From contig JBBSWH010000006.1 in NCBI GenBank assembly GCA_038046385.1, positions 96,001-160,000 on the forward strand: a stretch of 64,000 nt of DNA, read 5' to 3'. This stretch comes from Nanobdellota archaeon. GTDB taxonomy: Archaea > Nanobdellota > Nanobdellia > Woesearchaeales > GW2011-AR4. A program made the translations under genes and the position numbers. Of this stretch, positions 1 through 64,000 are shown piece after piece (position 1 is the stretch's first letter; each line of letters begins with the position of its first letter). Below the pieces are notes generated by a model that saw only the letters and a program-made list of their open reading frames with translations, ran no database searches and had not been told where the DNA came from.

Positions 1-382
1 TTGCTGTAAATGCCAAAACAACATTATCTGTGTTTTCTGGATCTGTAATTTCAAAATCCATTGTATAAACCTTTGTGTCAAAAAGGCCGTTTCTTACTAT
101 AAATGGGTTGAATTTTTTGATTTCAACGGCGTTAGTTGTCTCAATGAGGAAGATATCAGGTATTTTCTTGTCGTTCTCAAGATTTCCTTGCGTGTTTAAT
201 GTTCCTGGAACAACATCAAGCAATAATTTTGACTGCTGAGCTGCGTTTTGCTGGTCTGTCTCCCCTGAAAGCAGCTTTTCCTTGTCTGCTGTTGGAAGAA
301 ACACGATATAAAGAATAATCAGCCCAGAAACGATAGATACCAGAAGAGCGGCATTTATTCCTCCTTGGGCTTTCTTGTACAT
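1..382 (-). CDS. Pilin-like / class III signal-peptide protein (3' end outside window)
   Basis: Manual translation from ATG at 382: MYKKAQGGINAALLVSIVSGLIILYIVFLP..., a KKAQ cleavage motif followed by a hydrophobic helix. The ORF runs off the window edge. Confidence 0.65.
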   Translation of the reverse strand, partial: MYKKAQGGINAALLVSIVSGLIILYIVFLPTADKEKLLSGETDQQNAAQQSKLLLDVVPGTLNTQGNLENDKKIPDIFLIETTNAVEIKKFNPFIVRNGLFDTKVYTMDFEITDPENTDNVVLAFTA

Positions 383-472
383 GATTTGGCCTTTTTTAAA
401 TATGGAACTGTATTAACTGATGTGTTGTAAATTACATAAATATATTTAAAGCTTTGCATTATTGATTAATAT

Positions 473-1537
473 ATGAAATTAATTCATTCTGATATGAAGA
501 AAGGGGAAGTTAAGGTGCTTGCGCAGAACGCCGATGATTTATGGTATCTTAATGCCATAATTGAGCCTAATGATATTGTAAACGGACGAACTTTCAGAAA
601 AATCAAGATTGGGTCTGCAGAAGAGCGTGCGAAAGAGGCTGTGAAAAGGGCTGTTTTTCTTGGGATAAGGGTTGAAAAGGTTGAATTTGGAAGAAGTTCC
701 AATATACTGAGGGTTTCCGGAGTAATAAATGCAGCGCCTGAAGATATTCCATTAGGAGAGCACCATACATTCAATGTTGAGGATAATACGACTATTACTA
801 TAACAAAGGGAAAATGGTTGAAATACCAGTTAGACAAAATAAAGGAAGCTTGTTCTGAAACAAAATCATCTATCCTTATTTGCGTGCATGACAGGGAAGA
901 GGTTTATTTTGCGCTGCTGAAGAAATACGGATATGAGGTTATTGCGCATCTGCAGGGCGATGTAAAGAAAAAAAGGGAAGAAAGCGGGAAGAAAGAAAAT
1001 TTCTACGGGAAAATAATAAATTCTCTGAAAGAATATGAAGAGCGCTATAAAATTGAAAGGATTATTGTTGCGTCTCCTTCTTTCTGGAAAGAGGATCTGA
1101 TGAAGGAAGTTGATGACGAAAATTTAAGGAAAAAAATACTTCTTGCAACGTGCTCTTCTGCTACGAAAAACGGCATTGAAGAGGTCATCAAAAGGCCGGA
1201 AGTGAAAGAAGCTTTGAAGCTTGAAAGAGCAGCCAAAGAAATGAATAAAGTTGAAGAATTGTTTGTAGAAGTTTCAAAAAATAATCTTGCAGCTTATGGG
1301 ATAATGGAAGTTCAGAAGGCTTCTGACATGAGAGCGATAAAGGATTTGCTTGTTACTGATTCTTTTATACAAAAGCAAAGAGACGAAAATAAATATACAA
1401 TTGTCGAGAACATAATGAAAACAACAGAAAACTCAAAAGGAGACATAATAATAGTAAGCTCCGAGCATGATGGCGGGAATAAGCTTGATGGATTAGGGGG
1501 GATTGGCGCGATATTAAGGTTTAAGTTATCTTATTAA
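473..1537 (+). CDS. pelA: Pelota/Dom34 ribosome rescue factor
   Basis: DDLWYL, G.HHT motif, eRF1-like domains, C-terminal LDGLGGIGAILRF. Confidence 0.95.
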   Translation: MKLIHSDMKKGEVKVLAQNADDLWYLNAIIEPNDIVNGRTFRKIKIGSAEERAKEAVKRAVFLGIRVEKVEFGRSSNILRVSGVINAAPEDIPLGEHHTFNVEDNTTITITKGKWLKYQLDKIKEACSETKSSILICVHDREEVYFALLKKYGYEVIAHLQGDVKKKREESGKKENFYGKIINSLKEYEERYKIERIIVASPSFWKEDLMKEVDDENLRKKILLATCSSATKNGIEEVIKRPEVKEALKLERAAKEMNKVEELFVEVSKNNLAAYGIMEVQKASDMRAIKDLLVTDSFIQKQRDENKYTIVENIMKTTENSKGDIIIVSSEHDGGNKLDGLGGIGAILRFKLSY

Positions 1538-1548
1538 ACATGAATCTT

Positions 1549-1660
1549 AACTTTGCCATCGTTCGCATTATATCTGCTAAATTAAGGCGAGAATTCCCAT
1601 TGCAATTTCCTTCTCGCCATATTCTGTTCTAGAAAATGCTCACATAGTGATGGCAAAGTT
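1549..1660. repeat. Structured intergenic element family A, copy 1
   Basis: Perfect 12-bp terminal inverted repeat AACTTTGCCATC/GATGGCAAAGTT, internal GTTCGCAT...ATGCTCACAT and a GGCGAGAA/TTCTCGCC stem. Related copy at 14505-14672. Confidence 0.7.
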
Positions 1661-1727
1661 GCTCATTGAATCGAAAGTTATAAAAACCAAGTGCTGAATA
1701 TTACATAAAAAAAGAGGTGTATGTATC

Positions 1728-3683
1728 ATGGAAGAATCATTTATTACTTCAATTCTCTCTGAAAAAAGAGTATTCAACCCAAGCCAGGATTTTGTTTCGT
1801 CTGCAAGGATAAGGAGCATGGATGATTACAATACAATTTACAAGAAATCTGTTGAAAATCCTACTGAGTTCTGGGCGGAAAAGGCAAATGAGCTTGACTG
1901 GTTCAAGAAATGGAATAATGTATTAAGAAATGATCAGGGTTTTTTCAAATGGTTTGAGGGCGGCTTTATTAATGTGGCTTACAACTGCCTAGACAGAAAT
2001 GTCTATGCAGGCAAAAAGAACAAAGTTGCATTTATCTGGGAAGCAGAGTCAGGAGAGACAAAAATTTACACTTATGGGCAGCTGCTGAAAGAAGTCTGCA
2101 GGTTTGCAAATGTTCTGAAGAAAAAAGGAGTAACGAAAGGAAATGTCGTGGAGATTTATCTTCCTATGATACCTGAATTGCCTATTGCAATGCTTGCATG
2201 CGCAAGGATTGGGGCAGTACATTCAATTGTTTTTGCAGGGTTTTCATCTGATGCCTTGAAGGACAGAATACAGGATTCAAAAGCGGATTTGCTTGTAACA
2301 GCAGACGGAAGCTTCAGGAACGGAAAAGTTTTCCCGCTGAAAGACAATGCTGACAATGCATTGAAAGACTGCCCTTCAATAAAAAATGTTGTTGTTGTCA
2401 AGAGAACTGGCAATAATGTTAATATGCAGCAAAGCCGTGATTTCTGGTGGCATGACTTGATGAAAGAAAAAGATATTAGCAACTGGTGTGACTGCGAAAG
2501 TATGCATTCAGAAGATTCTTTGTTTATTCTTTATACATCCGGAACAACCGGAAAGCCAAAAGGAGTCTTGCATACGACAGCAGGCTATCTTCTTTATGTA
2601 AATCAAACCTTCAAATATATTTTTGACATAAAAGACAATGATGTTTATTTCTGCACAGCAGACATTGGATGGATTACAGGACATTCTTATATTGTATACG
2701 GGCCGTTGTCAAACGGCGCAACTGGTGTGATGTTTGAAGGATCACCAACGTTCCCGCAGCCAGACAGATTGTGGAGAATTGTTGAAAAATACGGAGTCAC
2801 TGTGTTTTACACTGCTCCGACTGCAATAAGGGCATTGGCAAAAGAAGGCGACCAGTGGCCTAATGGATGCGACTTAAGCTCATTGAGATTATTGGGAAGT
2901 GTAGGGGAGCCGATTAATCCGGAAGCCTGGGTTTGGTACCATAACATAATCGGAAAAACAAAGTGCCCTATAGTGGATACTTACTGGCAGACTGAGACCG
3001 GAGGAATTATTGTAAGCCCGTTGCCTGGTGCGACGCCTGCAAAGCCAGGCTCTGCGACTAAGCCATTTTTCGGAATTGTTCCGGAAATTTTAAGGGAAGA
3101 CGGAACAAAAGCAAATATCAATGAAGGCGGAAACCTTGTCATAGTTCATCCATGGCCTGGAATGCTAAGGACAGTATGGGGCAATCCGGAAAAATACAAG
3201 CACACTTATTTTGAGCAGTTCGGAGTATACCTTACAGGAGACACTGCCAAGATTGATGAGGACGGATACTTATGGGTTATGGGCAGGAGTGATGATGTAA
3301 TTAAAGTTGCTGGCCACAGAATTGGAAGCGCAGAAGTTGAATCATCTTTAGTCAGCCACCCTTCTGTAGCAGAGGCTGCTGTTGTTCCTTTCCCGCATGA
3401 GATAAAAGGGTGGGCGCTTTATGCGTTTGTCACGCTGAAGAAAGGCGTCGACAAAAATGAACAGCTAAAAGAAATCCTAAAGAAACACGTTTCTGATAAA
3501 GTCGGCCCTATTGCAAAGCCTGACAAAATACAATTTGCAGACGATTTGCCTAAAACAAGAAGTGGCAAGATAATGCGACGCATCTTGAAAGTGATAGCAG
3601 AGGGGGGAACAGACTACGGCAACATAACAACGCTTGTAGACCCCGGTGTTGTAAAAACCCTAGCTGACACTAGGATTAGATAG
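1728..3683 (+). CDS. acs: AMP-forming acetyl-CoA synthetase
   Basis: [32 protein letters not shown] and [12 protein letters not shown] motifs. Confidence 0.96.
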
Positions 3684-3863
3684 TCCTTACGAGTGATTTT
3701 CCGTAACCTTTAAATACTAGTATAGATTATTCTGTAATAACTAGGCAGTTATGATAATCAATTACTATTCGGTAATGAAATTACCACTAACTGATGGGAA
3801 ATAACAACATTTTAATATGAGTGTTTTTATCCCCTTATAATAATAAAAAGGGGGTGTATTGAT

Positions 3864-4679
3864 ATGATAGTTAAAGAAGAATTTTTAAGCAGGTTAAGGA
3901 GAAATTTTGCCTTGAACCTTTACGAGGTTAAGATATGGACAGCTCTATTAAGCAGAGGCGTGTCAACAGCAGGCGAGCTTTCGGACATTGCAAATGTCCC
4001 AAGATCAAGAAGCTATGATGTTCTAGAGTCATTGGAAAAGAAGGGTTTCGTTGTTATGAAGCTTGGAAAGCCAATAAAATACATTGCAGTTCCTCCAAAG
4101 GAAGTTGTTGAAAGAGTAAAGAAAAACGTTGAGGCGCATGCCAAAGACGAATTGAAGAAACTTTCTGATTTGAAAAACACAGATGTTATTGAAGAGCTAA
4201 GCACCTTGCACACGCAGGGTGTTGAGCTTGTTGAACCGTCTGATTTATCTGGTTCATTAAGGGGGAGGCATAACTTGTACAACCACCTTGAGCTTACAAT
4301 AAGAAACGCAGAAGAAAGCGTAACTTTGATGACAACAACCCAGGGATTCATAAGAAAGGTTGAAGGATTTTTGCCAACTTTTGAAAAGCTGAAGAAAAGG
4401 GGAGTAAGAGTAAGAATTGCTGCTCCGATAACAAAAGAGGCAATGCCTGCAATGAAAGAGCTTCAGGGAATTGCTGAAGTAAGGAACACTGATACAAAGG
4501 CAAGGTTCTGCATTGTTGACGGCAAAGAAATCATATTTATGGTTCTTGACGACAATGAAGTTCACCCGACATATGATGTTGGAATCTGGGTCAACACGCC
4601 ATTCTTCGCAAGCGCTATGGAAGATTTGTTTGAATTGGCTTGGAAGAACATGAAGGTTACAGCAGAAACAAAGAAATAA
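3864..4679 (+). CDS. TrmB-family transcriptional regulator / chromatin protein (TrmBL2-like)
   Basis: LNLYEVKIW...ANVPRSRSYDVLESLEKKGF wHTH plus a C-terminal PLD-like domain (FCIVDGKE). Confidence 0.88.
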   Translation: MIVKEEFLSRLRRNFALNLYEVKIWTALLSRGVSTAGELSDIANVPRSRSYDVLESLEKKGFVVMKLGKPIKYIAVPPKEVVERVKKNVEAHAKDELKKLSDLKNTDVIEELSTLHTQGVELVEPSDLSGSLRGRHNLYNHLELTIRNAEESVTLMTTTQGFIRKVEGFLPTFEKLKKRGVRVRIAAPITKEAMPAMKELQGIAEVRNTDTKARFCIVDGKEIIFMVLDDNEVHPTYDVGIWVNTPFFASAMEDLFELAWKNMKVTAETKK

Positions 4680-4779
4680 ATTATTTTATTTTTCTTTTTT
4701 TATTTAATTTTTATTATTTAGATTAAATATAGTTATACCAATGCAAAACTATAAAAAAGGCCATAATTTACTTTAAACG

Positions 4780-5619
4780 ATGAAACCTCAAGAGTTGCTT
4801 GCACTTAAACAAAAGGCAAAAAACCTTAGAAAAGATATTATTGATATTATATACAAGGCGCAATCCGGTCACCCTGGAGGATCATTAAGCGAGATAGATA
4901 TGCTTGTTGCTCTTTATTTTTATAAGATGAATGTTAATTCTTCGAAACCTCACTGGGAAGACAGGGACAGATTTATTTTAAGCAAAGGCCACGCGAGCCC
5001 TGGATTATATGCTGTTCTTGCCGAGAAAGGGTATTTTCCAAAATCAGAGCTTGATGGATTCAGGAAAACTGGTCGTATGCTGCAGGGGCATCCTGAATTA
5101 AATACTCCTGGAGTGGATTTTGCCGGCGGCTCGCTTGGGCAGGGTATATGCTTTGCTTTGGGTGTTGCACTTGCATGCAGGTTAGACAAAAGAAAAAATA
5201 AAATTTATGCTATGATTGGTGATGGGGAAGCACAAGAAGGATCAGTGTGGGAAGCCACAATGGCTGCTGCATTCCACAAAGCGGACAATTTAATTGTGAT
5301 ATTGGATAAAAATCAGGTCCAGGAAACCGGAAAAACAAAGGAAGTGATGGACTTGGGAAATGTTGCTGCAAAATGGAAATCGTTTGGATGGAATGTTATC
5401 GAGATAAACGGGCATGATGTGGCGCAATGCGTTTCTGCACTTGATAAGGCTTCTAAATCAAAAGGAAAGCCGACAATGATTGTTTCAAATACAATAAAAG
5501 GCAAAGGAGTTTCATTCATGGAACTGAATCATAAGTTTCACGGCAAAGCTCCGAATGAAGAAGAATACAAGAAAGCGATTTCAGAGATTGAAAAAATTAA
5601 TGTTAATAAGTTTAAATAA
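4780..5619 (+). CDS. Transketolase, N-terminal (TPP-binding) subunit
   Basis: SGHPGGSLS, DRFILSKGH, GDGEAQEG..WE TPP motif. Confidence 0.92.
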   Translation: MKPQELLALKQKAKNLRKDIIDIIYKAQSGHPGGSLSEIDMLVALYFYKMNVNSSKPHWEDRDRFILSKGHASPGLYAVLAEKGYFPKSELDGFRKTGRMLQGHPELNTPGVDFAGGSLGQGICFALGVALACRLDKRKNKIYAMIGDGEAQEGSVWEATMAAAFHKADNLIVILDKNQVQETGKTKEVMDLGNVAAKWKSFGWNVIEINGHDVAQCVSALDKASKSKGKPTMIVSNTIKGKGVSFMELNHKFHGKAPNEEEYKKAISEIEKINVNKFK

Positions 5620-5621
5620 AT

Positions 5622-5712
5622 TGGCGAGCTGGTCGGATGCCAGCGAGCGTAAATATTGTGAGCGTAGCGAACGGAAAAATAAAATTACAAAAACAATAAC
5701 GAAACTCAATAA
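5622..5712 (+). repeat. Structured intergenic element family B, copy 1
   Basis: TGGCGAGCTGGT..TGCCAGCGAGC..ACGGAAA..CAAAAACAATAACGAAACTCA; matches the reverse complement of 51712-51814. Confidence 0.7.
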
Positions 5713-5743
5713 TAAAAAATAATTTAAAAATAACCTAATAAAA

Positions 5744-6685
5744 ATGGAAACTCAAAAAATAGCAACAAGGGAAGGATACGGAAAAGCGCTGCTTGAGCTT
5801 GGAAAGATAAACAAAAACGTTGTTGTTGTAGATGCTGACCTTGGCGATTCAACCAAGGCAGAATTGTTCGGCAAGCAGTTTCCTGACAGATATTTTATGA
5901 TGGGAATTGCAGAGCAAAACATGGTTGGAGTCTCTGCCGGATTTTCTGTATCGGGTAAGATACCTTATGCAAGCACTTTTGCTGTTTTCAGTGAAAGGGC
6001 TTTTGAATTCACGCGCAATATTGTATCAAGAAACAAATTAAATGTTAAACTAGCTGGTTCACATGCCGGCATCACAACAGGCGAAGACGGAAAAAGCGCG
6101 CAGGCAATTGAAGATATTGCAGTCTATAGATCATTGCCTAACATGGTTGTTTTACAGCCATGCGATGCTGTTGAAGCGGAGAAAATGGTTTTTGCGCTGG
6201 TTGATTATAACGGGCCATCTTATATGAGATTGCAGAGAACAAGCGTTCCTGTGATACATTCTGCTAATTATAAATTTGAAATGGGCAAGGGCGAGGTTTT
6301 AAGAGAAGGAAAAGATGCTGTGATATTCGCAACAGGCACGATGGTGCATGAATCCTTAAAAGCAGCTGACATTTTGAAGAATGAAAATGTTTCAGTGTAT
6401 GTTGTTAACATTCACACAATAAAGCCGTTAGATGAAACTCTTGTTTTGAATCTTGCAAAGAAAACTGGGTTTGTTGTAACAGCAGAAGACCATAGCATTA
6501 TTGGAGGATTGGGAAGCGCTGTTGCCGAAGTTTTATCTGAAAATTATCCTTGTATGATGAAAAGAATCGGAATGAAAGATAGGTATGGAGAGTCCGGAAA
6601 TCCTACAGAGCTGTACAAGAAGTACGGGCTTGATGCTGCTTCTATTGCAAAAGAAGTTTTGAAGAGTGTCAGGAAGAAGAGATAG
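5744..6685 (+). CDS. Transketolase, C-terminal subunit
   Basis: GIAEQNMVG, GEDG, EDHSIIGGLGSAVAE motifs. Confidence 0.92.
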   Translation: METQKIATREGYGKALLELGKINKNVVVVDADLGDSTKAELFGKQFPDRYFMMGIAEQNMVGVSAGFSVSGKIPYASTFAVFSERAFEFTRNIVSRNKLNVKLAGSHAGITTGEDGKSAQAIEDIAVYRSLPNMVVLQPCDAVEAEKMVFALVDYNGPSYMRLQRTSVPVIHSANYKFEMGKGEVLREGKDAVIFATGTMVHESLKAADILKNENVSVYVVNIHTIKPLDETLVLNLAKKTGFVVTAEDHSIIGGLGSAVAEVLSENYPCMMKRIGMKDRYGESGNPTELYKKYGLDAASIAKEVLKSVRKKR

Positions 6686-6704
6686 GATTTGAATATTAAC
6701 GATA

Positions 6705-7535
6705 ATGCGACTTGATCTTTATCTTGCCAAAAACCGGAAATTGGTAAATGATTCTCTTAAAAAGTATCTGCCTGAATGCAGCCCTTATTCAAAAAAAGTC
6801 TGCGATGCAGTGCATTACAGCGTTTTTACAGGAGGAAAAAGGATAAGGCCGATTTTGGCAATTGCCGGGGCTGAATCTGTTGGAGGGACTGTAAGAGAAG
6901 TTATTCCTCTGGCATGCGCAATTGAATTTATACATGCATATTCCCTGATTCATGATGACCTTCCGTGCATGGATGATGATGACTACAGGAGGGGAAAATT
7001 GACATGCCACAAAAAGTTCAATGAAGCAATTGCGGTTTTGGCAGGGGATGCATTATTGACAAGGGCATTTCAGATTTTAATCAATGAGCTAAAACGAAAA
7101 AATGCTGCTTATTCGATAAAAATTCTTGCTAACGCTGTTGGCACTGGCGGGCTGATTGGCGGGCAGACTGCAGACATAGAAAACAAAAAAATATCTGCTG
7201 GATTGCTTAATTACATACACTCAAACAAAACTTCTGCTTTGATAAAGGCTTCTGTTGTTTCTGGAGCAGTATGGCACGGGGCAAGCAAAGAACAGATTAA
7301 AAGATTAACAGGGTATGGCCATAAAATAGGCATGGCTTTCCAGATAATGGACGATATTGATGATTATAATAATGAGAAATCAAAAGTCACTTATCCTAAC
7401 CTATATGGATTGAAAAAATCCGAAAAAATTGCAAGAAATCTTGTTGCAGAATCCAAAAAAGAACTTGATATGTTTGGCAAAAACGCAGAAGCTCTAAGGA
7501 TGATAGCAGATTATATTACCAAAAGAAAGAATTGA
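6705..7535 (+). CDS. ispA: Short-chain polyprenyl diphosphate synthase (bacterial IspA-like)
   Basis: GGKRIRP, FARM YSLIHDDLPCMDDDDYRRG, SARM FQIMDDIDD. Confidence 0.85.
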   Translation: MRLDLYLAKNRKLVNDSLKKYLPECSPYSKKVCDAVHYSVFTGGKRIRPILAIAGAESVGGTVREVIPLACAIEFIHAYSLIHDDLPCMDDDDYRRGKLTCHKKFNEAIAVLAGDALLTRAFQILINELKRKNAAYSIKILANAVGTGGLIGGQTADIENKKISAGLLNYIHSNKTSALIKASVVSGAVWHGASKEQIKRLTGYGHKIGMAFQIMDDIDDYNNEKSKVTYPNLYGLKKSEKIARNLVAESKKELDMFGKNAEALRMIADYITKRKN

Positions 7536-7603
7536 TATTTATCTTATTTTAATCTAAATTTAATAACTAAACCTTTTTATAAGCTCTTGAATAGCTTTAT
7601 AGT

Positions 7604-8752
7604 ATGGCACAGGCAGAGAAGAAGGATTTCAACGTCAAGGACTTTAAGTCAAGAGAAAGCGCTTATGACAAGAGAGTAAAGGAACTTGAGGATGAGATAT
7701 CCGGCACCAAGTACAATAAGAAGACCCAGGGCCATATTGGGCTTGTAAAAGCAAAGTTAGCGAAAATAAAGGAAGACCAGCAGAAAAAAGTATCTTCAAA
7801 ATCCGGAGGGATGGGCTTTAGCGTCAGAAGGTCAGGAGATGCAACGGTCATAATGGTCGGTTTTCCGTCAGTTGGAAAATCAACTCTCCTAAATTCCATA
7901 ACAAACGCGAATTCTGAAGTTGCAGCTTATGCATTTACAACTTTAACATGCATTCCCGGCCTGATGGAGTACAACCACTCAAAAATACAGGTTTTGGACG
8001 TTCCCGGCATTGTGGAAGGCGCTGCAACAGGCAGAGGAAGGGGAAAAGAAGTTTTGGCGTGCGCACAAAGTGCAGATCTTGTTTTAATCATTGTGGATGT
8101 TTTCTTTCCTGAGCATCTTGAAGTGGTTCAAAAAGAGATTTATGACACCGGAATAAGATTAAACCAAAAGCCGCCTCAGATAAGGATATCGAAAAAATCA
8201 AGGGGAGGGATTGATTTGGGTGCAACTGTGCGATTAACAAAGATGAGCGACGAAACTATCAAGGGAATACTGAAAGAATTCAGGATGGACAACTCAAGCA
8301 TTGTGCTAAGAGAGGATGTGACAGATGACCAATTAATAGACGCAATTGAAGGCAACAAAAGGTATATTCCAGGGATTACCATCCTAAACAAGATGGATAT
8401 GGTTGATGAAAAGGAGCTTGAAAGGGTAAAGGCAATTGTAAAGCCGGATATCTGCATATCTGCAGAGAAAAAACTCAACACAGAAGAACTTAAGGATCTT
8501 ATTTTCAAAAAACTGGAATTCATGAGGGTTTTCTGCAAGGAAGCCGGCAAGAGGGCGGATACGGATGTCCCTGTAATAATGAGGCAGGGCAACACAATGA
8601 GGGATATGTGCATGAAGCTGCACAAGGATTTTGTTTCCAGGTTCAAGTTTGCAAGAATATGGGGGAAATCCGCAAAATTCCCGGGAATGATTGTACGAAA
8701 GCTTGACCATGTGCTGCTGGATAATGATGTTGTTGAGATACATTTGAGGTAG
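7604..8752 (+). CDS. DRG/Rbg (OBG family) GTPase with TGS domain
   Basis: GFPSVGKSTLL, AYAFTTLT, DVPGIVEGA, NKMD, C-terminal TGS domain. Confidence 0.92.
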   Translation: MAQAEKKDFNVKDFKSRESAYDKRVKELEDEISGTKYNKKTQGHIGLVKAKLAKIKEDQQKKVSSKSGGMGFSVRRSGDATVIMVGFPSVGKSTLLNSITNANSEVAAYAFTTLTCIPGLMEYNHSKIQVLDVPGIVEGAATGRGRGKEVLACAQSADLVLIIVDVFFPEHLEVVQKEIYDTGIRLNQKPPQIRISKKSRGGIDLGATVRLTKMSDETIKGILKEFRMDNSSIVLREDVTDDQLIDAIEGNKRYIPGITILNKMDMVDEKELERVKAIVKPDICISAEKKLNTEELKDLIFKKLEFMRVFCKEAGKRADTDVPVIMRQGNTMRDMCMKLHKDFVSRFKFARIWGKSAKFPGMIVRKLDHVLLDNDVVEIHLR

Positions 8753-8787
8753 CAATGTTTATATATTGATAATTTTCAGGTATTTTT

Positions 8788-9498
8788 ATGACAGATGTTT
8801 TAGATATGGATACTGTTTTGACTTATGCTAGATTTCTTAAAGGTCTTGAAGAAAAAACAATGCAGGTTTTAAGGATTAAAAACCAGATTGATGAAAAAAT
8901 GATCCAAATAGTTGATAAGCTGAAAGACGACCTTACAAATGCCAATTTGATTGCCTCTCTGGAAGATTTAAGAAGAAGGGAAGAACGTGTTAAAAACTAC
9001 ATCAAAAATGGATTGTATACTATAGAAGGAGACATCATGCCAAAATTAGAAGCAGCCAAAAAGGAGATTCCTGATATAGAAAAGCTAAAATTTGTCATAA
9101 ATTTTTTCATGAAAGAGCTGGCCAAAGCCACTTTAAGGCTTAGGAAAGAAAAGCATTTTATTGAAGATCCTTCTGAAAAAAACTTTAAGAAATTTGTTAA
9201 AGCTTATCATAAGGAATTAAGCTTGGGCAGCAGGCTGCTGAATGAGATTGCTGGCCTTCGTTTTGAAAGCATCAGTGACAGGGATATAAAGATGGTTGTG
9301 TATGCTGGCATCGGCAGCATGGGTCTTAACGGAATTTTGCAGCAATTGGAAAAGGGGCACATAGACCCTCTTAATGGTTTTTTGGCTATGGTAAGTGCTA
9401 TGGTATTTACAATGGTCAGCCTTTATCTTTTAAATTCAAACAAAAGAGAAGACTATATTGGAAAATTAAAAAGAAGGTATGGGTTTTCTTTTTTCTAG
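8788..9498 (+). CDS. Hypothetical coiled-coil protein with C-terminal hydrophobic helix
   Basis: 236-aa ORF with TATA-like box upstream; hydrophobic segment FLAMVSAMVFTMVSLYLL. Confidence 0.65.
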   Translation: MTDVLDMDTVLTYARFLKGLEEKTMQVLRIKNQIDEKMIQIVDKLKDDLTNANLIASLEDLRRREERVKNYIKNGLYTIEGDIMPKLEAAKKEIPDIEKLKFVINFFMKELAKATLRLRKEKHFIEDPSEKNFKKFVKAYHKELSLGSRLLNEIAGLRFESISDRDIKMVVYAGIGSMGLNGILQQLEKGHIDPLNGFLAMVSAMVFTMVSLYLLNSNKREDYIGKLKRRYGFSFF

Positions 9499-9542
9499 CA
9501 CAACACACAAGCTTTAAATATAACTTTATGTTTCCTTATTTA

Positions 9543-9638
9543 ATGAAAAGAGTTGAAAATTTTATGGCAGAGGTCGGATTTGCTTTCTACAGGCTGTTTT
9601 CATCTTTCAAGTTTTTCTTGATTTTTTTTAAGCATTAA
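9543..9638 (+). CDS. Candidate Phe-rich leader peptide (31 aa, 9 Phe) of the aroK-like-pheS-pheT operon
   Basis: Manual translation MKRVENFMAEVGFAFYRLFSSFKFFLIFFKH*. TTTAAATA at 9513-9520 places the ATG at about the expected transcription start. Confidence 0.45.
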   Translation: MKRVENFMAEVGFAFYRLFSSFKFFLIFFKH

Positions 9639-9689
9639 ACTGCATTTTCATGCTGTTTTCATTGAATTTAACTAGGGTGACTTTACAAA

Positions 9690-10187
9690 ATGAATGTTGT
9701 GCTGACGGGATTTATAGGAACTGGAAAAACCACAATTGCAAGGCTTCTTGCTCAAAAGACAGGCAAGAGCCTGGTTTCAACAGAGGAAGAAATATCCAAA
9801 AAGGCTAAGATGAGCCCTGGAAAATTCATAGAAAAGAACGGAATTAACAGATTCTATGACCTTGAGGCTGATGTTGTTGAGATAATATGCGAATTTGATG
9901 ACTGTATTTTTGACGCTGACTACAGAATTCTTATGAAAAATGAGAATGTAATAAGCTTCAAGAAAACATCTGTAATAATCATGCTGACAGCCGACATAAA
10001 AGATGTTCAGGAGAGAATGAAAAAAAAAGCGTCTTCTTGGACTAAAAAAAGCACCAATGAGCTTGAAGCGTCTATTAAAGAATATGAATCCAGATGCGGA
10101 AAAATTGCTGACTACATAATAGACAGCTCAAGAATGTCACCTGAAGATGCGTGCGACTTGATTGCGCATTATGTGCAGAATGAATAA
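9690..10187 (+). CDS. Shikimate kinase-like P-loop protein (AroK fold, apparently degenerate)
   Basis: MNVVLTGFIGTGKTTIARLLA Walker A and AroK-like layout; the usual GGG motif is replaced by DADY. Confidence 0.7.
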   Translation: MNVVLTGFIGTGKTTIARLLAQKTGKSLVSTEEEISKKAKMSPGKFIEKNGINRFYDLEADVVEIICEFDDCIFDADYRILMKNENVISFKKTSVIIMLTADIKDVQERMKKKASSWTKKSTNELEASIKEYESRCGKIADYIIDSSRMSPEDACDLIAHYVQNE

Positions 10188-10198
10188 GGCGACTTGAT

Positions 10199-11719
10199 AT
10201 GGACATAAAAAAACTTTCTGAAAGCCTGAATCCGTCTGAAAGAAAAGTCCTCAAGGTTTTGGACAGTTTTCAGTCAATCTCTGAAATAATGAAAGTCACT
10301 GGGCTAAAAGATGTAGAAGTTGTAAGATCACTGCAGTGGCTGCAAAACAAGCATGCTGTAAAAATTGAAGAAACGCAGAAAGAGGCCGTTGTTCTTGATG
10401 AAAATGGAATAAAGTACGCAAAATACGGATTGCCGGAGAGGATTTTTCTTGAAGCGCTCGACAAGCCGCTTACGCTTGAAGAGCTTGGCAAAAAATCAGG
10501 CTTGAGCAGCGAAGAGGTTGCAATTTCTTTAGGAGTTTTAAAGTCAAAAAATGCAGTTGAAATAAAAAAAACTGTGTCAATCGTTGTTTCCATAACAGAG
10601 CACGGAAAGCATATGCTGAAAAAAGGATTCCTGGAAGAAAATTTTCTGAAGGGAACATTTCCGAAGGAAGTTTCAGCACTTTCAGAAGAAGAAAAATTTT
10701 CTGTTGAAAATCTTAGAAAGAGAAAAAGGATAATAACGGTGCAGGCCTCCAAGGTTTTGACTGCAACATTAACTGAAACAGGGAAAAAACTGCTCAAGGA
10801 GAAGCTTGACGAAGAGCTTATTGAGAAAATAACTCCTGCAATGATAAAATCAAAATTATTCATAGGTAAAAAATTCAGGAGATATGATGTAAAAGTCAAT
10901 GTTCCTTCAATATTCGGGGGAAGGAAGCAGCATTACAAGAGGTTTCTTGATGAAGTCCGTGAAAAATTCGTTGCTCTTGGATTTGAGGAGCTTTCAGGGC
11001 CTATTGTAGAAAGCGATTTCTGGGATATGGATGCGCTGTTCATGCCGCAGTTCCATTCTGCAAGAGACATTCATCAGGGATATTACATAAAAGACCCGAA
11101 ATACGCAAAGGATTTGCCGGAAGACAAGGTAAAAAATGTAAAAGCTGCACATGAAAACGGCTTCGGAACAGGGTCAAAAGGATGGAGATACGATTTTGAT
11201 GTCAAAAGAACGCACAGGCATATTTTAAGAACGCATGACACTTCAATATCGGCAAGAATGCTGGCATCAAATAATCTTAAGATACCCTGCAAGCATTTCC
11301 AGATAGCAAGATGCTTCAGGTATGATGTTGTTGATGCAACTCATTTGCCTGATTTCAACCAGGTTGGCGGGATAATTGCAGAAGAGAACATAAATTTCGG
11401 GCACTTAAAATCATTATTGAGGCTTTTTGCAAAAGAATTTGCAGGAACTGAAGAAATAAGAATAAAACCAAGCTACTTTCCATTCACAGAGCCTAGCGCA
11501 GAACTGCAGGCAAAGCATCCTGAATTAGGATGGATAGAATTAGCCGGATCTGGCATTTTCAGGCCGGAACTTGTAAAGGCACTTACAGGAAAAGACACTC
11601 CAGTCATAGCCTGGGGAGTCGGGCTTGACAGATTAGCGATGTTCAAGCTTGGAATAAAGGACATAAGGCAGCTGTTTTCTCATGACCTTGAATTTTTGAG
11701 AAATGCGAGGGTGATATAA
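10199..11719 (+). CDS. pheS: Phenylalanine-tRNA ligase alpha subunit (archaeal type)
   Basis: N-terminal wHTH repeats, DALFMPQFHSARD, YFPFTEPS, GIFRPE, AWGVGLDRL. Confidence 0.96.
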   Translation: MDIKKLSESLNPSERKVLKVLDSFQSISEIMKVTGLKDVEVVRSLQWLQNKHAVKIEETQKEAVVLDENGIKYAKYGLPERIFLEALDKPLTLEELGKKSGLSSEEVAISLGVLKSKNAVEIKKTVSIVVSITEHGKHMLKKGFLEENFLKGTFPKEVSALSEEEKFSVENLRKRKRIITVQASKVLTATLTETGKKLLKEKLDEELIEKITPAMIKSKLFIGKKFRRYDVKVNVPSIFGGRKQHYKRFLDEVREKFVALGFEELSGPIVESDFWDMDALFMPQFHSARDIHQGYYIKDPKYAKDLPEDKVKNVKAAHENGFGTGSKGWRYDFDVKRTHRHILRTHDTSISARMLASNNLKIPCKHFQIARCFRYDVVDATHLPDFNQVGGIIAEENINFGHLKSLLRLFAKEFAGTEEIRIKPSYFPFTEPSAELQAKHPELGWIELAGSGIFRPELVKALTGKDTPVIAWGVGLDRLAMFKLGIKDIRQLFSHDLEFLRNARVI

Positions 11720-13395
11720 TGCCGGCAATATTATTTTCATTAAATGATCTGCAGCATCTTGTAGGCAAGAAGCTGGATATTGAGGAACTAAAGCAACTTG
11801 CGCATTATGCAAAAGCAGATATTGAACATTATGATGAAGAAGCTGATGAAATTAAGATAGAATTTGGAGATACAAATCTGCCATATTTATGGTCTGTCGA
11901 GGGGTTTGCAAGATTTTTAAAGGGAATTCTTGGAATATCAAAGGGAATTCCAAAAATAAAAATTGAAAAGGGGCCGTATAAGGTTATTGTTGACAAAAAC
12001 GTGATGGAATGCAGGCCGTATATATCCTGCTTTGCCGCAAAGGGCAGCAAAATAAATGACTATCTTTTGAAGCAACTGGTTCAGCTGCAGGAGAAATTCT
12101 GCGAAGGCTATGGGAGAAGAAGGCAGAAAGTTTCTATTGGATTGTATTCTTATGACAAGATAACTTTTCCGGTGAATTACAAATGTGTCTCGCCAAAAAC
12201 AGAATTTATTCCGCTTGAATTCAAGTCAAAGATGAATCTTAAGGAGATTCTTACGGAACATCCAAAAGGGAAAGAATATGCCTATGTCCTTAACAAGCTT
12301 GAAGAATATCCTGTCCTCATAGACGATAAAAATGAGATATTAAGCTTTGTCCCTATAATAAATTCAAATTTCACCGGCAAGCTTGAGATTGGAGATGAAA
12401 ATCTTTTTTTTGAAGCCACGGGAACTGATGAAGAATCCGTAAACCTTGCTGCAAATATTTTTGCATATTCACTTCATGAGCGCGGGTTTAGTATTTATTC
12501 TGCAGAGATAAAATATCCTGACAGAAAAATTGTTTCCCCTGCGCTAGAATGCGACGAGATAAAAATAAAAAATGGAGATATAAATAATATTTTCGGGATG
12601 GAGATAAAAGAAAAAGAAGTAAAGCATCTGCTTGAAAAAGCGTCTTATGAATTTGAAAACTGGAACGTAAAAATACCTTCTTACAGAAAAGACATTCTTC
12701 ACGCACGAGATGTTATTGAAGATATAGGGATAATGTACGGATTTGACAAAATAGAAGACAAGCCCCTTGAAACATTTACTGTCGGAAAATCACTTGCAAT
12801 AAATGAGTTTATCGTAAAGATAAGAGAAATTCTTGCAGGAATCGGATGTCAGGAAATATTGAGCCCTATGCTTACAAACAAGGAATTTCTTTACAAGAAA
12901 ATGAACATTTCTGATTTTGGAACAATAGAAATAGAGGAATACATGTCAGAAACTTATTCTGTTATCAGAAGCTGGGTGCTGCCAAATATGATGGAAGTAT
13001 TGTCAAAGAACAAGCATGTTGAATACCCGCAAAGAGTTTTTGAAGAAGGAATTGTAAACAGAAAAAAGAATGATACAATTGAAGAAAATTATTCTGCCGC
13101 AGTTGCTGTTTCGCATGAAGACGCAAATTACACTAATGTAAGGCAGGCGCTTGATTACATTGGAAGATTAATTGGAATAGAGTTTGACTATGCAGAAGAA
13201 TCACATATGTCTTTTATTGAAGGAAGGTGCGCGATTGCAAAGGCAAGAGGAAGGAATATTGCAATTCTTGGAGAAATAAATCCCGCTGTGCTTGAAAACT
13301 GGAATCTCGAGATGCCTGTTGCTGCGATGGAAATCAATTTAACAGAATTGTTTGATGTTGTGAACAGCAAACATAATGGAAAAGCTGCAAAATAA
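11719..13395 (+). CDS. pheT: Phenylalanine-tRNA ligase beta subunit
   Basis: LWSVEG, PIINS, PSYRKDILH..DVIEDIGIMYG; overlaps the pheS stop. Confidence 0.94.
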   Translation: MPAILFSLNDLQHLVGKKLDIEELKQLAHYAKADIEHYDEEADEIKIEFGDTNLPYLWSVEGFARFLKGILGISKGIPKIKIEKGPYKVIVDKNVMECRPYISCFAAKGSKINDYLLKQLVQLQEKFCEGYGRRRQKVSIGLYSYDKITFPVNYKCVSPKTEFIPLEFKSKMNLKEILTEHPKGKEYAYVLNKLEEYPVLIDDKNEILSFVPIINSNFTGKLEIGDENLFFEATGTDEESVNLAANIFAYSLHERGFSIYSAEIKYPDRKIVSPALECDEIKIKNGDINNIFGMEIKEKEVKHLLEKASYEFENWNVKIPSYRKDILHARDVIEDIGIMYGFDKIEDKPLETFTVGKSLAINEFIVKIREILAGIGCQEILSPMLTNKEFLYKKMNISDFGTIEIEEYMSETYSVIRSWVLPNMMEVLSKNKHVEYPQRVFEEGIVNRKKNDTIEENYSAAVAVSHEDANYTNVRQALDYIGRLIGIEFDYAEESHMSFIEGRCAIAKARGRNIAILGEINPAVLENWNLEMPVAAMEINLTELFDVVNSKHNGKAAK

Positions 13396-13492
13396 AACAC
13401 TGCTCAATAAAATAAAATTCATTAACTAAGAAATTTAATTAAAAAAATAAAAAAGAAATTAAAATAATAAGATAATAAAGCAAGAAAAGATT

Positions 13493-14029
13493 TTATTCTT
13501 TCTTAACAGATTTTTTTGCAGCAGGCTTCTTCTCCTTTGGCTTTTCTTCCTTTGCTGCTTCCTTGTGCTCGTGAGCGTGGTCATGCCCTTCATGTTTATG
13601 GTCGTGCGGGTGATCATGCGCATGCTCCATTTTCGGCTCGGCTGCTGCTGCTTTTGCTTCAAGGCTTGCTTCTGCCTTTTTCTTTGGCTTAAAGACATTT
13701 CTTAGTTTTTTCTTCTCTTCCTTCTGAACCTTCAATTGGTCAGGGGTCTTTCTTTTTTTCTTTGGCTTTTCTGTTTTTGGCTTTGGTTTTGTCTGCAAAA
13801 CTTCTATTCCTACTTCCTTCAATGCCTTTGCGACTTCAGAATGGGATGCGTTCTTTGCTATCTTGACTGATTGATTGATAGGCTCAAGGTGCATTATGTT
13901 GCACTTTCTCCTTCTTGTCTCTCCGTCAAGCAATACGAACTTGTGATCCAGAATGTCAACTATTACTGCTTTCTTTCCTGCGTCTCTTCCTGCTGTCTTA
14001 ACAACCAATCTTCCTATTTCCAATGCCAT
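13493..14029 (-). CDS. rpl14e: 50S ribosomal protein L14e with long Lys- and His-rich C-terminal extension
   Basis: EIGRLVVKTAGRDAGK...RRRKCNIMHLEP. Confidence 0.93.
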   Translation of the reverse strand: MALEIGRLVVKTAGRDAGKKAVIVDILDHKFVLLDGETRRRKCNIMHLEPINQSVKIAKNASHSEVAKALKEVGIEVLQTKPKPKTEKPKKKRKTPDQLKVQKEEKKKLRNVFKPKKKAEASLEAKAAAAEPKMEHAHDHPHDHKHEGHDHAHEHKEAAKEEKPKEKKPAAKKSVKKE

Positions 14030-14165
14030 TTTTATCCTCCAGTCACTTTTGATGAAAAGGTAAGAAAAAGCTATTGCCTTTCAAACCACTTCATTCGGGA
14101 TGATGTCACCATTCATCCAAGTGATTTCAATTTATTTTTTTGATAATAGTGATTAATGAATATGT

Positions 14166-14432
14166 TTATGGTATTACACTGTCAACTATTTTCTTTCTCA
14201 TGCATCTGCTGCATAGTACGCCGCCAAAAGGCCTTTGAGGGCGCTTTTTGGTCTTTGCAAGGTTCTTCATCTTATATGGCAAGACTCTTGGAACTGCCTT
14301 TAATACATCACCGCAACCTGAGCAGATTGCTGCTTTAGGCTTCTTTTTACTAAAATGTATGACTGTTCTTCCGCCTGGAAGTCTCCTTGACACTTTCCTT
14401 AGGCTTGTTGACCTTAATCTTGGTGCTGGCAT
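14166..14432 (-). CDS. rpl34e: 50S ribosomal protein L34e
   Basis: LPGGRTVIH, CSGC...RPQRPFGGVLCSRC. Confidence 0.95.
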   Translation of the reverse strand: MPAPRLRSTSLRKVSRRLPGGRTVIHFSKKKPKAAICSGCGDVLKAVPRVLPYKMKNLAKTKKRPQRPFGGVLCSRCMRKKIVDSVIP

Positions 14433-14504
14433 AGATATTGGAATAAGTTCTTGATTTATAAAGGTTATTACTGCACTAGTTGGATTATAAAGTTAGATTC
14501 TGTT

Positions 14505-14672
14505 AAGTTTTACCATCGTTCGCATGTAATGTGGGTTTATATTGCAAAAATTCCCACTGGAACGCTAAAAAATCATAGATTTTTGGCGCACCAAAAACGC
14601 AATGCGTTTTTTAGTGCTTCCTTTTTGCTGAATGTTTAATTAAAAGATGCTCACATCTTGATGGCAAAACTT
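14505..14672. repeat. Structured intergenic element family A, copy 2
   Basis: Terminal IR AAGTTTTACCATC/GATGGCAAAACTT, same GTTCGCAT...ATGCTCACAT junctions as 1549-1660, with two extra internal hairpins. Confidence 0.7.
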
Positions 14673-14738
14673 ATATTATCAACAACTCCCCTTTATATCA
14701 TAATCTTTAAATATACCCGTACTAAGTTGAACTCTGTA

Positions 14739-15215
14739 ATGTTAAGTGAAAAAAGAGGAGTTTCTCCATTAATAGCTACCATTCTTTTGATAGCTTTTGC
14801 AGTAGCCTTAGGCTCTGTAGTCATGAATTGGGGATTGAATCTGCAGATTGGGCAGCCAAATGATCCCTGCAGAGAAACAGAGATAAAAATAAGGGAAATA
14901 GACAGCGGACAAGTCTGCTACGGCGGGTTTGGATCGAGCAGCTACATAAATTTTATACTTGACAATTCCGGCTCTTCTGATGTAACAGGGCTTGCAATAT
15001 GGATTGTTGGCGACAGGGGAACAAGCCTTGTGGAGCTTGACGGGATCAGCATAAAAACAGGCTCGCTGTATGAAAGGCGCGACAGGGACATAAAATACGA
15101 TCTTGGAACTTATGGCAACATAAAAGAGGTCCAGTTTATACCAAAAATAGCCGGATCAAGCATATGCCCAAAGAAAGCAATAAAAGGAACAAAAATAAGA
15201 ATATGCTCTCAGTGA
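14739..15215 (+). CDS. Archaeal type IV pilin/archaellin-like protein
   Basis: KRGVSPLIATILLIAFAVALG class III signal. Start moved to ATG 14739, downstream of TATA box TTTAAATA at 14706. Confidence 0.85.
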   Translation: MLSEKRGVSPLIATILLIAFAVALGSVVMNWGLNLQIGQPNDPCRETEIKIREIDSGQVCYGGFGSSSYINFILDNSGSSDVTGLAIWIVGDRGTSLVELDGISIKTGSLYERRDRDIKYDLGTYGNIKEVQFIPKIAGSSICPKKAIKGTKIRICSQ

Positions 15216-15229
15216 AATTAGAATAAAAA

Positions 15230-15991
15230 TCAGTAAACTTTCAAAACCTTTCTTAGAATCATTGTGAATATTATTGACGACCAGATGTAAACTCCAAGCC
15301 ATCCGAACCAGTCCTTGTACCCTATTGGAAGTATTGTTCTTTTCGTGTATGACAGCTGGATTGTTTTTATTGCACCGTCTGTCTTCTTTGTTTGCGGGAG
15401 ATATTTTCCGCTGTCGGTTATCAGAACATCTCTCTGCTGTTTTTCCTCGTTATAAATCACATCTACTGTATGCGTGCCTTCACTTCCCTTGAGTTTCCAG
15501 GATACAATTGAATTTTCTATTTTCTGCGTCTTGTTGCCGGATACAATAAGTTCTTTTGGAACTTCTATCATAACATTTCCTGCTGCATTTTTATCCAGCA
15601 TTGCTGTCAAAGTAAATTCCTGATTTGGATGGATGCTATCGAATGCAAAAACGTGGCTCATCCAGCCGAATATTATGAATATCGGGATTATTGTAATAAG
15701 TGTTGGTTTAAAGGAATGACTCATGTATTTCATGTTGGATTCCATTGCCTTTTTCTGGACTTCCATTGCCCTTGCAGGATTGCTTCTTAATTCCTTTATC
15801 TGCTTCTGGTAGTCTTTCATCTCTTCCTTGAGCTTTTTCATGAGCTCCTGGTTTGTCATGTATTTTGTGACAATAATGATTAGCACAGAAACAAAAAGCG
15901 AGATTAAAGTCACTGCCAATGCAGGATTTAATTTTAGAATGGGAGCAAATACTATGTTAAGAAAATCGTAATAAGCCATACTTTTACCCAC
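15230..15991 (-). CDS. DUF106 / EMC3-TMCO1 (Oxa1 superfamily) membrane protein with extracellular insert
   Basis: TM helix, coiled coil, KPTLITIIP, C-terminal GWLGVYI..SIIF..ILRK; canonical position downstream of secY. Confidence 0.85.
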   Translation of the reverse strand: MGKSMAYYDFLNIVFAPILKLNPALAVTLISLFVSVLIIIVTKYMTNQELMKKLKEEMKDYQKQIKELRSNPARAMEVQKKAMESNMKYMSHSFKPTLITIIPIFIIFGWMSHVFAFDSIHPNQEFTLTAMLDKNAAGNVMIEVPKELIVSGNKTQKIENSIVSWKLKGSEGTHTVDVIYNEEKQQRDVLITDSGKYLPQTKKTDGAIKTIQLSYTKRTILPIGYKDWFGWLGVYIWSSIIFTMILRKVLKVY

Positions 15992-17399
15992 CCATAAATT
16001 TACGCATCATGGGGTTCATATCCATCATGTGCTGCTTTGCAATGTCCTCATAAAGCCTGTAGACTATCATTACTGTAAGCAATATTCCTGTTCCGCTTCC
16101 CAATGCGCCTGTAAGATCTGCAAATGACGCAAGGAATCCGACTGTTATGGCGCCCATTATTGTCAACGGCCATATGTACCTGTTCAATAATCTTTCAAGA
16201 ACTCTTTCATCTTTTCTAAATCCAGGAATTTGAAGCCCTGATGATATCATCTGCCTTGCCTGTGATTTTGCATCCATGCCTGCTGTCTGGACCCAGAAGA
16301 GGCTGAACATTACGCTCCCCAAAATGAAGAATAAGACATATACGAGAGCCTGAAGGTATGCTGTTGCCCCGATAAAAATAGTGTGCTGCTGGATGATATT
16401 TGTAATGACTGGGGTGCCCTGAAGCCAATAAACCAATCCTGAAACCGGCTGGCCTGATGATGCTGAAAAAGTTCCCAGCCATGCATGGCCTGTATTCTGC
16501 AATAATCTTCCCCAAAGCTGGAAATTTGCAATGAGCGCTGCAACAAGTATGACCGGAATATTGGATGTATAAACAAAAGACAACGGCCATCTTATTCCAT
16601 GGCCTCTGACCATTCCGAATGACAATGGTATCTCAACCTTCATAGATTGTGCATAGACTGCTATTGCAAAAACAAGAACTGTAAAGAAGATTGCAGACAG
16701 CATTATCATTGCAGTTGTTACGTCGCCTGCAATAAGGCTCTGGAAGAAAGCAGGCACTGCGCCTGATGAGTATGTTGCCCCCTCAACGCCGCCAGGGCCT
16801 GGAAGCCAGTTAAATGCCCTTATGAAAATGCTCTTGCTGACGCCTGCGGCTATAAACAGCGAAATGCCGGAGCCGAAGCCCCACTTGCTTGTGACTTCAT
16901 CCAAAAACATAATCAAAAGACCGCCGAGGAAAAGCTGGAATATCAAAAGAAGCTGAAGCTGAAAATAAAACGAAGTTCCAAGATATTGCTCTGCCGGAGC
17001 CAATCCTCCCATGAATACGTAGATTGCGCTCTCAAAAACTATGAAGAACAAAGAAAGGAATTTTTGCGTTCCCTGAAATGATCTTTTTCCGTCAGGTGTT
17101 TGAAGGTCAAATTTTATGATGCCGGATCCGTTAAGAAGCTGAAGCACGATTGATGATGTAACAATAGGGCCTATTCCTAATGAAATAATTGATCCAAACT
17201 CTGCTCCAAGTATGATAGACAGTGTTTCGAATCTTTGGAGCGCATTTATGCCAAGGCCGAACAAAGGCAACAGACCAAGAGTGAAGAATATAATAAGCGT
17301 TACAAGGGTCCACTTCAGCTTTTCCCTGAATGAAAGAGTCTTTTGTGTTGGCCCTTCAACTTCGGGAAGATTTGAGATTATTGTTTGCCAGAGCGACAT
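15984..17399 (-). CDS. secY: Preprotein translocase SecY
   Basis: LGIGPIVT, KWGFGSGISLFI, YTSNIPVIL, QIPGFR, GTGILL. Confidence 0.97.
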   Translation of the reverse strand: MSLWQTIISNLPEVEGPTQKTLSFREKLKWTLVTLIIFFTLGLLPLFGLGINALQRFETLSIILGAEFGSIISLGIGPIVTSSIVLQLLNGSGIIKFDLQTPDGKRSFQGTQKFLSLFFIVFESAIYVFMGGLAPAEQYLGTSFYFQLQLLLIFQLFLGGLLIMFLDEVTSKWGFGSGISLFIAAGVSKSIFIRAFNWLPGPGGVEGATYSSGAVPAFFQSLIAGDVTTAMIMLSAIFFTVLVFAIAVYAQSMKVEIPLSFGMVRGHGIRWPLSFVYTSNIPVILVAALIANFQLWGRLLQNTGHAWLGTFSASSGQPVSGLVYWLQGTPVITNIIQQHTIFIGATAYLQALVYVLFFILGSVMFSLFWVQTAGMDAKSQARQMISSGLQIPGFRKDERVLERLLNRYIWPLTIMGAITVGFLASFADLTGALGSGTGILLTVMIVYRLYEDIAKQHMMDMNPMMRKFMGG

Positions 17400-17449
17400 T
17401 TTGATAAAAAAGAATTGATATTTTTTAAATCTATTGGAAAATTACAATA

Positions 17450-17896
17450 TTACTTTGCTATTGTAACTTCGCCGCCTGCTTTGCTCACTTTTTCTATTGC
17501 GGATTTTGATGCATAAGGTGTGTTTATCTTGAATTTCATTGAAACTCTGCCTGATGCGAGCAGTTTATTGTAACCAAGGCTTTTAAGGTCAACAACATAA
17601 AAACCATTCTCATTTTTTATTGACTTTGCTTCAAGGTATTTGTTGATATGAATTTCAATGTATCCGATGTTTACAGAGTTTATGTCGGGTGTTCTTGACT
17701 TGCTTATGAAGCCGTGCTTTCCAAAGTAATTCGCGTCTGCCCATACGCTTGGCTTCTTTGAATCAGCCCTTTTTCCGGAGCCTGCCATTCCTGCGCCGCC
17801 CTGATGGCCTTTTCCCCTGTGCTTCTTCTTTGAGCCCCATCCGTGCGTCGAGTGGCCTCGCTGCCTTACGTTCTTGCTTCTTTTGTTGATTGTCAT
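17450..17896 (-). CDS. rpl15: 50S ribosomal protein L15
   Basis: THGWGSKKKHRG.G..GG.G.AG; ends AGGEV. Confidence 0.95.
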   Translation of the reverse strand: MTINKRSKNVRQRGHSTHGWGSKKKHRGKGHQGGAGMAGSGKRADSKKPSVWADANYFGKHGFISKSRTPDINSVNIGYIEIHINKYLEAKSIKNENGFYVVDLKSLGYNKLLASGRVSMKFKINTPYASKSAIEKVSKAGGEVTIAK

Positions 17897-17897
17897 T

Positions 17898-18362
17898 TTA
17901 CAGCATCCTCTTGATTAATTTGTTTACTTCGGCTCCCCTGTATCCAATGGCGCCGCCGTTTGTGTATGTATGCTTGATTCCTTTTTTCTCAAATCCGCCT
18001 TTTGGCGGGCTTAATCTGAAAAATTTCTTTATCTTTTTTCCGTTGATTGTGACAAAATCGTTGCTTGGGATAAGCCCTTTTGCATCCTGCTCATCTCCCT
18101 TGAATTCTTCTCCTTTCTTTTGGACAAGCAGATTATAAGTTTCCTCGTCAATTTCTCCCCAGGTTATGTAGTCTTTTGCTTTTCTTATCATACCCTCATA
18201 AGTTGGGTTGTTTGGGAAAACGTAGCAGTAGTTTTTTCTGTAAAGCCTTAATTGTGTAAGTGTTTTTGCTATGTCAGAATGTATCTGTGTTATTCCCCTT
18301 ACTCTTATTGCTGCCAATCTTGTTGTGTTTGGCTCAATCTGTTTTTTTTGTTCTCTTACCAT
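17898..18362 (-). CDS. rpl30: 50S ribosomal protein L30 (archaeal long form)
   Basis: IRVRG, DYITWGE, FRLSPPKGG, GYRG..NKLIKRM. Confidence 0.94.
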   Translation of the reverse strand: MVREQKKQIEPNTTRLAAIRVRGITQIHSDIAKTLTQLRLYRKNYCYVFPNNPTYEGMIRKAKDYITWGEIDEETYNLLVQKKGEEFKGDEQDAKGLIPSNDFVTINGKKIKKFFRLSPPKGGFEKKGIKHTYTNGGAIGYRGAEVNKLIKRML

Positions 18363-18363
18363 T

Positions 18364-19263
18364 TTACATCCTTGCCTTTATTGCGCCTTCTATAATCTTT
18401 AGTTCGGCTGCTTTTTTATCATCGAGCTTGAATTCTGTCAGCTTCTGCAGTGCCTGAAAGCATGCGAAAAGCACGTTTAGCTTGCTTCTTGTCTGGCCTT
18501 CTGCTTTTGACCATACATCCTTTATGCCTGCAAGCTTCAGTATTTTCTGGCATTCCTTTTCTGCTTTTAATCCTGTTCCTTTAGGAGCAGGAAGCAAAAA
18601 GATTTCACATGACCCTACTTTGCCTGTTACTTTGAAAGGCACTGTATGCGGGTCGCCGCATCCGCAGCCCCAGTCTCCGCATCCTCTCTTGATTTTTATG
18701 ATATTCATCTTTGCCTGCCTTATTGCTTTTTCCCTTGCAGGAACTGTTTCCTTTGATTTTCCGTAACCTATTCCGACATATCCGTCGCTGTTTCCGACAA
18801 CTGCAAAGGTTGAGAATTTAGGCTTATTCCCTTCCTGAGTTTTCTTCTGCGTCTGCTTAAAAATTCTTTTTGAACCGCCGCCGAATTTACCCTTTGACTG
18901 GCCGACCATCAGCAAATCTGTTGATAGGTTTGGAAGAAGTGCATCGACAATTTCAGGCTCAAGTATCTTAATTCTTTTATCCAGTACGTAGTCTATGCTC
19001 TTTATCTCGCCGCTCTTTACCTTTATTCCCAAAGACGTCTTTGGCTTCCATGTATCTTTTTCAAAAGCGTCTTTCTTTTTTATTTCATCAACTATTTCTT
19101 CTTCAAGCTCCTTGACTTCGCCCATTTCTGTTGCAAGCCCTTCTTTTGGAACTTCTATGATTGGCTCTTCTTCTGTTGCTGCAGCTACTGCTGCTTCCTG
19201 TTTTTCAGCTGCTTCGTTTAAAACTGCTGCTTCTGCGTTTTCTTCCTTTTTCTTTTTAGTCAT
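18364..19263 (-). CDS. rps5: 30S ribosomal protein S5 with acidic N-terminal extension
   Basis: WKPKTSLG, VVGNSDGYVG, GCGDWGC, PAPKGTG. Confidence 0.95.
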   Translation of the reverse strand: MTKKKKEENAEAAVLNEAAEKQEAAVAAATEEEPIIEVPKEGLATEMGEVKELEEEIVDEIKKKDAFEKDTWKPKTSLGIKVKSGEIKSIDYVLDKRIKILEPEIVDALLPNLSTDLLMVGQSKGKFGGGSKRIFKQTQKKTQEGNKPKFSTFAVVGNSDGYVGIGYGKSKETVPAREKAIRQAKMNIIKIKRGCGDWGCGCGDPHTVPFKVTGKVGSCEIFLLPAPKGTGLKAEKECQKILKLAGIKDVWSKAEGQTRSKLNVLFACFQALQKLTEFKLDDKKAAELKIIEGAIKARM

Positions 19264-19832
19264 TTGATTTTTACCTTTATTTCGTTGAAATGCGAAACCA
19301 GATTTTCCGGCTGCAGTCCTTTTTTTAGATATACTGAAAAGTATTTTTCGTATTTTGCCTTGTCTGCTTTCATTGCTGATGCAAACTTTGCAATATGATC
19401 TCCTGATAGCCTGTCTTTTGAAGGCAAAATCTCTTTGTCGGCAGGTATTGAAAGACCTGAATCGAGTGCGCCTGCAAGAGTTGCATAGATTCTTGATCCC
19501 TTGACAGAATTGTTAAACCCTATGTCAAGGATTGCTTCCTTTATTCCCTTTGCCTGCGCCTGCTTGCCTGCCATAAATCCAACAAGGTATGCGCTTGGTA
19601 TGTTTCCGTTGTCTGCTTTCCATCCAAGCTTTGCCAATGCTTTTGAATTAACTGTCAGCAAAATTTTATCGCCTTTTGGGCTGTACTCTATCAATGAAAC
19701 GTGAAGGTTGCTAAGTGATTTTCTGACTACGAACCTTGGCCTGTCTGAAAGAAGCGTCTTTATTCTTTTCTTGTAATGCGTCCTTCCCTGCCTTTTTCTC
19801 CTGTAAGGGATGTTCTTTATTGAGTCTTTCAT
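19260..19832 (-). CDS. rpl18: 50S ribosomal protein L18
   Basis: RRKRQGRT.Y, RFVVRKS, N.PSAYL.G, AILDIG. Confidence 0.95.
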   Translation of the reverse strand: MKDSIKNIPYRRKRQGRTHYKKRIKTLLSDRPRFVVRKSLSNLHVSLIEYSPKGDKILLTVNSKALAKLGWKADNGNIPSAYLVGFMAGKQAQAKGIKEAILDIGFNNSVKGSRIYATLAGALDSGLSIPADKEILPSKDRLSGDHIAKFASAMKADKAKYEKYFSVYLKKGLQPENLVSHFNEIKVKIK

Positions 19833-20275
19833 TTTTTAATCAATCCCCTTTCCTGAATATAAAGCTTCAAGTGGCCGATGCTTCTGAAAAATCCGCCCTT
19901 GCTTTTCATATAAAGCTCGTGATAAACTGTTGTTGAAATCATTGATTTGTCCCTTAAATTCTTGATGTGTCCCCTTTGAAGCCTTATTTTGTTCATCCAT
20001 GCTCTTTTTGACGGGGTTCGTGCTGTCTTTTTTCCTTTTCTTGAACCAACACCTTTTCTTTTTCCCTTGCTCTTCTGCTTTGCATTGATTCTTGCCCAGT
20101 ATTTTGATGTGTTAAGCAGCCTTCTTGTTGAAATTGCTCCGCTGTTGATAAGTATCCTTATGTCTGTCTTGGTTATTGCTTCCTTTATTTCGGTAAGCTT
20201 TTCCGGATCAAACTGTATCCTGTTGATTCCGCATTTCAATATTCCCGCTGCCAGTCTTCTTTGAACCCTTAACAT
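19829..20275 (-). CDS. rpl19e: 50S ribosomal protein L19e
   Basis: QRRLAA.ILKCG, GSRKGKKTAR, LYMKSKGG. Confidence 0.96.
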   Translation of the reverse strand: MLRVQRRLAAGILKCGINRIQFDPEKLTEIKEAITKTDIRILINSGAISTRRLLNTSKYWARINAKQKSKGKRKGVGSRKGKKTARTPSKRAWMNKIRLQRGHIKNLRDKSMISTTVYHELYMKSKGGFFRSIGHLKLYIQERGLIKK

Positions 20276-20276
20276 T

Positions 20277-20888
20277 TTATTCCTTCTTTGTCAAAACCCT
20301 TTTCTTTTCTTCTTTTTCGAGCTTTTTCTTTTCCTCTGCTGTGTCTGCTGATTGTGATTCTGTTTTCGGCTCTTCTTTCTTTGTCTCTTCTGCCTTTGCC
20401 TCTGTTTTTTCTTCAGCTTTTTTTGATTTTGATTCTTTTTTTGCGTCTCTCTTCGATGATCTTTGTTTTCTTGAAGCTACATTCTCCTCTATCTTCTTTA
20501 TCTTGTCATCTGAATTGAAGTTAAGGACTGTTAATCCAAGCTCCTTTGCCTTTTTTAATATTTCAAGCTTCCTTCTCATTCCTAAATTGCCTGAAACTAT
20601 TATTCCTTCTGACACTTTGTTGATTTTCCCAAGCTCTTTTTCTGTTGCAACGTGAACCATCTTCATTCCTGAATGATGCAGTCCTTTTACTGCAACAGGC
20701 GACTTGTATCCTGGTGACGGCATTTTTCTTCTGCCTTTGAAAGCGTGCCTTATTTTTGAATGGACTCCTTTAGGTTTTCTCCACTTGTCCTGATTCTGGA
20801 TTCTCATTCTTCTGTGATCGTCCTGCCTAATAAAGTGCGGCTTTCTTTCTTTCATCTCTTTTCTTATTTGAAGTAATTCCTTGCTCAT
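20277..20888 (-). CDS. rpl32e: 50S ribosomal protein L32e with charged C-terminal extension
   Basis: KPHFIRQD, WRKPKG..SKIR, PGYKSP. Confidence 0.93.
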   Translation of the reverse strand: MSKELLQIRKEMKERKPHFIRQDDHRRMRIQNQDKWRKPKGVHSKIRHAFKGRRKMPSPGYKSPVAVKGLHHSGMKMVHVATEKELGKINKVSEGIIVSGNLGMRRKLEILKKAKELGLTVLNFNSDDKIKKIEENVASRKQRSSKRDAKKESKSKKAEEKTEAKAEETKKEEPKTESQSADTAEEKKKLEKEEKKRVLTKKE

Positions 20889-21457
20889 TTTTGCTCCTCG
20901 CCGTCTTTGTTGATTATGTAAATTCCGTCCTGAAATACTCTTGTGTCAAAACCAGGCCTTCTTGTAAGCTGCTCAATGTCTGCGCTTATCTGTCCTGCAA
21001 TCTCCTTGTCTGGGCTTGTTATGTTAATGTGATCCCCATCTAATTTAACTTCTGCGCCTGCTTTGATTATCATTGATCTTGGAACTTTTTCTCCAAGAAA
21101 GTTTTTGACAACAAACTTGTTGCCTGATATTGATACGTTCATTGGAAAGTGGCCAGAGCATATTTTCAGCACATATACGTGCGCGTTCTGGCTTCCCCTT
21201 ACCATGTTTTTTACGTGCGCAACCAAAGATCCTATCATCTTCTTTGACCTTTTTGTTGTTTTATTTGCTTCGAATGTTATCTTGTTTGATTCGTGCTTGA
21301 TTACGACATGGTGGAATTTCATCTCCCTTTTTACTTCTCCTTTAGGCCCTTTTACTGTGATTGTTTTTCCTGTTACTGACATTGTGACTCCTGACGGCAT
21401 CTCAACATGCTTAATCAGCTTCTCTTTCCTCAAATCCCTGGTTTGTCGCATGTTCAT
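20885..21457 (-). CDS. rpl6: 50S ribosomal protein L6
   Basis: VKGPKGE, HFPMNV, NFLGEK, D.RVFQDGIYI; start codon adjusted. Confidence 0.95.
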   Translation of the reverse strand: MNMRQTRDLRKEKLIKHVEMPSGVTMSVTGKTITVKGPKGEVKREMKFHHVVIKHESNKITFEANKTTKRSKKMIGSLVAHVKNMVRGSQNAHVYVLKICSGHFPMNVSISGNKFVVKNFLGEKVPRSMIIKAGAEVKLDGDHINITSPDKEIAGQISADIEQLTRRPGFDTRVFQDGIYIINKDGEEQK

Positions 21458-21462
21458 TTTAG

Positions 21463-21852
21463 TTAGTAGCAATATGCCAGCAATTTTCCGCCTATTTTCT
21501 TTGCCTTTGCATCATAATGGGTTGTGATTCCTTTTGGAGTTGAAACAAATATTATTCCAAGGTCCTTTGCCGGCAAGTATCTTCTTTCGAATTTTTCAAA
21601 CTCTTCTTTCTTGACGCTGTATCTTGGCTTGATGACTCCGCATTTGTTGATGCTTCCTGTAAGTGTGATGTTGATATAATTCCCTCTGCTGTCAACGGTT
21701 TCTTTGAAATCACCGATGTATCCGTTGTCCTTCATTACCTGAAGGATTTCCTTGATTACCTTTGAAACCGGCTTTATCATGCACTCTGATTTGCCTATTG
21801 CTTCGTTGTTTACAATCAGTGACATGACATTTGCTAATGGATCGTTGAGCAT
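21463..21852 (-). CDS. rps8: 30S ribosomal protein S8
   Basis: NDPLAN, INKCGVIKPR, VSTPKG, GGKLLAYCY. Confidence 0.96.
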   Translation of the reverse strand: MLNDPLANVMSLIVNNEAIGKSECMIKPVSKVIKEILQVMKDNGYIGDFKETVDSRGNYINITLTGSINKCGVIKPRYSVKKEEFEKFERRYLPAKDLGIIFVSTPKGITTHYDAKAKKIGGKLLAYCY

Positions 21853-21861
21853 TTTTCCTCC

Positions 21862-22092
21862 TTAGTTGAATTTCTTGAATCCTATGCTTACTGCAACTTC
21901 CCTAAAGCAGCTTCTGCAAAGCATAAGTCCATATTTTTTTATCATTCCGCCAGGTCGTCCGCAGCGCCGGCATTTTTTTGTTGATCGTCCGAATTTTCTT
22001 GGTTTTGGGGAGTTGTGTTTTATGTATTTCTGCATCTTTGCAGGCTTTGACCTTAATTGCTTGAACACCTTCCTGTAATCACTGTATGTCAT
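21862..22092 (-). CDS. rps14: 30S ribosomal protein S14 (zinc type)
   Basis: CRRCG...[12 protein letters not shown]. Confidence 0.95.
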
Positions 22093-22604
22093 TATTGCTC
22101 CTCCATATTGATCTTGTAGTTGCTAGACATGAACTTGATTGCATCTTCTTTTGTTATCCTGTGTTTCATTGGTATCTTTCTTGTCAAAAGTTTTCTTTTC
22201 TTTATCCTGAATCCCGGCCTTTCAAGGGTTATGCAAACCTGCAGCCCCATTATTCCTATTTTTGGATCGTATTTTACGCCTGGTATTTCGATGTATTCTG
22301 GAATTCCAAATGCGATGTTTCCGTTCTCGTCAAACTGCCTGTTTGTAAGCTTGTTGTCCACAGCTTCAAGCAGTCTTGGAAGCATTTGCGTTGCTCTTGT
22401 TTTTCTTAATGTAAGCTTGCATCCTATTGCCAGTCCCGGCCTTAGGCCCCATTCCTGGATTCTTTTCTTTGTGATTGTCTTGACAGGAGTTGCGCTTCCT
22501 ATATATTTCAAAAGCACAAGCCCTTTTTCCAGCCTTGACTGGTCTTTGCCTGCACCTATGTTTAAGGTAACTTTCTCTATCCTTATGTTTCTCATCTGGC
22601 TCAT
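22092..22604 (-). CDS. rpl5: 50S ribosomal protein L5
   Basis: [26 protein letters not shown]. Confidence 0.96.
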
Positions 22605-23290
22605 TTTTTATCGAGTGCTATTAACGGCTTGTCTTCTCCTATCACGAATGCATATTCTTTCAAAGTCTCAACAAGCTCTCCGTTATGGTCTTTGTATATG
22701 ATTTTGTTTCCTGCTATGTCTTCTATCTTTCCTGTTTCTCCGACGTGCTTCCCGCTTGTCAGGAAAATCGTTGCTTTCTTCTGAAGCTTTAGGTGCTTGC
22801 TTATCTTCTGGTCAGGCAATGAAAGCATAACAGAATCTCCTACCTTGTAGTCGTTCTTTTCTGCAAGCTTGTTTTTTCCGTCGTAAAAGTTAAGCTGAAC
22901 TTTTCCTTTCACCATTGCCTTGCCGATTATCTTGGCAGGCTTCATTGATGATTCTTCTTTTGAAGTTTCGATTGTGTCAATTTTTCCTTTTTTGTTAAGT
23001 ATAAGTCTGAAGTGCTTTCCGTTTGAAAACTCAACTGTGTCAAAAATCCCGACCGGGAATCTGAAATCTTTTCTTACTGTTCCGTCAACCTTTACGCTGT
23101 TTGCATTCAGTATTTTTTTTACCTCTCTTGTTGTTGCAGCGTAATTGAAAACTTCCTTTACTAGTGTGCCAAGAGCAAGGCTTATGTCTGAACTGTGTGG
23201 CCCTGGAGCTGGCTTTGTTACGAACTTGTTTTTTTTCCTGTTTATGTGCCATGTCTTTGGCGTTGCCATTCTTTTCAAGTGTGATACCAT
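22601..23290 (-). CDS. rps4e: 30S ribosomal protein S4e
   Basis: HLKR...PKTW, PGPH, VKVDG.VRKD..FPVG.FD. Confidence 0.95.
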   Translation of the reverse strand: MVSHLKRMATPKTWHINRKKNKFVTKPAPGPHSSDISLALGTLVKEVFNYAATTREVKKILNANSVKVDGTVRKDFRFPVGIFDTVEFSNGKHFRLILNKKGKIDTIETSKEESSMKPAKIIGKAMVKGKVQLNFYDGKNKLAEKNDYKVGDSVMLSLPDQKISKHLKLQKKATIFLTSGKHVGETGKIEDIAGNKIIYKDHNGELVETLKEYAFVIGEDKPLIALDKK

Positions 23291-23291
23291 T

Positions 23292-23669
23292 TTATTTTCT
23301 CTCCAAGATTTTTTGTCTTTGCTTATCGTCCATGTTTAACTCTGTTATCATCAAATTTGACGGATTCAGCGCGATTTTCTTTTTTGATCCGTCTCTTTTT
23401 GTTATTTCAACGCCTGCAACAAATATTTTCTGGTCTTTCAGTCTTACGGATTCTACTTTTCCCTCTGTTTTTCTGAATGACCCTATCATGATTTTTACCT
23501 TGTCCCCTTTTCTTATTGAGATGCTTCTTTTCTTGTACTTTAATTTGAGATCTTTTGATAAATGAGCATGCGTTAATTTCTGCTTTACGTGAAGCGGAGC
23601 CTTTGCCCTGTACTTCCTCTGTTTCCTTATTTTACTGCTTGACTTCCATGACGGTACGTATGCTTTCAT
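23292..23669 (-). CDS. rpl24: 50S ribosomal protein L24
   Basis: RKQRK...APLH, IRKGDKVKI..G, PSNLMI; start adjusted to ATG 23669. Confidence 0.95.
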   Translation of the reverse strand: MKAYVPSWKSSSKIRKQRKYRAKAPLHVKQKLTHAHLSKDLKLKYKKRSISIRKGDKVKIMIGSFRKTEGKVESVRLKDQKIFVAGVEITKRDGSKKKIALNPSNLMITELNMDDKQRQKILERK

Positions 23670-23670
23670 T

Positions 23671-24072
23671 TTAGACCACAATGCTCGCTATTTTTGATAT
23701 TCCAGGCCATCTCTCACATGCTTCTTTTGCGATAGCTCCCTTGAAGATTGTTCCTTTTGGATTTCCTTTGTCATCTTTTACTACAACTGCTGCGTTGTCT
23801 TCAAATTTTATTCTCATTCCGTCTGATCTTCTGAATTCTTTTTTTTGCCTGACAATTACTGCATAAACAACTGTCTTTCTCATATCCGGACGGCCTCTGA
23901 CAACAGATGCCTGCACCAAATCGCCGACACCTGCGCTTGCTATCCTTCCCTTTACTGTTTTTAATCCAACTACTGTGAATATCTTCAGGATTTTTGCTCC
24001 TGAATTATCGCAAGTGTCGACTTTGCAGTAAACCGGAAGTGCTCTTGTAACGCGTGATTTTAATGCCTGCAT
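23671..24072 (-). CDS. rpl14: 50S ribosomal protein L14
   Basis: DNSGAK, AVIVRQKK, FEDNAAV, PKGT. Confidence 0.96.
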   Translation of the reverse strand: MQALKSRVTRALPVYCKVDTCDNSGAKILKIFTVVGLKTVKGRIASAGVGDLVQASVVRGRPDMRKTVVYAVIVRQKKEFRRSDGMRIKFEDNAAVVVKDDKGNPKGTIFKGAIAKEACERWPGISKIASIVV

Positions 24073-24073
24073 T

Positions 24074-24511
24074 TTATTTCTTCTCCTCTTCTGCTGCTGC
24101 TGGTGCCAGTGTTTTTTCCTTTACAGGAACTTTTGAAGATTCCCTTGCGCTCATCTTTTCAATGAATCCTTTCTCTGCGCCAAGCTTCTGTATGATTGTA
24201 AAGTTTTTTGTCTTGCTCAAAGGCCTGCATTCTGCAATTAATACAACATCCCCTTCCTTTGCGCCGATGCATTCTGGGCTGTGAACTTTCAATCTTGTCC
24301 TTCTTTTCTCGTATCTCTCGTACTTTTTTATGAAATATAAACGCTCAAATTCTATTGTTGCTGTCTTGCTCATCTTTGATGATAGGACTGTGCCTGTAAA
24401 CTGGCGCCCCCTGACGTTCAATGTGCCGTGGAACGGGCAGTTGATGTCCGTGCATGTTTGTTTTGGTGCAGGTACATTGATTCCGATGTTTTTTTGTTTT
24501 GTTTTTGCCAT
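24074..24511 (-). CDS. rps17: 30S ribosomal protein S17
   Basis: CPFHG.L.VRG, KYERYEKRR, ECRPLSKTK. Confidence 0.96.
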   Translation of the reverse strand: MAKTKQKNIGINVPAPKQTCTDINCPFHGTLNVRGRQFTGTVLSSKMSKTATIEFERLYFIKKYERYEKRRTRLKVHSPECIGAKEGDVVLIAECRPLSKTKNFTIIQKLGAEKGFIEKMSARESSKVPVKEKTLAPAAAEEEKK

Positions 24512-24520
24512 TTTAGTTTT

Positions 24521-24829
24521 TTATTTGAACTCTATGCTTGATGGGCTAAACCCATATTCAATCAATATTTTTTTTGTCCTTTGCTTGTGCTCTCCCTGCA
24601 GCTCTACTTTGCCTTTTTTTGCTGTTCCGCCGCATGCGAGCGATGATTTCAATCTTTTTGCGAGATCTTTGAGGTCAATTTCCTTTTCATCGATTCCCTC
24701 GACGATTGTGTAATTTTTGTTGAATTTTTTCCTCTCGATATAAACCAAAATCTTCTGGCTTTCTTTGGCTATTGTTTCACAAACACATAGCTCTTTCACC
24801 AAACCGCAAATCTGGCATATTTCGCTCAT
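24521..24829 (-). CDS. Translation initiation factor SUI1 homolog (aIF1)
   Basis: C..CGL..ELC.C, LK..LACGGT, ELQG.H. Confidence 0.93.
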   Translation of the reverse strand: MSEICQICGLVKELCVCETIAKESQKILVYIERKKFNKNYTIVEGIDEKEIDLKDLAKRLKSSLACGGTAKKGKVELQGEHKQRTKKILIEYGFSPSSIEFK

Positions 24830-25059
24830 TCCTTTTTGCTTCCTCCTTCGAGTTGTGCATTAAATTCTTTCATTTCTTTTTCTTTTCTGATTGTGTGTAT
24901 CTGTGCAATTATTTTCTTGATTTCCTTTACTCTTGAAGGATTCTTCGGGATTGTGCCTATGGCTATCTGCGAATTTACTTTCATTAAATCCTTTTTCAGA
25001 TCGAGAAGCTTTGCTTCAACGGCCTGATCATTCAGCGTCCTTAGTTCCTTTATCTTCAT
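24826..25059 (-). CDS. rpl29: 50S ribosomal protein L29
   Basis: KIKELR, NP.R..EIKK.IA.I.T; canonical position. Confidence 0.9.
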   Translation of the reverse strand: MKIKELRTLNDQAVEAKLLDLKKDLMKVNSQIAIGTIPKNPSRVKEIKKIIAQIHTIRKEKEMKEFNAQLEGGSKKE

Positions 25060-25774
25060 CTTTCTTCTTTCTCTTTCTAGGCTTCTTTGCCTCTTTTACT
25101 TCTTTTTTTGCTTCTTCTTTCTTTTCTTCTGTCTTTAATTGTGATTCTGCCTTTGCTTTTTCATTTTCCAAAACAGATTCTTCTGTTCTCATTTCGATTG
25201 CGTCAGGAAGCTGGATATCAGGCGGCATTATGCTGACTTTTACTCCGACAACTCCTGTTTTTAGCTGCGCCTGCATGTCTGCTTTTCCAACCTTTAATGC
25301 GATGTCGCCGCATTTCTTCAGGTATCCCTGGTAAAATCTCCATGTTTTCGCGCGCGAGCTTGGTATTTTTCCGCTTATTGTGATTTCTATTCCGAGTGCT
25401 CCTGCCCTCAATACTTCTGTCATTATCTTGTGCGCAATTGCCTTAAATTTCTGGGCTCCAAATTTTTCAAGCGCATCAACTATTTTTTCTGTTATGATAT
25501 GTGCATCCAGGCTTGGATTTTCAACTTCACTTATTTCTATCTGAGGATTTTCAAGGTCAAATTTCTTTTTTAACGTCTTTGTCAGTTGTTTTATGTTCTG
25601 CCCTTTTCTTCCTACAATCAGTCCAGGCCTTGAAGCTGAGATTACTATCTTTTCTCCAAGAGGAGTCTTGACCATCCTTGTATGCGAGTGTCCTACGTTT
25701 TCCAAACTCTGAGTTATGTACTCTTCAATCTGGAATTCCTTTATTTTTTGAGCAACGAATTTTCTTTCAATCAT
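25028..25774 (-). CDS. rps3: 30S ribosomal protein S3
   Basis: KH domain RPGLIVGRKG, GALG.EI.ISGK, GVVGVKV.I. Confidence 0.96.
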   Translation of the reverse strand: MIERKFVAQKIKEFQIEEYITQSLENVGHSHTRMVKTPLGEKIVISASRPGLIVGRKGQNIKQLTKTLKKKFDLENPQIEISEVENPSLDAHIITEKIVDALEKFGAQKFKAIAHKIMTEVLRAGALGIEITISGKIPSSRAKTWRFYQGYLKKCGDIALKVGKADMQAQLKTGVVGVKVSIMPPDIQLPDAIEMRTEESVLENEKAKAESQLKTEEKKEEAKKEVKEAKKPRKRKKKDEDKGTKDAE

Positions 25775-26229
25775 TTCTTTTTTTCCTCTTTCTTTTCCTT
25801 TGTTTCTTCAAGCACGATTTCGATGTTTGTTCTTTTCATTACTCTTCTTGATTTTCTTCCGAAATGCATTGAACGTCCGCCTTTGTTTGAAGTTGCGTGA
25901 ACTACAACCAAGTTGGATGTATTCAATCCCTTGAACTGTGCGTTTGCCTCTGCTGCTTCTACAATCTGCAGTATGAATTTTGATGCCTTGGCAGGATATC
26001 TTCCAGGGCCTATCCCCGGCTTGTGACCAAGATCCCAGTTGTATCTGTTGAAAGGTATTGCGACTTTTTCTGCCATTGCGCCTTCAAGTATTTTCTTTAC
26101 AGCTGCAATTTTCCTGTTTTTTATGTGGGCGCATATTTCGACGCTCTGCTTGAATGATATCGGAAGCAAAGCTCCGTAAGCTCTTGACATATTTTCAGGT
26201 TTGTAATCCTTGAAGCTGTATGACGTCAT
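25771..26229 (-). CDS. rpl22: 50S ribosomal protein L22
   Basis: ISFKQS.EIC, GRYP.KA, AEANA..KGL. Confidence 0.95.
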   Translation of the reverse strand: MTSYSFKDYKPENMSRAYGALLPISFKQSVEICAHIKNRKIAAVKKILEGAMAEKVAIPFNRYNWDLGHKPGIGPGRYPAKASKFILQIVEAAEANAQFKGLNTSNLVVVHATSNKGGRSMHFGRKSRRVMKRTNIEIVLEETKEKKEEKKK

Positions 26230-26231
26230 TT

Positions 26232-26615
26232 TTATTTCACCGACAAGCTTGCTGATGACCTTGTAGCTCCGATACCGGGCGCGCTGTGGCCAACTTTCTT
26301 TCTTGTCATTGCAAATTCTCCTAAAGTGTGGCCTATCATTTCTTCCAGTATCATAACTGGCAAAAATTCTTTTCCCTGGTGAACTTTGATTGTCATGCCG
26401 ACCATTTCAGGAAGGATTATCATATCCCTGCAGTGGGTTTCTATGTTCTTTTCATTGGCTTTTACTTTTTTCAAAAATATTTTCTGCTGCTCTGTAAATC
26501 CTCTTTTCAAAGTTCTTCTCTGTCTTGAAGTCAGCAATTGCGCTACTTCGTTGATTGAAAGCTTCTTCAGCTCTTCCATTGTCTTTCCCTTGAATGTAAA
26601 TTCTTTTTTTGCCAT
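26232..26615 (-). CDS. rps19: 30S ribosomal protein S19
   Basis: [33 protein letters not shown]; start adjusted to ATG 26615. Confidence 0.96.
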
Positions 26616-26667
26616 AACGGTTTCGTCCGTTAACACCGACTTCAAGTGCAATCTTTGATTGCACGGA
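26615..26667 (-). promoter_or_regulatory. 53-nt structured element abutting the rps19 start codon (family D, copy 1)
   Basis: 46/53 identical to 27415-27467; hairpins GTGCAATC-AAA-GATTGCAC and TAACGG-ACGAAA-CCGTTA, the latter ending on the A of ATG. Confidence 0.65.
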
Positions 26668-26694
26668 TCAATGCTAACTTTTTATTTTCTTTGT

Positions 26695-27414
26695 TTACCT
26701 TTTCTTCCTTCCTGTTCTCTTAGGAGCTATTTTTCCTACTTTCCTTCCAGGAGGCGAGTTTCTTGCTGATTGTGTAGGGATTCCTTTTGCGTGTGATGAA
26801 CGCCCTCCGAATGGATGTGATAATGCGTTCATTGATGTTCCTGACACTTTAGGCCATAATTTGTTCTTTGCCAACATCTTGAAATAATGAGTTCCTGCTT
26901 TTAGGTATGGTTTTTCTGTTCTTCCGGAGCCTGCTACGATTCCAATAACTGCTTTGCAGTCTGGCCTGAACAATTTTCTTTTGTGCGACGGCAATTCTAT
27001 TAAAATTCCATCTTCATTCTTTGTGACTATCTTTGCAGACCCTCCGCCGGATCTTACAAATTTTCCACCGTCTCCGGGGCTTGATTCTATGTTATAAATT
27101 GAAGTTCCTTCCGGGATGTTTTTTAATGGTAAAATGTTTCCTGATTTTAATTCTGGGTTTTGACCCATCTCTATTTTGTCACCAACTCTTATTCCTTCCG
27201 GAGCTTGCAATAATCCTGACTGGCCTGTTTCATATTTTAATGACATTAAAGGAGCGTTGTGGCCCGGGCTTGTGATTAAGTCCAAGACTTCTGCCTTCAT
27301 GGTCTTTCCTTCTGTTTCTCTGAAATGAGAAGCTCTTCCTGCATACTTGAAGCTAGGCGCGGTCCATCTAGGCCCACCCTTTCCCCTCTTCTGCTGAATT
27401 AAGTTCTTTCCCAT
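26695..27414 (-). CDS. rpl2: 50S ribosomal protein L2
   Basis: MGK...Q.RGKG, PGDGGK.VRS, WPKV.G..MN..HPFGG. Confidence 0.96.
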   Translation of the reverse strand: MGKNLIQQKRGKGGPRWTAPSFKYAGRASHFRETEGKTMKAEVLDLITSPGHNAPLMSLKYETGQSGLLQAPEGIRVGDKIEMGQNPELKSGNILPLKNIPEGTSIYNIESSPGDGGKFVRSGGGSAKIVTKNEDGILIELPSHKRKLFRPDCKAVIGIVAGSGRTEKPYLKAGTHYFKMLAKNKLWPKVSGTSMNALSHPFGGRSSHAKGIPTQSARNSPPGRKVGKIAPKRTGRKKR

Positions 27415-27467
27415 TAACGGTTTCGCCCCTTAACGACGACTTCAAGTGCAATCCCGGATTGCACGGA
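27415..27467 (-). promoter_or_regulatory. 53-nt structured element abutting the rpl2 start codon (family D, copy 2)
   Basis: Same element as 26615-26667; the hairpin loop differs (CGG vs AAA). Confidence 0.65.
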
Positions 27468-27487
27468 AAAAATATCGCCTGTTATCA

Positions 27488-27787
27488 TTATATTAGCCCC
27501 ATTTGTGTTGCTATGTCAATTGCAGGGTTTGATGCTGCGAATTTTATGTAAGCTCTTTTTTGTCCGCTTGATGTAATAAAGCTGTTTACACTTTTTACTT
27601 TGACCTTGAACATTTCTTCTATTGCCTGCTTTATTTCTGTTTTTGTTGACTTTCTGTCAACAACAAAAACTAATTTATTTTCTGATTCCATCAATCTTAT
27701 TGACTTCTCTGTTGAGAGGGGATATTTGACTATATGATACGGGTCGATTTTCACATTTGCCTTTATCGGATGCACTCTTTGTATCAT
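27488..27787 (-). CDS. rpl23: 50S ribosomal protein L23
   Basis: P..TEK, ENKLVFVVD, K.AY.K, A.DIA. Confidence 0.95.
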   Translation of the reverse strand: MIQRVHPIKANVKIDPYHIVKYPLSTEKSIRLMESENKLVFVVDRKSTKTEIKQAIEEMFKVKVKSVNSFITSSGQKRAYIKFAASNPAIDIATQMGLI

Positions 27788-27788
27788 T

Positions 27789-28595
27789 TTAGGTGAATGA
27801 TTTTTCTTTTTTCATGTATTCGATTGCGTCTTTTGTCCACAAAGTCAATCTTCCTGCTTTTCCGCCAGGTGCCAATAGCTCTGCGTTGATGTCTTTAACC
27901 CTAACAATATCTATTCCTGGAATGTTTGAAAGTGATTTCATCAAATTGTCTGTGTTTACAGCGACTACAAGGATTCCTTTCTTTTTCTTGTATTTTCTGT
28001 CTCTTGCCTTTCCTTTTCCTACTCTGACTTTCTTTTCGCTTGAACGCTCTAATTCTTCTGTGAATCCTAATTTCTGCAGAATTTCTTCTGCTTCTGCTGT
28101 CTTTGTTACTGATTCAAATTTTGAATCGATTATGAACGGAAAGTTATTTGGAACGTTGTGTCCTCTGTTCGTCACAACCTCTTTTAACATTGTTGCTGAA
28201 ATTGCGCTTCTGATTGCTTTTCTTCTTTCTTTTTCGTTAATCTTCTTTCCCCAGATCTTTGAAGTTTTTGGAGGATGAGCTCTTCTTCCGCCCACAGTTC
28301 CAGGTGCAAATGCGCCGACCCAGTTAAGCCTTGTTCCTCTTCTGGTCATTATTTTTCTTGGAACTCTTGAAATTCCTATTCCGTATGATCCTCTGTAGTT
28401 CTTTCTTCTTCTGGATAATTTTGCAGACGATCTTTTTCCTGCAGTATCATGAGCTGCGTAAGGCTGCCTTTTATGTGATTGGATTGCAAGAACTGCCCTT
28501 AAGATTATTTCATCCCTTACTTCTTCATTAAATTGTGATGGTAATTCTATATCGCCGACTTTTACATTTGCTGTGTCTAGTATTGAAACTTTCAT
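27789..28595 (-). CDS. rpl4: 50S ribosomal protein L4
   Basis: G.GISRVPR, PGTVGGRRAHPP, LLAPGG..GRLT.W; start adjusted to ATG 28595. Confidence 0.96.
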   Translation of the reverse strand: MKVSILDTANVKVGDIELPSQFNEEVRDEIILRAVLAIQSHKRQPYAAHDTAGKRSSAKLSRRRKNYRGSYGIGISRVPRKIMTRRGTRLNWVGAFAPGTVGGRRAHPPKTSKIWGKKINEKERRKAIRSAISATMLKEVVTNRGHNVPNNFPFIIDSKFESVTKTAEAEEILQKLGFTEELERSSEKKVRVGKGKARDRKYKKKKGILVVAVNTDNLMKSLSNIPGIDIVRVKDINAELLAPGGKAGRLTLWTKDAIEYMKKEKSFT

Positions 28596-28596
28596 T

Positions 28597-29556
28597 TTAT
28601 CGGCCCTGCTTTGATTCGAGGCTTGTGTATGCAATTGTCGGTGCATCGAGTGATATCTTTTTCTGCCTCATTGGATCTGTTAAAGTGATTAATCTGTTGT
28701 CTGCGCCTGCGATTGAGCCTTTGACAAGAATATACTGTGATTTTACAAGACCATATCCGATGAATCCGCCCTTGACGTTTATTTCTTCAGGCTTTGTTCC
28801 TATTTTTACAAGCCATTTGTTGTATTCTGTTCTTAAGTGGTTGCCCATTTTTCCTGCATGAGCTGTTCTCCACATTATGTGGCCCTGCCCTCTCCATGCT
28901 CCCAATGATCCTGGATTTCTTCTGGATTTTTCGGATTTGTGATGCCTTAAAGTGACTCCAAATCTTCGCATTGCTCCCTGGAATCCTTTTCCTCTTGTGA
29001 CTGCGTGAATGTCTGTTAACTGCCCTTCCTTGAATACTTCATTTACTCTGATTTCTTTTCCCAACTTTTCTTTTGCGAATATTAGTTGCTGCTCTTTTGT
29101 TCCGCCTATAGCTATCTCAATTGTTTCCGGCTTCTTTTTTCCCAAGCCAGAAAGTTTTGGCTGTGTGTAGCATGATAATCTTATAGAATCAAAATCACTT
29201 GCTTCTTTTCCTTTCTTCTTTGAAGCCAGAATTTTTCTTTCCATTTCTTTGTCAACAGACTCTGCTAAAACATGAGAAACAATTTGTTTATTTTTATAGA
29301 AAACGATTGAAGCGACTTTGATTGGGGGAACTTCGATGACTGTGACCGGACAGAAAATATCTGCCCCTTTTGTTAAAGATGTTTGCCGGTTGTCGGTAAT
29401 CAGAAGATGAGTCATGCCAACCTTATAGCCTGCGAAACCTAAAGGTTTTGCTTCTTTGCTTTTTGTCCAGTTTCTTATTCTTGCGTGCCTGTTCCTAGCT
29501 ATAGATCTAGGGTGAAACTGCATGCTTCCTGCTCTTGGCTGTCTTGTTCTTGGCAT
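28597..29556 (-). CDS. rpl3: 50S ribosomal protein L3
   Basis: PR.GS, GFAGYKVGMTH, T.GKGFQG, AG.MG.H.RTEYNK, KGSI.G. Confidence 0.96.
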   Translation of the reverse strand: MPRTRQPRAGSMQFHPRSIARNRHARIRNWTKSKEAKPLGFAGYKVGMTHLLITDNRQTSLTKGADIFCPVTVIEVPPIKVASIVFYKNKQIVSHVLAESVDKEMERKILASKKKGKEASDFDSIRLSCYTQPKLSGLGKKKPETIEIAIGGTKEQQLIFAKEKLGKEIRVNEVFKEGQLTDIHAVTRGKGFQGAMRRFGVTLRHHKSEKSRRNPGSLGAWRGQGHIMWRTAHAGKMGNHLRTEYNKWLVKIGTKPEEINVKGGFIGYGLVKSQYILVKGSIAGADNRLITLTDPMRQKKISLDAPTIAYTSLESKQGR

Positions 29557-29731
29557 TGTGTTTGAGACAGATTGGTCTGTCTATTGCGCTTATGTGTGTA
29601 AAAAAGCCTTTTGGTGGCCGCTTTTTGTAGAATCCAGTCATTAAAACTGTACTGAAAAAGCAGTCTTTTCAGGCTCGTTTATGGTTTGTGTTTAAACAAC
29701 ACAAAGTCTTTCCTAGGAAAGAAGTTCGGTT

Positions 29732-29776
29732 TATAAAGGTATCGTTGACCTTTTGAGAGGTCAACGGACCTTTATA
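29732..29776. promoter_or_regulatory. Inverted repeat overlapping the TATA box of the r-protein operon
   Basis: TATAAAGGT-ATCGTTGACCT..AGGTCAACGG-ACCTTTATA; TATA-like boxes face outward on both ends. Confidence 0.55.
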
Positions 29777-29849
29777 TTTGAAAATCTATGATTTTCTTCA
29801 TATAAAGGTTTTGGATAGATTACTTAGGTGTTTTGCTAGTATATACTAT

Positions 29850-29922
29850 AATAATATAGGCTGTCGTCGCTTCGCTCCTCGTCGGACACCCCGTAAGGGA
29901 CAACCCCCGTCCGACCAGCCAT
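29850..29922 (+). repeat. 73-bp GC-rich structured element family C, copy 1
   Basis: 72/73 identical to the reverse complement of 47101-47173; GGCTG/CAGCC and GTCGGAC/GTCCGAC stems. Confidence 0.9.
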
Positions 29923-29933
29923 TACGGACGCTG

Positions 29934-29966
29934 ACCACTGGACATCTTCGCATGAAATATATAAAG
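29934..29966 (+). promoter_or_regulatory. R-box copy 1 (ACCACTGGACAT-N7-BRE/TATA)
   Basis: ACCACTGGACATCTTCGCATGAAATATATAAAG; ATG 55 nt from the motif start. Confidence 0.8.
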
Positions 29967-29988
29967 GGATTCTTACATCAGGAAACAG

Positions 29989-30285
29989 ATGATTGTCAAA
30001 AAGAGTGACTACATAAAGTATAGCCATATAATGGTAAAGAAGCTATACAAATCTACATGTTTTGGAAAAGGATCCATGTACGAGGATAATGTGATCTCAG
30101 GACTGCCTGACGCCAAGATAGCAAAACAAGTCCTTAACGCTTTGGTGAAGCAGGAGATATGCGTCCGCAAGAAAAAGGAGCATGGCTGGAAATATTATCT
30201 CAACATGGACAGGCTAGACAAGATAAAAGAAATTGCAAAAGAAACGAGCATAAACACTATACTGATGCTCATATTAGGTATATGA
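29989..30285 (+). CDS. Small basic hypothetical protein (probable wHTH), paralog 1
   Basis: Paralog of 31098-31403 (shared CFGKGS and KKKEHGWKYYLNMDRLDKIKEI). Confidence 0.75.
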   Translation: MIVKKSDYIKYSHIMVKKLYKSTCFGKGSMYEDNVISGLPDAKIAKQVLNALVKQEICVRKKKEHGWKYYLNMDRLDKIKEIAKETSINTILMLILGI

Positions 30286-30327
30286 AAATATCCCTTATGG
30301 TATAAATAGAAAACCTTATATAATACA

Positions 30328-30705
30328 ATGGAATACACAGAAGATATGGAAAGATCAGTATTTTTGGAAAAGGAAGGAGATACTCCAAAGAATAGGTTAC
30401 TGGATTTTTTTGTTGTTTACTCCGATTTTGACTATTCTTTGAAAGATATAGCCAAACTTTCCAAAGTTAGTTACCCTTACATCAAGACGCACAAGAAAGG
30501 CCTTCTCAAGAACAAATGGATAGTCTTGACAAGAAATGTAGGGAAGGCGCAGATGTACAAATTAAATTTGAAAAGCAAGGTCGTGAAGAAATTCATAGAG
30601 TACTACTGGGCTGTTGTTGACGAAGCTGTGGAAGAGGAGCTTGGGATTAAGAACAAACATAGAAGTTATGCACCTCAGGTTGCTGTTTCTGCTAAGAATT
30701 TGTAG
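30328..30705 (+). CDS. Winged-helix DNA-binding protein, paralog 1
   Basis: SVFL..EGDTPKNR..F....DYS.KDIA..SKV.Y, TR.VGKA.MYKLN; paralog of 31510-31869. Confidence 0.8.
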   Translation: MEYTEDMERSVFLEKEGDTPKNRLLDFFVVYSDFDYSLKDIAKLSKVSYPYIKTHKKGLLKNKWIVLTRNVGKAQMYKLNLKSKVVKKFIEYYWAVVDEAVEEELGIKNKHRSYAPQVAVSAKNL

Positions 30706-30710
30706 ATTAT

Positions 30711-30743
30711 ACCACTGGACATGCTCGCGTGAAATATTTAAAG
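30711..30743 (+). promoter_or_regulatory. R-box copy 2
   Basis: ACCACTGGACATGCTCGCGTGAAATATTTAAAG, 5 nt after the upstream stop codon. Confidence 0.8.
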
Positions 30744-30811
30744 GGTATTTACAATTCTATTAAGATGAAAAGCAAAAAATTTATATATCAAAGATATATA
30801 TCAGTGATATA

Positions 30812-31090
30812 TCTCTGTTGTTGATGTGGTTGAAGCTCTTACAAACAGTTCTATTCCAAGAAGGTACTGGTCAGATTTAAAATCACAGCTTAAAGAGCAG
30901 GGTTTTGAGTTGTACGAAAAAATTGTACAACTGAAATTGCCGGCAGAAGATGGAAAATTCTATGAAACAGATTGCGCTAATACAGAATCAATGTTCAGAA
31001 TTGTTCAGTCTATCCCATCCAAGAAAGCAGAGCCTTTCAAGCTATGGCTGGCGCAAGTAGGATATGAAAGAGTGCAGGAGATAGAAAACT
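30812..31090 (+). pseudogene. Bro-N domain (phage antirepressor-like) gene fragment
   Basis: SVVDVVEALT..PRRYW..QLKLPAEDGKFYETDCAN..RIVQSIPSKKAEPFKLWLAQVGYER; 5' end missing, 3' end cut after EIEN. Confidence 0.75.
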
Positions 31091-31097
31091 TCTTAGA

Positions 31098-31403
31098 TTA
31101 TAACAGAAGTAATATTGGAATAATTGAATTATTTCCTTTTTCTTTTAGTATTTCTTTGATTTTATCTAATCTATCCATGTTTAAGTAGTATTTCCATCCG
31201 TGTTCTTTTTTCTTTTTGCCGCAGATGTTTTGTTTTACAAGTGCTTCCAGCACAGTCTCAACTTTGTCCAGATCTTCTTTTGATATTCCTGATTTTAAAA
31301 CATGGATGTAAGCAGAACCTTTTCCAAAACAGTTTTCATCAAAAAGCTTTTTTACTGTTGTTCTGCTTATTCTTATATACTCACTTTTCTTTACCTTGAC
31401 CAT
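31098..31403 (-). CDS. Small basic hypothetical protein, paralog 2 (inverted relative to its wHTH partner)
   Basis: Paralog of 29989-30285; start adjusted to MVKVKK. Confidence 0.75.
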   Translation of the reverse strand: MVKVKKSEYIRISRTTVKKLFDENCFGKGSAYIHVLKSGISKEDLDKVETVLEALVKQNICGKKKKEHGWKYYLNMDRLDKIKEILKEKGNNSIIPILLLL

Positions 31404-31509
31404 TGGAATGGCAATCACGAAATAATATATAAATATGTGGTCTGAATTTAGTCCCTTATGGGTCTAAATAGAAACCTTTAAATATTCATCATAATATACT
31501 ATCTTTACG

Positions 31510-31869
31510 ATGACAAAATCAGTATTTTTACAGGAAGAAGGCGACACGCCTAAAAACAGGATATGGAGTTTTTTAATAATTCATTCGGAATATGATTATT
31601 CAATGAAGGATATTGCACGATACTCAAAAGTAGGGTACACCACACTGAAAGGGATGTGGAAAGAATTCAATGGAAAAAAGATAGTAATTCAGACAAGATC
31701 TGTTGGAAAAGCAAAAATGTACAAACTCAACATGAAAAATCCTGTTGTAAGCAAATTCATAGACTACTATTGGGCTGTGGTTGAGTCTGTAGTTGAGAAA
31801 GGCCTTGATATTAAGGACAATCACTATAGTTCATCTCCAGGTGTGGCTGTTTCTGCTAGGAATGTTTAG
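31510..31869 (+). CDS. Winged-helix DNA-binding protein, paralog 2
   Basis: Paralog of 30328-30705, including the VAVSA(K/R)N tail. Confidence 0.8.
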   Translation: MTKSVFLQEEGDTPKNRIWSFLIIHSEYDYSMKDIARYSKVGYTTLKGMWKEFNGKKIVIQTRSVGKAKMYKLNMKNPVVSKFIDYYWAVVESVVEKGLDIKDNHYSSSPGVAVSARNV

Positions 31870-31872
31870 GAT

Positions 31873-31884
31873 ACCACTGGACAT
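31873..31884 (+). promoter_or_regulatory. R-box copy 3 (core intact, TATA part degenerate)
   Basis: ACCACTGGACAT 3 nt after the wHTH stop; downstream AAGGGTATGTACAA resembles copy 2. Confidence 0.7.
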
Positions 31885-31935
31885 TTATTGATGTGGTGTT
31901 TTGTCAAGGGTATGTACAAATTGTACCAATCATTT

Positions 31936-31982
31936 AGTTATCGACATTTTGTCGACAACTGAAACCGGCAGCTTCTGATGGG
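31936..31982 (+). pseudogene. Very short Bro-N remnant
   Basis: Translates LSTFCRQLKPAASDG, aligning with LYEKIVQLKLPAEDG and LSQIWVQLKLPAEDG of the other two copies. Confidence 0.55.
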
Positions 31983-31999
31983 TAGAAAACCCTACAAAT

Positions 32000-32032
32000 A
32001 CCACTGGACATCCTCGCGTGAAATATATAAAG
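32000..32032 (+). promoter_or_regulatory. R-box copy 4
   Basis: ACCACTGGACATCCTCGCGTGAAATATATAAAG; begins a ~114-bp block shared with copy 2. Confidence 0.8.
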
Positions 32033-32116
32033 GGATTCTGCAGTTCTATTATTATGAAAAGCAAAAAATTTATATATCAAAGGTATATATCAGTGATATA
32101 TCTTTGTTGGTGACAG

Positions 32117-32392
32117 ATGAGGATCACCTACAAAGGGAAGCCGATATTCCCAACCAGGACTGCGCTGGACGAGCTGGATGCTGTCGGAATTGACTTGCTT
32201 CAGGCAGCCGCTATACTGGAGCAGGGGTTTGAGATAAGAAAAAGATCCTCTAATATGATAGAAAGAGGAGTTCAAAAAGGAAAGAAAATAATAAATGTTG
32301 TTGGAGTGGACATGGGAGGCTACGTGAAGCTGATACATGCCGGCGCTTTTACATCCAGCAGCAAATTCAGGAGGCTTAAAGATGGACTTTGA
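32117..32392 (+). CDS. Putative RelE/BrnT/DUF4258-like toxin
   Basis: 91-aa ORF with GGTGA SD; T..A..E helix then beta strands ending KLIHAG; overlaps the start of a Zn-ribbon/AbrB gene. Confidence 0.5.
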   Translation: MRITYKGKPIFPTRTALDELDAVGIDLLQAAAILEQGFEIRKRSSNMIERGVQKGKKIINVVGVDMGGYVKLIHAGAFTSSSKFRRLKDGL

Positions 32393-32702
32393 CAATATGA
32401 AGATGAGATGTGAATGCAGCGGAAGGATGGAGAAGATATCCACAGAGTGGAAAGGCATACCTGTAAGGGGATGGAGATGCACAAAATGCAAAGAAGAAGT
32501 TTTGAATCCTTTGGATGCGCAGAAGGCGCTTGAGATGGAAAAAGCAAGAAAGAAGAATCTGCTTACTGTCAAATTAAGGAAAGTTGGCAAGAGCAGTGTT
32601 GTAACAGTCCCATTACCGATAATGGAAATGGAATCTCTCAAGGACGGCCAGAAGATGGAATGGAAAGTAGAGTCAGGCAAACTCATTCTGATGCCGGTTT
32701 AG
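32382..32702 (+). CDS. Zn-ribbon + AbrB-domain putative antitoxin
   Basis: CECSG...C.KC.E zinc ribbon followed by KLRKVGKSSVVTVP AbrB motif. Confidence 0.7.
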   Translation: MDFDNMKMRCECSGRMEKISTEWKGIPVRGWRCTKCKEEVLNPLDAQKALEMEKARKKNLLTVKLRKVGKSSVVTVPLPIMEMESLKDGQKMEWKVESGKLILMPV

Positions 32703-32713
32703 AATGAAATTAT

Positions 32714-32746
32714 ACCACTGGACATCTTCAGGTGAAATATTTAAAG
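32714..32746 (+). promoter_or_regulatory. R-box copy 5
   Basis: ACCACTGGACATCTTCAGGTGAAATATTTAAAG; ATG of Bro-N 54 nt from the motif start. Confidence 0.8.
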
Positions 32747-32767
32747 GAGAACTGCATATACAATCTT

Positions 32768-33112
32768 ATGAATGAAGAAAACGCTTTGGTTGTCTTTCAG
32801 GACAAGAAAATAAGGAGGATATGGCACAATAATGAGTGGTATTTCTCGGTTGTTGATATAATTGAAGCCCTAACCGACAGCCCAACTCCTAGACAGTATT
32901 GGGGCAAAGTAAAAGACAGGGAATTTGTAAAACTTGGGTTGTCCCAAATTTGGGTACAACTGAAATTGCCGGCAGAAGATGGAAAATTCTATGAAACAGA
33001 TTGCGCTAATACAGAATCAATGTTCAGAATTGTTCAGTCTATCCCATCCAAGAAAGCAGAGCCTTTCAAGCTATGGCTGGCGCAAGTAGGATATGAAATG
33101 GTTTATGTTTGA
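32768..33112 (+). CDS. Bro-N domain protein, C-terminally truncated
   Basis: FQDKKIRRIW...WYFSVVDII.ALT, QSIPSKKAEPFKLWLAQVGYE, then an abrupt stop. Confidence 0.8.
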   Translation: MNEENALVVFQDKKIRRIWHNNEWYFSVVDIIEALTDSPTPRQYWGKVKDREFVKLGLSQIWVQLKLPAEDGKFYETDCANTESMFRIVQSIPSKKAEPFKLWLAQVGYEMVYV

Positions 33113-33134
33113 TTGATCTGAAATTATTCTTCTG

Positions 33135-33674
33135 TTATTTTTTGCCGATTTTTTCTCCACCTGTAAGGATTAAGGAAATTTTTCCGACAAATTTCACAGC
33201 ATTATCATAAATCTCACTGAGCCTTCTTTCGGTGTATGTCTTAATTGCAGAATATCTTGCAATATAACTTTCTGTTTTTGCATCTTCAAAATATTTCACA
33301 TATTCATCTTCAAAAATTTTGTAGGATTGGCTCAAAAGCTCCAAATCCTCTTTTTCTATTTCTCCCGGCACAAGCAAATGCCCCAATGCTATTTGGGCAG
33401 AGTCGTGATCTTTTACCTCATAGCCTTTGGAGAGGATAGCTGCTTTTGCAGCATACAGCATTGAATAATAGGAAATTGTAATTGCCCAATAATCCCAATA
33501 TATCTTTTTGGGCTGGTCTTTGTTTGGCTGCAATTCTTTAGCATGCTTTGCTATAAGCAGGCTGTTTTCTGCTTTTTCCAGAAATAATTTTATTTTAAAC
33601 GACTGGCCGGATTTGACTATTCTATTTTCCCTCAAAAATTCCGCAAACTGCTTTTTGTAATCTTCCTTACCCAT
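33135..33674 (-). CDS. HEPN domain protein
   Basis: FLEKAENSL..A, W.....YYSMLYAAKAAILSKG...KDH. Confidence 0.8.
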   Translation of the reverse strand: MGKEDYKKQFAEFLRENRIVKSGQSFKIKLFLEKAENSLLIAKHAKELQPNKDQPKKIYWDYWAITISYYSMLYAAKAAILSKGYEVKDHDSAQIALGHLLVPGEIEKEDLELLSQSYKIFEDEYVKYFEDAKTESYIARYSAIKTYTERRLSEIYDNAVKFVGKISLILTGGEKIGKK

Positions 33675-34233
33675 TTAGCACCAGCTCCCAGAACTTTTCA
33701 GGATTATTTAAGATTATGTGGTTAGCTAACACCTGTTTTCCCACGTTTTCTTCTTTTTCTTTCATCATCTGGTTAAATTCTTTTTCTGTTATGAATATTG
33801 GGTTTATTTTTTTCCTGAACATCATCTCATATCTGGAAAAAGACAACGACCTGCTTCCATCTTTGTTTATTATCATCAGGTCTACGTCGCTTTTTTCATT
33901 TTCTGTTTTCTTCGCATAGCTCCCAAACAGGATTACTATATCATTTGACTCTATTTCAGATGCTATTTTTGAGATTAACGGTGTTTTTTTTAAGAATTCT
34001 TTTTTTTCTTCTTCAGATGATATTGCCAGATATGGCTTGATTATTGGGATGATGTTCAATTCTATTAAAATTGCTTTTCCTGCTTTTTCTTTTGTGATTA
34101 AGCCAGACATCTTGCTGATTGTCCTGTGGAACGTTGCATAAGGAATACGGATTAAATTGCTTAATTCATGCATTGTGAACAATTTTCCAATATTCTTTCC
34201 CAGATAATTTATTATTTTTAACTTATTATCCAT
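33667..34233 (-). CDS. wHTH + minimal nucleotidyltransferase (MNT)
   Basis: ILFGSYAK......SDVDLMII; overlaps the HEPN gene. Confidence 0.88.
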   Translation of the reverse strand: MDNKLKIINYLGKNIGKLFTMHELSNLIRIPYATFHRTISKMSGLITKEKAGKAILIELNIIPIIKPYLAISSEEEKKEFLKKTPLISKIASEIESNDIVILFGSYAKKTENEKSDVDLMIINKDGSRSLSFSRYEMMFRKKINPIFITEKEFNQMMKEKEENVGKQVLANHIILNNPEKFWELVLNG

Positions 34234-34280
34234 TTTTAGATAATATTATCCATATTTGATATATAAAGTTATCGGTTGAT

Positions 34281-34313
34281 ACCACTGGACATCCCCGCGT
34301 GAAGTTTATAAAG
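34281..34313 (+). promoter_or_regulatory. R-box copy 6
   Basis: ACCACTGGACATCCCCGCGTGAAGTTTATAAAG. Confidence 0.8.
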
Positions 34314-34342
34314 GAGCTGTCCCTTACTATATCTAACCAGTT

Positions 34343-34380
34343 AAAGTACGAAAAGTTTATAAATACGTAAAACGTACTTT
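34343..34380 (+). promoter_or_regulatory. AbrB-PIN operon promoter with flanking operator-like inverted repeat
   Basis: AAAGTACG...CGTACTTT bracketing GAAAAGTTTATAAATA. Confidence 0.6.
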
Positions 34381-34383
34381 GAT

Positions 34384-34653
34384 ATGGTGATTATAATGAG
34401 GATGGAAACAGCTAAAATGTCAGAAAGGGGCCAGATAATAATCCCAAAGGAGATAAGGGAAGAAGTCGGAGCTTCAACAGATTCTATCTTTGCAGTCAGT
34501 ACTCTTGATAAAGATACTATTGTGATGAGGAAGATTGACCGGGATGCCTTGGTTGAAGAATTCAGGCGCATAAGAAGCAGGACAAAAAAGATGTCTCCAG
34601 CCCAGATTGAGGCAGAGATACATGCATACAGAAAAGAGAAGAGTAGTTCTTGA
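34384..34653 (+). CDS. AbrB/MazE-family antitoxin
   Basis: KMSERGQIIIPKEIREEVG. Confidence 0.88.
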   Translation: MVIIMRMETAKMSERGQIIIPKEIREEVGASTDSIFAVSTLDKDTIVMRKIDRDALVEEFRRIRSRTKKMSPAQIEAEIHAYRKEKSSS

Positions 34654-35029
34654 TACCAATATTGTAATATCGGCATTTATCTCTCCATTTGGGGCTGCAG
34701 CGCAGATATTTGAGATGTTTTTGGAAGGCAATATCATAAATTATACTTCTGAAGAGATACTCCAAGAGGCAGAAGAGGTTATTCACAGGCTAGAATTTAC
34801 TGAGTATATTGCTGATAAAAAATTCATGATTGATAATCTTAGAAAGTTATCATTGATTATAAATGTAACATCAAATGAAATGATTGTTAGGGAAGACCCT
34901 GCAGATGATAAAATTGTAAATTGCGCTCTTGATGCCGGAGCAGATATTGTATCCTGGGACAATCATCTTCTTAAGCTGAAGAAGTTTAGGAATGTTAAGA
35001 TAATTAGCCCGAAGGAGTTTCTTTTATGA
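34622..35029 (+). CDS. PIN-domain (VapC-like) toxin
   Basis: VVLDTNIVISA, DPADDKIVNCA, IVSWD.HLL. Confidence 0.9.
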   Translation: MHTEKRRVVLDTNIVISAFISPFGAAAQIFEMFLEGNIINYTSEEILQEAEEVIHRLEFTEYIADKKFMIDNLRKLSLIINVTSNEMIVREDPADDKIVNCALDAGADIVSWDNHLLKLKKFRNVKIISPKEFLL

Positions 35030-35097
35030 AAATAAAGGATATTTCACTTTCTCAAAGGCCAAGGGAGAGGATGAAGAAGGTTAATTTTTTATATTAA
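35026..35097 (+). pseudogene. radC: RadC (UPF0758) N-terminal fragment
   Basis: Manual translation MKIKDISLSQRPRERMKK matches the RadC N-terminal RPRE motif; cut at the DUF2075 gene end. Confidence 0.65.
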
Positions 35098-36967
35098 ATT
35101 TGTCTAATCTTTCTTGTATATAATTACTCAAATTTTTATCGCAGCAATAAACATAACACCCTTTTTGCCCCCTAGTCATTAAAGTTCTATAAGTATTTTT
35201 TATAATTTCATCTGCAATTTTATTTGCTTTATCTTGATTTTCTTTTGCTATCCTTTTAATTCCTTTTAGCGACTGGTCTGTTTTTGCACGTTTTGTATAA
35301 TCAGTTATAATCTTTCCATTTTCATATCTTAAATCCAATCCTATGATTATTCCTACATAATCAAACTCCAATCCTTGAGAGGTGTGAATACACCCTATTT
35401 CGTTTATAGATTCTTTATCTATTGCCCAAGTTGTTGTGTTACCTAAATTCCAACTCATTGAAAAATTGAATTCTTTAATGTTTATGTCATGAACTGTACT
35501 TTTATTTTTACCTTCCATATTCCAATCCCAACAATATCCTGCCAATAATCTAGATTTATTATTTATATTATTTTTTTCTATAATAATATTTTTTAGCTTA
35601 TTTGGGTCATCAACAACTTTAAATTCATACTCTTTTTCAAATCCATCTGAGTTAGCAGTTTCTCGTATTCCTAACAAATCATCTAACCATGCTAAGTATC
35701 CGTCTGATCCATTACATCTAAACTGGGAATTTAATTCAAGAATTTTAACCTCAGCATCAAACAAAGAAGTGTATTTTATTATTTCTGATTTTCTTCCTAT
35801 ATCAAAAATATCTACTTTTTGCCCTTCGTCAATAAAAAATACACTAAACTTTGAAGCATTAATAATTTCTTTTATTTGATTCTCTCCTAAATTTTTGAAT
35901 AATCCTGACTTTTCATTCAGCCTGTGTGCTTCATCTACAACTAAGGCATCAAAAACGTTTTTATCACAATCGTGAAAGAATCCAGAACTCTTGAATAAAT
36001 TATCTATATGGGATTTAGTGGTTGTTCCTCTTAATTTAGAAGCATAAACATTTCTAGGTGCAGAATTCTTTGATATATAATGCACAACCATATCCTTACT
36101 AGTTAATTTGACTAATAAATTAACAGCCAAAACTGATTTTCCAGTTCCTGGTCCGCCTTCAACTATCATCACTCTTTTTTTGTGGTCATTAAAGGACTTA
36201 AGTGCCATAGACATTACTTCTTCATAGACTACTTTTTGGTCATCTATCAGGGTAAACTCATCTTTTCCTTTCAATAAATTTACTAATGAATCTTGTAGGG
36301 TTTTTGATGGCTTTAACCTACCATGATCTATCTGATACAGGGAATATTTATTGTCACCATATTTTATGAATTTAGAAATAAATTTTCTAAGTTTCAAAAC
36401 TTCTCCTTTTGTGTATATTGGGGCTTTTTCAATATAATAAGAATATATTGGATCTTCAATTTCTGGATTTTTCTCCCTATCGAGATTATGTAAGAAAGCG
36501 CAAGGGTAAACCCCAATATTCTCTTTTTGAACGTTTTCATTAAAGTCTTTGATTAGATTATGATAAGACCAAACTTGATAGGATGGGTGTGTTGATTCGT
36601 GAAGTCCCTTTCCCAATGGAGTCATAACTATTGCGTCTTTCCCTTCTACTTTGTGTACTTCATCCCATCTTTTTAATTCTATTATAACTACTAGATTTGA
36701 TTTGTTTTCATCTTTACCAGAAATAATAAAATCAACTCTTTTACTGGTTGATGGGATACGAAATTCAATAGCTATCCCACAACTATTTGGGATTTCTTCT
36801 GCTTGAACCACTTTATACATATATTGCATAGAATCTGACCAAGAACTTATCTCTTTTTTGGATATGTTTCCTATTTTTTGTTGATAATTTGAATATATCT
36901 CATCTGATATTGTATCATTTAACACAGAGCTACAAAATTCACTTTTTGTTCCTTCATATACTAGCAT
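35081..36967 (-). CDS. DUF2075 (Schlafen group 3-like) helicase with N-terminal nuclease-like domain
   Basis: IEF..P...KRVD..I...ELK.W, GGPGTGKS, VDEAHRL, SQFRC.GS, IHTSQGLEFDY, YRTLMTRG. Confidence 0.88.
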   Translation of the reverse strand: MLVYEGTKSEFCSSVLNDTISDEIYSNYQQKIGNISKKEISSWSDSMQYMYKVVQAEEIPNSCGIAIEFRIPSTSKRVDFIISGKDENKSNLVVIIELKRWDEVHKVEGKDAIVMTPLGKGLHESTHPSYQVWSYHNLIKDFNENVQKENIGVYPCAFLHNLDREKNPEIEDPIYSYYIEKAPIYTKGEVLKLRKFISKFIKYGDNKYSLYQIDHGRLKPSKTLQDSLVNLLKGKDEFTLIDDQKVVYEEVMSMALKSFNDHKKRVMIVEGGPGTGKSVLAVNLLVKLTSKDMVVHYISKNSAPRNVYASKLRGTTTKSHIDNLFKSSGFFHDCDKNVFDALVVDEAHRLNEKSGLFKNLGENQIKEIINASKFSVFFIDEGQKVDIFDIGRKSEIIKYTSLFDAEVKILELNSQFRCNGSDGYLAWLDDLLGIRETANSDGFEKEYEFKVVDDPNKLKNIIIEKNNINNKSRLLAGYCWDWNMEGKNKSTVHDINIKEFNFSMSWNLGNTTTWAIDKESINEIGCIHTSQGLEFDYVGIIIGLDLRYENGKIITDYTKRAKTDQSLKGIKRIAKENQDKANKIADEIIKNTYRTLMTRGQKGCYVYCCDKNLSNYIQERLDKFNIKN

Positions 36968-36969
36968 AG

Positions 36970-37326
36970 TTATAGTTCATTATATTTTTTATTTGATCCT
37001 TTTGATTTTTCTATTGGGTATTTTTCAGAATTCTTCTTTAATTTTTTATTTAATTCCTCACTTAAATTGATATCGTACTTTTGTGCAATTCTTAAAACAA
37101 AATAAAAAATATCACTTAACTCTTCAGAAATCTCGTTTTTCTTTGTTTTGATTATGTGTTCAGATTCTTCGTTAGATTTAAATCTAAAATGTTCTAATAA
37201 TTCAGATGATTCAGTAATAATCCCTATTGCTAAATCTTTAGGGTTATGAAATTTATCCCAATCTCTATCAACACAAAATTTTTTAACTTTGTTTTTCAAG
37301 TCATCTACTGTGGTTTTTGAATCCAT
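36970..37326 (-). CDS. MazG-like nucleotide pyrophosphohydrolase
   Basis: RDW.KFHNPKDLA...E..ELLE.F, EELSD, N.EKYP. Confidence 0.9.
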   Translation of the reverse strand: MDSKTTVDDLKNKVKKFCVDRDWDKFHNPKDLAIGIITESSELLEHFRFKSNEESEHIIKTKKNEISEELSDIFYFVLRIAQKYDINLSEELNKKLKKNSEKYPIEKSKGSNKKYNEL

Positions 37327-37369
37327 CTCTAGTAATTTCTTTATGTTTCTTAATAAACTTTACCCACCT

Positions 37370-38002
37370 TCACCCACACCACTTACACTCTTCTGCTGCA
37401 TCTGGAATGTTATTGGAAAGGACTTTAAGAGCATGAGATAATATTCTTTCAGCATTCGTAACATCTATCTTCATCTTGACTAAATCGGTGTTAAACAATA
37501 CAGTTCCATCAGCGTTGACTTTAGAAGGATGATAAAACAATAAATAAGCGTAATCATGAGTCTTATACCCATTCTTCCTAAGTAAAAAATTGTAAATGTC
37601 AAGCTGATTCTGGTAATGGGCAGCTGTGTCGTCTTTCAGGGGAAAGCCGCGCGTTTTATAATCCAAAACAATGAACTTGCCGCTTTTAACAAGAATGTTG
37701 TCAACTGCCCCGCGTAACACATTACCAGAAGAATCAGTATATGAAATGCCTTTGAAGTTGCTTCTCCAAATAGCAAGCAAAGAAATATCATCAAACAACT
37801 TAACATTCTTCAGCTTAAGAGAAGGAGGCAATCCTTTCCCGATAAAAGAGTCAAAATACTCTTTCAAGACTTTATCCATGCCTGAAGGAAGAGAAGGAAA
37901 TATGCTATCAGGCCTTTTAATGTTTTTATTAAAATGAAGCCAAAAACACCTAGGACAATCTGAAAGAAGCGATAATGATGAAGGGGAAAATTTGTAGGTC
38001 AT
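37370..38002 (-). CDS. PD-(D/E)XK nuclease (RecB/Cas4-like)
   Basis: SPSS....CPRC, GAVD..., LDYKT, QL.IY, C-terminal CKWC. Confidence 0.82.
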   Translation of the reverse strand: MTYKFSPSSLSLLSDCPRCFWLHFNKNIKRPDSIFPSLPSGMDKVLKEYFDSFIGKGLPPSLKLKNVKLFDDISLLAIWRSNFKGISYTDSSGNVLRGAVDNILVKSGKFIVLDYKTRGFPLKDDTAAHYQNQLDIYNFLLRKNGYKTHDYAYLLFYHPSKVNADGTVLFNTDLVKMKIDVTNAERILSHALKVLSNNIPDAAEECKWCG

Positions 38003-38865
38003 TTTATGTACCTTTTCATGAAAAACCTTACAAAATATTTTTGTTTTTCATTAATCTGGCTTGCTTCAAGGTTTTTATAGTATTCCATTCTGTCCTTGAA
38101 TTTAATATTAAGCATGGGGTATTCGTGCCTAATAAGCACATAATTTGCCAGTAACCTGCTTATTCTTCCGTTTCCATCAGAATATGGATGGATGGTAACA
38201 AACTTCAAATGGGACAAAGCGGCCAGTTCAACAGGGTTCATTCTTTTTTCATTCTTGGAATACCATCCAAAAAACTCCGCAAGCAGCTTAGGAACATCTT
38301 CCGGAGCAGGAAAAGAAGTTCTGCTGCCGGTTACTATTATCTTATGAATTCTTAATTTGCCGGCAATGTAATCTTTGGATTCCCTAAAAATCATTTCGTG
38401 CCATTTATTGACAATGCTTAGGCTTAATTTACCTTTAAATTCCATCATTGAGTAAAATGCCTTCCGATAGCCTTCGGTTTCCCTTACTTCGTTCAGGGGC
38501 TTGTTTTTTGGTGTTGTATTATGCAAAAACAACCCTTTTGTGTCATCCAAAGATAAGCTGCTTCCCTCTATCTTGCTTGAATTGTAAATGAAATGAACCA
38601 GAAAATCCTCAATCAGTTTTTGCTTTTCTTCTGCAGGCAAATTGTTTTGCTCTTTATCATATTTTGATTTTATTTCTTTGATTTTGCTGAATGTTATTAA
38701 TTTTAGGTGTTTATATTCCATATCTTCTTTGATTTCTTCTATATTATCGGGAATTTTTTTGCCGAGATACTTGCTTAGTGTTTTGGTTTTTTTGCCTATC
38801 TTGAAATTGTGCTCAACATAGAAATATTTTTTCCCACCAACTGTTCTTTTTTTTATTGCTGCCAT
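37999..38865 (-). CDS. Fic-family protein (class II, with autoinhibitory motif)
   Basis: HPYSDGNGRISR catalytic motif and upstream SSKIEG. Confidence 0.9.
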   Translation of the reverse strand: MAAIKKRTVGGKKYFYVEHNFKIGKKTKTLSKYLGKKIPDNIEEIKEDMEYKHLKLITFSKIKEIKSKYDKEQNNLPAEEKQKLIEDFLVHFIYNSSKIEGSSLSLDDTKGLFLHNTTPKNKPLNEVRETEGYRKAFYSMMEFKGKLSLSIVNKWHEMIFRESKDYIAGKLRIHKIIVTGSRTSFPAPEDVPKLLAEFFGWYSKNEKRMNPVELAALSHLKFVTIHPYSDGNGRISRLLANYVLIRHEYPMLNIKFKDRMEYYKNLEASQINEKQKYFVRFFMKRYIK

Positions 38866-38963
38866 AAGATTAGTTATACCCACTTTCTTATAAATTTTGT
38901 GTTTTTTGTTGAAAAGTGGGGATAAGAATAGAGGGAATTTTTACAAGGGATTGAATAAATGGT

Positions 38964-39506
38964 TTACCCGAATTTTGACAATATCTGACGGCCTATTTTT
39001 GAAATGTACTCTGCAGCTTCTTTGCTGCTTCCTTTAGAAGTAATTTGAATGAGGTATTCGTCTTTGGTTATGTAAAGAGTGTAATAGTAAATGTTTGGAT
39101 CATTGTACTGGCCGCCATAATCGTTTTCGTTGTTTAAATAAAATCTGCTCTGGTCCCCGTAATCATTCACACTGATTAATCCTTCAACACTGCGGTAGTG
39201 CTGGGAAGAATATTGGTATGTTCCGTTTAGATCATTTAGATTTGTAAATTTCTGTAATTGAATAATCACTTCAGTATCATTTAAACTATTAATGGTGTAG
39301 TCACAGAAGCTGTATTGCGCCAGCGGTGAAAATTCGTTGGTTGGGTATTCCTCTGTCAGGCAATCTGTTCCGTTGTTTTTCATTCCAAGCTGCTGAAGGT
39401 CTTGTGCATCAAGCAGCAGCTCCTGGGTTCCTAGTATAGTTGTCTTTGCTGTTGAGCATCCTCCGATAAGCAATAAGAAAATTGTTAAAATTATAGCTGG
39501 TTTCAC
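38964..39506 (-). CDS. Putative lipoprotein
   Basis: Signal peptide with lipobox-like LIGGC. Confidence 0.65.
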   Translation of the reverse strand: MKPAIILTIFLLLIGGCSTAKTTILGTQELLLDAQDLQQLGMKNNGTDCLTEEYPTNEFSPLAQYSFCDYTINSLNDTEVIIQLQKFTNLNDLNGTYQYSSQHYRSVEGLISVNDYGDQSRFYLNNENDYGGQYNDPNIYYYTLYITKDEYLIQITSKGSSKEAAEYISKIGRQILSKFG

Positions 39507-39682
39507 AATATCACCTTTATTTTAGAGGGGTGTTGTTGTTTTTAAATATTATTAAAAAAATGTCAGTTTTTTATTGTAAATTTGTGGGTGTAAAAAATCT
39601 TTTTTTAAGCTAGGGGTTGTGCTGAGTGGCAAGTCTGTTTTTTTCGTATTTTTCTTTATTTTCCTACTTATTTGGTTAGCTG

Positions 39683-39831
39683 ACCCTGTTGTTTCGTGTG
39701 GAAACGTGTTTCTTTCTTCTTTTCTTTTTTTCTTTCTTCTTCTTCTTTTCTATATAGAAATAATATATATAATATATAATAATAAGAATAAAATATATAA
39801 TAATAAAGGGTTCCATAGGAAATCAAGGGGT
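39683..39831. other. Chromosomal replication origin (oriC): two inverted ORBs around an AT-rich DUE
   Basis: Minus-strand GTTTCCACACGAAACAACAGGGT (39683-39705) and plus-strand GTTCCATAGGAAATCAAGGGGT (39810-39831) flank an almost pure A/T tract directly upstream of cdc6. Confidence 0.8.
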
Positions 39832-39881
39832 GTCCTAAGTAAAAGCAATCTTTAAATACAACCTGTAAACCTCTGGTTCTT

Positions 39882-41087
39882 ATGGAGAGGGGGTTGGAAA
39901 CATTCTTTGAGGTTTTCCTCAAAAAAGACAGTGTATTTTTTGACAAGAAAGCGCTACAGACATCTTTCGCGCCAAACATAATACTTCATAGGGAAGACCA
40001 AATCAAGCAGATAGCTAATATTCTGGCTCCTTCATTAAAGGGAGACCGGCCATCAAATGTTTTTGTCTATGGAAAGACAGGATCAGGAAAAACACTTACC
40101 ATAAAACACACAACACAAAAACTAGCAGAGGTAGCAGAAAAAGAGCAAGTTCCGTTAAAAATAATATACATCAACTGCAAGCTAAAGCGCGGAACAGACA
40201 CAGAATATAGGTTAATAGCACAGTTGGCAAGAGAATTGGGAAAAGCAATCCCACCAACAGGTTTGCCAACAGAAGAGGTTTACAGAATATTTCTTAAGGC
40301 AATCAACAAAGAAAAAAGAAATTACATTCTAGTACTAGACGAAATTGACCAGTTAGTCAATAAAATAGGAGATTCTGTTTTATACAATCTTACAAGGATG
40401 AATGAGGAAAATACAGAATCACAAATATCAATCATTGGAATATCAAACGACGTAACATTTGTAGATGCTTTAGACCCAAGAGTAAGGTCCTCAATGTCAG
40501 AAGAGGAAATTGTTTTTCCACCGTACAATGCGATGCAAATCCAGGCAATTTTAAGGCAGAGAACAGATATTGCATTCAACAAAGAAACAATAGAGGCTGG
40601 TGTTATAGAAAAATGCGCAGCATACGCAGCAAGAGACCATGGAGATGCACGCAGAGCTTTAGAATTAATGAGGGTATCGGGCGAAATTGCAGACAGAAAG
40701 AATGAAAAGAAAATTACTGTAACCCATATTGATGAAGCTGAAGATAAGATAGACAGGGACAGGATAGTTGACATTGTGGCATCGCAGCCGAAGCAATACC
40801 AGTTAGTTCTGCAATCTATTCTTTCCTTGCAGCCAGAAAGAAAAAACAGCATTTTCACAGGGGAAATTTACGAGCTGTACAAGTCGCTGTGCAAGAAAAC
40901 AAACACAACAGTCTTGACACAAAGAAGAATATCAGATATTATTTCAGAGTTTGACATGCTTGGAATTGTTAACGCAAAAGTTATCTCAAAGGGAAGATAC
41001 GGAAGAACGAGGGATATTTCAGTGGAGATCCCGGAAGCAGCTTTGAAGAGAATAAAAACAATACTTTTAGACACATTAAACATCTAA
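39882..41087 (+). CDS. cdc6: Orc1/Cdc6 replication initiator
   Basis: HRE.QI, YGKTGSGKT, VLDEID, F.PY, GDARRAL, GRYGRT wHTH. Confidence 0.96.
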   Translation: MERGLETFFEVFLKKDSVFFDKKALQTSFAPNIILHREDQIKQIANILAPSLKGDRPSNVFVYGKTGSGKTLTIKHTTQKLAEVAEKEQVPLKIIYINCKLKRGTDTEYRLIAQLARELGKAIPPTGLPTEEVYRIFLKAINKEKRNYILVLDEIDQLVNKIGDSVLYNLTRMNEENTESQISIIGISNDVTFVDALDPRVRSSMSEEEIVFPPYNAMQIQAILRQRTDIAFNKETIEAGVIEKCAAYAARDHGDARRALELMRVSGEIADRKNEKKITVTHIDEAEDKIDRDRIVDIVASQPKQYQLVLQSILSLQPERKNSIFTGEIYELYKSLCKKTNTTVLTQRRISDIISEFDMLGIVNAKVISKGRYGRTRDISVEIPEAALKRIKTILLDTLNI

Positions 41088-41088
41088 A

Positions 41089-42555
41089 ATGCAAGAATTC
41101 ATACAGCAAAAAAAGGAAGTAATAGGCACTTTTCTAAAAGAGGGTGTTCTTGTAAGCTCTGAATTATTGAAGCAGATGGAAACAGAGGAAGGAATAAAAA
41201 AAATTATAGAACTTCTTAAAACAAAAAAAGCAGAGGATATTGCCGTCATAAATAACATTGCAGACATTCAAAAACCAGAAATAAAATCAAAGATAGAAAA
41301 AGTAAGAATCATAGAATCATACAAAGACGAGCCAAAGAAAAGAGAGATGCAGGATTTTGTTGATTACTTCACAGCAAGATACAAGGGAATGGAGAAATTA
41401 ATCAAGAACAGGCAGGAAATGGCTTCAACAATTTCCATAAACAAGCTGTACAACAAGAAAGACAAGGAAAATGTTGTAATCATCGGGATGGTGAGCGACA
41501 AGCAGGTCACAAAGAACGGAAATATTATGTTAAAACTGGAAGACCCGACAGGATACACCAAGGCAATCATCAACAAAACAAAGCCTGAGCTGTTCAACGA
41601 GGCAAAAAACATTGTTCTTGATGAAGTTATCGGGATAACCGGATCCAACATAAATAATTTTGTTTTCATTAACAGCATAGTGTGGCCCGATATACCGACG
41701 ACAAAAGAGCTAAAAAAAGCAACAGAAGAAACGTACGCTGTTTTTCTTTCAGATTTGCACGTTGGCTCGTCAAAATTCCTGCCTGAAGATTTTGACAAGT
41801 TTCTAAAATGGATTAACGGAGAAACAGGGAATGAGCAGCAAAAAGCTTTGGCAAAAAAAGTTGAATATATATTCATTGCCGGCGATTTGGTTGACGGTGT
41901 CGGGATTTATCCGAAGCAGGATGAAGAGCTTTTAATAAAAGATATTTACCAGCAATACAAAGAATGCGCAAAACTTTTAGACCAAATTCCAAAACATATT
42001 CCATTAATCATATGCCCTGGAAATCACGATGCTCTAAGAATATCAGAGCCGCAGCCATTATTACCAAAAGATTATGCAAAGCCATTATACGAGCTTAGCA
42101 ACGCAATCATGGTATCCAATCCATGCACAGTAAACATAGGAGCAACAGAAGATTTTTCAGGGTTTGATGTATTAATGTATCATGGTTATTCTTTTGACCA
42201 TTTCATTGCAGAAGTTGATTTATTGAGAAACAACGGCGGATATGACAGGGCAGATTTGGTTATGAAATTTTTATTAAAAAGAAGACATTTAGGGCCAACA
42301 CACGGATCAACTTTATACCTACCAGACCAAAAGAAAGACCATAGAATTATAGAAAGAGTTCCTGATTTCTTCCTATCAGGGCACATCCACAAATCAGTTG
42401 TTGCAAACTACAGAAATGTTACAATGATCTGCGGCAGCTGCTGGCAGGGAAAAACAAGCTTTCAGGAGAAAGTAGGGCACAACCCTGAACCAAGCAGGGT
42501 TCCAATTGTAAATCTTAAGACAAGAGATGTAAAGGTGTTTAAATTTGGACAATGA
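41089..42555 (+). CDS. polB: DNA polymerase D small subunit (DP1)
   Basis: OB fold (LEDPTG), SDLHVGS, AGDLVDGVGIYP, PGNHD, GHIH. Confidence 0.95.
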   Translation: MQEFIQQKKEVIGTFLKEGVLVSSELLKQMETEEGIKKIIELLKTKKAEDIAVINNIADIQKPEIKSKIEKVRIIESYKDEPKKREMQDFVDYFTARYKGMEKLIKNRQEMASTISINKLYNKKDKENVVIIGMVSDKQVTKNGNIMLKLEDPTGYTKAIINKTKPELFNEAKNIVLDEVIGITGSNINNFVFINSIVWPDIPTTKELKKATEETYAVFLSDLHVGSSKFLPEDFDKFLKWINGETGNEQQKALAKKVEYIFIAGDLVDGVGIYPKQDEELLIKDIYQQYKECAKLLDQIPKHIPLIICPGNHDALRISEPQPLLPKDYAKPLYELSNAIMVSNPCTVNIGATEDFSGFDVLMYHGYSFDHFIAEVDLLRNNGGYDRADLVMKFLLKRRHLGPTHGSTLYLPDQKKDHRIIERVPDFFLSGHIHKSVVANYRNVTMICGSCWQGKTSFQEKVGHNPEPSRVPIVNLKTRDVKVFKFGQ

Positions 42556-45500
42556 AATATATTTTAAGGAATTAACTGTAAAAATAAACAAGGCTTACGA
42601 AATTGCAGCAACAGCGAGAGCCAAAGGTTATGATCCTGAAGATACTGTAAACATTCCTTTAGCGAAAAACATGGCCGAAAGGGTAGAGGGGCTTGTTAGC
42701 GTTGCAGTTCCGCAAATAATGAACAAAGGGATTCCTGCAAGGCTAAAGGAACTAGAAGCAAAGTATGGAAAATTAGATTGGAGGGTTGCTTTTACAATAT
42801 CGCTTGAGATTGCAAAAAACAAATTTGTTGAATTCAAGACGCAGAATGAGGCGATGGAAGCAGGGATAAGGATAGGATTAGCATATTTAACTTTAGGTGT
42901 TGTTGCTTCTCCGTTAGAAGGTTTTGTTGGATTAAAAATCAGAAAAACAAAAGACGGAAAAGATTACATTGCATTGATGTACTCCGGCCCGATAAGAAGC
43001 GCAGGGGGAACAGCTGGAGCTGTAAGCGTGATTCTTGCAGACTATATAAGGAAAGAGATGGGTTTTGCAAAGTACGATGCAAACGAAAAAGAAATAAGAA
43101 GAACAGTAACAGAAATGTATGATTACCATGAGCGTGTCACAAATTTACAATACCTGCCAAGTGAAAAGGAAATAAGATTTTTAGTAAGCAACCTGCCGAT
43201 TCAGATTGATGGGGATGCGTCTGAAGATATTGAAGTTTCAAATTATAAGGATGTTGAAAGAATTGAAACAAACAAGATACGAAGCGGGCCGTGCCTTGTT
43301 TTAGGAGAATGTGTTGCGCAAAAAGCTCCAAAAGTTGCAGCTCAATTAAAAAGATGGGGTGCTGATTTTGGATTAGAAGATTGGAATTTCTTACAAGAAT
43401 TTGTAATCCTCCAAAAAGAAATCAAAGCAAAGCAGCAGCAGACAAAAAAAGGGATTTCTCCGATATTTACATTCATACAGGATTTAGTTGCCGGAAGGCC
43501 GGTTCTAACACACCCATCTGCTTTTGGAGGATTTAGATTGAGATACGGAAGATGCAGAACATCTGGGTATTCTTCATGCTCTATCCATCCTGCAACAATG
43601 TGGATTCTTAACAAATATATTGCAATCGGCACGCAGTTAAAGATGGAACGTCCGGGAAAAGCAACAGCTTTGACAGCATGTGATACAATTGAAGGGCCTA
43701 TCGTAAAGCTAAAAAATGGAAACGTTGTATTGATAGACACAGAAGCAAAGGCAAAGATGCATGCTGACTCTGTAAAGGAAATTTTGTTTGTAGGCGACCT
43801 TTTAATCAGCTACGGAGATTTTTTCAACAGGGCGCACCCGCTTGTTCCGTCGGGATACTGTGAGGAATGGTGGGTGCAGGAAGCAGAAAAAGCAATGATA
43901 GATACTTTCGGCAGCGGTGATTTTACACAACTTTCTAAATTGACAGGAGCAGATGAAACAACACTTCATAATATAATAAGAAATTACACAAAAGAAATAC
44001 CAGATGCAGGTGTTGCGATTGCAATAAGCAACGCATTGAAAGTTCCGCTTCATCCAAGATACACATATCATTGGAAAGGAATACAAAAAGAAGATTTCAG
44101 CGAATTCTTGAAGTGGATGGAAACAGGAAGGGTAGAAAAAGATGAAAACAAGATAACAAAAATAGTCCTCAATAAGAATGATTTTGGAAAAAGAATGCTG
44201 GAATTGGCAGGAATCCCCCATCTTTTTATCAACAATGAATTCACAGTCATAGAAAGCAACGATGCAGAAATATTATACACGATGCTGAAGCTTGGAACTG
44301 CAAAAGAAATCATAGAAGCAGATGATGTTCTCGGATTAATCAACAATTTCTCTGAAATAAAAATGAAGGATAAATCAGGGACTTTCATAGGCGCAAGAAT
44401 GGGGCGCCCAGAGAAAGCAAAAGTCAGAAAACTGGACGGAGACCCTCATACTTTGTTCCCAGTCGGAAAAGAAGGCGGAAAGATGAGATCATTCCAGACT
44501 GCAATGGAAAAAGGGTTTGTTGAAGCAGAATTTCCGACATTCTTTTGCAAGGCGTGCAACAAAGATACTATTTTCAGCGTATGCGACATCTGCAGCGCAA
44601 AAACCACAAAGATGAGCCACTGCAAGATATGCGGGACAACAGAGAAAGAATGCCCGCACGGAGGAAATATACACTACAAAGTCCAGAAACTAAACCTTAA
44701 CGAGCATTTCAAAAATACTCTGAAGAGGCTTGGGATGTCTCAGTACCCTGATTTAATCAAAGGTGTTCGCGGAACTTCAAATAAAGATCACGTGCCGGAG
44801 CATTTTGCAAAAGGAATACTAAGGGCAAAGCACGATGTTTCTGTAAATAAGGACGGAACAACAAGGTATGATATGACGCAGCTTCCTATAACCCATTTCA
44901 AGCCAAACGAGATAGGAACATCATTTGAACAATTAAGAAAGATGGGATACAGCAAGGACATAAACGGAAACGAGCTTGAGAATGATAATCAGGTGATAGA
45001 GTTAAGGGCACAGGATATTATACTTCCAAAGTGTGTTGACGCGCCTGAAGCTGGGGCAGATGAAGTGCTGTTCAATGTTGGAAATTTCATGGATGAGATG
45101 CTGGTTTCATTGTACGGAGTTGGAAAATTTTACAATTTTAAATCAAGAGAAGATCTTGTTGGAGAGCTAGTTGTTGCTTTAGCTCCGCATACTTCAGCCG
45201 GAATTGTGGGAAGAATAATCGGATTCTCGCAGACACAGGGATTCTATGCGCATCCTTTGTTTCATGCAGCAACAAGAAGAGACTGTGACGGGGATGAAGC
45301 ATCTGTAACATTATTGATGGACGCTCTTGTTAACTTTTCAAGGCACTTTTTGCCGAATTCAAGAGGAGCAACACAGGATGCTCCACTGGTTTTGACATCT
45401 ATATTGATTCCGTCGGAAGTTGATGATATGATATTTGACCTGGATGTTGCGAACAAATACTCGCTTGACTTTTACGATGCTGCGCAAAGATTTGAAATGC

Positions 45501-46033
45501 CCGGCAATGTAAAAGTTGCAAAGTTTGCGCACATACTTGACAGCAACAATGTTTATTCGAGCATTTACTACACACACGAAGTTGACTGCATAAACAACGG
45601 GATAAAATGCTCATCATACAAGACAATCCCTTCAATGGAAGACAAGCTGAAGGGACAGATGGATCTTGCTGACAAGATAAGAGCTGTTGATGCAACTGAT
45701 GTTGCAAGGCTCGTCATAGAAAAACATCTGTTAAGGGACATAAAAGGAAACTTAAGGAAGTTTTCGACGCAGCAGTTCAGGTGCAGCAAATGCACAGAAA
45801 AATACAGAAGGCCGCCGTTAGTCGGAAAATGTTTGGCATGCGGAAGCAGGCTGCTGTTTACGGTAACAGAAGGGTCAATTGTAAAATATCTAGAGCCTGC
45901 AATTTCATTGTCTGACAAATATAATTTGCCTCCTTATCTGAAGCAGGTTCTTGTTTTAACAAAACACAGAGTTGAAGGAGTGTTCGGAAGAGAGAAAGAC
46001 AAACAGGAAGGGCTTAATAGGTGGTTTGGGTAG
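42545..46033 (+). CDS. polC: DNA polymerase D large subunit (DP2), no intein
   Basis: GPIRSAGGT, GFRLRYGR, RMGRPEK, RRDCDGDE catalytic motif, C-terminal Zn finger and PIP-like QEGLNRWF. Confidence 0.97.
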   Translation: MDNEIYFKELTVKINKAYEIAATARAKGYDPEDTVNIPLAKNMAERVEGLVSVAVPQIMNKGIPARLKELEAKYGKLDWRVAFTISLEIAKNKFVEFKTQNEAMEAGIRIGLAYLTLGVVASPLEGFVGLKIRKTKDGKDYIALMYSGPIRSAGGTAGAVSVILADYIRKEMGFAKYDANEKEIRRTVTEMYDYHERVTNLQYLPSEKEIRFLVSNLPIQIDGDASEDIEVSNYKDVERIETNKIRSGPCLVLGECVAQKAPKVAAQLKRWGADFGLEDWNFLQEFVILQKEIKAKQQQTKKGISPIFTFIQDLVAGRPVLTHPSAFGGFRLRYGRCRTSGYSSCSIHPATMWILNKYIAIGTQLKMERPGKATALTACDTIEGPIVKLKNGNVVLIDTEAKAKMHADSVKEILFVGDLLISYGDFFNRAHPLVPSGYCEEWWVQEAEKAMIDTFGSGDFTQLSKLTGADETTLHNIIRNYTKEIPDAGVAIAISNALKVPLHPRYTYHWKGIQKEDFSEFLKWMETGRVEKDENKITKIVLNKNDFGKRMLELAGIPHLFINNEFTVIESNDAEILYTMLKLGTAKEIIEADDVLGLINNFSEIKMKDKSGTFIGARMGRPEKAKVRKLDGDPHTLFPVGKEGGKMRSFQTAMEKGFVEAEFPTFFCKACNKDTIFSVCDICSAKTTKMSHCKICGTTEKECPHGGNIHYKVQKLNLNEHFKNTLKRLGMSQYPDLIKGVRGTSNKDHVPEHFAKGILRAKHDVSVNKDGTTRYDMTQLPITHFKPNEIGTSFEQLRKMGYSKDINGNELENDNQVIELRAQDIILPKCVDAPEAGADEVLFNVGNFMDEMLVSLYGVGKFYNFKSREDLVGELVVALAPHTSAGIVGRIIGFSQTQGFYAHPLFHAATRRDCDGDEASVTLLMDALVNFSRHFLPNSRGATQDAPLVLTSILIPSEVDDMIFDLDVANKYSLDFYDAAQRFEMPGNVKVAKFAHILDSNNVYSSIYYTHEVDCINNGIKCSSYKTIPSMEDKLKGQMDLADKIRAVDATDVARLVIEKHLLRDIKGNLRKFSTQQFRCSKCTEKYRRPPLVGKCLACGSRLLFTVTEGSIVKYLEPAISLSDKYNLPPYLKQVLVLTKHRVEGVFGREKDKQEGLNRWFG

Positions 46034-46036
46034 ATT

Positions 46037-46648
46037 ATGAAACAAAAAACCAAAGATATACTACTTAAGTTTGGGTTAATTCCACATTACGAAGAAGATA
46101 CTTTATTTTTGATGAGTATTGCAGCAATCATATTATTTTTAATTTCTTTTGATTTAAGATCCGACTTCTTTTATTTTTTTACTGGAAGCGCCGCAATAAC
46201 AATAATTTCGATACTAATTGGAATCTATGTTTCAATTTATAATGCGTTTTCAAACAAGAAGAAACCCACCGGTCACAAATTTTTCATGTTATTTTTTGCT
46301 GTAATAATAAATTCCTATATTGGTTTTAAATCAGGAACTTATATTTTATCTAAATCCTCAGACCTATGGATTATATTCCCAATTTTAAATATTTTAAACT
46401 CAGTATCACTTATCCTTCTCTTTAAAATGGGGGTAATAAATGAAAATTCTATTTCAGATGAAAATACAAATTATTGGGAACTTGTTATTGGGTCATTTGT
46501 ACTAATAACAATAATTTTCATAAGTAATTTTATCTACAAAAACTATTGGGCAATCACCTTTTCCATGTCTGTTGCATATGCAACAAATTTCAACAACATA
46601 ATTATTAATAGTGTTAATGCATTTAGAAAACTTAGATTTTCGCCTTGA
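46037..46648 (+). CDS. Hypothetical multi-pass membrane protein
   Basis: About 6 hydrophobic segments; visibly AT-rich. Confidence 0.65.
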   Translation: MKQKTKDILLKFGLIPHYEEDTLFLMSIAAIILFLISFDLRSDFFYFFTGSAAITIISILIGIYVSIYNAFSNKKKPTGHKFFMLFFAVIINSYIGFKSGTYILSKSSDLWIIFPILNILNSVSLILLFKMGVINENSISDENTNYWELVIGSFVLITIIFISNFIYKNYWAITFSMSVAYATNFNNIIINSVNAFRKLRFSP

Positions 46649-47042
46649 CAATATTCTTTACACCGCAGGCTGTGCATTTCATGTAAAGAAGCTCGCCTTC
46701 TTTTTCCAGTTTTGTGTCCGGCTTGCCGCATTCTGCGCAAAGCACGAATTCATTGGCATACTGCCTTATCTTCTCGTTTATTCTTGAAGCGGAAATTTTG
46801 GTGCCCATTATCAATGAGCCTGATTTTTTGATTTCTCCCGGCGTTGCAAGCTCTTTCAGGACATACTTCAGCAAATGCTCAACTTCCCTTCTCAAGTCGG
46901 TTGCAATCTGCAGGAAATTGGAGATAATGGTTCTGTTACCCTGTATGTGGCCGATTACTTTCGGTATCACAAACCTTTCCTTGATGAATACGACTTCAGG
47001 CAGTGATTTTCGCGCGTCTTCTAGCATTTCCTTGTAATCCAT
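46632..47042 (-). CDS. Translation initiation factor 2 beta subunit
   Basis: ERF.IP, GN.TII.NF, ELATPG, C.EC..PDT...C.ACG; start adjusted. Confidence 0.94.
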   Translation of the reverse strand: MDYKEMLEDARKSLPEVVFIKERFVIPKVIGHIQGNRTIISNFLQIATDLRREVEHLLKYVLKELATPGEIKKSGSLIMGTKISASRINEKIRQYANEFVLCAECGKPDTKLEKEGELLYMKCTACGVKNIVKAKI

Positions 47043-47100
47043 GCAAGAGAGTAAAGAAGGGTTGTTTATAAAGCTAATCAATAAATCACTAGACAACAAT

Positions 47101-47173
47101 ATGGCTGGTCGGACGGGGGTTGTCCCTTACGGGGTGTCCGACGAGGAGCGTAGCGACGACAGCCTATATTATT
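47101..47173 (-). repeat. 73-bp structured element family C, copy 2 (inverted)
   Basis: One mismatch to 29850-29922. Confidence 0.9.
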
Positions 47174-47263
47174 GTTGTCTCTAATACCTCCAGATAAAAG
47201 ATACTCAACAACTTACCTAAGTTATTCACAAAATATATAAATAAAACAACAAAGAAAACAACC

Positions 47264-48115
47264 ATGGTGCTTGAATCAATACTTTTTCCAGTTAATGCCG
47301 AAAAAAAACCCTGGCAGATGTTTATTCTAGGTTTGGTTTACACTACTATAGGCATATTTATCTCAATGTGGATTTTCGCAGACCAAGCGAGTTTAGTGAT
47401 GGTTTTCATGATAACAATGGCAGCTCTGCCAATTTTCTTCAACACAATGAAACTTGAGGAAAGCAAAGATATGCTGATGGACAATGAAACCGCAATACTC
47501 AAAGAGCACAACAAAGCCATCACGTTTTTCATGTATCTTTTTGTCGGCATCACAGTTGCATGCGCATTCTGGTATGCTGTTCTTCCGACATCCACAATAA
47601 ACAGCGTTTTTGACAAGCAAATCGGAACAATACAGTCAATCAACAACCAGGTTTCAGGAAATGTAGTCACAAACCTTGGAGTATTTTTTGCAATATTCTT
47701 TAATAATTTCAAAGTGCTTGCATTTTCAATTTTGTTTGCGTTCATCTACGGAGCAGGCGCAATATTCATACTGGCGTGGAATGCAACAGTCATCGGAGCG
47801 GCAATAGGCAATTTCATAAGATCAAACATAAGCACATACTCAAGCACTTTTGGATTGACACAATCCGGAAATTATTTTCATGTTGTATCGGTCGGATTGC
47901 TGAAATACTCAATACACGGATTGCCGGAAATTGCAGCATATTTTTACGGCGCGCTTGCAGGCGGGATACTGTCAGTGGCTTTGATAAGGAAGCATTTCAT
48001 GACAGATAAATTCTCAAAAGTAATAATAGATTTTTCAGAACTAATACTGATTGCAATCGGGTTTTTGATAGCAGCTGCATTCCTTGAAGTTTACATAACG
48101 CCGATTTTATTCTGA
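47264..48115 (+). CDS. SpoIIM/DUF95-family membrane protein
   Basis: IFFNN..V, IL.WNA..IG, HG.PEI.AY, AA.LEV.ITP. Confidence 0.85.
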   Translation: MVLESILFPVNAEKKPWQMFILGLVYTTIGIFISMWIFADQASLVMVFMITMAALPIFFNTMKLEESKDMLMDNETAILKEHNKAITFFMYLFVGITVACAFWYAVLPTSTINSVFDKQIGTIQSINNQVSGNVVTNLGVFFAIFFNNFKVLAFSILFAFIYGAGAIFILAWNATVIGAAIGNFIRSNISTYSSTFGLTQSGNYFHVVSVGLLKYSIHGLPEIAAYFYGALAGGILSVALIRKHFMTDKFSKVIIDFSELILIAIGFLIAAAFLEVYITPILF

Positions 48116-48140
48116 ATTATAGACAGAATAATCTATAGTT

Positions 48141-48746
48141 TTACTCCAGAACTTTTAATCTTCCCGGGCGTATTTCAAACACATCTCCGTTCTGCAGAAG
48201 GGAGTTTATCATCTTTTCAGCATCCGGATTCTTTGATTTTGAAATAACATCCTCAAAAGAAACTCCGTCTCCAGTGTCAAGGTTCCTTATGATTGTGTAA
48301 ACATCTTCTTTCGGATTTAATTCGGCTTTAACTTCAGCTTCCGGAACATCTTCAACAGAAATAATTTTATTTTTTCCCAACTCAATTTTTCTTAAGTTAA
48401 TCCATTCGGGATTGCTGATTTTTTTAACTATTTCAGGCATGATATATCTTTCATTGTTAAATTCACGGATTCTGCCGACAACAAGAACAATATCCCCGAT
48501 GTCTATGGAAGAAAACATAACAGTGCTTTCAAAAGCACGAAGGTTTATTTTTCCAGTGCCATCATCTATCACCATTGACATGCTGTCCCCTTCCGGCTTG
48601 TAGACTGAATAAGCTATCACATTGACTCTGGCAACATTATTTCCATTCAGAGAAATCTGGCCGTCTGAAATGGAAGAGTTAACAATATCAGAAATAAGAA
48701 CCTTGTAAGCCACTTGCCTTTGGAATTTGTTATCTGAATCGGCCAT
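48141..48746 (-). CDS. RPA32-like OB-fold + wHTH ssDNA-binding protein
   Basis: RVN.I, IDDGTG.I, GD.V.V.GR, C-terminal GDVFE.RPG. Confidence 0.8.
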   Translation of the reverse strand: MADSDNKFQRQVAYKVLISDIVNSSISDGQISLNGNNVARVNVIAYSVYKPEGDSMSMVIDDGTGKINLRAFESTVMFSSIDIGDIVLVVGRIREFNNERYIMPEIVKKISNPEWINLRKIELGKNKIISVEDVPEAEVKAELNPKEDVYTIIRNLDTGDGVSFEDVISKSKNPDAEKMINSLLQNGDVFEIRPGRLKVLE

Positions 48747-48756
48747 TTTGCTAAAA

Positions 48757-50775
48757 TCATATTCTGCTTATTGAGCCGCGTTTAGGTTCAAATATGTCAC
48801 CAGAACGCTTTAGCCTTTCAAGAGCTTCTTCTATTTTATCTTCATCCAATCCCTTGTTTCTTGCTTCCTGCACCACTTCTTCTATCGGAATTGATTTTCC
48901 GTGCTTGACTTCAAGCTCTGCAACAACTTCCTTGACAATCATGATATGGCTTCTTTGGGATGCGCCGACTCCGGTTGCAATACGGTCGATATCAATCTTG
49001 CCGGTTTCCTTGTCGAATCCAACTTGCATCAGGCAATAGTCAAGCATCTCGATTGCTTTCTTGGCATCTTTTCTTGTAACTCTTGGATCTAACCTTGATC
49101 TTGCAGAAGCTTCGCTTAACCTTACAAGCGCTTCTAACTGTCTTGGTGATATTGGGACTGTCTTTACGCTGCCTTCCCCGCCGCCTCTTCTCATCTTCAA
49201 ATAAAATTCTTTTATTTCTTCAAGAGCACCATCAGTTAACTGAGGATGGCAATGCTGCCTTGCATAGCCTACAAATTTCTTCAGCATGTTTGTGTCTATT
49301 TCCGGCTCAATCAAATCCGGCTTCTGGTGCAAACTCAGAATATGCTTTGCCAATTTCTCGTCTCTGACTTCTTCCGGCAGGTCTTTTATCGGGAATATCA
49401 AATCGAACCTGTTGATTAATGTCGGCGGCAAATCTATTTGTTCTGATATCAGCCCATATGGGTCAAATCTTCCAAATTTTGGATTTGCTGCTGCAAGAAC
49501 TGTTGTACGCGCAATTAAAGTTGCCTGGATGTTTGCTTTTGAAATGCTGACTGTTTGATTTTCAAGAGCTTCGTGCATTGCAGCTCTATCTTCATTGCTC
49601 ATTTTGTCCATCTCGTCTATGCAGATTAAACCGTCGCTGGAAAGAACCATCGCTCCTGCTTCAAGCGCCCATCCGTTAAGAAATTCATCTTTAACTACAG
49701 CTGCAGTCAAACCTGCGCCGCTAACTCCCTTACCGGAAACATAACGTCCTTTTGGCGCAAACTGGACTATTCTTTTCAGAAGCGCTGACTTTCCACTTCC
49801 AGGATCACCAATCAAAAGAATGTGCATGTCACCTCTGCTGACAACCTTGTCGTTTCTTGTTTTTCTTACTCCACCCATCAGCTGAAGCAAAAGGCCTTCT
49901 TTTATTTTTTCATATCCAAAAATAGAAGGGGCGATTGAATTTATTAGCTTCTCATATCCTCTTGGATCGTTTGCTATTGCAAGAATTTCTTTTTCCTCTT
50001 CCGGAGATATGTTGATTTCATAGAATGTATCCTGGGTAGGCTTTACGTAGTTTGCCTCAATCATCAAATCAGACCTTGTCGAGCGGCTTCCGCTTTTTGA
50101 GATTATCGGGACTTCTTTTATCACTCCAATTGCTTCAACCCTGCTTCCAGGCGCTGTTCTTTTTTCGCTTAACGGAGAAACAAGGTCATTTGTCAAAAGC
50201 ACGTTCATTCTTTTTGGCTGCTCGCCGCCTTCAAGATTTTCAGATGCCTCTTCCAAGACAATTCCCTGTGCGTCAACCATCTCCTTATCAAGCATTACGA
50301 ATTTTCCTTTACGGCCGCAGCCGCATCTTGACGGCTCTTTGAAGGTTCCTTCTAATTGCAAAACATTCATTATGTTGCCGCACATCGGGCATTCAAATCT
50401 TGCAGAAGTTGTCTGCGGGCGTACATCGGATTTTTGCCTTACCAATCCCTGAACAAAAATAAGCCTTCCAATGTGATGGCTTCTGATATCTCTGATTTTT
50501 ACTTCCTGGCTTAACGGAATGTTTTCAAATCTTACCTTGAAATTTCCAAGATTTTCAATATCAAACTGGCCTATGGATTTTTCAATTGCCTTTATTGTTT
50601 CTTCAGGCTTATCCAGCAATTCTACAGCTAGGTCAGGATCAAACTTTGACAGTTCAGCAAAATCAACAAGGAGAAACTGGTGACCTTTTCTTACATTTTC
50701 AAGAAGCGTGCTATAGTAATTTGCGTCAATAAACTCCTGAAACCTTTTGATTTGGTCGACAACATTGATTTCCAT
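48757..50775 (-). CDS. mcm: MCM replicative helicase
   Basis: Zn finger, GDPGSGKS, CIDEMDKM, AAANP, RQLEAL.RL.EA. Confidence 0.97.
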   Translation of the reverse strand: MEINVVDQIKRFQEFIDANYYSTLLENVRKGHQFLLVDFAELSKFDPDLAVELLDKPEETIKAIEKSIGQFDIENLGNFKVRFENIPLSQEVKIRDIRSHHIGRLIFVQGLVRQKSDVRPQTTSARFECPMCGNIMNVLQLEGTFKEPSRCGCGRKGKFVMLDKEMVDAQGIVLEEASENLEGGEQPKRMNVLLTNDLVSPLSEKRTAPGSRVEAIGVIKEVPIISKSGSRSTRSDLMIEANYVKPTQDTFYEINISPEEEKEILAIANDPRGYEKLINSIAPSIFGYEKIKEGLLLQLMGGVRKTRNDKVVSRGDMHILLIGDPGSGKSALLKRIVQFAPKGRYVSGKGVSGAGLTAAVVKDEFLNGWALEAGAMVLSSDGLICIDEMDKMSNEDRAAMHEALENQTVSISKANIQATLIARTTVLAAANPKFGRFDPYGLISEQIDLPPTLINRFDLIFPIKDLPEEVRDEKLAKHILSLHQKPDLIEPEIDTNMLKKFVGYARQHCHPQLTDGALEEIKEFYLKMRRGGGEGSVKTVPISPRQLEALVRLSEASARSRLDPRVTRKDAKKAIEMLDYCLMQVGFDKETGKIDIDRIATGVGASQRSHIMIVKEVVAELEVKHGKSIPIEEVVQEARNKGLDEDKIEEALERLKRSGDIFEPKRGSISRI

Positions 50776-50797
50776 AGTGATACCATGCGCTTTTTAG

Positions 50798-50830
50798 CTT
50801 TATATATTTCATGTGAGCATGTCCAGTGGT
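50798..50830 (-). promoter_or_regulatory. R-box copy 7 = mcm promoter
   Basis: Reverse complement reads ACCACTGGACATGCTCACATGAAATATATAAAG; mcm ATG 55 nt from the motif start. Confidence 0.8.
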
Positions 50831-50864
50831 GGACAAGATAAAAAATAATAAAAAAACAAGCCAG

Positions 50865-51425
50865 TTAGGCCTTTACCTTTTTTAGGTTCTCAATCAGCTT
50901 GTCAAGAGCTGCGTGAACTTCTGTTTCAGACTTGGTTCCTGTGCAGACTATTTTGCCGTTGCTGAACAAAAGGAACGTGGCTTTCACAGTGCCTGCAGTC
51001 AGCTTGTAAACAAGCCCTGGGAACTGCTCTGGCTCATATTCTGTGTTCTCAAGCTTCATCGCAAGAGTGTTCAGATTCAAGTCCATCCAGACAGAACCGG
51101 AAGCAACTATGTTCTGTATTTTGATTTCCGGCTTAATTGTAATCTTGATGTTTATCTTTTCAAGACTCTTTATGATTTTGTTGATAGACAATCTTACATT
51201 TTCCATTGTCCTTGCGCCGGTGCAGACTACTTTTCCAGAACTGAATATCAATGCAGAAGTCTTCGGCTCCTTTATCCTTATAACAAGCCCCGGAAACTGC
51301 TCTGGGTTGTATTCTGTGTTGCTCAATGTAGCAGCCATCTTCTCCAACGGTATAGCATGCATCAAAGACGTCGAAACGACTATATTAACAACTTTTATGT
51401 CTCTTTTAGTTTCTTTCTTGGCCAT
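50865..51425 (-). CDS. tbp: TATA-box binding protein
   Basis: Two repeats of NIV.S...EY.PEQFPGL...LF..GK.VCTG. Confidence 0.97.
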   Translation of the reverse strand: MAKKETKRDIKVVNIVVSTSLMHAIPLEKMAATLSNTEYNPEQFPGLVIRIKEPKTSALIFSSGKVVCTGARTMENVRLSINKIIKSLEKINIKITIKPEIKIQNIVASGSVWMDLNLNTLAMKLENTEYEPEQFPGLVYKLTAGTVKATFLLFSNGKIVCTGTKSETEVHAALDKLIENLKKVKA

Positions 51426-51711
51426 GTTGGCTCCACCCCCGATTAAAATGACTTATTTGTGCTGAAAAAACCTTATTTTGCCTTATCTTTGTGGACAAGG
51501 TGTTTATTGAGCTTATTCAGGCACTTTCTTTATAAATATTTATAAATGGGGTTTCCTTTATAAATACTTTTATTTTTAAATAGGGTTTTCACGTCATATA
51601 TTTTAGAAAATGCATGCCCCCACGAGTTCCGATGGAGAATAGGGATTATGGTGATTTTGATTATTTTTAATATTTTAATTTTAAATTTATTTTATTGTTT
51701 AATATTATTCG

Positions 51712-51814
51712 TTAATGAGTTTCGTTATTGTTTTTGTTATTTTGTTTTATTGAAATTTTCTTTCCGTCCTTCGGACAAAAGTTACAGCTCGCTGGCACCA
51801 TAACCAGCTCGCCA
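51712..51814 (-). repeat. Structured intergenic element family B, copy 2
   Basis: Reverse complement TGGCGAGCTGGT..TGCCAGCGAGC..CCGAAGG-ACGGAAA..CAAAAACAATAACGAAACTCA matches 5622-5712. Confidence 0.7.
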
Positions 51815-51885
51815 TACATTGCAATCGCAACGCTTCGTCTATTTTTACCAATAACTTTAAATAAAATCCGACTAGATGATGATTC

Positions 51886-52440
51886 ATGTTTGAAGAAATA
51901 GTTTTCCCTAAAAATAACGAAAAGGAATTCATAGAGATAGCTGAAAAGCTCGGAACGAAAAAAATAACTTTTTTGTATAATCTTGAAGACTATAAGCCGA
52001 AGCATAATTTTGATACAGACATTGAAATCAAAACAGGGATAATCTCAAAGACATCAAATACAAGCCATGCTTTTAAAATGTCAAAGTTCGTTGCAGCAAA
52101 AAGCTCGCAATATGACAGGGAACTGATTGAAGGAAAAAAAATATCAATGATTTACGGCTTTGAAGAAAGCCCAAGAAGAGACAGCATGCACCAACAAGCG
52201 TCTGGATTAAACCATATAATGTGCACCCTTGCAAAAAGCAGCAATGTTGCAATAGGATTTTCTTATAGTTCTCTTCTTCAAAATAATCCAATGATAACCG
52301 GGAGGATGATGCAGAACCTGAAGCTGTGCAAGAAATACAAGAACAATGTTTTGGTAGGGTCTTTTGCAACAAATCCCCTGCAGTTAAGGTCAAGATACGA
52401 TGTTGCTTCTTTGTTTAGATTGATTGGGGCAAATGTATAA
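51886..52440 (+). CDS. rnp3: RNase P protein subunit Rpp30-like
   Basis: GLNH.....A....VAI.F, N..L..KY......S.A.....LR....SL. Confidence 0.75.
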   Translation: MFEEIVFPKNNEKEFIEIAEKLGTKKITFLYNLEDYKPKHNFDTDIEIKTGIISKTSNTSHAFKMSKFVAAKSSQYDRELIEGKKISMIYGFEESPRRDSMHQQASGLNHIMCTLAKSSNVAIGFSYSSLLQNNPMITGRMMQNLKLCKKYKNNVLVGSFATNPLQLRSRYDVASLFRLIGANV

Positions 52441-52559
52441 CTCCTATATAGGAAAACAAAAGCTTTTAATACAAGATATTGAAGAATACCCTATAATATT
52501 ATATTAGTAATGTTATTCATTGAAGTATACTGGTGGGTTGTATCTTGAAAAGAGGGATA

Positions 52560-55500
52560 ATGAGCAATAACTATAGGGTTCTAGCTTTTGTAATCTTATT
52601 TATGATTGGGTTTGTGAGTTATGTTCCGGATGTTAAGGCAGCATGCTGGAATGGATGGGGATGCAGCTTGGCTAGAGCATGCTGTAACAGCGGTAGCTCA
52701 TGTGGAGCATTGTATCAATCCTGCTGCCAGAATAGTGCTTGTGGCTCGGGGCTTGTATGCATTTCAGGAAAATGCAGTACCCCCTCTGGATGTTTGACAG
52801 AACCAGCAGGGTGCTACAAAAAAGAAACAATTTGCACAGTAACCGAAGTATGCAAAGACAGCCAAGATGATAGTGTATGCGACCCTCTAGATTACTATGG
52901 AGACGGGGAATGTGTTTGCAATCCAATAACACCTGAAGAGTGCCCTGATTATGCAAAACAAAATACAAACACACTAACAACAACAGCCGCAAAAAGCGAT
53001 TTTGCATATTATCTTCCTTCTCCAAAATGCACGAAAATCGGTTCTTGCGCCTGTCCAACCGGAACAGACGCAGTAACTCCAGTATCAGATTTTACAACAA
53101 CAGAAGCAGCATGCAAATGCATAACTGACGCAACTTGGACAGGCACAAGCTGCTGTGGATATGCTGGAGGGCCGGCGTGCACAGGACAACCATTATGTGG
53201 AGGAACATCATACAATTCAGCAACACAAAAATGCTGCGGTGACGTTATAAAACCAATAGGAGAAACCTGCCCATCAGCCCCAACAAACCCTACAACTCCC
53301 CTAACTTTTCAACAAGGGGATTGCCCGACTTCAGGATATACTTGCGATCCATATGTAGACCTACCGGCAAATCCTGTAAAGGCCAAAATCGCTTATCTTG
53401 AAAAGACAAAGTCCGAATATATTGCTATGGACAGCACAACCTGGGATAAATGCGACAAAGTTTTTGAATCTAATAAAAATATCAGAAAAAATATCACAGC
53501 TGACAATAAAAATCATACCTTCTTATGCACAGGAAAAGGAGAAGGATCAATTGTCGAATGCCAAGGCGAAGGGGCATCAATCTCAACAGGAGACGGACAA
53601 AGAATCAAAATAGGAGAATCAGTAAAACGCGGCCTTCCCAACAATCCGATTCCGGGAGAATGCAAACCGGGCCCGGTTCTTTGTGACGGAACAGCAAACG
53701 CAAACTGTGCATGCCCTAAAGACAAGAAGATAGTTTCTCAGAAAGTTTGCAAGAAGACGAACACATTAAAAACATGCACGCCTGGAGCATGCACTACAGG
53801 AACGAGCGTAACAAGTTGCCCACCACCTGCTTCAGACCCACTAACAGGAAGGGTTGTAAGAAATCCTATAACCGGAAATTTTGTTGCTCCACCTCTAGAC
53901 ACTTGCGGCGATACTACTTGTAATGAACCGAGTGAAACATGCACAAACTGCCCATCAGATTGTGGAGAATGCCCGCCTCCGCCTGCTGACTGCGGAGCAT
54001 TAGGACAAGATTGCTGCACTACCGGAACAGCATGCCCGGGACTTACATGCAATAGTGTAAGCGGAAAATGCGAAGCCGTGTCGGTTGGAGAATGCTGCAC
54101 ATGTTCAATGGAAAGAAAAACAGACTGCACAACAGAAGACCAAAAAGAAACAGTATATTCCTGTGAAGCATGCACTGACGATGGCAGTCCTTGTTATAAT
54201 TGCACAAAGCCAACAGAACCAATTACAGATACATCAACCTATTACTGCAACGCCGATACAAGATTTGTAAAAGACCTTGATTATTATATTCCAAATGTTG
54301 ATAAGAAACCGGTAAGGCCTTTTAATGCAGAGGATTACTGCTCAAACTCATCAAATTCAAAAGAGATGTGCAAGAAAACATGCGAAGCAGCAGGATTCTC
54401 TTGGACAGGAACAAAATGCTGCAGCGAAGATGATGATAATCTGACAGAAACAGCAGAAGGAATAACGACATTCTTTACCTGTTTAAATGACCCCACAAAG
54501 ACTGAATGCTACAATGATAAAATCAGTGCTTTAACAGGCACAGAAGGCGGATGCTGGAACAGCACAATAGTACCCTCATTCGATTCAGTCAGCGAAAATC
54601 CACCCACAAAAAATTCTGTCATGAATTACAATGGAGAATTCTACGGATGCGCAATAAGAAATGATTCAAACCCAAAATTAAAGAAACCAACGCCCGGTTT
54701 TAGAAATTTCAACACAGAGAATGATATTTTAATCCAACAAAACCCTCTTTCTTTTGGGCCAATACTTGATAAATATATAATAAATAGAAGACTGATAAAA
54801 GACCGCGCGCATTGCAATCTTTTAGAAAAATCACCCCTTCCAAACGCAGAATACTACTACTGCGCTTACAATGAAACATGGATATACTCAACAACAAAGA
54901 AAGAAAATCTTTCTTATGCACCCCCAGTACCATCGCTAATAACAGACCAAAAAAACGAAGCTGGATGCTGCGAGGAATTCAAGTGCTGGAATGGAAGAAC
55001 ATGTTCTAACAACCAGAAGAATGATCCAAAAGGATTGCCATTAGCAACTACTAATTTCAGATGCATAGACGGAAATTGGGTAGCATCTTCTTTGAAAAGA
55101 TCTCTTGACGGAAGAACCGGATACTGCGGAAACGAAAGCCAGTGCCTACTTGACCCCGATGAAGAGGATATCAACAAGCAGTGCATAGACTCCGGCCAAT
55201 ATATAGAAGACAATTACTGCGAATCAGGAAACTGGTCTTCAAGGACAAAATTAGTTGCATTGAAGATGATGAAGATAAAAGAAACTATTGGCAGATCTTC
55301 AGACTTTACACTGTTCTGCGATGATTCAAAAGATAACACTTTGAATTATCTTGCATATTCTGTGCAAACTGGGCAGGCTGCTGCTGCATTAGCAAAATTG
55401 AATCCAAATAACTTTTGCGTGCTTAATGTAGGAACAAGAACTTTCGTTGGAGTATCCCTCAATAAAAGGTCAGAAGAACTTTCTGCTAATACCTTGCAGG

Positions 55501-56063
55501 TCTTAGGAGGAACGTCGTGCAGCAGCACAGCAAACGACAGGCTCTACAATAAATGCACATCCAGCAACAGCAAATTATGGTACAACAGAAACTTAAGCAT
55601 AATGGTTTACAGCAACACTGATATAACTCCAAGTTCCATTCAGGATGCTTCTGAAAGAAACCCAGCTACCCTTATTTTGCAGCTGAAACAGATAATCAAC
55701 ATCCCTTTTAATTCGGTTGTAAGGGGCCTCGGACAAGCTTTATCGGAAGAAGATACTGGTTCTGAAATCCCCCTAAAATTCGACAGGCTTTACATGGCAA
55801 AGCAAGGAACAAAAGCAATCAACGCATTCCTTGAAGGGAGTTCACATCAGGCAGCAGTCATACAATACAATGGATTTACTACATCCAATATTTGCCAGCA
55901 GATTGACAAGTATGCGCAAGGAAGAACTATAGATGAAGACTCAGGAATATCCTGCTCCGGCACTGCAGGCAACTATTATGTTTATGCTTATGGCCAAATA
56001 TTTACAAACATAAAACCATCGATAATCTGGCCGGATTTAACGTCAAAATTAAGGTTAACATGA
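52560..56063 (+). CDS. Large secreted Cys-rich protein
   Basis: Signal peptide, many Cys modules (CGD..C...E.C..CP.DC; CG..GQ.CC; WTG..CC); start probably ATG 52560. Confidence 0.8.
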   Translation: MSNNYRVLAFVILFMIGFVSYVPDVKAACWNGWGCSLARACCNSGSSCGALYQSCCQNSACGSGLVCISGKCSTPSGCLTEPAGCYKKETICTVTEVCKDSQDDSVCDPLDYYGDGECVCNPITPEECPDYAKQNTNTLTTTAAKSDFAYYLPSPKCTKIGSCACPTGTDAVTPVSDFTTTEAACKCITDATWTGTSCCGYAGGPACTGQPLCGGTSYNSATQKCCGDVIKPIGETCPSAPTNPTTPLTFQQGDCPTSGYTCDPYVDLPANPVKAKIAYLEKTKSEYIAMDSTTWDKCDKVFESNKNIRKNITADNKNHTFLCTGKGEGSIVECQGEGASISTGDGQRIKIGESVKRGLPNNPIPGECKPGPVLCDGTANANCACPKDKKIVSQKVCKKTNTLKTCTPGACTTGTSVTSCPPPASDPLTGRVVRNPITGNFVAPPLDTCGDTTCNEPSETCTNCPSDCGECPPPPADCGALGQDCCTTGTACPGLTCNSVSGKCEAVSVGECCTCSMERKTDCTTEDQKETVYSCEACTDDGSPCYNCTKPTEPITDTSTYYCNADTRFVKDLDYYIPNVDKKPVRPFNAEDYCSNSSNSKEMCKKTCEAAGFSWTGTKCCSEDDDNLTETAEGITTFFTCLNDPTKTECYNDKISALTGTEGGCWNSTIVPSFDSVSENPPTKNSVMNYNGEFYGCAIRNDSNPKLKKPTPGFRNFNTENDILIQQNPLSFGPILDKYIINRRLIKDRAHCNLLEKSPLPNAEYYYCAYNETWIYSTTKKENLSYAPPVPSLITDQKNEAGCCEEFKCWNGRTCSNNQKNDPKGLPLATTNFRCIDGNWVASSLKRSLDGRTGYCGNESQCLLDPDEEDINKQCIDSGQYIEDNYCESGNWSSRTKLVALKMMKIKETIGRSSDFTLFCDDSKDNTLNYLAYSVQTGQAAAALAKLNPNNFCVLNVGTRTFVGVSLNKRSEELSANTLQVLGGTSCSSTANDRLYNKCTSSNSKLWYNRNLSIMVYSNTDITPSSIQDASERNPATLILQLKQIINIPFNSVVRGLGQALSEEDTGSEIPLKFDRLYMAKQGTKAINAFLEGSSHQAAVIQYNGFTTSNICQQIDKYAQGRTIDEDSGISCSGTAGNYYVYAYGQIFTNIKPSIIWPDLTSKLRLT

Positions 56064-57271
56064 AAAAAACAAAAATAAAAAATCATAGATTTTCCAGGAA
56101 ATCCCAGATAACAATGCTGATGATAATAGGGCTTGCAATATTCATAACAATAAGCCTCGTGCTTTACCTTTCAAAGTCTGCAATAAAAAAACAAACTTCT
56201 CAGTCAATAAAAAAAACACAGGGAACTTCAACAGACACAAGGCCGATACAGGAGTTTGCAAGCTCATGCGCTGACAAACTGACAAAAGACGCAATCTCTC
56301 TTGTTGGGAAACAGGGAGGGTATATCTATTCAAGCCAGGGCGGAACATTGCTGGATTACGGAGACGGGCAGGAAGGAGTTAGATACATAACTTGGGATAA
56401 CAAAAAAGTTTCATACGGAATACTTGCCCCATCATTCAGAATTGAAAAATATTCTGCAGAAGTTCCAGATTATCCTTGGATTAAATACCCATACATCGAC
56501 GATACCCTTACAATTGAAACATCCAAGGGAATTTTTGGAAAAAGCAACTTGCCATCTCTTTTGAAACCAGGAATACAATCAATACAGGGGCAGATTGAAT
56601 CGTATATTGACAAAAATATGGAAGCATGCACTGACGACTTTTCAATATTCGAGAGCCAAGGATATGATATAGAGATGAAGAACACAAAATCAGCTGTTAC
56701 GATAGGCAACAGCGATGTTTCTGCAAAAATAAACACAACAATTACAATTACAAATCTGCAGACGCAGGAGCATTCTGAGATAAATCATCTTTCCACAAAT
56801 GTAAATGTAAGGTTACGAGAATTATATCTTCTTGCAGATTATGCAATAAAAAATGATGTAGGCGATATATCGTTTGATATTAAAGACGCAAAGGATGAAA
56901 AGGGAACAATCGATATTGATGTTAAAAATGGCATTTTTTCCAAAGATGATATAATAATTCTAACGGACACAAAATCGTTCCTTTATGGAAAGCCGTACCA
57001 GTTCATTTTTGCAAGAAAGAACAGGGCGCCGGCGCTTTCTTACATAAGGGGGTCATCAAAAGAAATAGATTATATTAACACTAAGGAAGAATTAATTGAC
57101 GCTGCGGATTTACCTCTAAACGCAACAGACCCGGATGAAGATGATGTTGACATAAAAACATACCAATTATTTCCCTACACTACCACTAATACAGCTACTC
57201 CAATTAAGATATATGCAACAGACGGAGAACTTGAAGACTTTCACGAAATAAGCGTTAAATCAACAGGATGA
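56060..57271 (+). CDS. Large class III signal-peptide (minor pilin-like) protein
   Basis: RKSQITMLMIIGLAIFI N-terminus, QGGY motif, C-terminal cadherin/Ig-like NRAP..ATDPD.D. Confidence 0.75.
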   Translation: MKKTKIKNHRFSRKSQITMLMIIGLAIFITISLVLYLSKSAIKKQTSQSIKKTQGTSTDTRPIQEFASSCADKLTKDAISLVGKQGGYIYSSQGGTLLDYGDGQEGVRYITWDNKKVSYGILAPSFRIEKYSAEVPDYPWIKYPYIDDTLTIETSKGIFGKSNLPSLLKPGIQSIQGQIESYIDKNMEACTDDFSIFESQGYDIEMKNTKSAVTIGNSDVSAKINTTITITNLQTQEHSEINHLSTNVNVRLRELYLLADYAIKNDVGDISFDIKDAKDEKGTIDIDVKNGIFSKDDIIILTDTKSFLYGKPYQFIFARKNRAPALSYIRGSSKEIDYINTKEELIDAADLPLNATDPDEDDVDIKTYQLFPYTTTNTATPIKIYATDGELEDFHEISVKSTG

Positions 57272-60200
57272 ACAAAAAAATATTTTTAATAATGATTGCA
57301 GTTTTTATAATTGCATTTTCATTTAATGTGTATGCTGACGAAATAGGGTGCTGCTCAAACCCTGCAGCAGGATCATGGGCATGCTCATCAGACCTTGCAA
57401 ACAGGGATGCGCAGTGTTGCCCTCCACAGGCTGCAAATCCGTCATATTATAAGCCTCAAAATCCAGACGGGCCGGTTGATTACAATGCATGCAAAAATTC
57501 ATTTTTTGCTGTAGGACAAAATTGCAGGAATGTTGAAGCATGCAATCAGGGATGCTGCTGTTCAGACACAGGAGGAACAGTAAAATCAAAAATACAATGC
57601 ACTGGCTCCGGTGAAATTTTTGATGAAAGCGATCCAACATGCGCAAATTGCGCAGATCCACAATGCAATGACGGAATAGATAATGACAACAATGGATGCT
57701 CAGATTTCCAGGGCGGAGATTCCGGATGCACAGACTCAAGTGATACTTCAGAAGCAAGAGGAACATGCCTTGGGCAGTCTGGAGGATGCCTTGACTCATT
57801 ATATAATCCAAAACTTTCAAGCTTGATAATCACTCAAGTCATCGGACAGAAAAAATTATTTTTGAGGTGGATTGATGAATGCGGTCAAAACGCAGTTTCA
57901 TATGATATATCCAGATGCAAAGGACAGGACTGCACAAATTTGGTTTTTGTAACAACTTCTGCAACAAACTCCTTTGAAGATTCTTCAGCAGAGCTTGAAT
58001 ATGACACGATGTACACTTACCAAGTTAAGGCGCATTACTCTCCGCAATCTTCAACACCGACTGTAAAAGGATACGGAACACTTGGAAATAAGGAATGCAG
58101 CAGCGGCGCCTCAAAAGTATGCGTCGGCAACATTGCATATTCATGCGTTGCGGGAAAGCTTGTAAAATTAAGCGAATGCGCATCAACGCAGGCATGCGTA
58201 ATAAGTAATGACGAGCCAAAATGCCTTAATAAAGACAATTGCAATTATAATGAAGCAAATCCTTTTGGATTGTTTTACACAAAACAAATTTGTGAAAACG
58301 AAAAATACTGCTTTTATGACAAATCTGTAACCAGCGTTAATCGGTGCTTTTCTTGCAATCCTACAATGGCATGCTATGACTATAAATCAAAAGATTCCTG
58401 TGAAACTGATAATTGCGGAGTAAACAGCTGCCAATGGAAAGAATCAATAAGCCAGATAGGGATAGGAGCGTGCGTAAAAACAACAGACTACAACTGCAAG
58501 TGGTGCAGCACGCAAGGAACAGTAGGAATGCAAAATATTTTAGCGTACAACCAGGTCTTTGACATCTGCACTGCAGAAAAAACATCTTTGCTTTCATTGA
58601 CAAATTTCAAATGCTTTCTTAACGGAAACAAGGCAAGCGGATGCGACGAGACAAAATGCTCAGATTATGATGTTTCACAGTGCAGCGCACTCCCAATAAC
58701 TCACAATTCCAAGAATGAAATAACTCGTTTTTCAACAGACCAGTGCGGCATAAAAGTATGTCAGAACATAAATAACAAATGCGTCAAGAATGCAGACGGA
58801 GATGCAATTCCTGATTGCGCAAGCGCAACCAACTCAAGCTTCTGTGAAGGTGATTATTTTGCGCCAAACACAACAATAACAGCAACAACAACAATTTCAG
58901 CAAACACCCAGAAAAATATAATAGACACGCTGCTGATACAGATAAAGGATAAGTCAAGCTACAAAGGGGATTATTTCCTTAAGATGTCTTCTGATTACTC
59001 AACATTTGTATGCCTAGGATCATGCACAAGCGGGCATCCTTTTGCGGCATATACTAAAGGCAGAAAAATAGTAATTTCAAATCTTGGAGCATACGACGGA
59101 AGCAATGGCAGCAAAATGCTTACATTAACAGAAGGAAAAAATATAATAAATTATTACTCCCAGGATCCGTCAAAAAATATAGGAACAGTTCAGACGATTG
59201 AAATATTTGCGTATGACAACACCACTGGTCCAAAAATATTTTATTTTAATGTGACAGGAAGCTCATCTGCGAATGATATTTTCTATACAAATCAAAAAAG
59301 GCCTAACATTAGAGTTATATTCTTTGAAAAAGCAACAATAACCAGCGCAAGATTAATTTCAAAAGACAGGAAAAGGATAATCTCATTAGATATTCCGAGC
59401 GGAGAAGACACAATATTCAATTTAAACGCCCAAAGCGACGCGTCTGACGGAGAATACACTTTTGAACTGCAGGCAAAAAATTCTAAAAATATTTTCATGC
59501 AGACATTCACTGCAGCAGTTGTTGTAGACACAATAAAGCCGAAAATAACAGTGACTCCTGCAGAAGGAACTTTGATAACAGAAGACAAGCCGGTTCAGGT
59601 AACCTTGTCGTTCAATGAGATTGTAATCCTTGATTTGGTAACAATAAATTCTCAAAATATAAAAGATAAGCTAACAACAACAAACAACAAAGATTTTACC
59701 GGAGCAGTTTCTGTAAGCGACGGCAACAAGGCGCTGCAGGTTAATGCAAGAGATTTTTCAGGCAACGCAATAACAAATACAACAAGATTCGTTATGGACG
59801 CAAAGCCAATGGACATAACGATTGCAAAGCCGAAATACGGAGTTGCTCCAGACTATTCTTTTGAATTTGCAGTCACAACAGACAACAATGCAAACTGCAG
59901 GTTTGCAATCGATGATGACGATGAATACGATTTTATGCAAGCATTCGGCATTACAACTGGCATTTTACACTCAAAGCAAGGTGTTTCAATAAGAAACGGA
60001 GATAACAGCACCCATAAATTTTACGTCAAATGCAAAGACGCAAAAAATACAATTTTCTCAAAAGATTTTGATATAAGCGTGGACAAGACAAAGCCCATAA
60101 TAAAAAACTCGTTCGCATTCCCAGCAGTCGTGGCAGATGATCCGTATATTTCTTCTTTGAATGCGCAGACAGATGAACCAACTATATGCAAATTCAGCAC

Positions 60201-63200
60201 AACAAGCTCGTTATTTGACTCCATGGATGGAAAGTTTGACGGAGTTGACACCGAAACATTTAGTACAATAAATACAAAATCAATGCAATTAACGTTAACA
60301 GGCGATTATTCATATAATGTAGTGTGCAGGAACAAAGCAGGATTAGATTCAGACGCTGCAACTATAAAATTCAAAGTTGATCCAAATACGCAATTGAAGA
60401 TAACACCACACACCCCTTATTTCTTTAATTCGACAACCGCAACGCTTGCAGTTGAAACCAACAGAAATGCGACGTGCAGATATTCACAGAATGAAGATAT
60501 GTCTTCATCAGACTTGTTTGGACCTTCAGGATATTCCCATATAAGAAGCACCGTACTTAGCGAAGGAAAATACAAATTTTATATCTCATGCAAGGACAAA
60601 TCAGGGCAGGCAACAGACAGCATTAATGTTGAATTTGTTGTCGATACATCTGCCCCTATAATGCTCAATGTTAATGACACAAGCACGCTTAATATTTCTC
60701 CCGAAAGAACATGCAATAATACCCTCCTTCGCGTCAAATGGAACGGAGAAGACCCACAATCTGGCATAAAATTGTTCTCTTATTCAATCCATAAAAAATC
60801 AAATAATGCAAAAATAGGAAATTCAAAAGTTTCTTTCCAAAAAGATGAATGGGAATGGATATACAATCTGGACCTTGAAGACGGAATGGACTACATTTTC
60901 AAAGTGCTTGCTACAAATTATGTAGAAATGAATAGCAGTCCAATGAGCAGCGACGGCATAAAGGTGCAGGCCTCGGCATGCGCTCCGCCTCCAGAATGCG
61001 GAGATAATAAAATCAACAATGCAGGAGAAGAATGTGACAGGAGCACATTTGGCTCTATAAATGGTTGTCTTCAATACACTAATTTTATAGGTGGCACATT
61101 AAAATGCACAAACGATTGCAAACTCGATAACTCAGGATGTGAAAGAGCCCCATTATGCGGCAACAGCATGCTTGATCCAGGAGAAGCCTGCGACGGAACT
61201 AAGTTAGGAAGCATCAAGGCATGCACAGACTATGCTGATTCATTCTCAGGAGGCACATTAAAGTGCACACCCACATGCCAGCTTGACACAACAGGATGCA
61301 CAGAAAAGCCAAAATGCGGCAATAACTTCATTGATGTCGGAGAAGCCTGCGACGGAACCAAGTTAGGAATATCTAGCAATAAGTGTTTAGACTACAGTTC
61401 TACTTTTAGCGGAGGAAACTTAACCTGCAATAAATGCGCTTTAGACACAGCAGGATGCCAAGGCGTTGCAGGAGGAATTTGCGGAGATGGTATAATCAAT
61501 CTCGGAGAAGCCTGCGACGGAACTAAGTTAGGAAGCATCAAGGCATGCACAGACTATGCTGATTCATTCTCAGGAGGCACATTAAAGTGCACATCAACCT
61601 GCCAATTAGATACAGCAGCATGCACAGAAAAGCCAAAGTGCGGAAATAGCTTTATCGATGTTGGAGAATCCTGCGACAGCAGCACTCTTGGAATAAAAAG
61701 CAGCGCGTGCTTGAATTATAGCGAAGACTTTAGCAAAGGGACATTAAAATGCGCAAACGATTGCAAACTCGACACAACAGAATGCGGAAAAACACCAACT
61801 TGCGGCAACAATAAGCTTGACACCGGTGAACTTTGTGATGGCACACAGTTTGGAAGAATGACGGATTTAAGCTGCAATGCCTTTAGCCAACATTTTGCAA
61901 ATGGAAGCGTTTCATGCAAATCCTGCAAAATATCCACAGATCAATGTGCGTCAAACAAGACAAGCGTGCTTACCTGCAAAGATAGCGGAACATGCAAGAA
62001 AGGAGATAGGTGCAGCGACAACTCTGATTGTGAAACGAGATACTGCGCAAACGGAGCATGCGGAGAGAATTCTTGCAGCGACCGTGTTAAAAATCCATAC
62101 GAATCTGATGTTGACTGCGGCGGGCCGTGCCCAAAATGCAGGGAAAACCTGGACTGCTATGAAAACAAGGACTGCGCTACAGGATTATGCAGCATAGGCA
62201 AATGCAAGCCGTCACAGTCATGTTTTGACAGGGCATTTACACAGGGAGAAAGCGATATTGATTGCGGCGGAATCTGCCCTGTAAAATGCGAGGAGACGGG
62301 GCATTGCAACACTGATGAAGACTGCGGAAGAGGATTAACCTGCTATTCATCCTCATGCACAGCATCAAAAAAAGAGGTAATAGAACAACCCACTAATACT
62401 GACACAGACGGGGATGGGATGCCGGACAGTTGGGAAATAGAAAACGGACTGGATCCAAATGACCCTTCAGATGCAGCATTAGATTCTGATAATGATGGAT
62501 TGACAAACCTTGAAGAGTTTGAATTTTACAACACTTATGGAACGAGCACAGACCCAAACAATTCTGATACAGACAACGACGGCCAATCTGACAAGGAAGA
62601 AGTAGACAGCGGGACAAATCCAATAGATCCAGAAGATTTCAAGAAATCCGGCTTTGGCACAATACTTATGTTTATTTTTGGAATATTGATAATGATTTCA
62701 GGCTTTGGATACCTTGCTTATAGAGTAATATCAAAAAGGAATGAACGCTCATTTGACACTTCAGCAAGAACTCTAACAATGACAAGGCAGTCAATGCAGC
62801 AACAGACTACCAGGGTGCAGCCGACAGCAAGGCCGCAGATGCAGCCTAGAATAAGGACGGCAGGAGACGTTTTCAGGAGAAAAGAAGAAGAAAAGGGAAA
62901 AGAAAGACAGAGGTTATTTGAGTCGTTCGAATCAGGAAAGAAAACAGAAAAGACAGAGCAGGAACAGAAGCCAAACCAAAAAGAAAATACAAAAATAGGA
63001 AAAACAGAGCAGAAGCCTGAACAAAAAGAAAAGCCAAAAACAGGAAGAACAGAACAAAAAATAGACTACCAACATGAACAAAAAGAAAAGCCAAAATCTG
63101 AAAAACATACAGCAGCTCAAAAAGCAGTTCCAAAATCACACTCCAAAAAACAATCAGCGAAGCAGGAAGATGTTTTTGCAAAGCTGAAGGGCATAGCGGA

Positions 63201-63213
63201 AAAAAAGAGATAA
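57268..63213 (+). CDS. Giant membrane-anchored surface protein (Cys-rich, FN3/Ig-like, TSP3-like Ca-binding repeats)
   Basis: Signal peptide, C.DG.DND.NG, several VDT..P Ig-like ends, six CG...GE.CD repeats, DTDGDGMPD.WE, TM helix and charged tail. Confidence 0.85.
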   Translation: MNKKIFLIMIAVFIIAFSFNVYADEIGCCSNPAAGSWACSSDLANRDAQCCPPQAANPSYYKPQNPDGPVDYNACKNSFFAVGQNCRNVEACNQGCCCSDTGGTVKSKIQCTGSGEIFDESDPTCANCADPQCNDGIDNDNNGCSDFQGGDSGCTDSSDTSEARGTCLGQSGGCLDSLYNPKLSSLIITQVIGQKKLFLRWIDECGQNAVSYDISRCKGQDCTNLVFVTTSATNSFEDSSAELEYDTMYTYQVKAHYSPQSSTPTVKGYGTLGNKECSSGASKVCVGNIAYSCVAGKLVKLSECASTQACVISNDEPKCLNKDNCNYNEANPFGLFYTKQICENEKYCFYDKSVTSVNRCFSCNPTMACYDYKSKDSCETDNCGVNSCQWKESISQIGIGACVKTTDYNCKWCSTQGTVGMQNILAYNQVFDICTAEKTSLLSLTNFKCFLNGNKASGCDETKCSDYDVSQCSALPITHNSKNEITRFSTDQCGIKVCQNINNKCVKNADGDAIPDCASATNSSFCEGDYFAPNTTITATTTISANTQKNIIDTLLIQIKDKSSYKGDYFLKMSSDYSTFVCLGSCTSGHPFAAYTKGRKIVISNLGAYDGSNGSKMLTLTEGKNIINYYSQDPSKNIGTVQTIEIFAYDNTTGPKIFYFNVTGSSSANDIFYTNQKRPNIRVIFFEKATITSARLISKDRKRIISLDIPSGEDTIFNLNAQSDASDGEYTFELQAKNSKNIFMQTFTAAVVVDTIKPKITVTPAEGTLITEDKPVQVTLSFNEIVILDLVTINSQNIKDKLTTTNNKDFTGAVSVSDGNKALQVNARDFSGNAITNTTRFVMDAKPMDITIAKPKYGVAPDYSFEFAVTTDNNANCRFAIDDDDEYDFMQAFGITTGILHSKQGVSIRNGDNSTHKFYVKCKDAKNTIFSKDFDISVDKTKPIIKNSFAFPAVVADDPYISSLNAQTDEPTICKFSTTSSLFDSMDGKFDGVDTETFSTINTKSMQLTLTGDYSYNVVCRNKAGLDSDAATIKFKVDPNTQLKITPHTPYFFNSTTATLAVETNRNATCRYSQNEDMSSSDLFGPSGYSHIRSTVLSEGKYKFYISCKDKSGQATDSINVEFVVDTSAPIMLNVNDTSTLNISPERTCNNTLLRVKWNGEDPQSGIKLFSYSIHKKSNNAKIGNSKVSFQKDEWEWIYNLDLEDGMDYIFKVLATNYVEMNSSPMSSDGIKVQASACAPPPECGDNKINNAGEECDRSTFGSINGCLQYTNFIGGTLKCTNDCKLDNSGCERAPLCGNSMLDPGEACDGTKLGSIKACTDYADSFSGGTLKCTPTCQLDTTGCTEKPKCGNNFIDVGEACDGTKLGISSNKCLDYSSTFSGGNLTCNKCALDTAGCQGVAGGICGDGIINLGEACDGTKLGSIKACTDYADSFSGGTLKCTSTCQLDTAACTEKPKCGNSFIDVGESCDSSTLGIKSSACLNYSEDFSKGTLKCANDCKLDTTECGKTPTCGNNKLDTGELCDGTQFGRMTDLSCNAFSQHFANGSVSCKSCKISTDQCASNKTSVLTCKDSGTCKKGDRCSDNSDCETRYCANGACGENSCSDRVKNPYESDVDCGGPCPKCRENLDCYENKDCATGLCSIGKCKPSQSCFDRAFTQGESDIDCGGICPVKCEETGHCNTDEDCGRGLTCYSSSCTASKKEVIEQPTNTDTDGDGMPDSWEIENGLDPNDPSDAALDSDNDGLTNLEEFEFYNTYGTSTDPNNSDTDNDGQSDKEEVDSGTNPIDPEDFKKSGFGTILMFIFGILIMISGFGYLAYRVISKRNERSFDTSARTLTMTRQSMQQQTTRVQPTARPQMQPRIRTAGDVFRRKEEEKGKERQRLFESFESGKKTEKTEQEQKPNQKENTKIGKTEQKPEQKEKPKTGRTEQKIDYQHEQKEKPKSEKHTAAQKAVPKSHSKKQSAKQEDVFAKLKGIAEKKR
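60997..61950 (+). repeat. Six tandem ~53-aa Cys-rich coding repeats
   Basis: CG(N/D)....GE.CD...G....C......GG.L.C...C.LD...C; 61180-61269 and 61504-61593 are an exact 90-bp match. Confidence 0.9.
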
Positions 63214-63218
63214 ATCTT

Positions 63219-63719
63219 ATGAAAAAAGCGCAGCTTTACGGACATATTTTTATTTACATTCTGACAATAACGGTTACATCATTCATACTGTTATACGGCT
63301 ACAATGCGATAAAAAACTTTCAGGACAAGACAGACCAGGCTTCGTGCATCAAGTTCAGGAATGACCTGAAATCAGCTGTTTATACGATAATGAGCGACTA
63401 CGGGACTGTCAAGAGAAAAGATATTGAACTTTGCTCAAATTACAACAAAGTTTGCTTTGTGGAAACATACAGACAGATAAATAGGGATAATCCAACTTCA
63501 AACTCAAATCCAATTGATCCAATAATAAAAGACAGCATAATATCAAAAACAGAAAAGAATGTTTTTCTTGTTGCAGATGTAGCAAAAGACGGCTTTTACA
63601 TAGGCAATGTAACTGTAGATGCAAACTTTGATGTTTACTGCGTTAATGCACAGAACGGCAAGATAAGCTTAAAATTAGAAGGAATGGGAGACAGTGTTTA
63701 TGTTTCAAAATGGGAATGA
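63219..63719 (+). CDS. Pilin-like class III signal-peptide protein
   Basis: MKKAQ followed by hydrophobic helix IFIYILTITVTSFILLYGY. Confidence 0.75.
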   Translation: MKKAQLYGHIFIYILTITVTSFILLYGYNAIKNFQDKTDQASCIKFRNDLKSAVYTIMSDYGTVKRKDIELCSNYNKVCFVETYRQINRDNPTSNSNPIDPIIKDSIISKTEKNVFLVADVAKDGFYIGNVTVDANFDVYCVNAQNGKISLKLEGMGDSVYVSKWE

Positions 63720-63725
63720 TTTTTC

Positions 63726-64000
63726 ATGGACAAAAAAGGATTTGAGATACAGTTCAACTGGATATTTGTTCTTGTGGCAGGCACAGCCATACTCCTGTTT
63801 TTTTCTGGGATAATAATAAAACAAAAAGATGTTTCAGAAACAACAACAAAAGCAGCTGTTTTGAAGAATGTCGATTCTATTATTGCTTCAAACAGCGCAA
63901 GAGAAGACATAACTACATCAACAGAAATTCCATTGTCTACAATAGAGATAAGCTGCAACAAAATCACATCCGGAAAAGTGGCAAAACAGTTTTCCAGATC
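63726..64000 (+). CDS. Pilin-like class III signal-peptide protein (partial)
   Basis: Manual translation MDKKGFEIQFNWIFVLVAGTAILLFFSGIII...; runs off the window. Confidence 0.7.
   Translation, partial: MDKKGFEIQFNWIFVLVAGTAILLFFSGIIIKQKDVSETTTKAAVLKNVDSIIASNSAREDITTSTEIPLSTIEISCNKITSGKVAKQFSR

Follow-up and report, generated by a model that had tools for sequence, protein, structure and literature searches.

A 33-bp composite promoter element that probably marks a genome-maintenance regulon in Woesearchaeota-type DPANN archaea and is also carried by selfish and defence genes

The DPANN archaea are uncultured and, to our knowledge, almost nothing is known of their gene regulation. In the 64-kb stretch of DNA analyzed here (64,000 nucleotides of one contig of a Nanobdellota archaeon, called the window below), a 33-bp element recurs between the small modules of an accessory island and again in the promoter of mcm, which raises the question of whether it joins modules together or expresses them. 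The first-pass annotation had offered both answers: an operator-plus-promoter of a replication, cell-cycle or DNA-damage regulon, or a promoter-bearing recombination site building an integron-like array. We consider it likely that the element is a composite archaeal promoter defining a genome-maintenance regulon of Woesearchaeota-type DPANN archaea, and that it is found on selfish and defence genes as well. Documented below are where the element occurs, that its spacing is fixed, how far it is kept at orthologues and towards which functions the genes behind it are biased.

The 12-bp core ACCACTGGACAT has seven exact matches in the window, the number first annotated, at positions 29934, 30711, 31873, 32000, 32714 and 34281 on the plus strand and at 50819-50830 on the minus strand. 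Only 0.17 matches were expected (sd 0.40, largest 2) and none of 100 shuffles reached seven, while allowing one mismatch added no match in the 64-kb window. Five island copies have the ungapped 33-nt form described earlier (core, N7, TGAARTWTWTAAAG); the sixth, at 31873, consists of the core alone. The consensus box, (A/G)(C/G)CACTGGACAT, is 12 bp long and asymmetric except for CCAnTGG. The TATA box starts 24 nt past the core start, with the gap from core end to TATA fixed at 12 nt, which puts the core at about -54 to -43 from a leaderless start. Since the offset of the ATG from TATA peaks at 30 nt (64 sites) among 232 motif-free TATA sites of this genome, the spacing between element and ATG is that of leaderless genes. 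An ATG 54-55 nt from the motif start, noted before for five copies, was recovered at 29934, 30711, 32000, 32714 and mcm; the copy at 34281 has no ATG at this distance from the core start.

The accessory island (29696-39682, borders determined by blastn) is flanked by the rpl3 operon leader on one side and the origin/orc1 region on the other. Comparison within the genus indicated that it is an insertion specific to this genome: all 11 genus genomes with rpl3 and orc1 on one contig had a gap of 0.5-1.9 kb between the two genes, versus about 10.3 kb here. Copy 1 (12-bp core, spacer and BRE/TATA; 29934-29966, plus strand, as are all island copies) precedes a 98-aa protein without Pfam family (29989-30285; ATG +55). 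Copy 2 (30711-30743) is followed by a 19-codon ORF or leader and a Bro-N gene lacking its 5' end (30826-31188), and the core-only copy (31873-31884) lies 3 nt past the stop of a 119-aa gene. Copy 3 (32000-32032) stands ahead of a leader and a toxin-antitoxin-like pair, 32117-32392 (no Pfam family) and 32382-32702 (MazE/AbrB-like), copy 4 (32714-32746) ahead of a short Bro-N gene (32768-33112; ATG +54), and copy 5 (34281-34313) upstream of a MazE-like (34384-34653) and PIN (34607-35029) pair. TATA-like boxes, putative promoters seen in the sequence, also lie 27-34 nt ahead of the ATGs at 32117 and 34384, that of the MazE-like/PIN pair at 27 nt. The proximity of three copies to preceding stop codons, given earlier as 3-11 nt, was borne out by ORFs ending at 30705, 31869 and 32702, which leave 5, 3 and 11 nt to the core. 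Copy 7 (50798-50830, minus strand) is the promoter of mcm (48757-50775, minus strand; ATG +55). The island proteins without Pfam family include two pairs of small proteins, of 98/125 aa and 106/119 aa; Pfam matches identified Bro-N pieces, HEPN, nucleotidyltransferase, MazE-PIN and Schlafen-type helicase genes, together with MazG-like, PD-(D/E)XK and Fic genes. An ORF of 180 aa also lies in the island. Next to the island is an origin-like intergenic region with orc1/cdc6 (39683-41087, plus strand; orc1/cdc6 at 39882-41087), which contains an AT-rich stretch and an ORB-like TTCCATAGGAAA...GGGG box and is conserved in relatives. No copy of the core was found in 39683-41087 or between 39506 and 39882, which also counts as origin-like.

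Several of the island copies are products of recent duplication (88-95% identity over 34-116 nt) and are therefore not independent; for example, 30709-30824 and 31998-32113 are 90% identical. The conserved spacer bases may partly stem from shared descent. Element copies mark the ends of duplicated segments within the island: the similarity of the two 119/125-aa modules breaks off precisely where the core at 31873 ends on its 3' side, and the 115 bp that follow this core were found nowhere else in the genome. The assembly was supported over 29501-30450 by an independent metagenome contig (L311), which is 100% identical there.

A genome-wide motif scan revealed that the element is dispersed and not confined to the island. 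The 12-mer had 19 exact matches and eight with one mismatch, against one for the reversed control, and the composite CACTGGACA-N13-TATA occurred in 23 copies with fixed spacing, 17 of them outside the island and mostly single. The exact 12-mer was present in all 24 other genus genomes searched (control 0), and five genus genomes held 8-25 composite sites each (control 0). In a sample of the order comprising 121 genomes, one a family, the composite was found in 79, with no match of the reversed control in any. A weight matrix built from 27 sites placed TATA in a single register, with spacer positions C12, C15, G16, C17 and T19 also conserved; the 232 ordinary promoters of this genome showed no comparable upstream block. 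A second core 7 nt upstream (CACTGGACACTGGACA) was detected at 47 of 140 sites (reversed control, 1). Catalogued viral contigs were nearly devoid of the element (0 and 2 matches). A promoter class read by an alternative basal factor was ruled out, because the genome contains only one TFB gene and one TBP gene. A literature search of partial coverage, with supplements outside it, found no description of the element in print.

The genes behind the element were analyzed at orthologous loci and in a survey of first ORFs. For mcm, the core was found at most 110 nt upstream of the start in 21 of 26 evaluable genus loci, 17 of them at 53-56 nt, and about 163 nt upstream in two more; the upstream flanks of these loci have diverged while the core is kept. 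The association of mcm with the box is not order-wide, since only three of 29 loci from other families, plus one variant, carried it. The strict composite preceded a Cas4-like nuclease gene in 24 of 30 genus loci, mostly at 54 nt, with five more in which the spacing is off by one (29/30), and ribonucleotide reductase (RNR) in 18 of 29 genus loci with four further variants (22/29). A small conserved protein matching no known family, present in 107 of the 121 genomes of the order, had the box upstream at 24 of 30 loci, often doubled. The same box thus stands at orthologous genes while their flanks diverge.

For the survey, 119 first ORFs behind 141 non-redundant sites of 14 genomes were tallied by Pfam family, giving LAGLIDADG_3 (20), PDDEXK_1 (7, of which Cas4 6), Bro-N (7), Hef-type helicase (5), MCM (4), integrase (4), RNR (4), RNase_H_2 (3) and Tag (2), the small protein contributing 10 further cases. 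A gene for a Xer-like recombinase is itself behind the element, as are, in some lineages, UvrA, Tag glycosylase, an RNase-H-fold protein and a radical-SAM/HhH protein. The selfish and defence carriers are LAGLIDADG nucleases, Bro-N proteins, toxin-antitoxin pairs and restriction-modification genes. For control, the first ORFs following 68 leaderless promoters devoid of the motif, in the same genome, were classified; their 25 commonest families included none of the element-linked ones, and no family had more than two members. DNA-handling families dominate the 119 ORFs and not the control, a functional coherence in agreement with a regulon. At 22 of the 141 sites no ORF of at least 60 aa was found within 420 nt. 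Some sites lie ahead of genes not concerned with DNA, among them Dxr-like, PurC-like and ribosomal-protein-like ORFs, as judged by eye from the protein starts.

Integron arrays consist of co-oriented short repeats between small accessory genes, with a folding attC site, an integrase and promoterless cassettes. The island shares the first of these traits, having six co-oriented copies within 4.4 kb, three directly after a stop codon, and a site-specific recombination site gathering promoter-bearing modules would also account for the similarity of duplicated modules starting within 0-2 nt of the element or stopping at the core 3' end, for a homologous MazE-PIN module elsewhere (L310) that begins at the element, for a similar four-copy array in another genome (L069) and for the Xer-like recombinase gene behind the element. 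However, most copies in the genome are single and outside the island, and element positions are orthologous across species at mcm, the Cas4-like gene, RNR and the small protein. The same element serves conserved single-copy host genes. No inverted core was found within 60 nt upstream at any of 140 sites, nor any attC-like symmetry or fold. The earlier remark that the window lacks a recombinase could be extended, since a search for tyrosine recombinases (PF00589) found none on its contig and three in the genome, on C1 and C11. All copies but one keep a functional-looking TATA in register, every full copy having its own, and the modules are thus not promoterless cassettes. Module boundaries at the element are expected in any case, since each promoter functionally begins with it, and the ends of the duplicated segments are explained equally well by ordinary homology between promoter copies. 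The integron-like explanation, the second of the two first proposed, was accordingly set aside as very improbable.

The rigid TATA spacing and the additional conserved spacer bases would also fit an unregulated strength or architecture element, comparable to a UP element and marking constitutive promoters with neither regulator nor signal, as would the merely candidate status of the regulators named below. Such an element should favour the most highly expressed genes, whereas translation and envelope families are absent from the 25 commonest among the 119 ORFs and the genes are instead nucleases, helicases, MCM and RNR; the doubled cores moreover resemble protein-binding sites, and we regard this explanation as improbable. 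Somewhat harder still to accept is that the element belongs primarily to selfish genes, as the promoter-leader cassette of homing endonucleases, and spreads with them, host genes such as mcm having gained it later and the apparent regulon being a by-product of mobile promoters. LAGLIDADG is indeed the largest class (20/119), six LAGLIDADG genes share promoter and folded leader with unrelated upstream flanks, near-identical copies occur within a genome (in G020 a spacer variant with at most two differing letters makes up nine of 25 sites), and MCM, RNR and PolD of relatives often appear as split matches in very long open frames, as is typical of inteins. On the other hand, the best-conserved carriers across the order are single-copy host genes, namely the small protein (24/30) and the Cas4-like and Hef-type genes (ATG +54), and the element is almost missing from the catalogued viral contigs. 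Were the element of selfish origin, its box would nonetheless depend on a host factor to work.

The regulon remains the favoured explanation, in agreement with the first of the two original proposals: the element is genome-wide, at a fixed distance from TATA, conserved in the genus, widespread in the order and placed before replication and repair genes. A 12-bp putative protein-binding box is fixed 12 nt upstream of an ordinary BRE/TATA, with MCM, RNR, the Cas4/Dna2-like nuclease, the Hef-type helicase, the Xer recombinase and the small protein of unknown fold as documented members, joined according to lineage by UvrA, Tag glycosylase, the RNase-H-fold protein and the radical-SAM/HhH protein. 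LAGLIDADG, Bro-N, toxin-antitoxin and restriction-modification genes have the same promoter. In the island beside the replication origin every module would have brought or acquired its own copy, so that the copies resemble cassette delimiters.

In the bacterial SOS response, repair genes (uvrA and others) are tied by one short LexA box to mobile elements, toxin-antitoxin modules and recombinases, and selfish genes therefore fire with the host DNA-damage programme; such boxes are palindromic, overlap the promoter and act as operators for repression. The element resembles this system in that a short box is common to the same kinds of genes, and differs in that the box is asymmetric, lies upstream of BRE/TATA and appears to be of activator type. 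Homing endonucleases, Bro-N genes and toxin-antitoxin or defence modules may tie their expression to a host genome-maintenance programme in an SOS-like manner. One 12-bp box at a fixed spacing marks replication and repair genes of these DPANN archaea, which offers a directly testable way into a DNA-damage or cell-cycle programme of archaea beyond the Sulfolobales and a list of candidate members, including conserved micro-proteins and the near-universal small protein without known family.

Archaeal activators typically bind just upstream of BRE, the usual position for recruitment of TBP or TFB, and the sites of Ptr2, TFB-RF1, EarA and of TrmBL1 at the TGM lie immediately upstream of BRE/TATA (excerpts of PMC5512572 and PMC4158304). 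The box has the same position, in fixed register, as in activator-type (UAS) promoters. The sites described in those excerpts serve few operons or sugar metabolism, whereas the element, rigidly spaced and spread widely through the order, precedes DNA-handling genes. From the position upstream of BRE, a dedicated factor seems, by a small balance of probability, to bind the box and activate transcription by helping TBP/TFB; that it activates rather than represses is suggested by position and gene content. The same two features point to DNA damage, replication stress or S phase as the signal, with about even chances.

The resemblance to origin recognition boxes (ORBs) noted in the first-pass annotation was confirmed, in that CCACTGGA is common to the element and to the core TTTCCACTGGA of Pyrococcus ORBs, in the excerpt of PMC1904270. 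The element is nevertheless not an ORB or mini-ORB: measured against that excerpt, it has neither the invariant TTCC...GAA ends nor the G-string, there is no TTCC...GGAA dyad clustered by orc1, and its copies are dispersed at promoters instead of surrounding an AT-rich unwinding region. The box at the presumptive origin next to orc1 in this genome is a different one, TTCCATAGGAAA...GGGG. In the DNA-damage regulon of Sulfolobales (Orc1-2/DDRE), a shared promoter motif is read by an activating, non-initiator Orc1/Cdc6 paralogue (PMC6061795, in part). The present system is similar in that a promoter motif is common to a gene set and a second Orc1/Cdc6 paralogue is present. The DDRE itself was rejected as an identification: according to the same excerpt its motif is ANTTTC at -23 to -55 from the ATG, whereas here CACTGGACAT is fixed upstream of TATA, and its genes are those of pili, DNA import and tfb3, whereas here they are MCM, RNR and nucleases. 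A fuller version of the regulon reading, rather unlikely as a whole, would have a conserved Orc1/Cdc6 paralogue read ORB-like boxes at -54 to -43 as activator of a widespread genome-maintenance programme spanning MCM, RNR, Hef-type helicase, Cas4-like nuclease and UvrA, into which homing endonucleases, Bro-N genes and toxin-antitoxin or defence modules are plugged, while homology between the repeated 33-bp promoters would shuffle the modules of the island beside the origin. As binder of the box, the small autoregulated protein is an unlikely candidate; the conserved second Orc1/Cdc6 paralogue is a possible, if doubtful, one. This paralogue is found in nearly all 121 genomes of the order. It adjoins an element-carrying operon in six families, and in one genome it is itself behind the element.

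The 12-mer ACCACTGGACAT, the core of a 33-bp promoter repeat in which a spacer and BRE/TATA follow, occurred in 7 exact copies in the window, against 0.17 expected by chance, and 0 of 100 shuffles reached 7. Six copies are co-oriented exact matches between 29934 and 34281, and the mcm copy lies on the minus strand (50819-50830), also as an exact match. The core is continued by N7-TGAARTWTWTAAAG in five island copies and in the mcm copy; the copy at 31873 is core only. The first-pass annotation had described a stop codon 3-11 nt ahead of the core at three copies and, at five, an ATG 54-55 nt from where the core begins, and both observations were reproduced. The whole genome (1.28 Mb, 85% complete) held 19 exact and 8 one-mismatch copies of the 12-mer, the reversed control giving 1, with a TATA box exactly 12 nt past nearly every core copy; the composite pattern CACTGGACA-N13-TWTWTAA fitted 23 sites.

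Ordinary promoters of this genome (232 sites) have a TATA box with the ATG 30 nt from its first base, indicating leaderless transcripts, and no conserved upstream block was found at these 232 sites. Since TATA starts 24 nt past the core start, an ATG at +54 corresponds to leaderless spacing and places the core at about -54 to -43. The genome encodes one TFB and one TBP, so the box would need its own reader. About a third of the sites (47/140) had the core doubled, the extra copy lying 7 nt upstream (CACTGGACACTGGACA), and an inverted core copy was found at 0 of 140. Divergent back-to-back element pairs with core starts 59 nt apart were seen in the metagenome contigs L309 (7317/7376), L315 (1074/1133) and L324 (208/267), which suggests a conserved divergent promoter pair.

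The exact 12-mer was present in all 24 other genomes of the genus and in 3 of 16 genomes from other families in the same draw, the reversed control giving 0 in all 41 genomes, and composite sites (core plus TATA in register) numbered 8-25 per genome in five genus genomes. In a survey of the order (121 genomes, one a family) the composite was found in 79 genomes and the control in none; an unpublished genome among the 121 (G152) is without the composite and counts as one unit in the mcm tally of other families and in those of the small protein and the Orc1/Cdc6 paralogue, none of its sequence being used. In IMG/VR viral contigs the CC variant had no match and the general form had 2, so use of the element by catalogued viruses is not indicated. 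The literature, supplements apart, yielded nothing relevant as a description of the element or of such a promoter motif in DPANN or Woesearchaeota. New here are the sharing of the upstream box among mcm, ribonucleotide reductase (RNR) and repair genes and its wide spread in the order.

Conservation of the box was followed at individual genes. Of 26 evaluable mcm loci of the genus, 21 had the core within 110 nt upstream of the start, with the sequence around it otherwise diverged, and in 17 of these the distance was 53-56 nt; 2 of the remaining 5 carry it farther off, at about 163 nt, with an insertion in between. Of 30 loci of a Cas4/Dna2-like nuclease, 24 had the strict composite, almost always at a distance of exactly 54 nt, and 5 more had the core with spacing off by one. 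RNR had the strict composite in 18 of 29 loci, plus 4 variants, at 180-410 nt. Elsewhere in the order, in other families, tbp mostly stands immediately before mcm, and the box was found at only 3 of 29 loci, plus one variant, indicating that regulon membership shifts with lineage. No member is more constant across the order than a small protein, present in 107 of 121 genomes, with the box upstream in 24 of 30 loci and often doubled. Split matches to MCM, RNR and the PolD large subunit in open frames of about 800-2,200 aa, typical of inteins, were seen in many relatives (e.g. loci L050, L053, L055-L057, L146-L149, L349-L358); the MCM of this genome is without such a split.

Gene content was determined from the first ORF of at least 60 aa behind 141 non-redundant composite sites of 14 genomes, 119 of which gave one. 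By Pfam these 119 ORFs included LAGLIDADG_3 (20), PDDEXK_1 (7, Cas4 among them 6), Bro-N (7), Hef-type helicase domains (5), MCM, tyrosine recombinase and RNR (4 each), RNase_H_2 (3) and methyladenine glycosylase (2), and 10 first ORFs belonged to the small-protein family. Single cases included a radical-SAM/HhH protein, an NgoPII endonuclease, an Eco57I-type methylase, a Dcm-type methylase recognized by eye from the sequence start, and a UvrA-like N-terminus, also by eye, for which Pfam gave P-loop domains only. The control, 68 leaderless promoters of this genome that lack the motif, had first ORFs from housekeeping families only, with at most 2 members each, and none of the element-driven families was among the 25 commonest control families.

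The element is also found in an accessory island. The rpl3-orc1 distance was 0.5-1.9 kb in each of the 11 genomes of the genus whose rpl3 and mcm share a contig and is about 10.3 kb here; likeness to relatives ends near 29695 and returns near 39683, at an origin-like region upstream of orc1 (39683-39881). This region, which is conserved in relatives, includes an ORB-like TTCCATAGGAAATCAAGGGG near 39809 and a stretch rich in AT at about 39750-39805. The island holds small-protein pairs without a Pfam family (98/125 and 106/119 aa), truncated Bro-N genes, HEPN, nucleotidyltransferase and MazE-like/PIN genes, and Schlafen-type helicase, MazG-like, PD-(D/E)XK and Fic genes. The Bro-N fragments (30826-31188 and 32768-33112) are 114-120 aa each, and full-length relatives on contig C1 of this genome and in L069, a locus of another genome, have 278-290 aa. 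No Rfam family and no tRNA was found in the window. At the left edge two short repeats, one AT-rich and hairpin-forming and the other GC-rich and about 85 nt long (29765-29813 and 29837-29922), each have three further genome copies, one copy lying at 47101-47186; they look like MITEs.

Self-comparison shows recent copying between island modules: 30709-30824 and 31998-32113 are 90% identical, 29934-29973 and 32000-32039 are 95% identical, the two Bro-N pieces match at 82%, and the two 119/125-aa modules match at 67%, with likeness stopping at the core's last base. A promoter-plus-leader unit of a toxin-antitoxin-like (TA) pair now stands ahead of a Bro-N gene without its 5' end, from which we infer that recombination with its left crossover in the shared promoter probably put the TA-type leader on this gene. 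Copy 3 (at 32000) is separated from the core-only copy by 115 bp that are not a repeated mobile element, being unique in the genome. L069 carries a similar four-copy array with Bro-N, the same small-protein pair and a nucleotidyltransferase/HEPN module, and the similarity of a MazE-PIN homologue in a metagenome contig starts at the element; a metagenome scan yielded 20 contigs, none of them a strain variant of the whole island.

The first-pass annotation had offered two readings of this arrangement, a promoter-bearing recombination site and a shared promoter captured by accessory genes. A dedicated recombination system building an integron-like array has low odds: module boundaries at the element are expected in any case, since each promoter's functional part begins with it. 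The contig is without a tyrosine recombinase, inverted repeats are lacking, each full copy comes with a TATA box and copies are mostly single, at conserved host genes. Nothing calls for such a system. The fixed distance to TATA, the spread in the order and the footprints at mcm, RNR and the Cas4-like nuclease support a shared promoter of replication and repair genes, carried also by accessory genes such as those for LAGLIDADG and Bro-N proteins.

According to two publications (PMC5512572, PMC4158304), archaeal activators act directly upstream of BRE and repressors usually overlap or follow the promoter. The box lies directly upstream of BRE, and activation is therefore favoured, the box being a probable activation site as judged by this position. 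A predicted reader separate from TBP and TFB would act through the box upstream of BRE/TATA, and the signal, taken from gene content alone, might be DNA damage, replication stress or S phase. Among 14 listed sequencing runs none was an RNA run containing the region.

One candidate reader is a second Orc1/Cdc6 paralogue, present in this genome (contig C5, 356 aa) and kept in nearly all 121 order genomes. The resemblance of the box to an ORB, suggested in the earlier annotation, was borne out by eight bases shared with the TTTCCACTGGA contained in Pyrococcus ORBs, as given in PMC1904270. In Sulfolobales, according to PMC6061795, the non-initiator Orc1-2 activates damage-response promoters, but through a motif that differs from the box here. 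In six families the element drives an operon of conserved micro-ORFs (2-4 of them, 26-50 aa each) that comes after the paralogue gene and ahead of a YrdC/Sua5-like gene, named by eye (L023:595-1512, minus strand; also L279-L282 and L285); one micro-ORF type ends ...EEGFMxGYL, another reads ..FIExLFxQxKELT..., and no Rfam family was found in the gaps beside the paralogue. This neighbourhood and the shared bases are suggestive and no more of binding by the paralogue. Autoregulation was rejected: of nine upstream regions of the paralogue, one has the element, 55 nt ahead of the start, and eight lack it.

The other candidate binder is the small protein, as no site is better conserved than the doubled one at its gene. 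The family spans 80-110 aa (98 aa in L025:1691-1984, plus strand) and has no Pfam family; the 120 homologues listed of 506 were all unnamed or called hypothetical. The predicted model (pLDDT 82.8) has four strands and a long helix. Comparison with PDB sequences gave no match and no solved relative, and Foldseek gave nothing at E 0.001 or better; the best VIA-align match, Z 5.5 to YbaB/EbfC-like chains, is not a convincing structural likeness for the model. Genomes with and without the element could not be told apart by whether they have the paralogue or the small protein. A 154-177-aa family without a Pfam match, helix-turn-helix-like by eye, is element-driven in three other families (L224:1553-2083, L238:1015-1476, L240:1585-2055; ATG at +54/55 in two and +86 as called in the third), and was rejected as a general regulator since tblastn against this genome returned no homologue.

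A folded leader of about 130-190 nt is common to six element-driven genes of LAGLIDADG, HTH or zinc-finger type (L003, L004, L006, L016, L022 and L024), with the element at about locus position 1501 and the leader end at about 1690. It has a long hairpin and another hairpin ahead of GGAGGT-ATG, with double changes in 11 of 41 predicted pairs, and Rfam gave no family on these leaders except two tRNAs and a sub-threshold tmRNA match. Downstream of the replication gene cluster of the window, three very large cysteine-rich ORFs (1,176, 403 and 1,981 aa) occupy 52533-63213, and their N-termini are hydrophobic and signal-like by eye.

What the first reader, a model, noticed from the sequence alone, without database searches (positions are those of the whole stretch)
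30908..32960. Hypervariable but always palindromic ~25-bp segment inside three Bro-N coding sequences
Seen: the same codon window reads LYEKIVQL, LSTFCRQL and LSQIWVQL in the three Bro-N copies, yet each DNA version is an inverted repeat. They are AGTTGTAC-N9-GTACAACT (30908-30932), AGTTATCGACA-TTT-TGTCGACAACT (31936-31960) and GTTGT-CCCAAATTTGGG-T-ACAAC (32938-32960). A similar free palindrome, GTACAAATTGTAC, lies at 31914-31926. Inference: symmetry is kept while the amino acids change. This suggests built-in diversification by quasi-palindrome template switching, or a protein that binds a palindrome inside its own gene so that site and specificity residues co-vary.
Basis: partly seen in the sequence, partly recalled or inferred. 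Interest (0 to 1): 0.7.

Follow-up and report, generated by a model that had tools for sequence, protein, structure and literature searches.

The report
Conserved coding hairpin in Bro-N genes
A short DNA palindrome runs through the same few codons of a widespread DNA-binding (Bro-N, defence-candidate) gene in archaea, bacteria and viral contigs and stays self-complementary while the encoded amino acids change; the three copies in this window lie in broken pieces of such genes.

Summary
The four palindromes are at the stated coordinates. Only two lie in Bro-N reading frames, and both of those are truncated. The middle one is a 33-nt orphan between stop codons. The "free" 13-mer is of a kind expected by chance (168 in the window against 133 in shuffles).

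The main inference holds strongly. In 177 of 178 homologues from Archaea, Bacteria and viral contigs, at least 8 of 12 core positions pair at this same codon window. Pairing is far above synonymous-codon shuffles: 10.14 against 6.12 pairs, and MFE -8.8 against -1.7 kcal/mol, at this window only. Covariation is 0.491 against 0.153, with 0 of 500 shuffles as high. The same arms are read in two reading frames in a sister subfamily.

The window is not unusually variable in amino acids. G·T and A·C mismatches are equally common, 43 against 38.

My reading is a selected, structure-forming palindrome, probably acting at DNA level. Its function is unknown. Template-switch self-maintenance is the main rival.

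I found no description in print and no Rfam family. This scan has noted the same element before on other DNA.

The parts
30901..30939 (+). Hairpin copy 1. It encodes GFELYEKIVQLKL, with arms AGTTGTAC/GTACAACT. Its closest relative (L013) has ATC where this copy has ATT, so one pair here is G.T.
   Evidence: sequence; model R1, 44.5 bits, E 5e-8; alignment with L013.
30808..31090 (+). Bro-N gene fragment (copy 1). The first ~24 codons are missing and the C-terminal two thirds are missing. It is mosaic: the 5' part plus hairpin resembles L013, and the 3' part is ~100% identical to copy 3.
   Evidence: Pfam Bro-N 9.4e-6; PDC-S13 positions 34-120 of 286; 1 TGA inside the match.
31932..31981 (+). 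Orphan hairpin unit (copy 2). The 33-nt hairpin AUUUAGUUAUCGACAUUUUGUCGACAACUGAAA is followed by a ~17-nt tail that corresponds to 'PAASDG'. It lies between stop codons, and no other Bro-N sequence is around it.
   Evidence: 29.4 bits, E 2e-4; family D6 (70% to the other two copies); (the same 29 nt occur inside intact genes L015, L052, L053, L086).
31914..31926 (.). 13-nt perfect palindrome GTACAAATTGTAC. It may be a decayed Y..V-type hairpin, but it cannot be told from chance.
   Evidence: (this class: 168 in the window against 133 in shuffles); not matched by model R1.
32930..32968 (+). Hairpin copy 3. It encodes KLGLSQIWVQLKL and is a variant of the common LSPIWVQL allele. CCA became CAA, which gives the out-of-register perfect 12-mer CCCAAATTTGGG.
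   Evidence: 41.1 bits, E 3e-7; family alleles.
32768..33112 (+). C-terminally truncated Bro-N / PDC-S13-type gene (copy 3). The Bro-N domain is complete and the reading frame stops after 'VGYEMVYV'. Full-length relatives have about 280-290 residues.
   Evidence: Bro-N 1.4e-11; PDC-S13 positions 1-114 of 286, E 6.6e-50; intact 284-aa paralogue on contig C1.
30927..31069 (+). 3' block that is near-identical to 32956-33098 of copy 3. The identity begins in the right arm of the hairpin.
   Evidence: D2 at 95% over 165 nt; D6 at 100%; (breakpoint +5 nt from the hairpin centre; 0.58 identity to the left, 0.98 to the right).

Best explanation
The three palindromes are copies of one conserved element. 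It is 27-33 nt long and self-complementary, with a stem of 8-15 bp and an A/T loop of 3-5 nt. It is written through a fixed codon window of the Bro-N domain in a gene family that PADLOC calls PDC-S13 and that records annotate as 'Bro-N domain-containing' or 'phage antirepressor'.

SHOWN:
- Pairing is what is conserved, not the sequence or the peptide.
- Third codon positions of the left arm pair with first codon positions of the right arm. An amino-acid change in one arm is therefore matched in the other, which gives reverse-complement residue pairs (Y/V, S/R, S/G, T/C, V/N, V/H, L/Q, F/K).
- The constraint acts on synonymous sites, is confined to this window, and holds in Archaea, Bacteria and viral contigs.
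- In a sister subfamily the same arms are read in another reading frame.

INFERRED (my commitment):
- The palindrome is kept by purifying selection on a fold-back structure that tolerates one internal mismatch.
- It acts at the DNA level, as a hairpin on either strand or as a cruciform, because mismatches show no strand bias.
- Its reader must be host-independent. The most plausible readers are the Bro-N protein itself, which would give a cis site that travels with the gene, or the replication/recombination machinery.

PARTLY SHOWN:
- The element is a place where copies get cut and rejoined. This accounts for the three partial copies in this accessory-gene island.

The function itself is not known.
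For: - All 30 homologues from relatives fold as a hairpin at these codons, in about 9 peptide types. All of the best 80 loci from a scan of bacterial and archaeal genomes do the same, some with perfect 15-bp stems.
- In 112 unique genes, the symmetric positions k=3..12 form Watson-Crick pairs in 79-110 of 112, with 2-4 pair types at each position.
- Against synonymous-codon shuffles: 10.14 against 6.12 pairs of 12; 327 of 22,400 shuffles reach the observed value; 111 of 112 genes lie above their null mean. The MFE is -8.84 against -1.70 kcal/mol, and only at offsets -3..+3 codons along the domain.
- An independent tool gives 79.8% of cells paired against 60.7%, 316 double-change cells against 106, and covariation 0.491 against 0.153 (0 of 500 shuffles). 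Slid registers give 28-39% paired.
- With paralogues and viral contigs added: 120 of 121 cellular and 57 of 57 viral sequences have at least 8 of 12 pairs (two sister-subfamily rows, L124 and L032, were dropped before the count).
- Third-position identity is 0.38-0.85 inside the window and about 0.25-0.40 outside it.
- The arms GGGGTACA/TGTACCCC are read as WGTICTP in L023 and as GGVQ(N/F)VPP in L124 and L030.
- No strand bias: G.T 43 against A.C 38.
- Evidence against a pure correcting drive: the C.T mismatch at k=6 occurs in 22 of 112 genes. The A.C mismatch at k=8 occurs in 10 of 112, where TTA/CTA to TTG/CTG would be synonymous.
- Ten orphan or pseudogene hairpins average 9.1 pairs, against 10.1 in intact genes.
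- Cut-and-rejoin evidence: the junction between copy 1 and copy 3 lies at +5 nt, and that between L008 and L029 at +29 nt. In L130 a gene is cut directly after the hairpin and a new copy follows. L132 is cut after the hairpin, L133 is frameshifted at it, and L126 is cut about 20 nt after it. Orphan units lie upstream of intact genes in L097 (three units in tandem, 51-nt period) and L048 (two units).
Against: - No partner, phenotype or expression data exist. No RNA run was listed, and only assembled contigs could be laid.
- The breakpoint evidence is weak. Only 4 strongly mosaic pairs were detectable among 180 sequences, and 2 of those break about 142-145 nt upstream, not at the hairpin. Two of four within +/-30 nt is not significant.
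- Orphans were found with a hairpin model, so by construction every orphan contains the hairpin.
- Orphan hairpins are only slightly less paired than intact ones (9.1 against 10.1, n=10), so 'decay without the gene' is not firmly shown.
- The lack of G.T excess argues against RNA, but kinship of the sequences weakens it. In the viral set the loops are strand-biased (AAT 30 and AAA 13 against ATT 3 and TTT 1), which would suit a sense-strand (RNA) reading.
- 'Corrected' variants of the mismatched S/V type exist and are common (Y/V and S/G). That is what template switching would produce.
Confidence: 0.45

Rival explanations
1. Self-maintaining palindrome without function. During replication the arms fold back and intra-strand template switching copies one arm from the other. 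This keeps the palindrome symmetric in a protein segment that tolerates it. The same fold-back provokes slippage, truncation and partial duplication, which leaves orphans and fragments.
For: - The mechanism is universal, so it fits a spread over Archaea, Bacteria and viral contigs.
- There is no strand bias in mismatches.
- Both 'corrected' forms of the mismatched S/V pair exist (Y/V and S/G).
- For identical arms, the centre codons include reverse-complement partners. In 121 cellular genes: AAA 32 and TTT 22; ATT 32 and AAT 24.
- Debris lies beside the genes.
- Arm homogenisation and spacer inversion by this process in coding genes is described in yeast (PMC8604942; start of the abstract seen in the listing).
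Against: - Mismatches that a drive should erase persist across phyla, including a synonymous-fixable A.C at k=8 (10 of 112) and a C.T at k=6 (22 of 112).
- Orphans, which are free of protein constraint, are not more perfect than genes (9.1 against 10.1 pairs).
- 0 of 8 close pairs show a paired change or a loop inversion (low power).
- Retention in 177 of 178 sequences is hard to get from a bias alone.
- The viral loops are strand-biased.
Confidence: 0.25
2. mRNA hairpin. The stem-loop acts in the transcript, for example as a pause site, a stability or processing site, or a binding site for the gene's own product. Selection acts on the sense RNA only.
For: - The element always lies in the transcribed, translated region and is best kept in intact genes.
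- Loops in the viral-contig set are A-rich on the sense strand.
- G.T pairs on the sense strand occur in 43 cells.
Against: - A.C cells (38) are about as common as G.T cells (43), and other mismatches are commoner still (253). Selected RNA stems usually favour G.U.
- No T-run follows the stem, so it does not resemble an intrinsic terminator.
- There is no Rfam match.
- The same element would have to work with bacterial and archaeal expression machinery.
Confidence: 0.17
3. Programmed diversification or cassette store. The partial copies and orphan hairpin units upstream of genes are silent donors, and recombination at the hairpin swaps the N-terminal module or the linker of the expressed gene.
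For: - Orphan units of different allele types lie upstream of intact genes, in the same orientation, in L097 (three units, 51-nt period) and L048 (two units). This window holds three types.
- Two mosaic junctions lie at the hairpin.
- The gene family is a defence candidate.
Against: - The orphans are partly decayed: 8-10 of 12 pairs, with stop codons around them.
- In this window there is no intact recipient gene. The intact paralogue is on another contig.
- No recombinase was found among the 34 window ORFs scanned.
- The breakpoints are not significantly concentrated at the hairpin.
Confidence: 0.07
4. The Bro-N protein binds the palindrome as double-stranded DNA in a sequence-specific way, and the residues encoded by the palindrome are the specificity residues, so site and reader co-vary.
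For: - The palindrome encodes the alpha2-beta3 linker and the start of strand beta3, next to the 'wing' of a winged-helix-like fold.
- The best structural matches are DNA-binding domains: DdrC N-terminal domain Z 7.9, Dachshund Z 5.7, Mbp1 Z 4.2. By the tool's own note, Z below 8 may reflect only a common arrangement.
Against: - A sequence-specific site would conserve sequence within a type but gives no reason for pairing of all 10-15 positions.
- The same arms encode different peptides in two reading frames, which breaks any fixed link between residue and base.
- Binding was not tested.
Confidence: 0.04

Closest known systems
[quoted passage not shown] 2019, PMC6649704; abstract read)
   Same: Inverted repeats are embedded in protein-coding genes. 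Both arms are translated, and protein function and a stringent secondary-structure element are kept at once.
   Different: Those repeats are many, long (up to 284 bp), perfect and confined to the mitochondrial genomes of one animal group. Here there is one short element (8-15 bp stem) at one fixed codon window of one protein domain, shared by Archaea, Bacteria and viral contigs, with covariation between lineages.
Integron attC sites (features recalled from general knowledge, not from a call)
   Same: Structure is conserved rather than sequence. There are imperfect palindromes with tolerated mismatches, small arrays occur, and the setting is accessory-gene cassettes.
   Different: attC sites lie at the 3' ends of cassettes rather than inside a conserved domain, need an IntI integrase, and carry conserved core sites. 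Here the element is in frame in a gene, no integrase was found among the 34 window ORFs scanned, and the arm ends do not read as the recalled core motif.
Template-switch homogenisation of short inverted repeats in coding genes (PMC8604942; start of the abstract seen in the listing)
   Same: Short inverted repeats in coding sequence, concerted multi-nucleotide changes in both arms, and spacer inversion as a predicted by-product.
   Different: That work describes scattered events in yeast genes. It does not describe a family-wide element held at one position across domains of life. The direct signatures were not seen here among close relatives (0 of 8 pairs).
Cis-acting sites that lie inside the gene of the protein that uses them, such as replication origins inside initiator genes of some phages and plasmids (recalled, not checked here)
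   Same: A nucleic-acid site overlaps the coding sequence, so site and protein are inherited together.
   Different: In those systems the protein-site interaction is demonstrated and the site sequence is conserved. Here no interaction is shown and only the pairing is conserved.

Membership tests
Pfam Bro-N (PF02498) | Profile match above the curated gathering score | tested here: met
   Copy 1 scores 26.6 bits (cut-off 25.6; profile positions 34-92 of 96). Copy 3 scores 45.2 bits (profile positions 1-92 of 96). Copy 2 is too short to score.
PADLOC PDC-S13 (single-gene phage-defence candidate) | Match over the full 286-position profile | tested here: not met
   The window copies cover only profile positions 1-114 (E 6.6e-50) and 34-120 (E 9e-42), so they are truncated members. 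The paralogue on contig C1 matches positions 1-276 of 286 at 2.2e-117. No defence activity was tested, and a search for the name in papers gave 0 hits.
Integron attC site | An integron integrase nearby, and a position at cassette boundaries | tested here: not met
   No integrase or other recombinase family was found among the 13 + 21 window ORFs scanned with Pfam. The element lies in frame inside a conserved domain.
Integron attC site | Conserved core sites at the arm ends and defined extrahelical bases (features recalled) | tested here: inconclusive
   Read by eye on alignment A3 only. The arm ends are (A/C)AGTTGT...ACAACTG(A/T). The mismatches are specific to each allele type (k=6, 8, 10). 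No attC model was run.
IS200/IS605-type end hairpins | An adjacent TnpA (Y1) or TnpB gene | tested here: not met
   Neither was found among the window ORFs scanned.
Intrinsic (rho-independent) terminator | A G+C-rich stem followed by a run of T | tested here: not met
   The stem is followed by CTGAAA(T/A)T(G/A) in nearly all rows of A3.
Any Rfam family | Covariance-model match | tested here: not met
   A permissive cmscan over 29500-35200 gave 5 weak matches (E 0.34-9.8). None overlaps a hairpin.
Quasi-palindrome template-switch mutation | Paired arm changes or spacer inversion arising in one step between close relatives | tested here: inconclusive
   0 of 8 distinct close pairs (flanks at least 88% identical) show either. 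They show only single changes at outer or loop positions. Power is low.
Conserved RNA/DNA secondary structure (general criterion) | Compensatory covariation above controls at a fixed position | tested here: met
   13 of 15 pairs show changes on both sides, and covariation is 0.491 against 0.153 (0 of 500 shuffles).

The most novel reading that the evidence does not exclude
The hairpin is a portable cis site read by the gene's own Bro-N protein, on DNA or on the transcript. It is written through the codons of the domain so that regulator and site cannot be separated by recombination. It would work in any host, which lets this possibly toxic defence-type gene move between Bacteria, Archaea and viruses while keeping its own control. 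Related DNA-binding families such as RhuM would carry the same device.
Probability: 0.15. Interest if true: 0.85.

Novelty: new variant of a known kind. Interest (0 to 1): 0.75.

Why it matters
This is a nucleic-acid structure that dictates which amino-acid pairs a protein may carry, and it is kept at one codon window across domains of life. That makes it a rare, clean case of a second code overlapping a reading frame.

If it is selected, a widespread accessory or defence-type gene family carries an undescribed cis element, and the constraint on its synonymous sites would mislead codon-based evolutionary analyses.

If it is self-maintained by template switching, it is a natural long-term example of a mutational process shaping a protein, and it offers an easy reporter for that process.

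In either case the orphan hairpins and gene scraps in accessory-gene islands are explained as relics of this gene. They should not be annotated as independent regulatory sites.

Tried and rejected
- tRNA or att-site idea for the island repeats: 0 tRNA genes in the window.
- Rfam: nothing at the hairpins.
- Literature. 'Bro-N' + hairpin + coding region gave 0 papers. 'PDC-S13' gave 0. 'Bro-N' + palindrome gave 6 papers, none about a coding palindrome judged by title or abstract start. 'Bro-N' / inverted repeat / synonymous: the listed papers are not relevant. I read the passages on Bro-N in PMC13712841, and they concern genes in giant-virus terminal repeats only.
- Idea that the DNA hairpin encodes the protein's beta-hairpin: rejected. 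The model (pLDDT 89.4) puts residues 56-66 in the alpha2-beta3 linker plus the start of beta3, whereas the beta-hairpin spans 63-81.
- Foldseek against the PDB: no match with E at or below 0.001.
- Expression: no RNA holder was listed.
- Reads: only assembled contigs could be laid, and no variant letters or indels were reported. Other community contigs match only the 33-nt hairpin, with unlike flanks.
- Recombination hot-spot test: only 4 strong mosaic pairs, 2 of them near the hairpin. This is not significant.
- Homology of the RhuM N-terminal region with Bro-N: hhalign gave probability 0.5% and E 0.13, so it is not supported.
- NCBIfam gives no name for the full-length paralogue.
- Isolated phage genomes: only 4 of 50,697 records hold a relative.
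- Scripts stopped with errors. One search stopped after printing the table that I use here. One search was redone.
- Complex prediction was not run. A homodimer result would not decide between the readings.
Full report
WHAT IS IN THE WINDOW

The window looks archaeal. A ribosomal-protein operon runs on the minus strand up to 29556. Genes for Orc1/Cdc6, both PolD subunits, MCM and TBP follow from 39882. Between them, from about 29.6 to 39.5 kb, lies an island of small accessory genes: MazE-like, PIN, HEPN plus nucleotidyltransferase, Fic, a PD-(D/E)XK nuclease, a MazG-like protein and a Schlafen-type helicase.

The cassettes are headed by a repeated promoter-like motif at 29932, 30709, 31870, 31998, 32712 and 34279. 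The window holds no tRNA gene.

THE OBSERVATION

The setting differs from what was described:
- Copy 1 (30808-31090) is a Bro-N fragment that lacks both ends.
- Copy 3 (32768-33112) has a complete Bro-N domain but stops after 'VGYE'. Full-length relatives have about 280-290 residues.
- Copy 2 is a 33-nt hairpin with a short tail between stop codons.

The genome holds one intact 284-residue paralogue, on contig C1. It matches PADLOC PDC-S13 at 2.2e-117. Pfam recognises only its Bro-N domain and NCBIfam gives it no name. Plasmid records call relatives 'Bro-N domain-containing protein', 'phage antirepressor protein' or 'BRO family protein'.

Judged inside the window alone, palindromes of these sizes are not unusual, and the free 13-mer is of a chance class.

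THE FAMILY TEST

I collected homologous genes from three sources: relatives of the genome (31 of 61 genomes have a match), a scan of one genome per prokaryotic species (601 relatives, best 80 kept) and viral contigs (308 relatives, best 80 kept).

Every one of the first 30 folds into a hairpin at exactly these codons, although the peptides fall into about nine types. The 80 loci from Archaea and many bacterial phyla do the same. The best cases are perfect 15-bp stems, in which FQLST-I-CRQLK is encoded by a sequence that is its own reverse complement.

In 112 unique genes the symmetric positions k=3..12 around the centre codon form Watson-Crick pairs in 79-110 of 112, with two to four pair types at each position.

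With the amino acids held fixed and synonymous codons drawn from the family's usage, 6.12 of 12 pairs are expected and 10.14 are observed. Only 327 of 22,400 shuffles reach the observed value. The folding energy departs from shuffles only within three codons of this site (-8.84 against -1.70 kcal/mol).

The pair-counting tool agrees. It finds 316 double-change cells against 106, and covariation of 0.491 against 0.153 with 0 of 500 shuffles as high. Slid registers drop to 28-39% paired.

With further paralogues and the viral set added, 120 of 121 cellular and 57 of 57 viral sequences have at least 8 of 12 pairs. Two sister-subfamily rows were set aside before this count. The one failure, L138, has a bulged hairpin of the sister type.

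It is not passed for 'hypervariability'. Amino-acid entropy here is no higher than in the preceding helix, while third codon positions are unusually conserved.

THE DNA, NOT THE PEPTIDE, IS THE CONSERVED OBJECT

In a sister subfamily the arms GGGGTACA/TGTACCCC are read as WGTICTP in L023 and, one base out of register, as GGVQ(N/F)VPP in L124 and L030. Of 7 sister-type loci examined, 3 have clear hairpins, 3 have weaker or bulged ones and 1 is cut by its contig end.

The 29-nt allele of orphan copy 2, including its A.C mismatch, is identical to that of intact genes in 4 of 111 aligned rows. In metagenome contigs, other genes share just this 33-nt stretch, with unlike flanks.

WHERE IT SITS IN THE PROTEIN

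A confident model (pLDDT 89.4) places residues 56-66 in the linker after helix 41-54 and in the first half of strand 63-68. The turn 'AEDGK' and strand 74-81 complete the wing.

The fold resembles winged-helix-like DNA-binding domains only weakly: DdrC N-terminal domain Z 7.9, Dachshund Z 5.7, Mbp1 Z 4.2. Foldseek finds nothing at E of 0.001 or below.

AT WHAT LEVEL IT ACTS, AND WHAT KEEPS IT

Mismatched cells show no strand bias: G.T 43, A.C 38, other 253. That speaks against selection on the sense RNA alone and for a DNA-level palindrome. Kinship among the sequences and the A-rich loops of the viral set weaken this argument.

Several points count against a pure template-switch drive:
- A C.T mismatch in mid-stem (22 of 112) and an A.C mismatch that a synonymous change would repair (10 of 112) persist across phyla.
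- Ten orphan or pseudogene hairpins are slightly less paired than intact ones, not more (9.1 against 10.1 of 12).
- Among the 8 distinct close pairs whose hairpins differ, none shows a paired change or a loop inversion.

Several points count for it:
- Both 'corrected' forms of the S/V type are common.
- Centre codons for identical arms include reverse-complement partners.
- There is debris beside the genes.

I therefore commit to a selected fold-back structure that tolerates one mismatch, probably at DNA level, at 0.45. Template-switch self-maintenance stands at 0.25 and an mRNA hairpin at 0.17.

REARRANGEMENTS

Copy 1 is a mosaic. Its 5' part and hairpin are close to a relative's gene (L013). 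From the right arm onward it is about 100% identical to copy 3.

A second junction, between two genomes (L008 and L029), lies 29 nt after the centre.

Elsewhere:
- A gene is cut directly after the hairpin and followed by a new copy (L130).
- One gene is cut after the hairpin (L132), one is frameshifted at it (L133) and one is cut about 20 nt later (L126).
- Orphan units of different types stand upstream of intact genes (L097: three units with a 51-nt period; L048: two units).

This fits a break-prone element, but the evidence is biased and thin. Orphans were found with a hairpin model, and only 2 of the 4 detectable mosaic pairs break near the hairpin.

COMPARISON AND NOVELTY

No Rfam family matches, and four literature searches found no description.

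The nearest published things are the coding palindromes of nematomorph mitochondria (PMC6649704, abstract read) and template-switch homogenisation of inverted repeats in yeast genes (PMC8604942, abstract start). Integron attC sites share structure-not-sequence conservation, but the membership features tested are not met.

Earlier notes of this scan describe the same element on other DNA: DinD-like bacterial genes, and phage and giant-virus Bro-N genes. I re-derived the family-wide pairing and the orphan copies independently. I did not test the giant-virus claims.

VERDICT

The setting in this window is gene debris. The mechanism is unresolved between selection and drive.

Noticed in passing
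window 29931-29992, 30708-30769, 31870-31884, 31997-32058, 32711-32772, 34278-34339: A repeated promoter-like element (ATACCACTGGACAT..GTGAAATATTTAAAGG) heads each small cassette of the island. Its 12-nt core occurs 19 times exactly in the 1.28-Mb genome, or 27 times with at most one mismatch, against 1 for the reversed control. One copy lies just upstream of the intact Bro-N paralogue on contig C1.
   Followed up: partly
window 29989-30705 and 31098-31869: Two unnamed small ORFs occur twice as a pair: 98/106 aa ('...KKKEHGWKYYLNMDRLDKIKEI...') and 125/119 aa ('...EGDTPKNR...YYWAVV...'). In the second pair the first gene is inverted. Neither has a Pfam family. The 119-aa ORF has a weak PADLOC hit (PDC-M05A, E 2.8e-4).
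   Followed up: no
window 29600-39800: The accessory island (TA-like pairs, HEPN/nucleotidyltransferase, Fic, PD-(D/E)XK nuclease, MazG-like protein, Schlafen-type helicase = PADLOC PDC-S41) is wedged between the ribosomal-protein operon and orc1/cdc6-PolD-MCM. That places it next to where an archaeal replication origin is usually found (the origin's position is recalled, not tested).
   Followed up: no
L098:1135-1159; also L219, L220, L221, L222: Genes of the RhuM family (PF13310) carry a different coding hairpin in the linker before their 'YNLD' strand, for example AACTGTTGCA-AAAAA-TGCAACAGTT encoding STVAKNATVQ. In 4 of 5 genes the lowest-energy window of the N-terminal region is at this linker, with 0-12 of 100 synonymous shuffles as low. 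In L219 the minimum lies elsewhere. The domain layout resembles Bro-N, but hhalign does not support homology (E 0.13).
   Followed up: partly
L097:985-1125 and 1190-1400: Upstream of an intact family member in a bacterial contig lie three hairpin units of different allele types, in tandem with an exact 51-nt period. They are followed by G+C-rich repeated hairpins of another kind (ATTCCGG-GCAAG-CCGGAAT).
   Followed up: partly
window 31932-31964: In contigs of four metagenome runs, summed word depth in the bins holding the hairpins is about 2-10 times that of most other bins. Other contigs match only the 33-nt hairpin allele and have unlike flanks on both sides. So the hairpin is the most widely shared nucleotide stretch of the gene in those communities.
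   Followed up: partly
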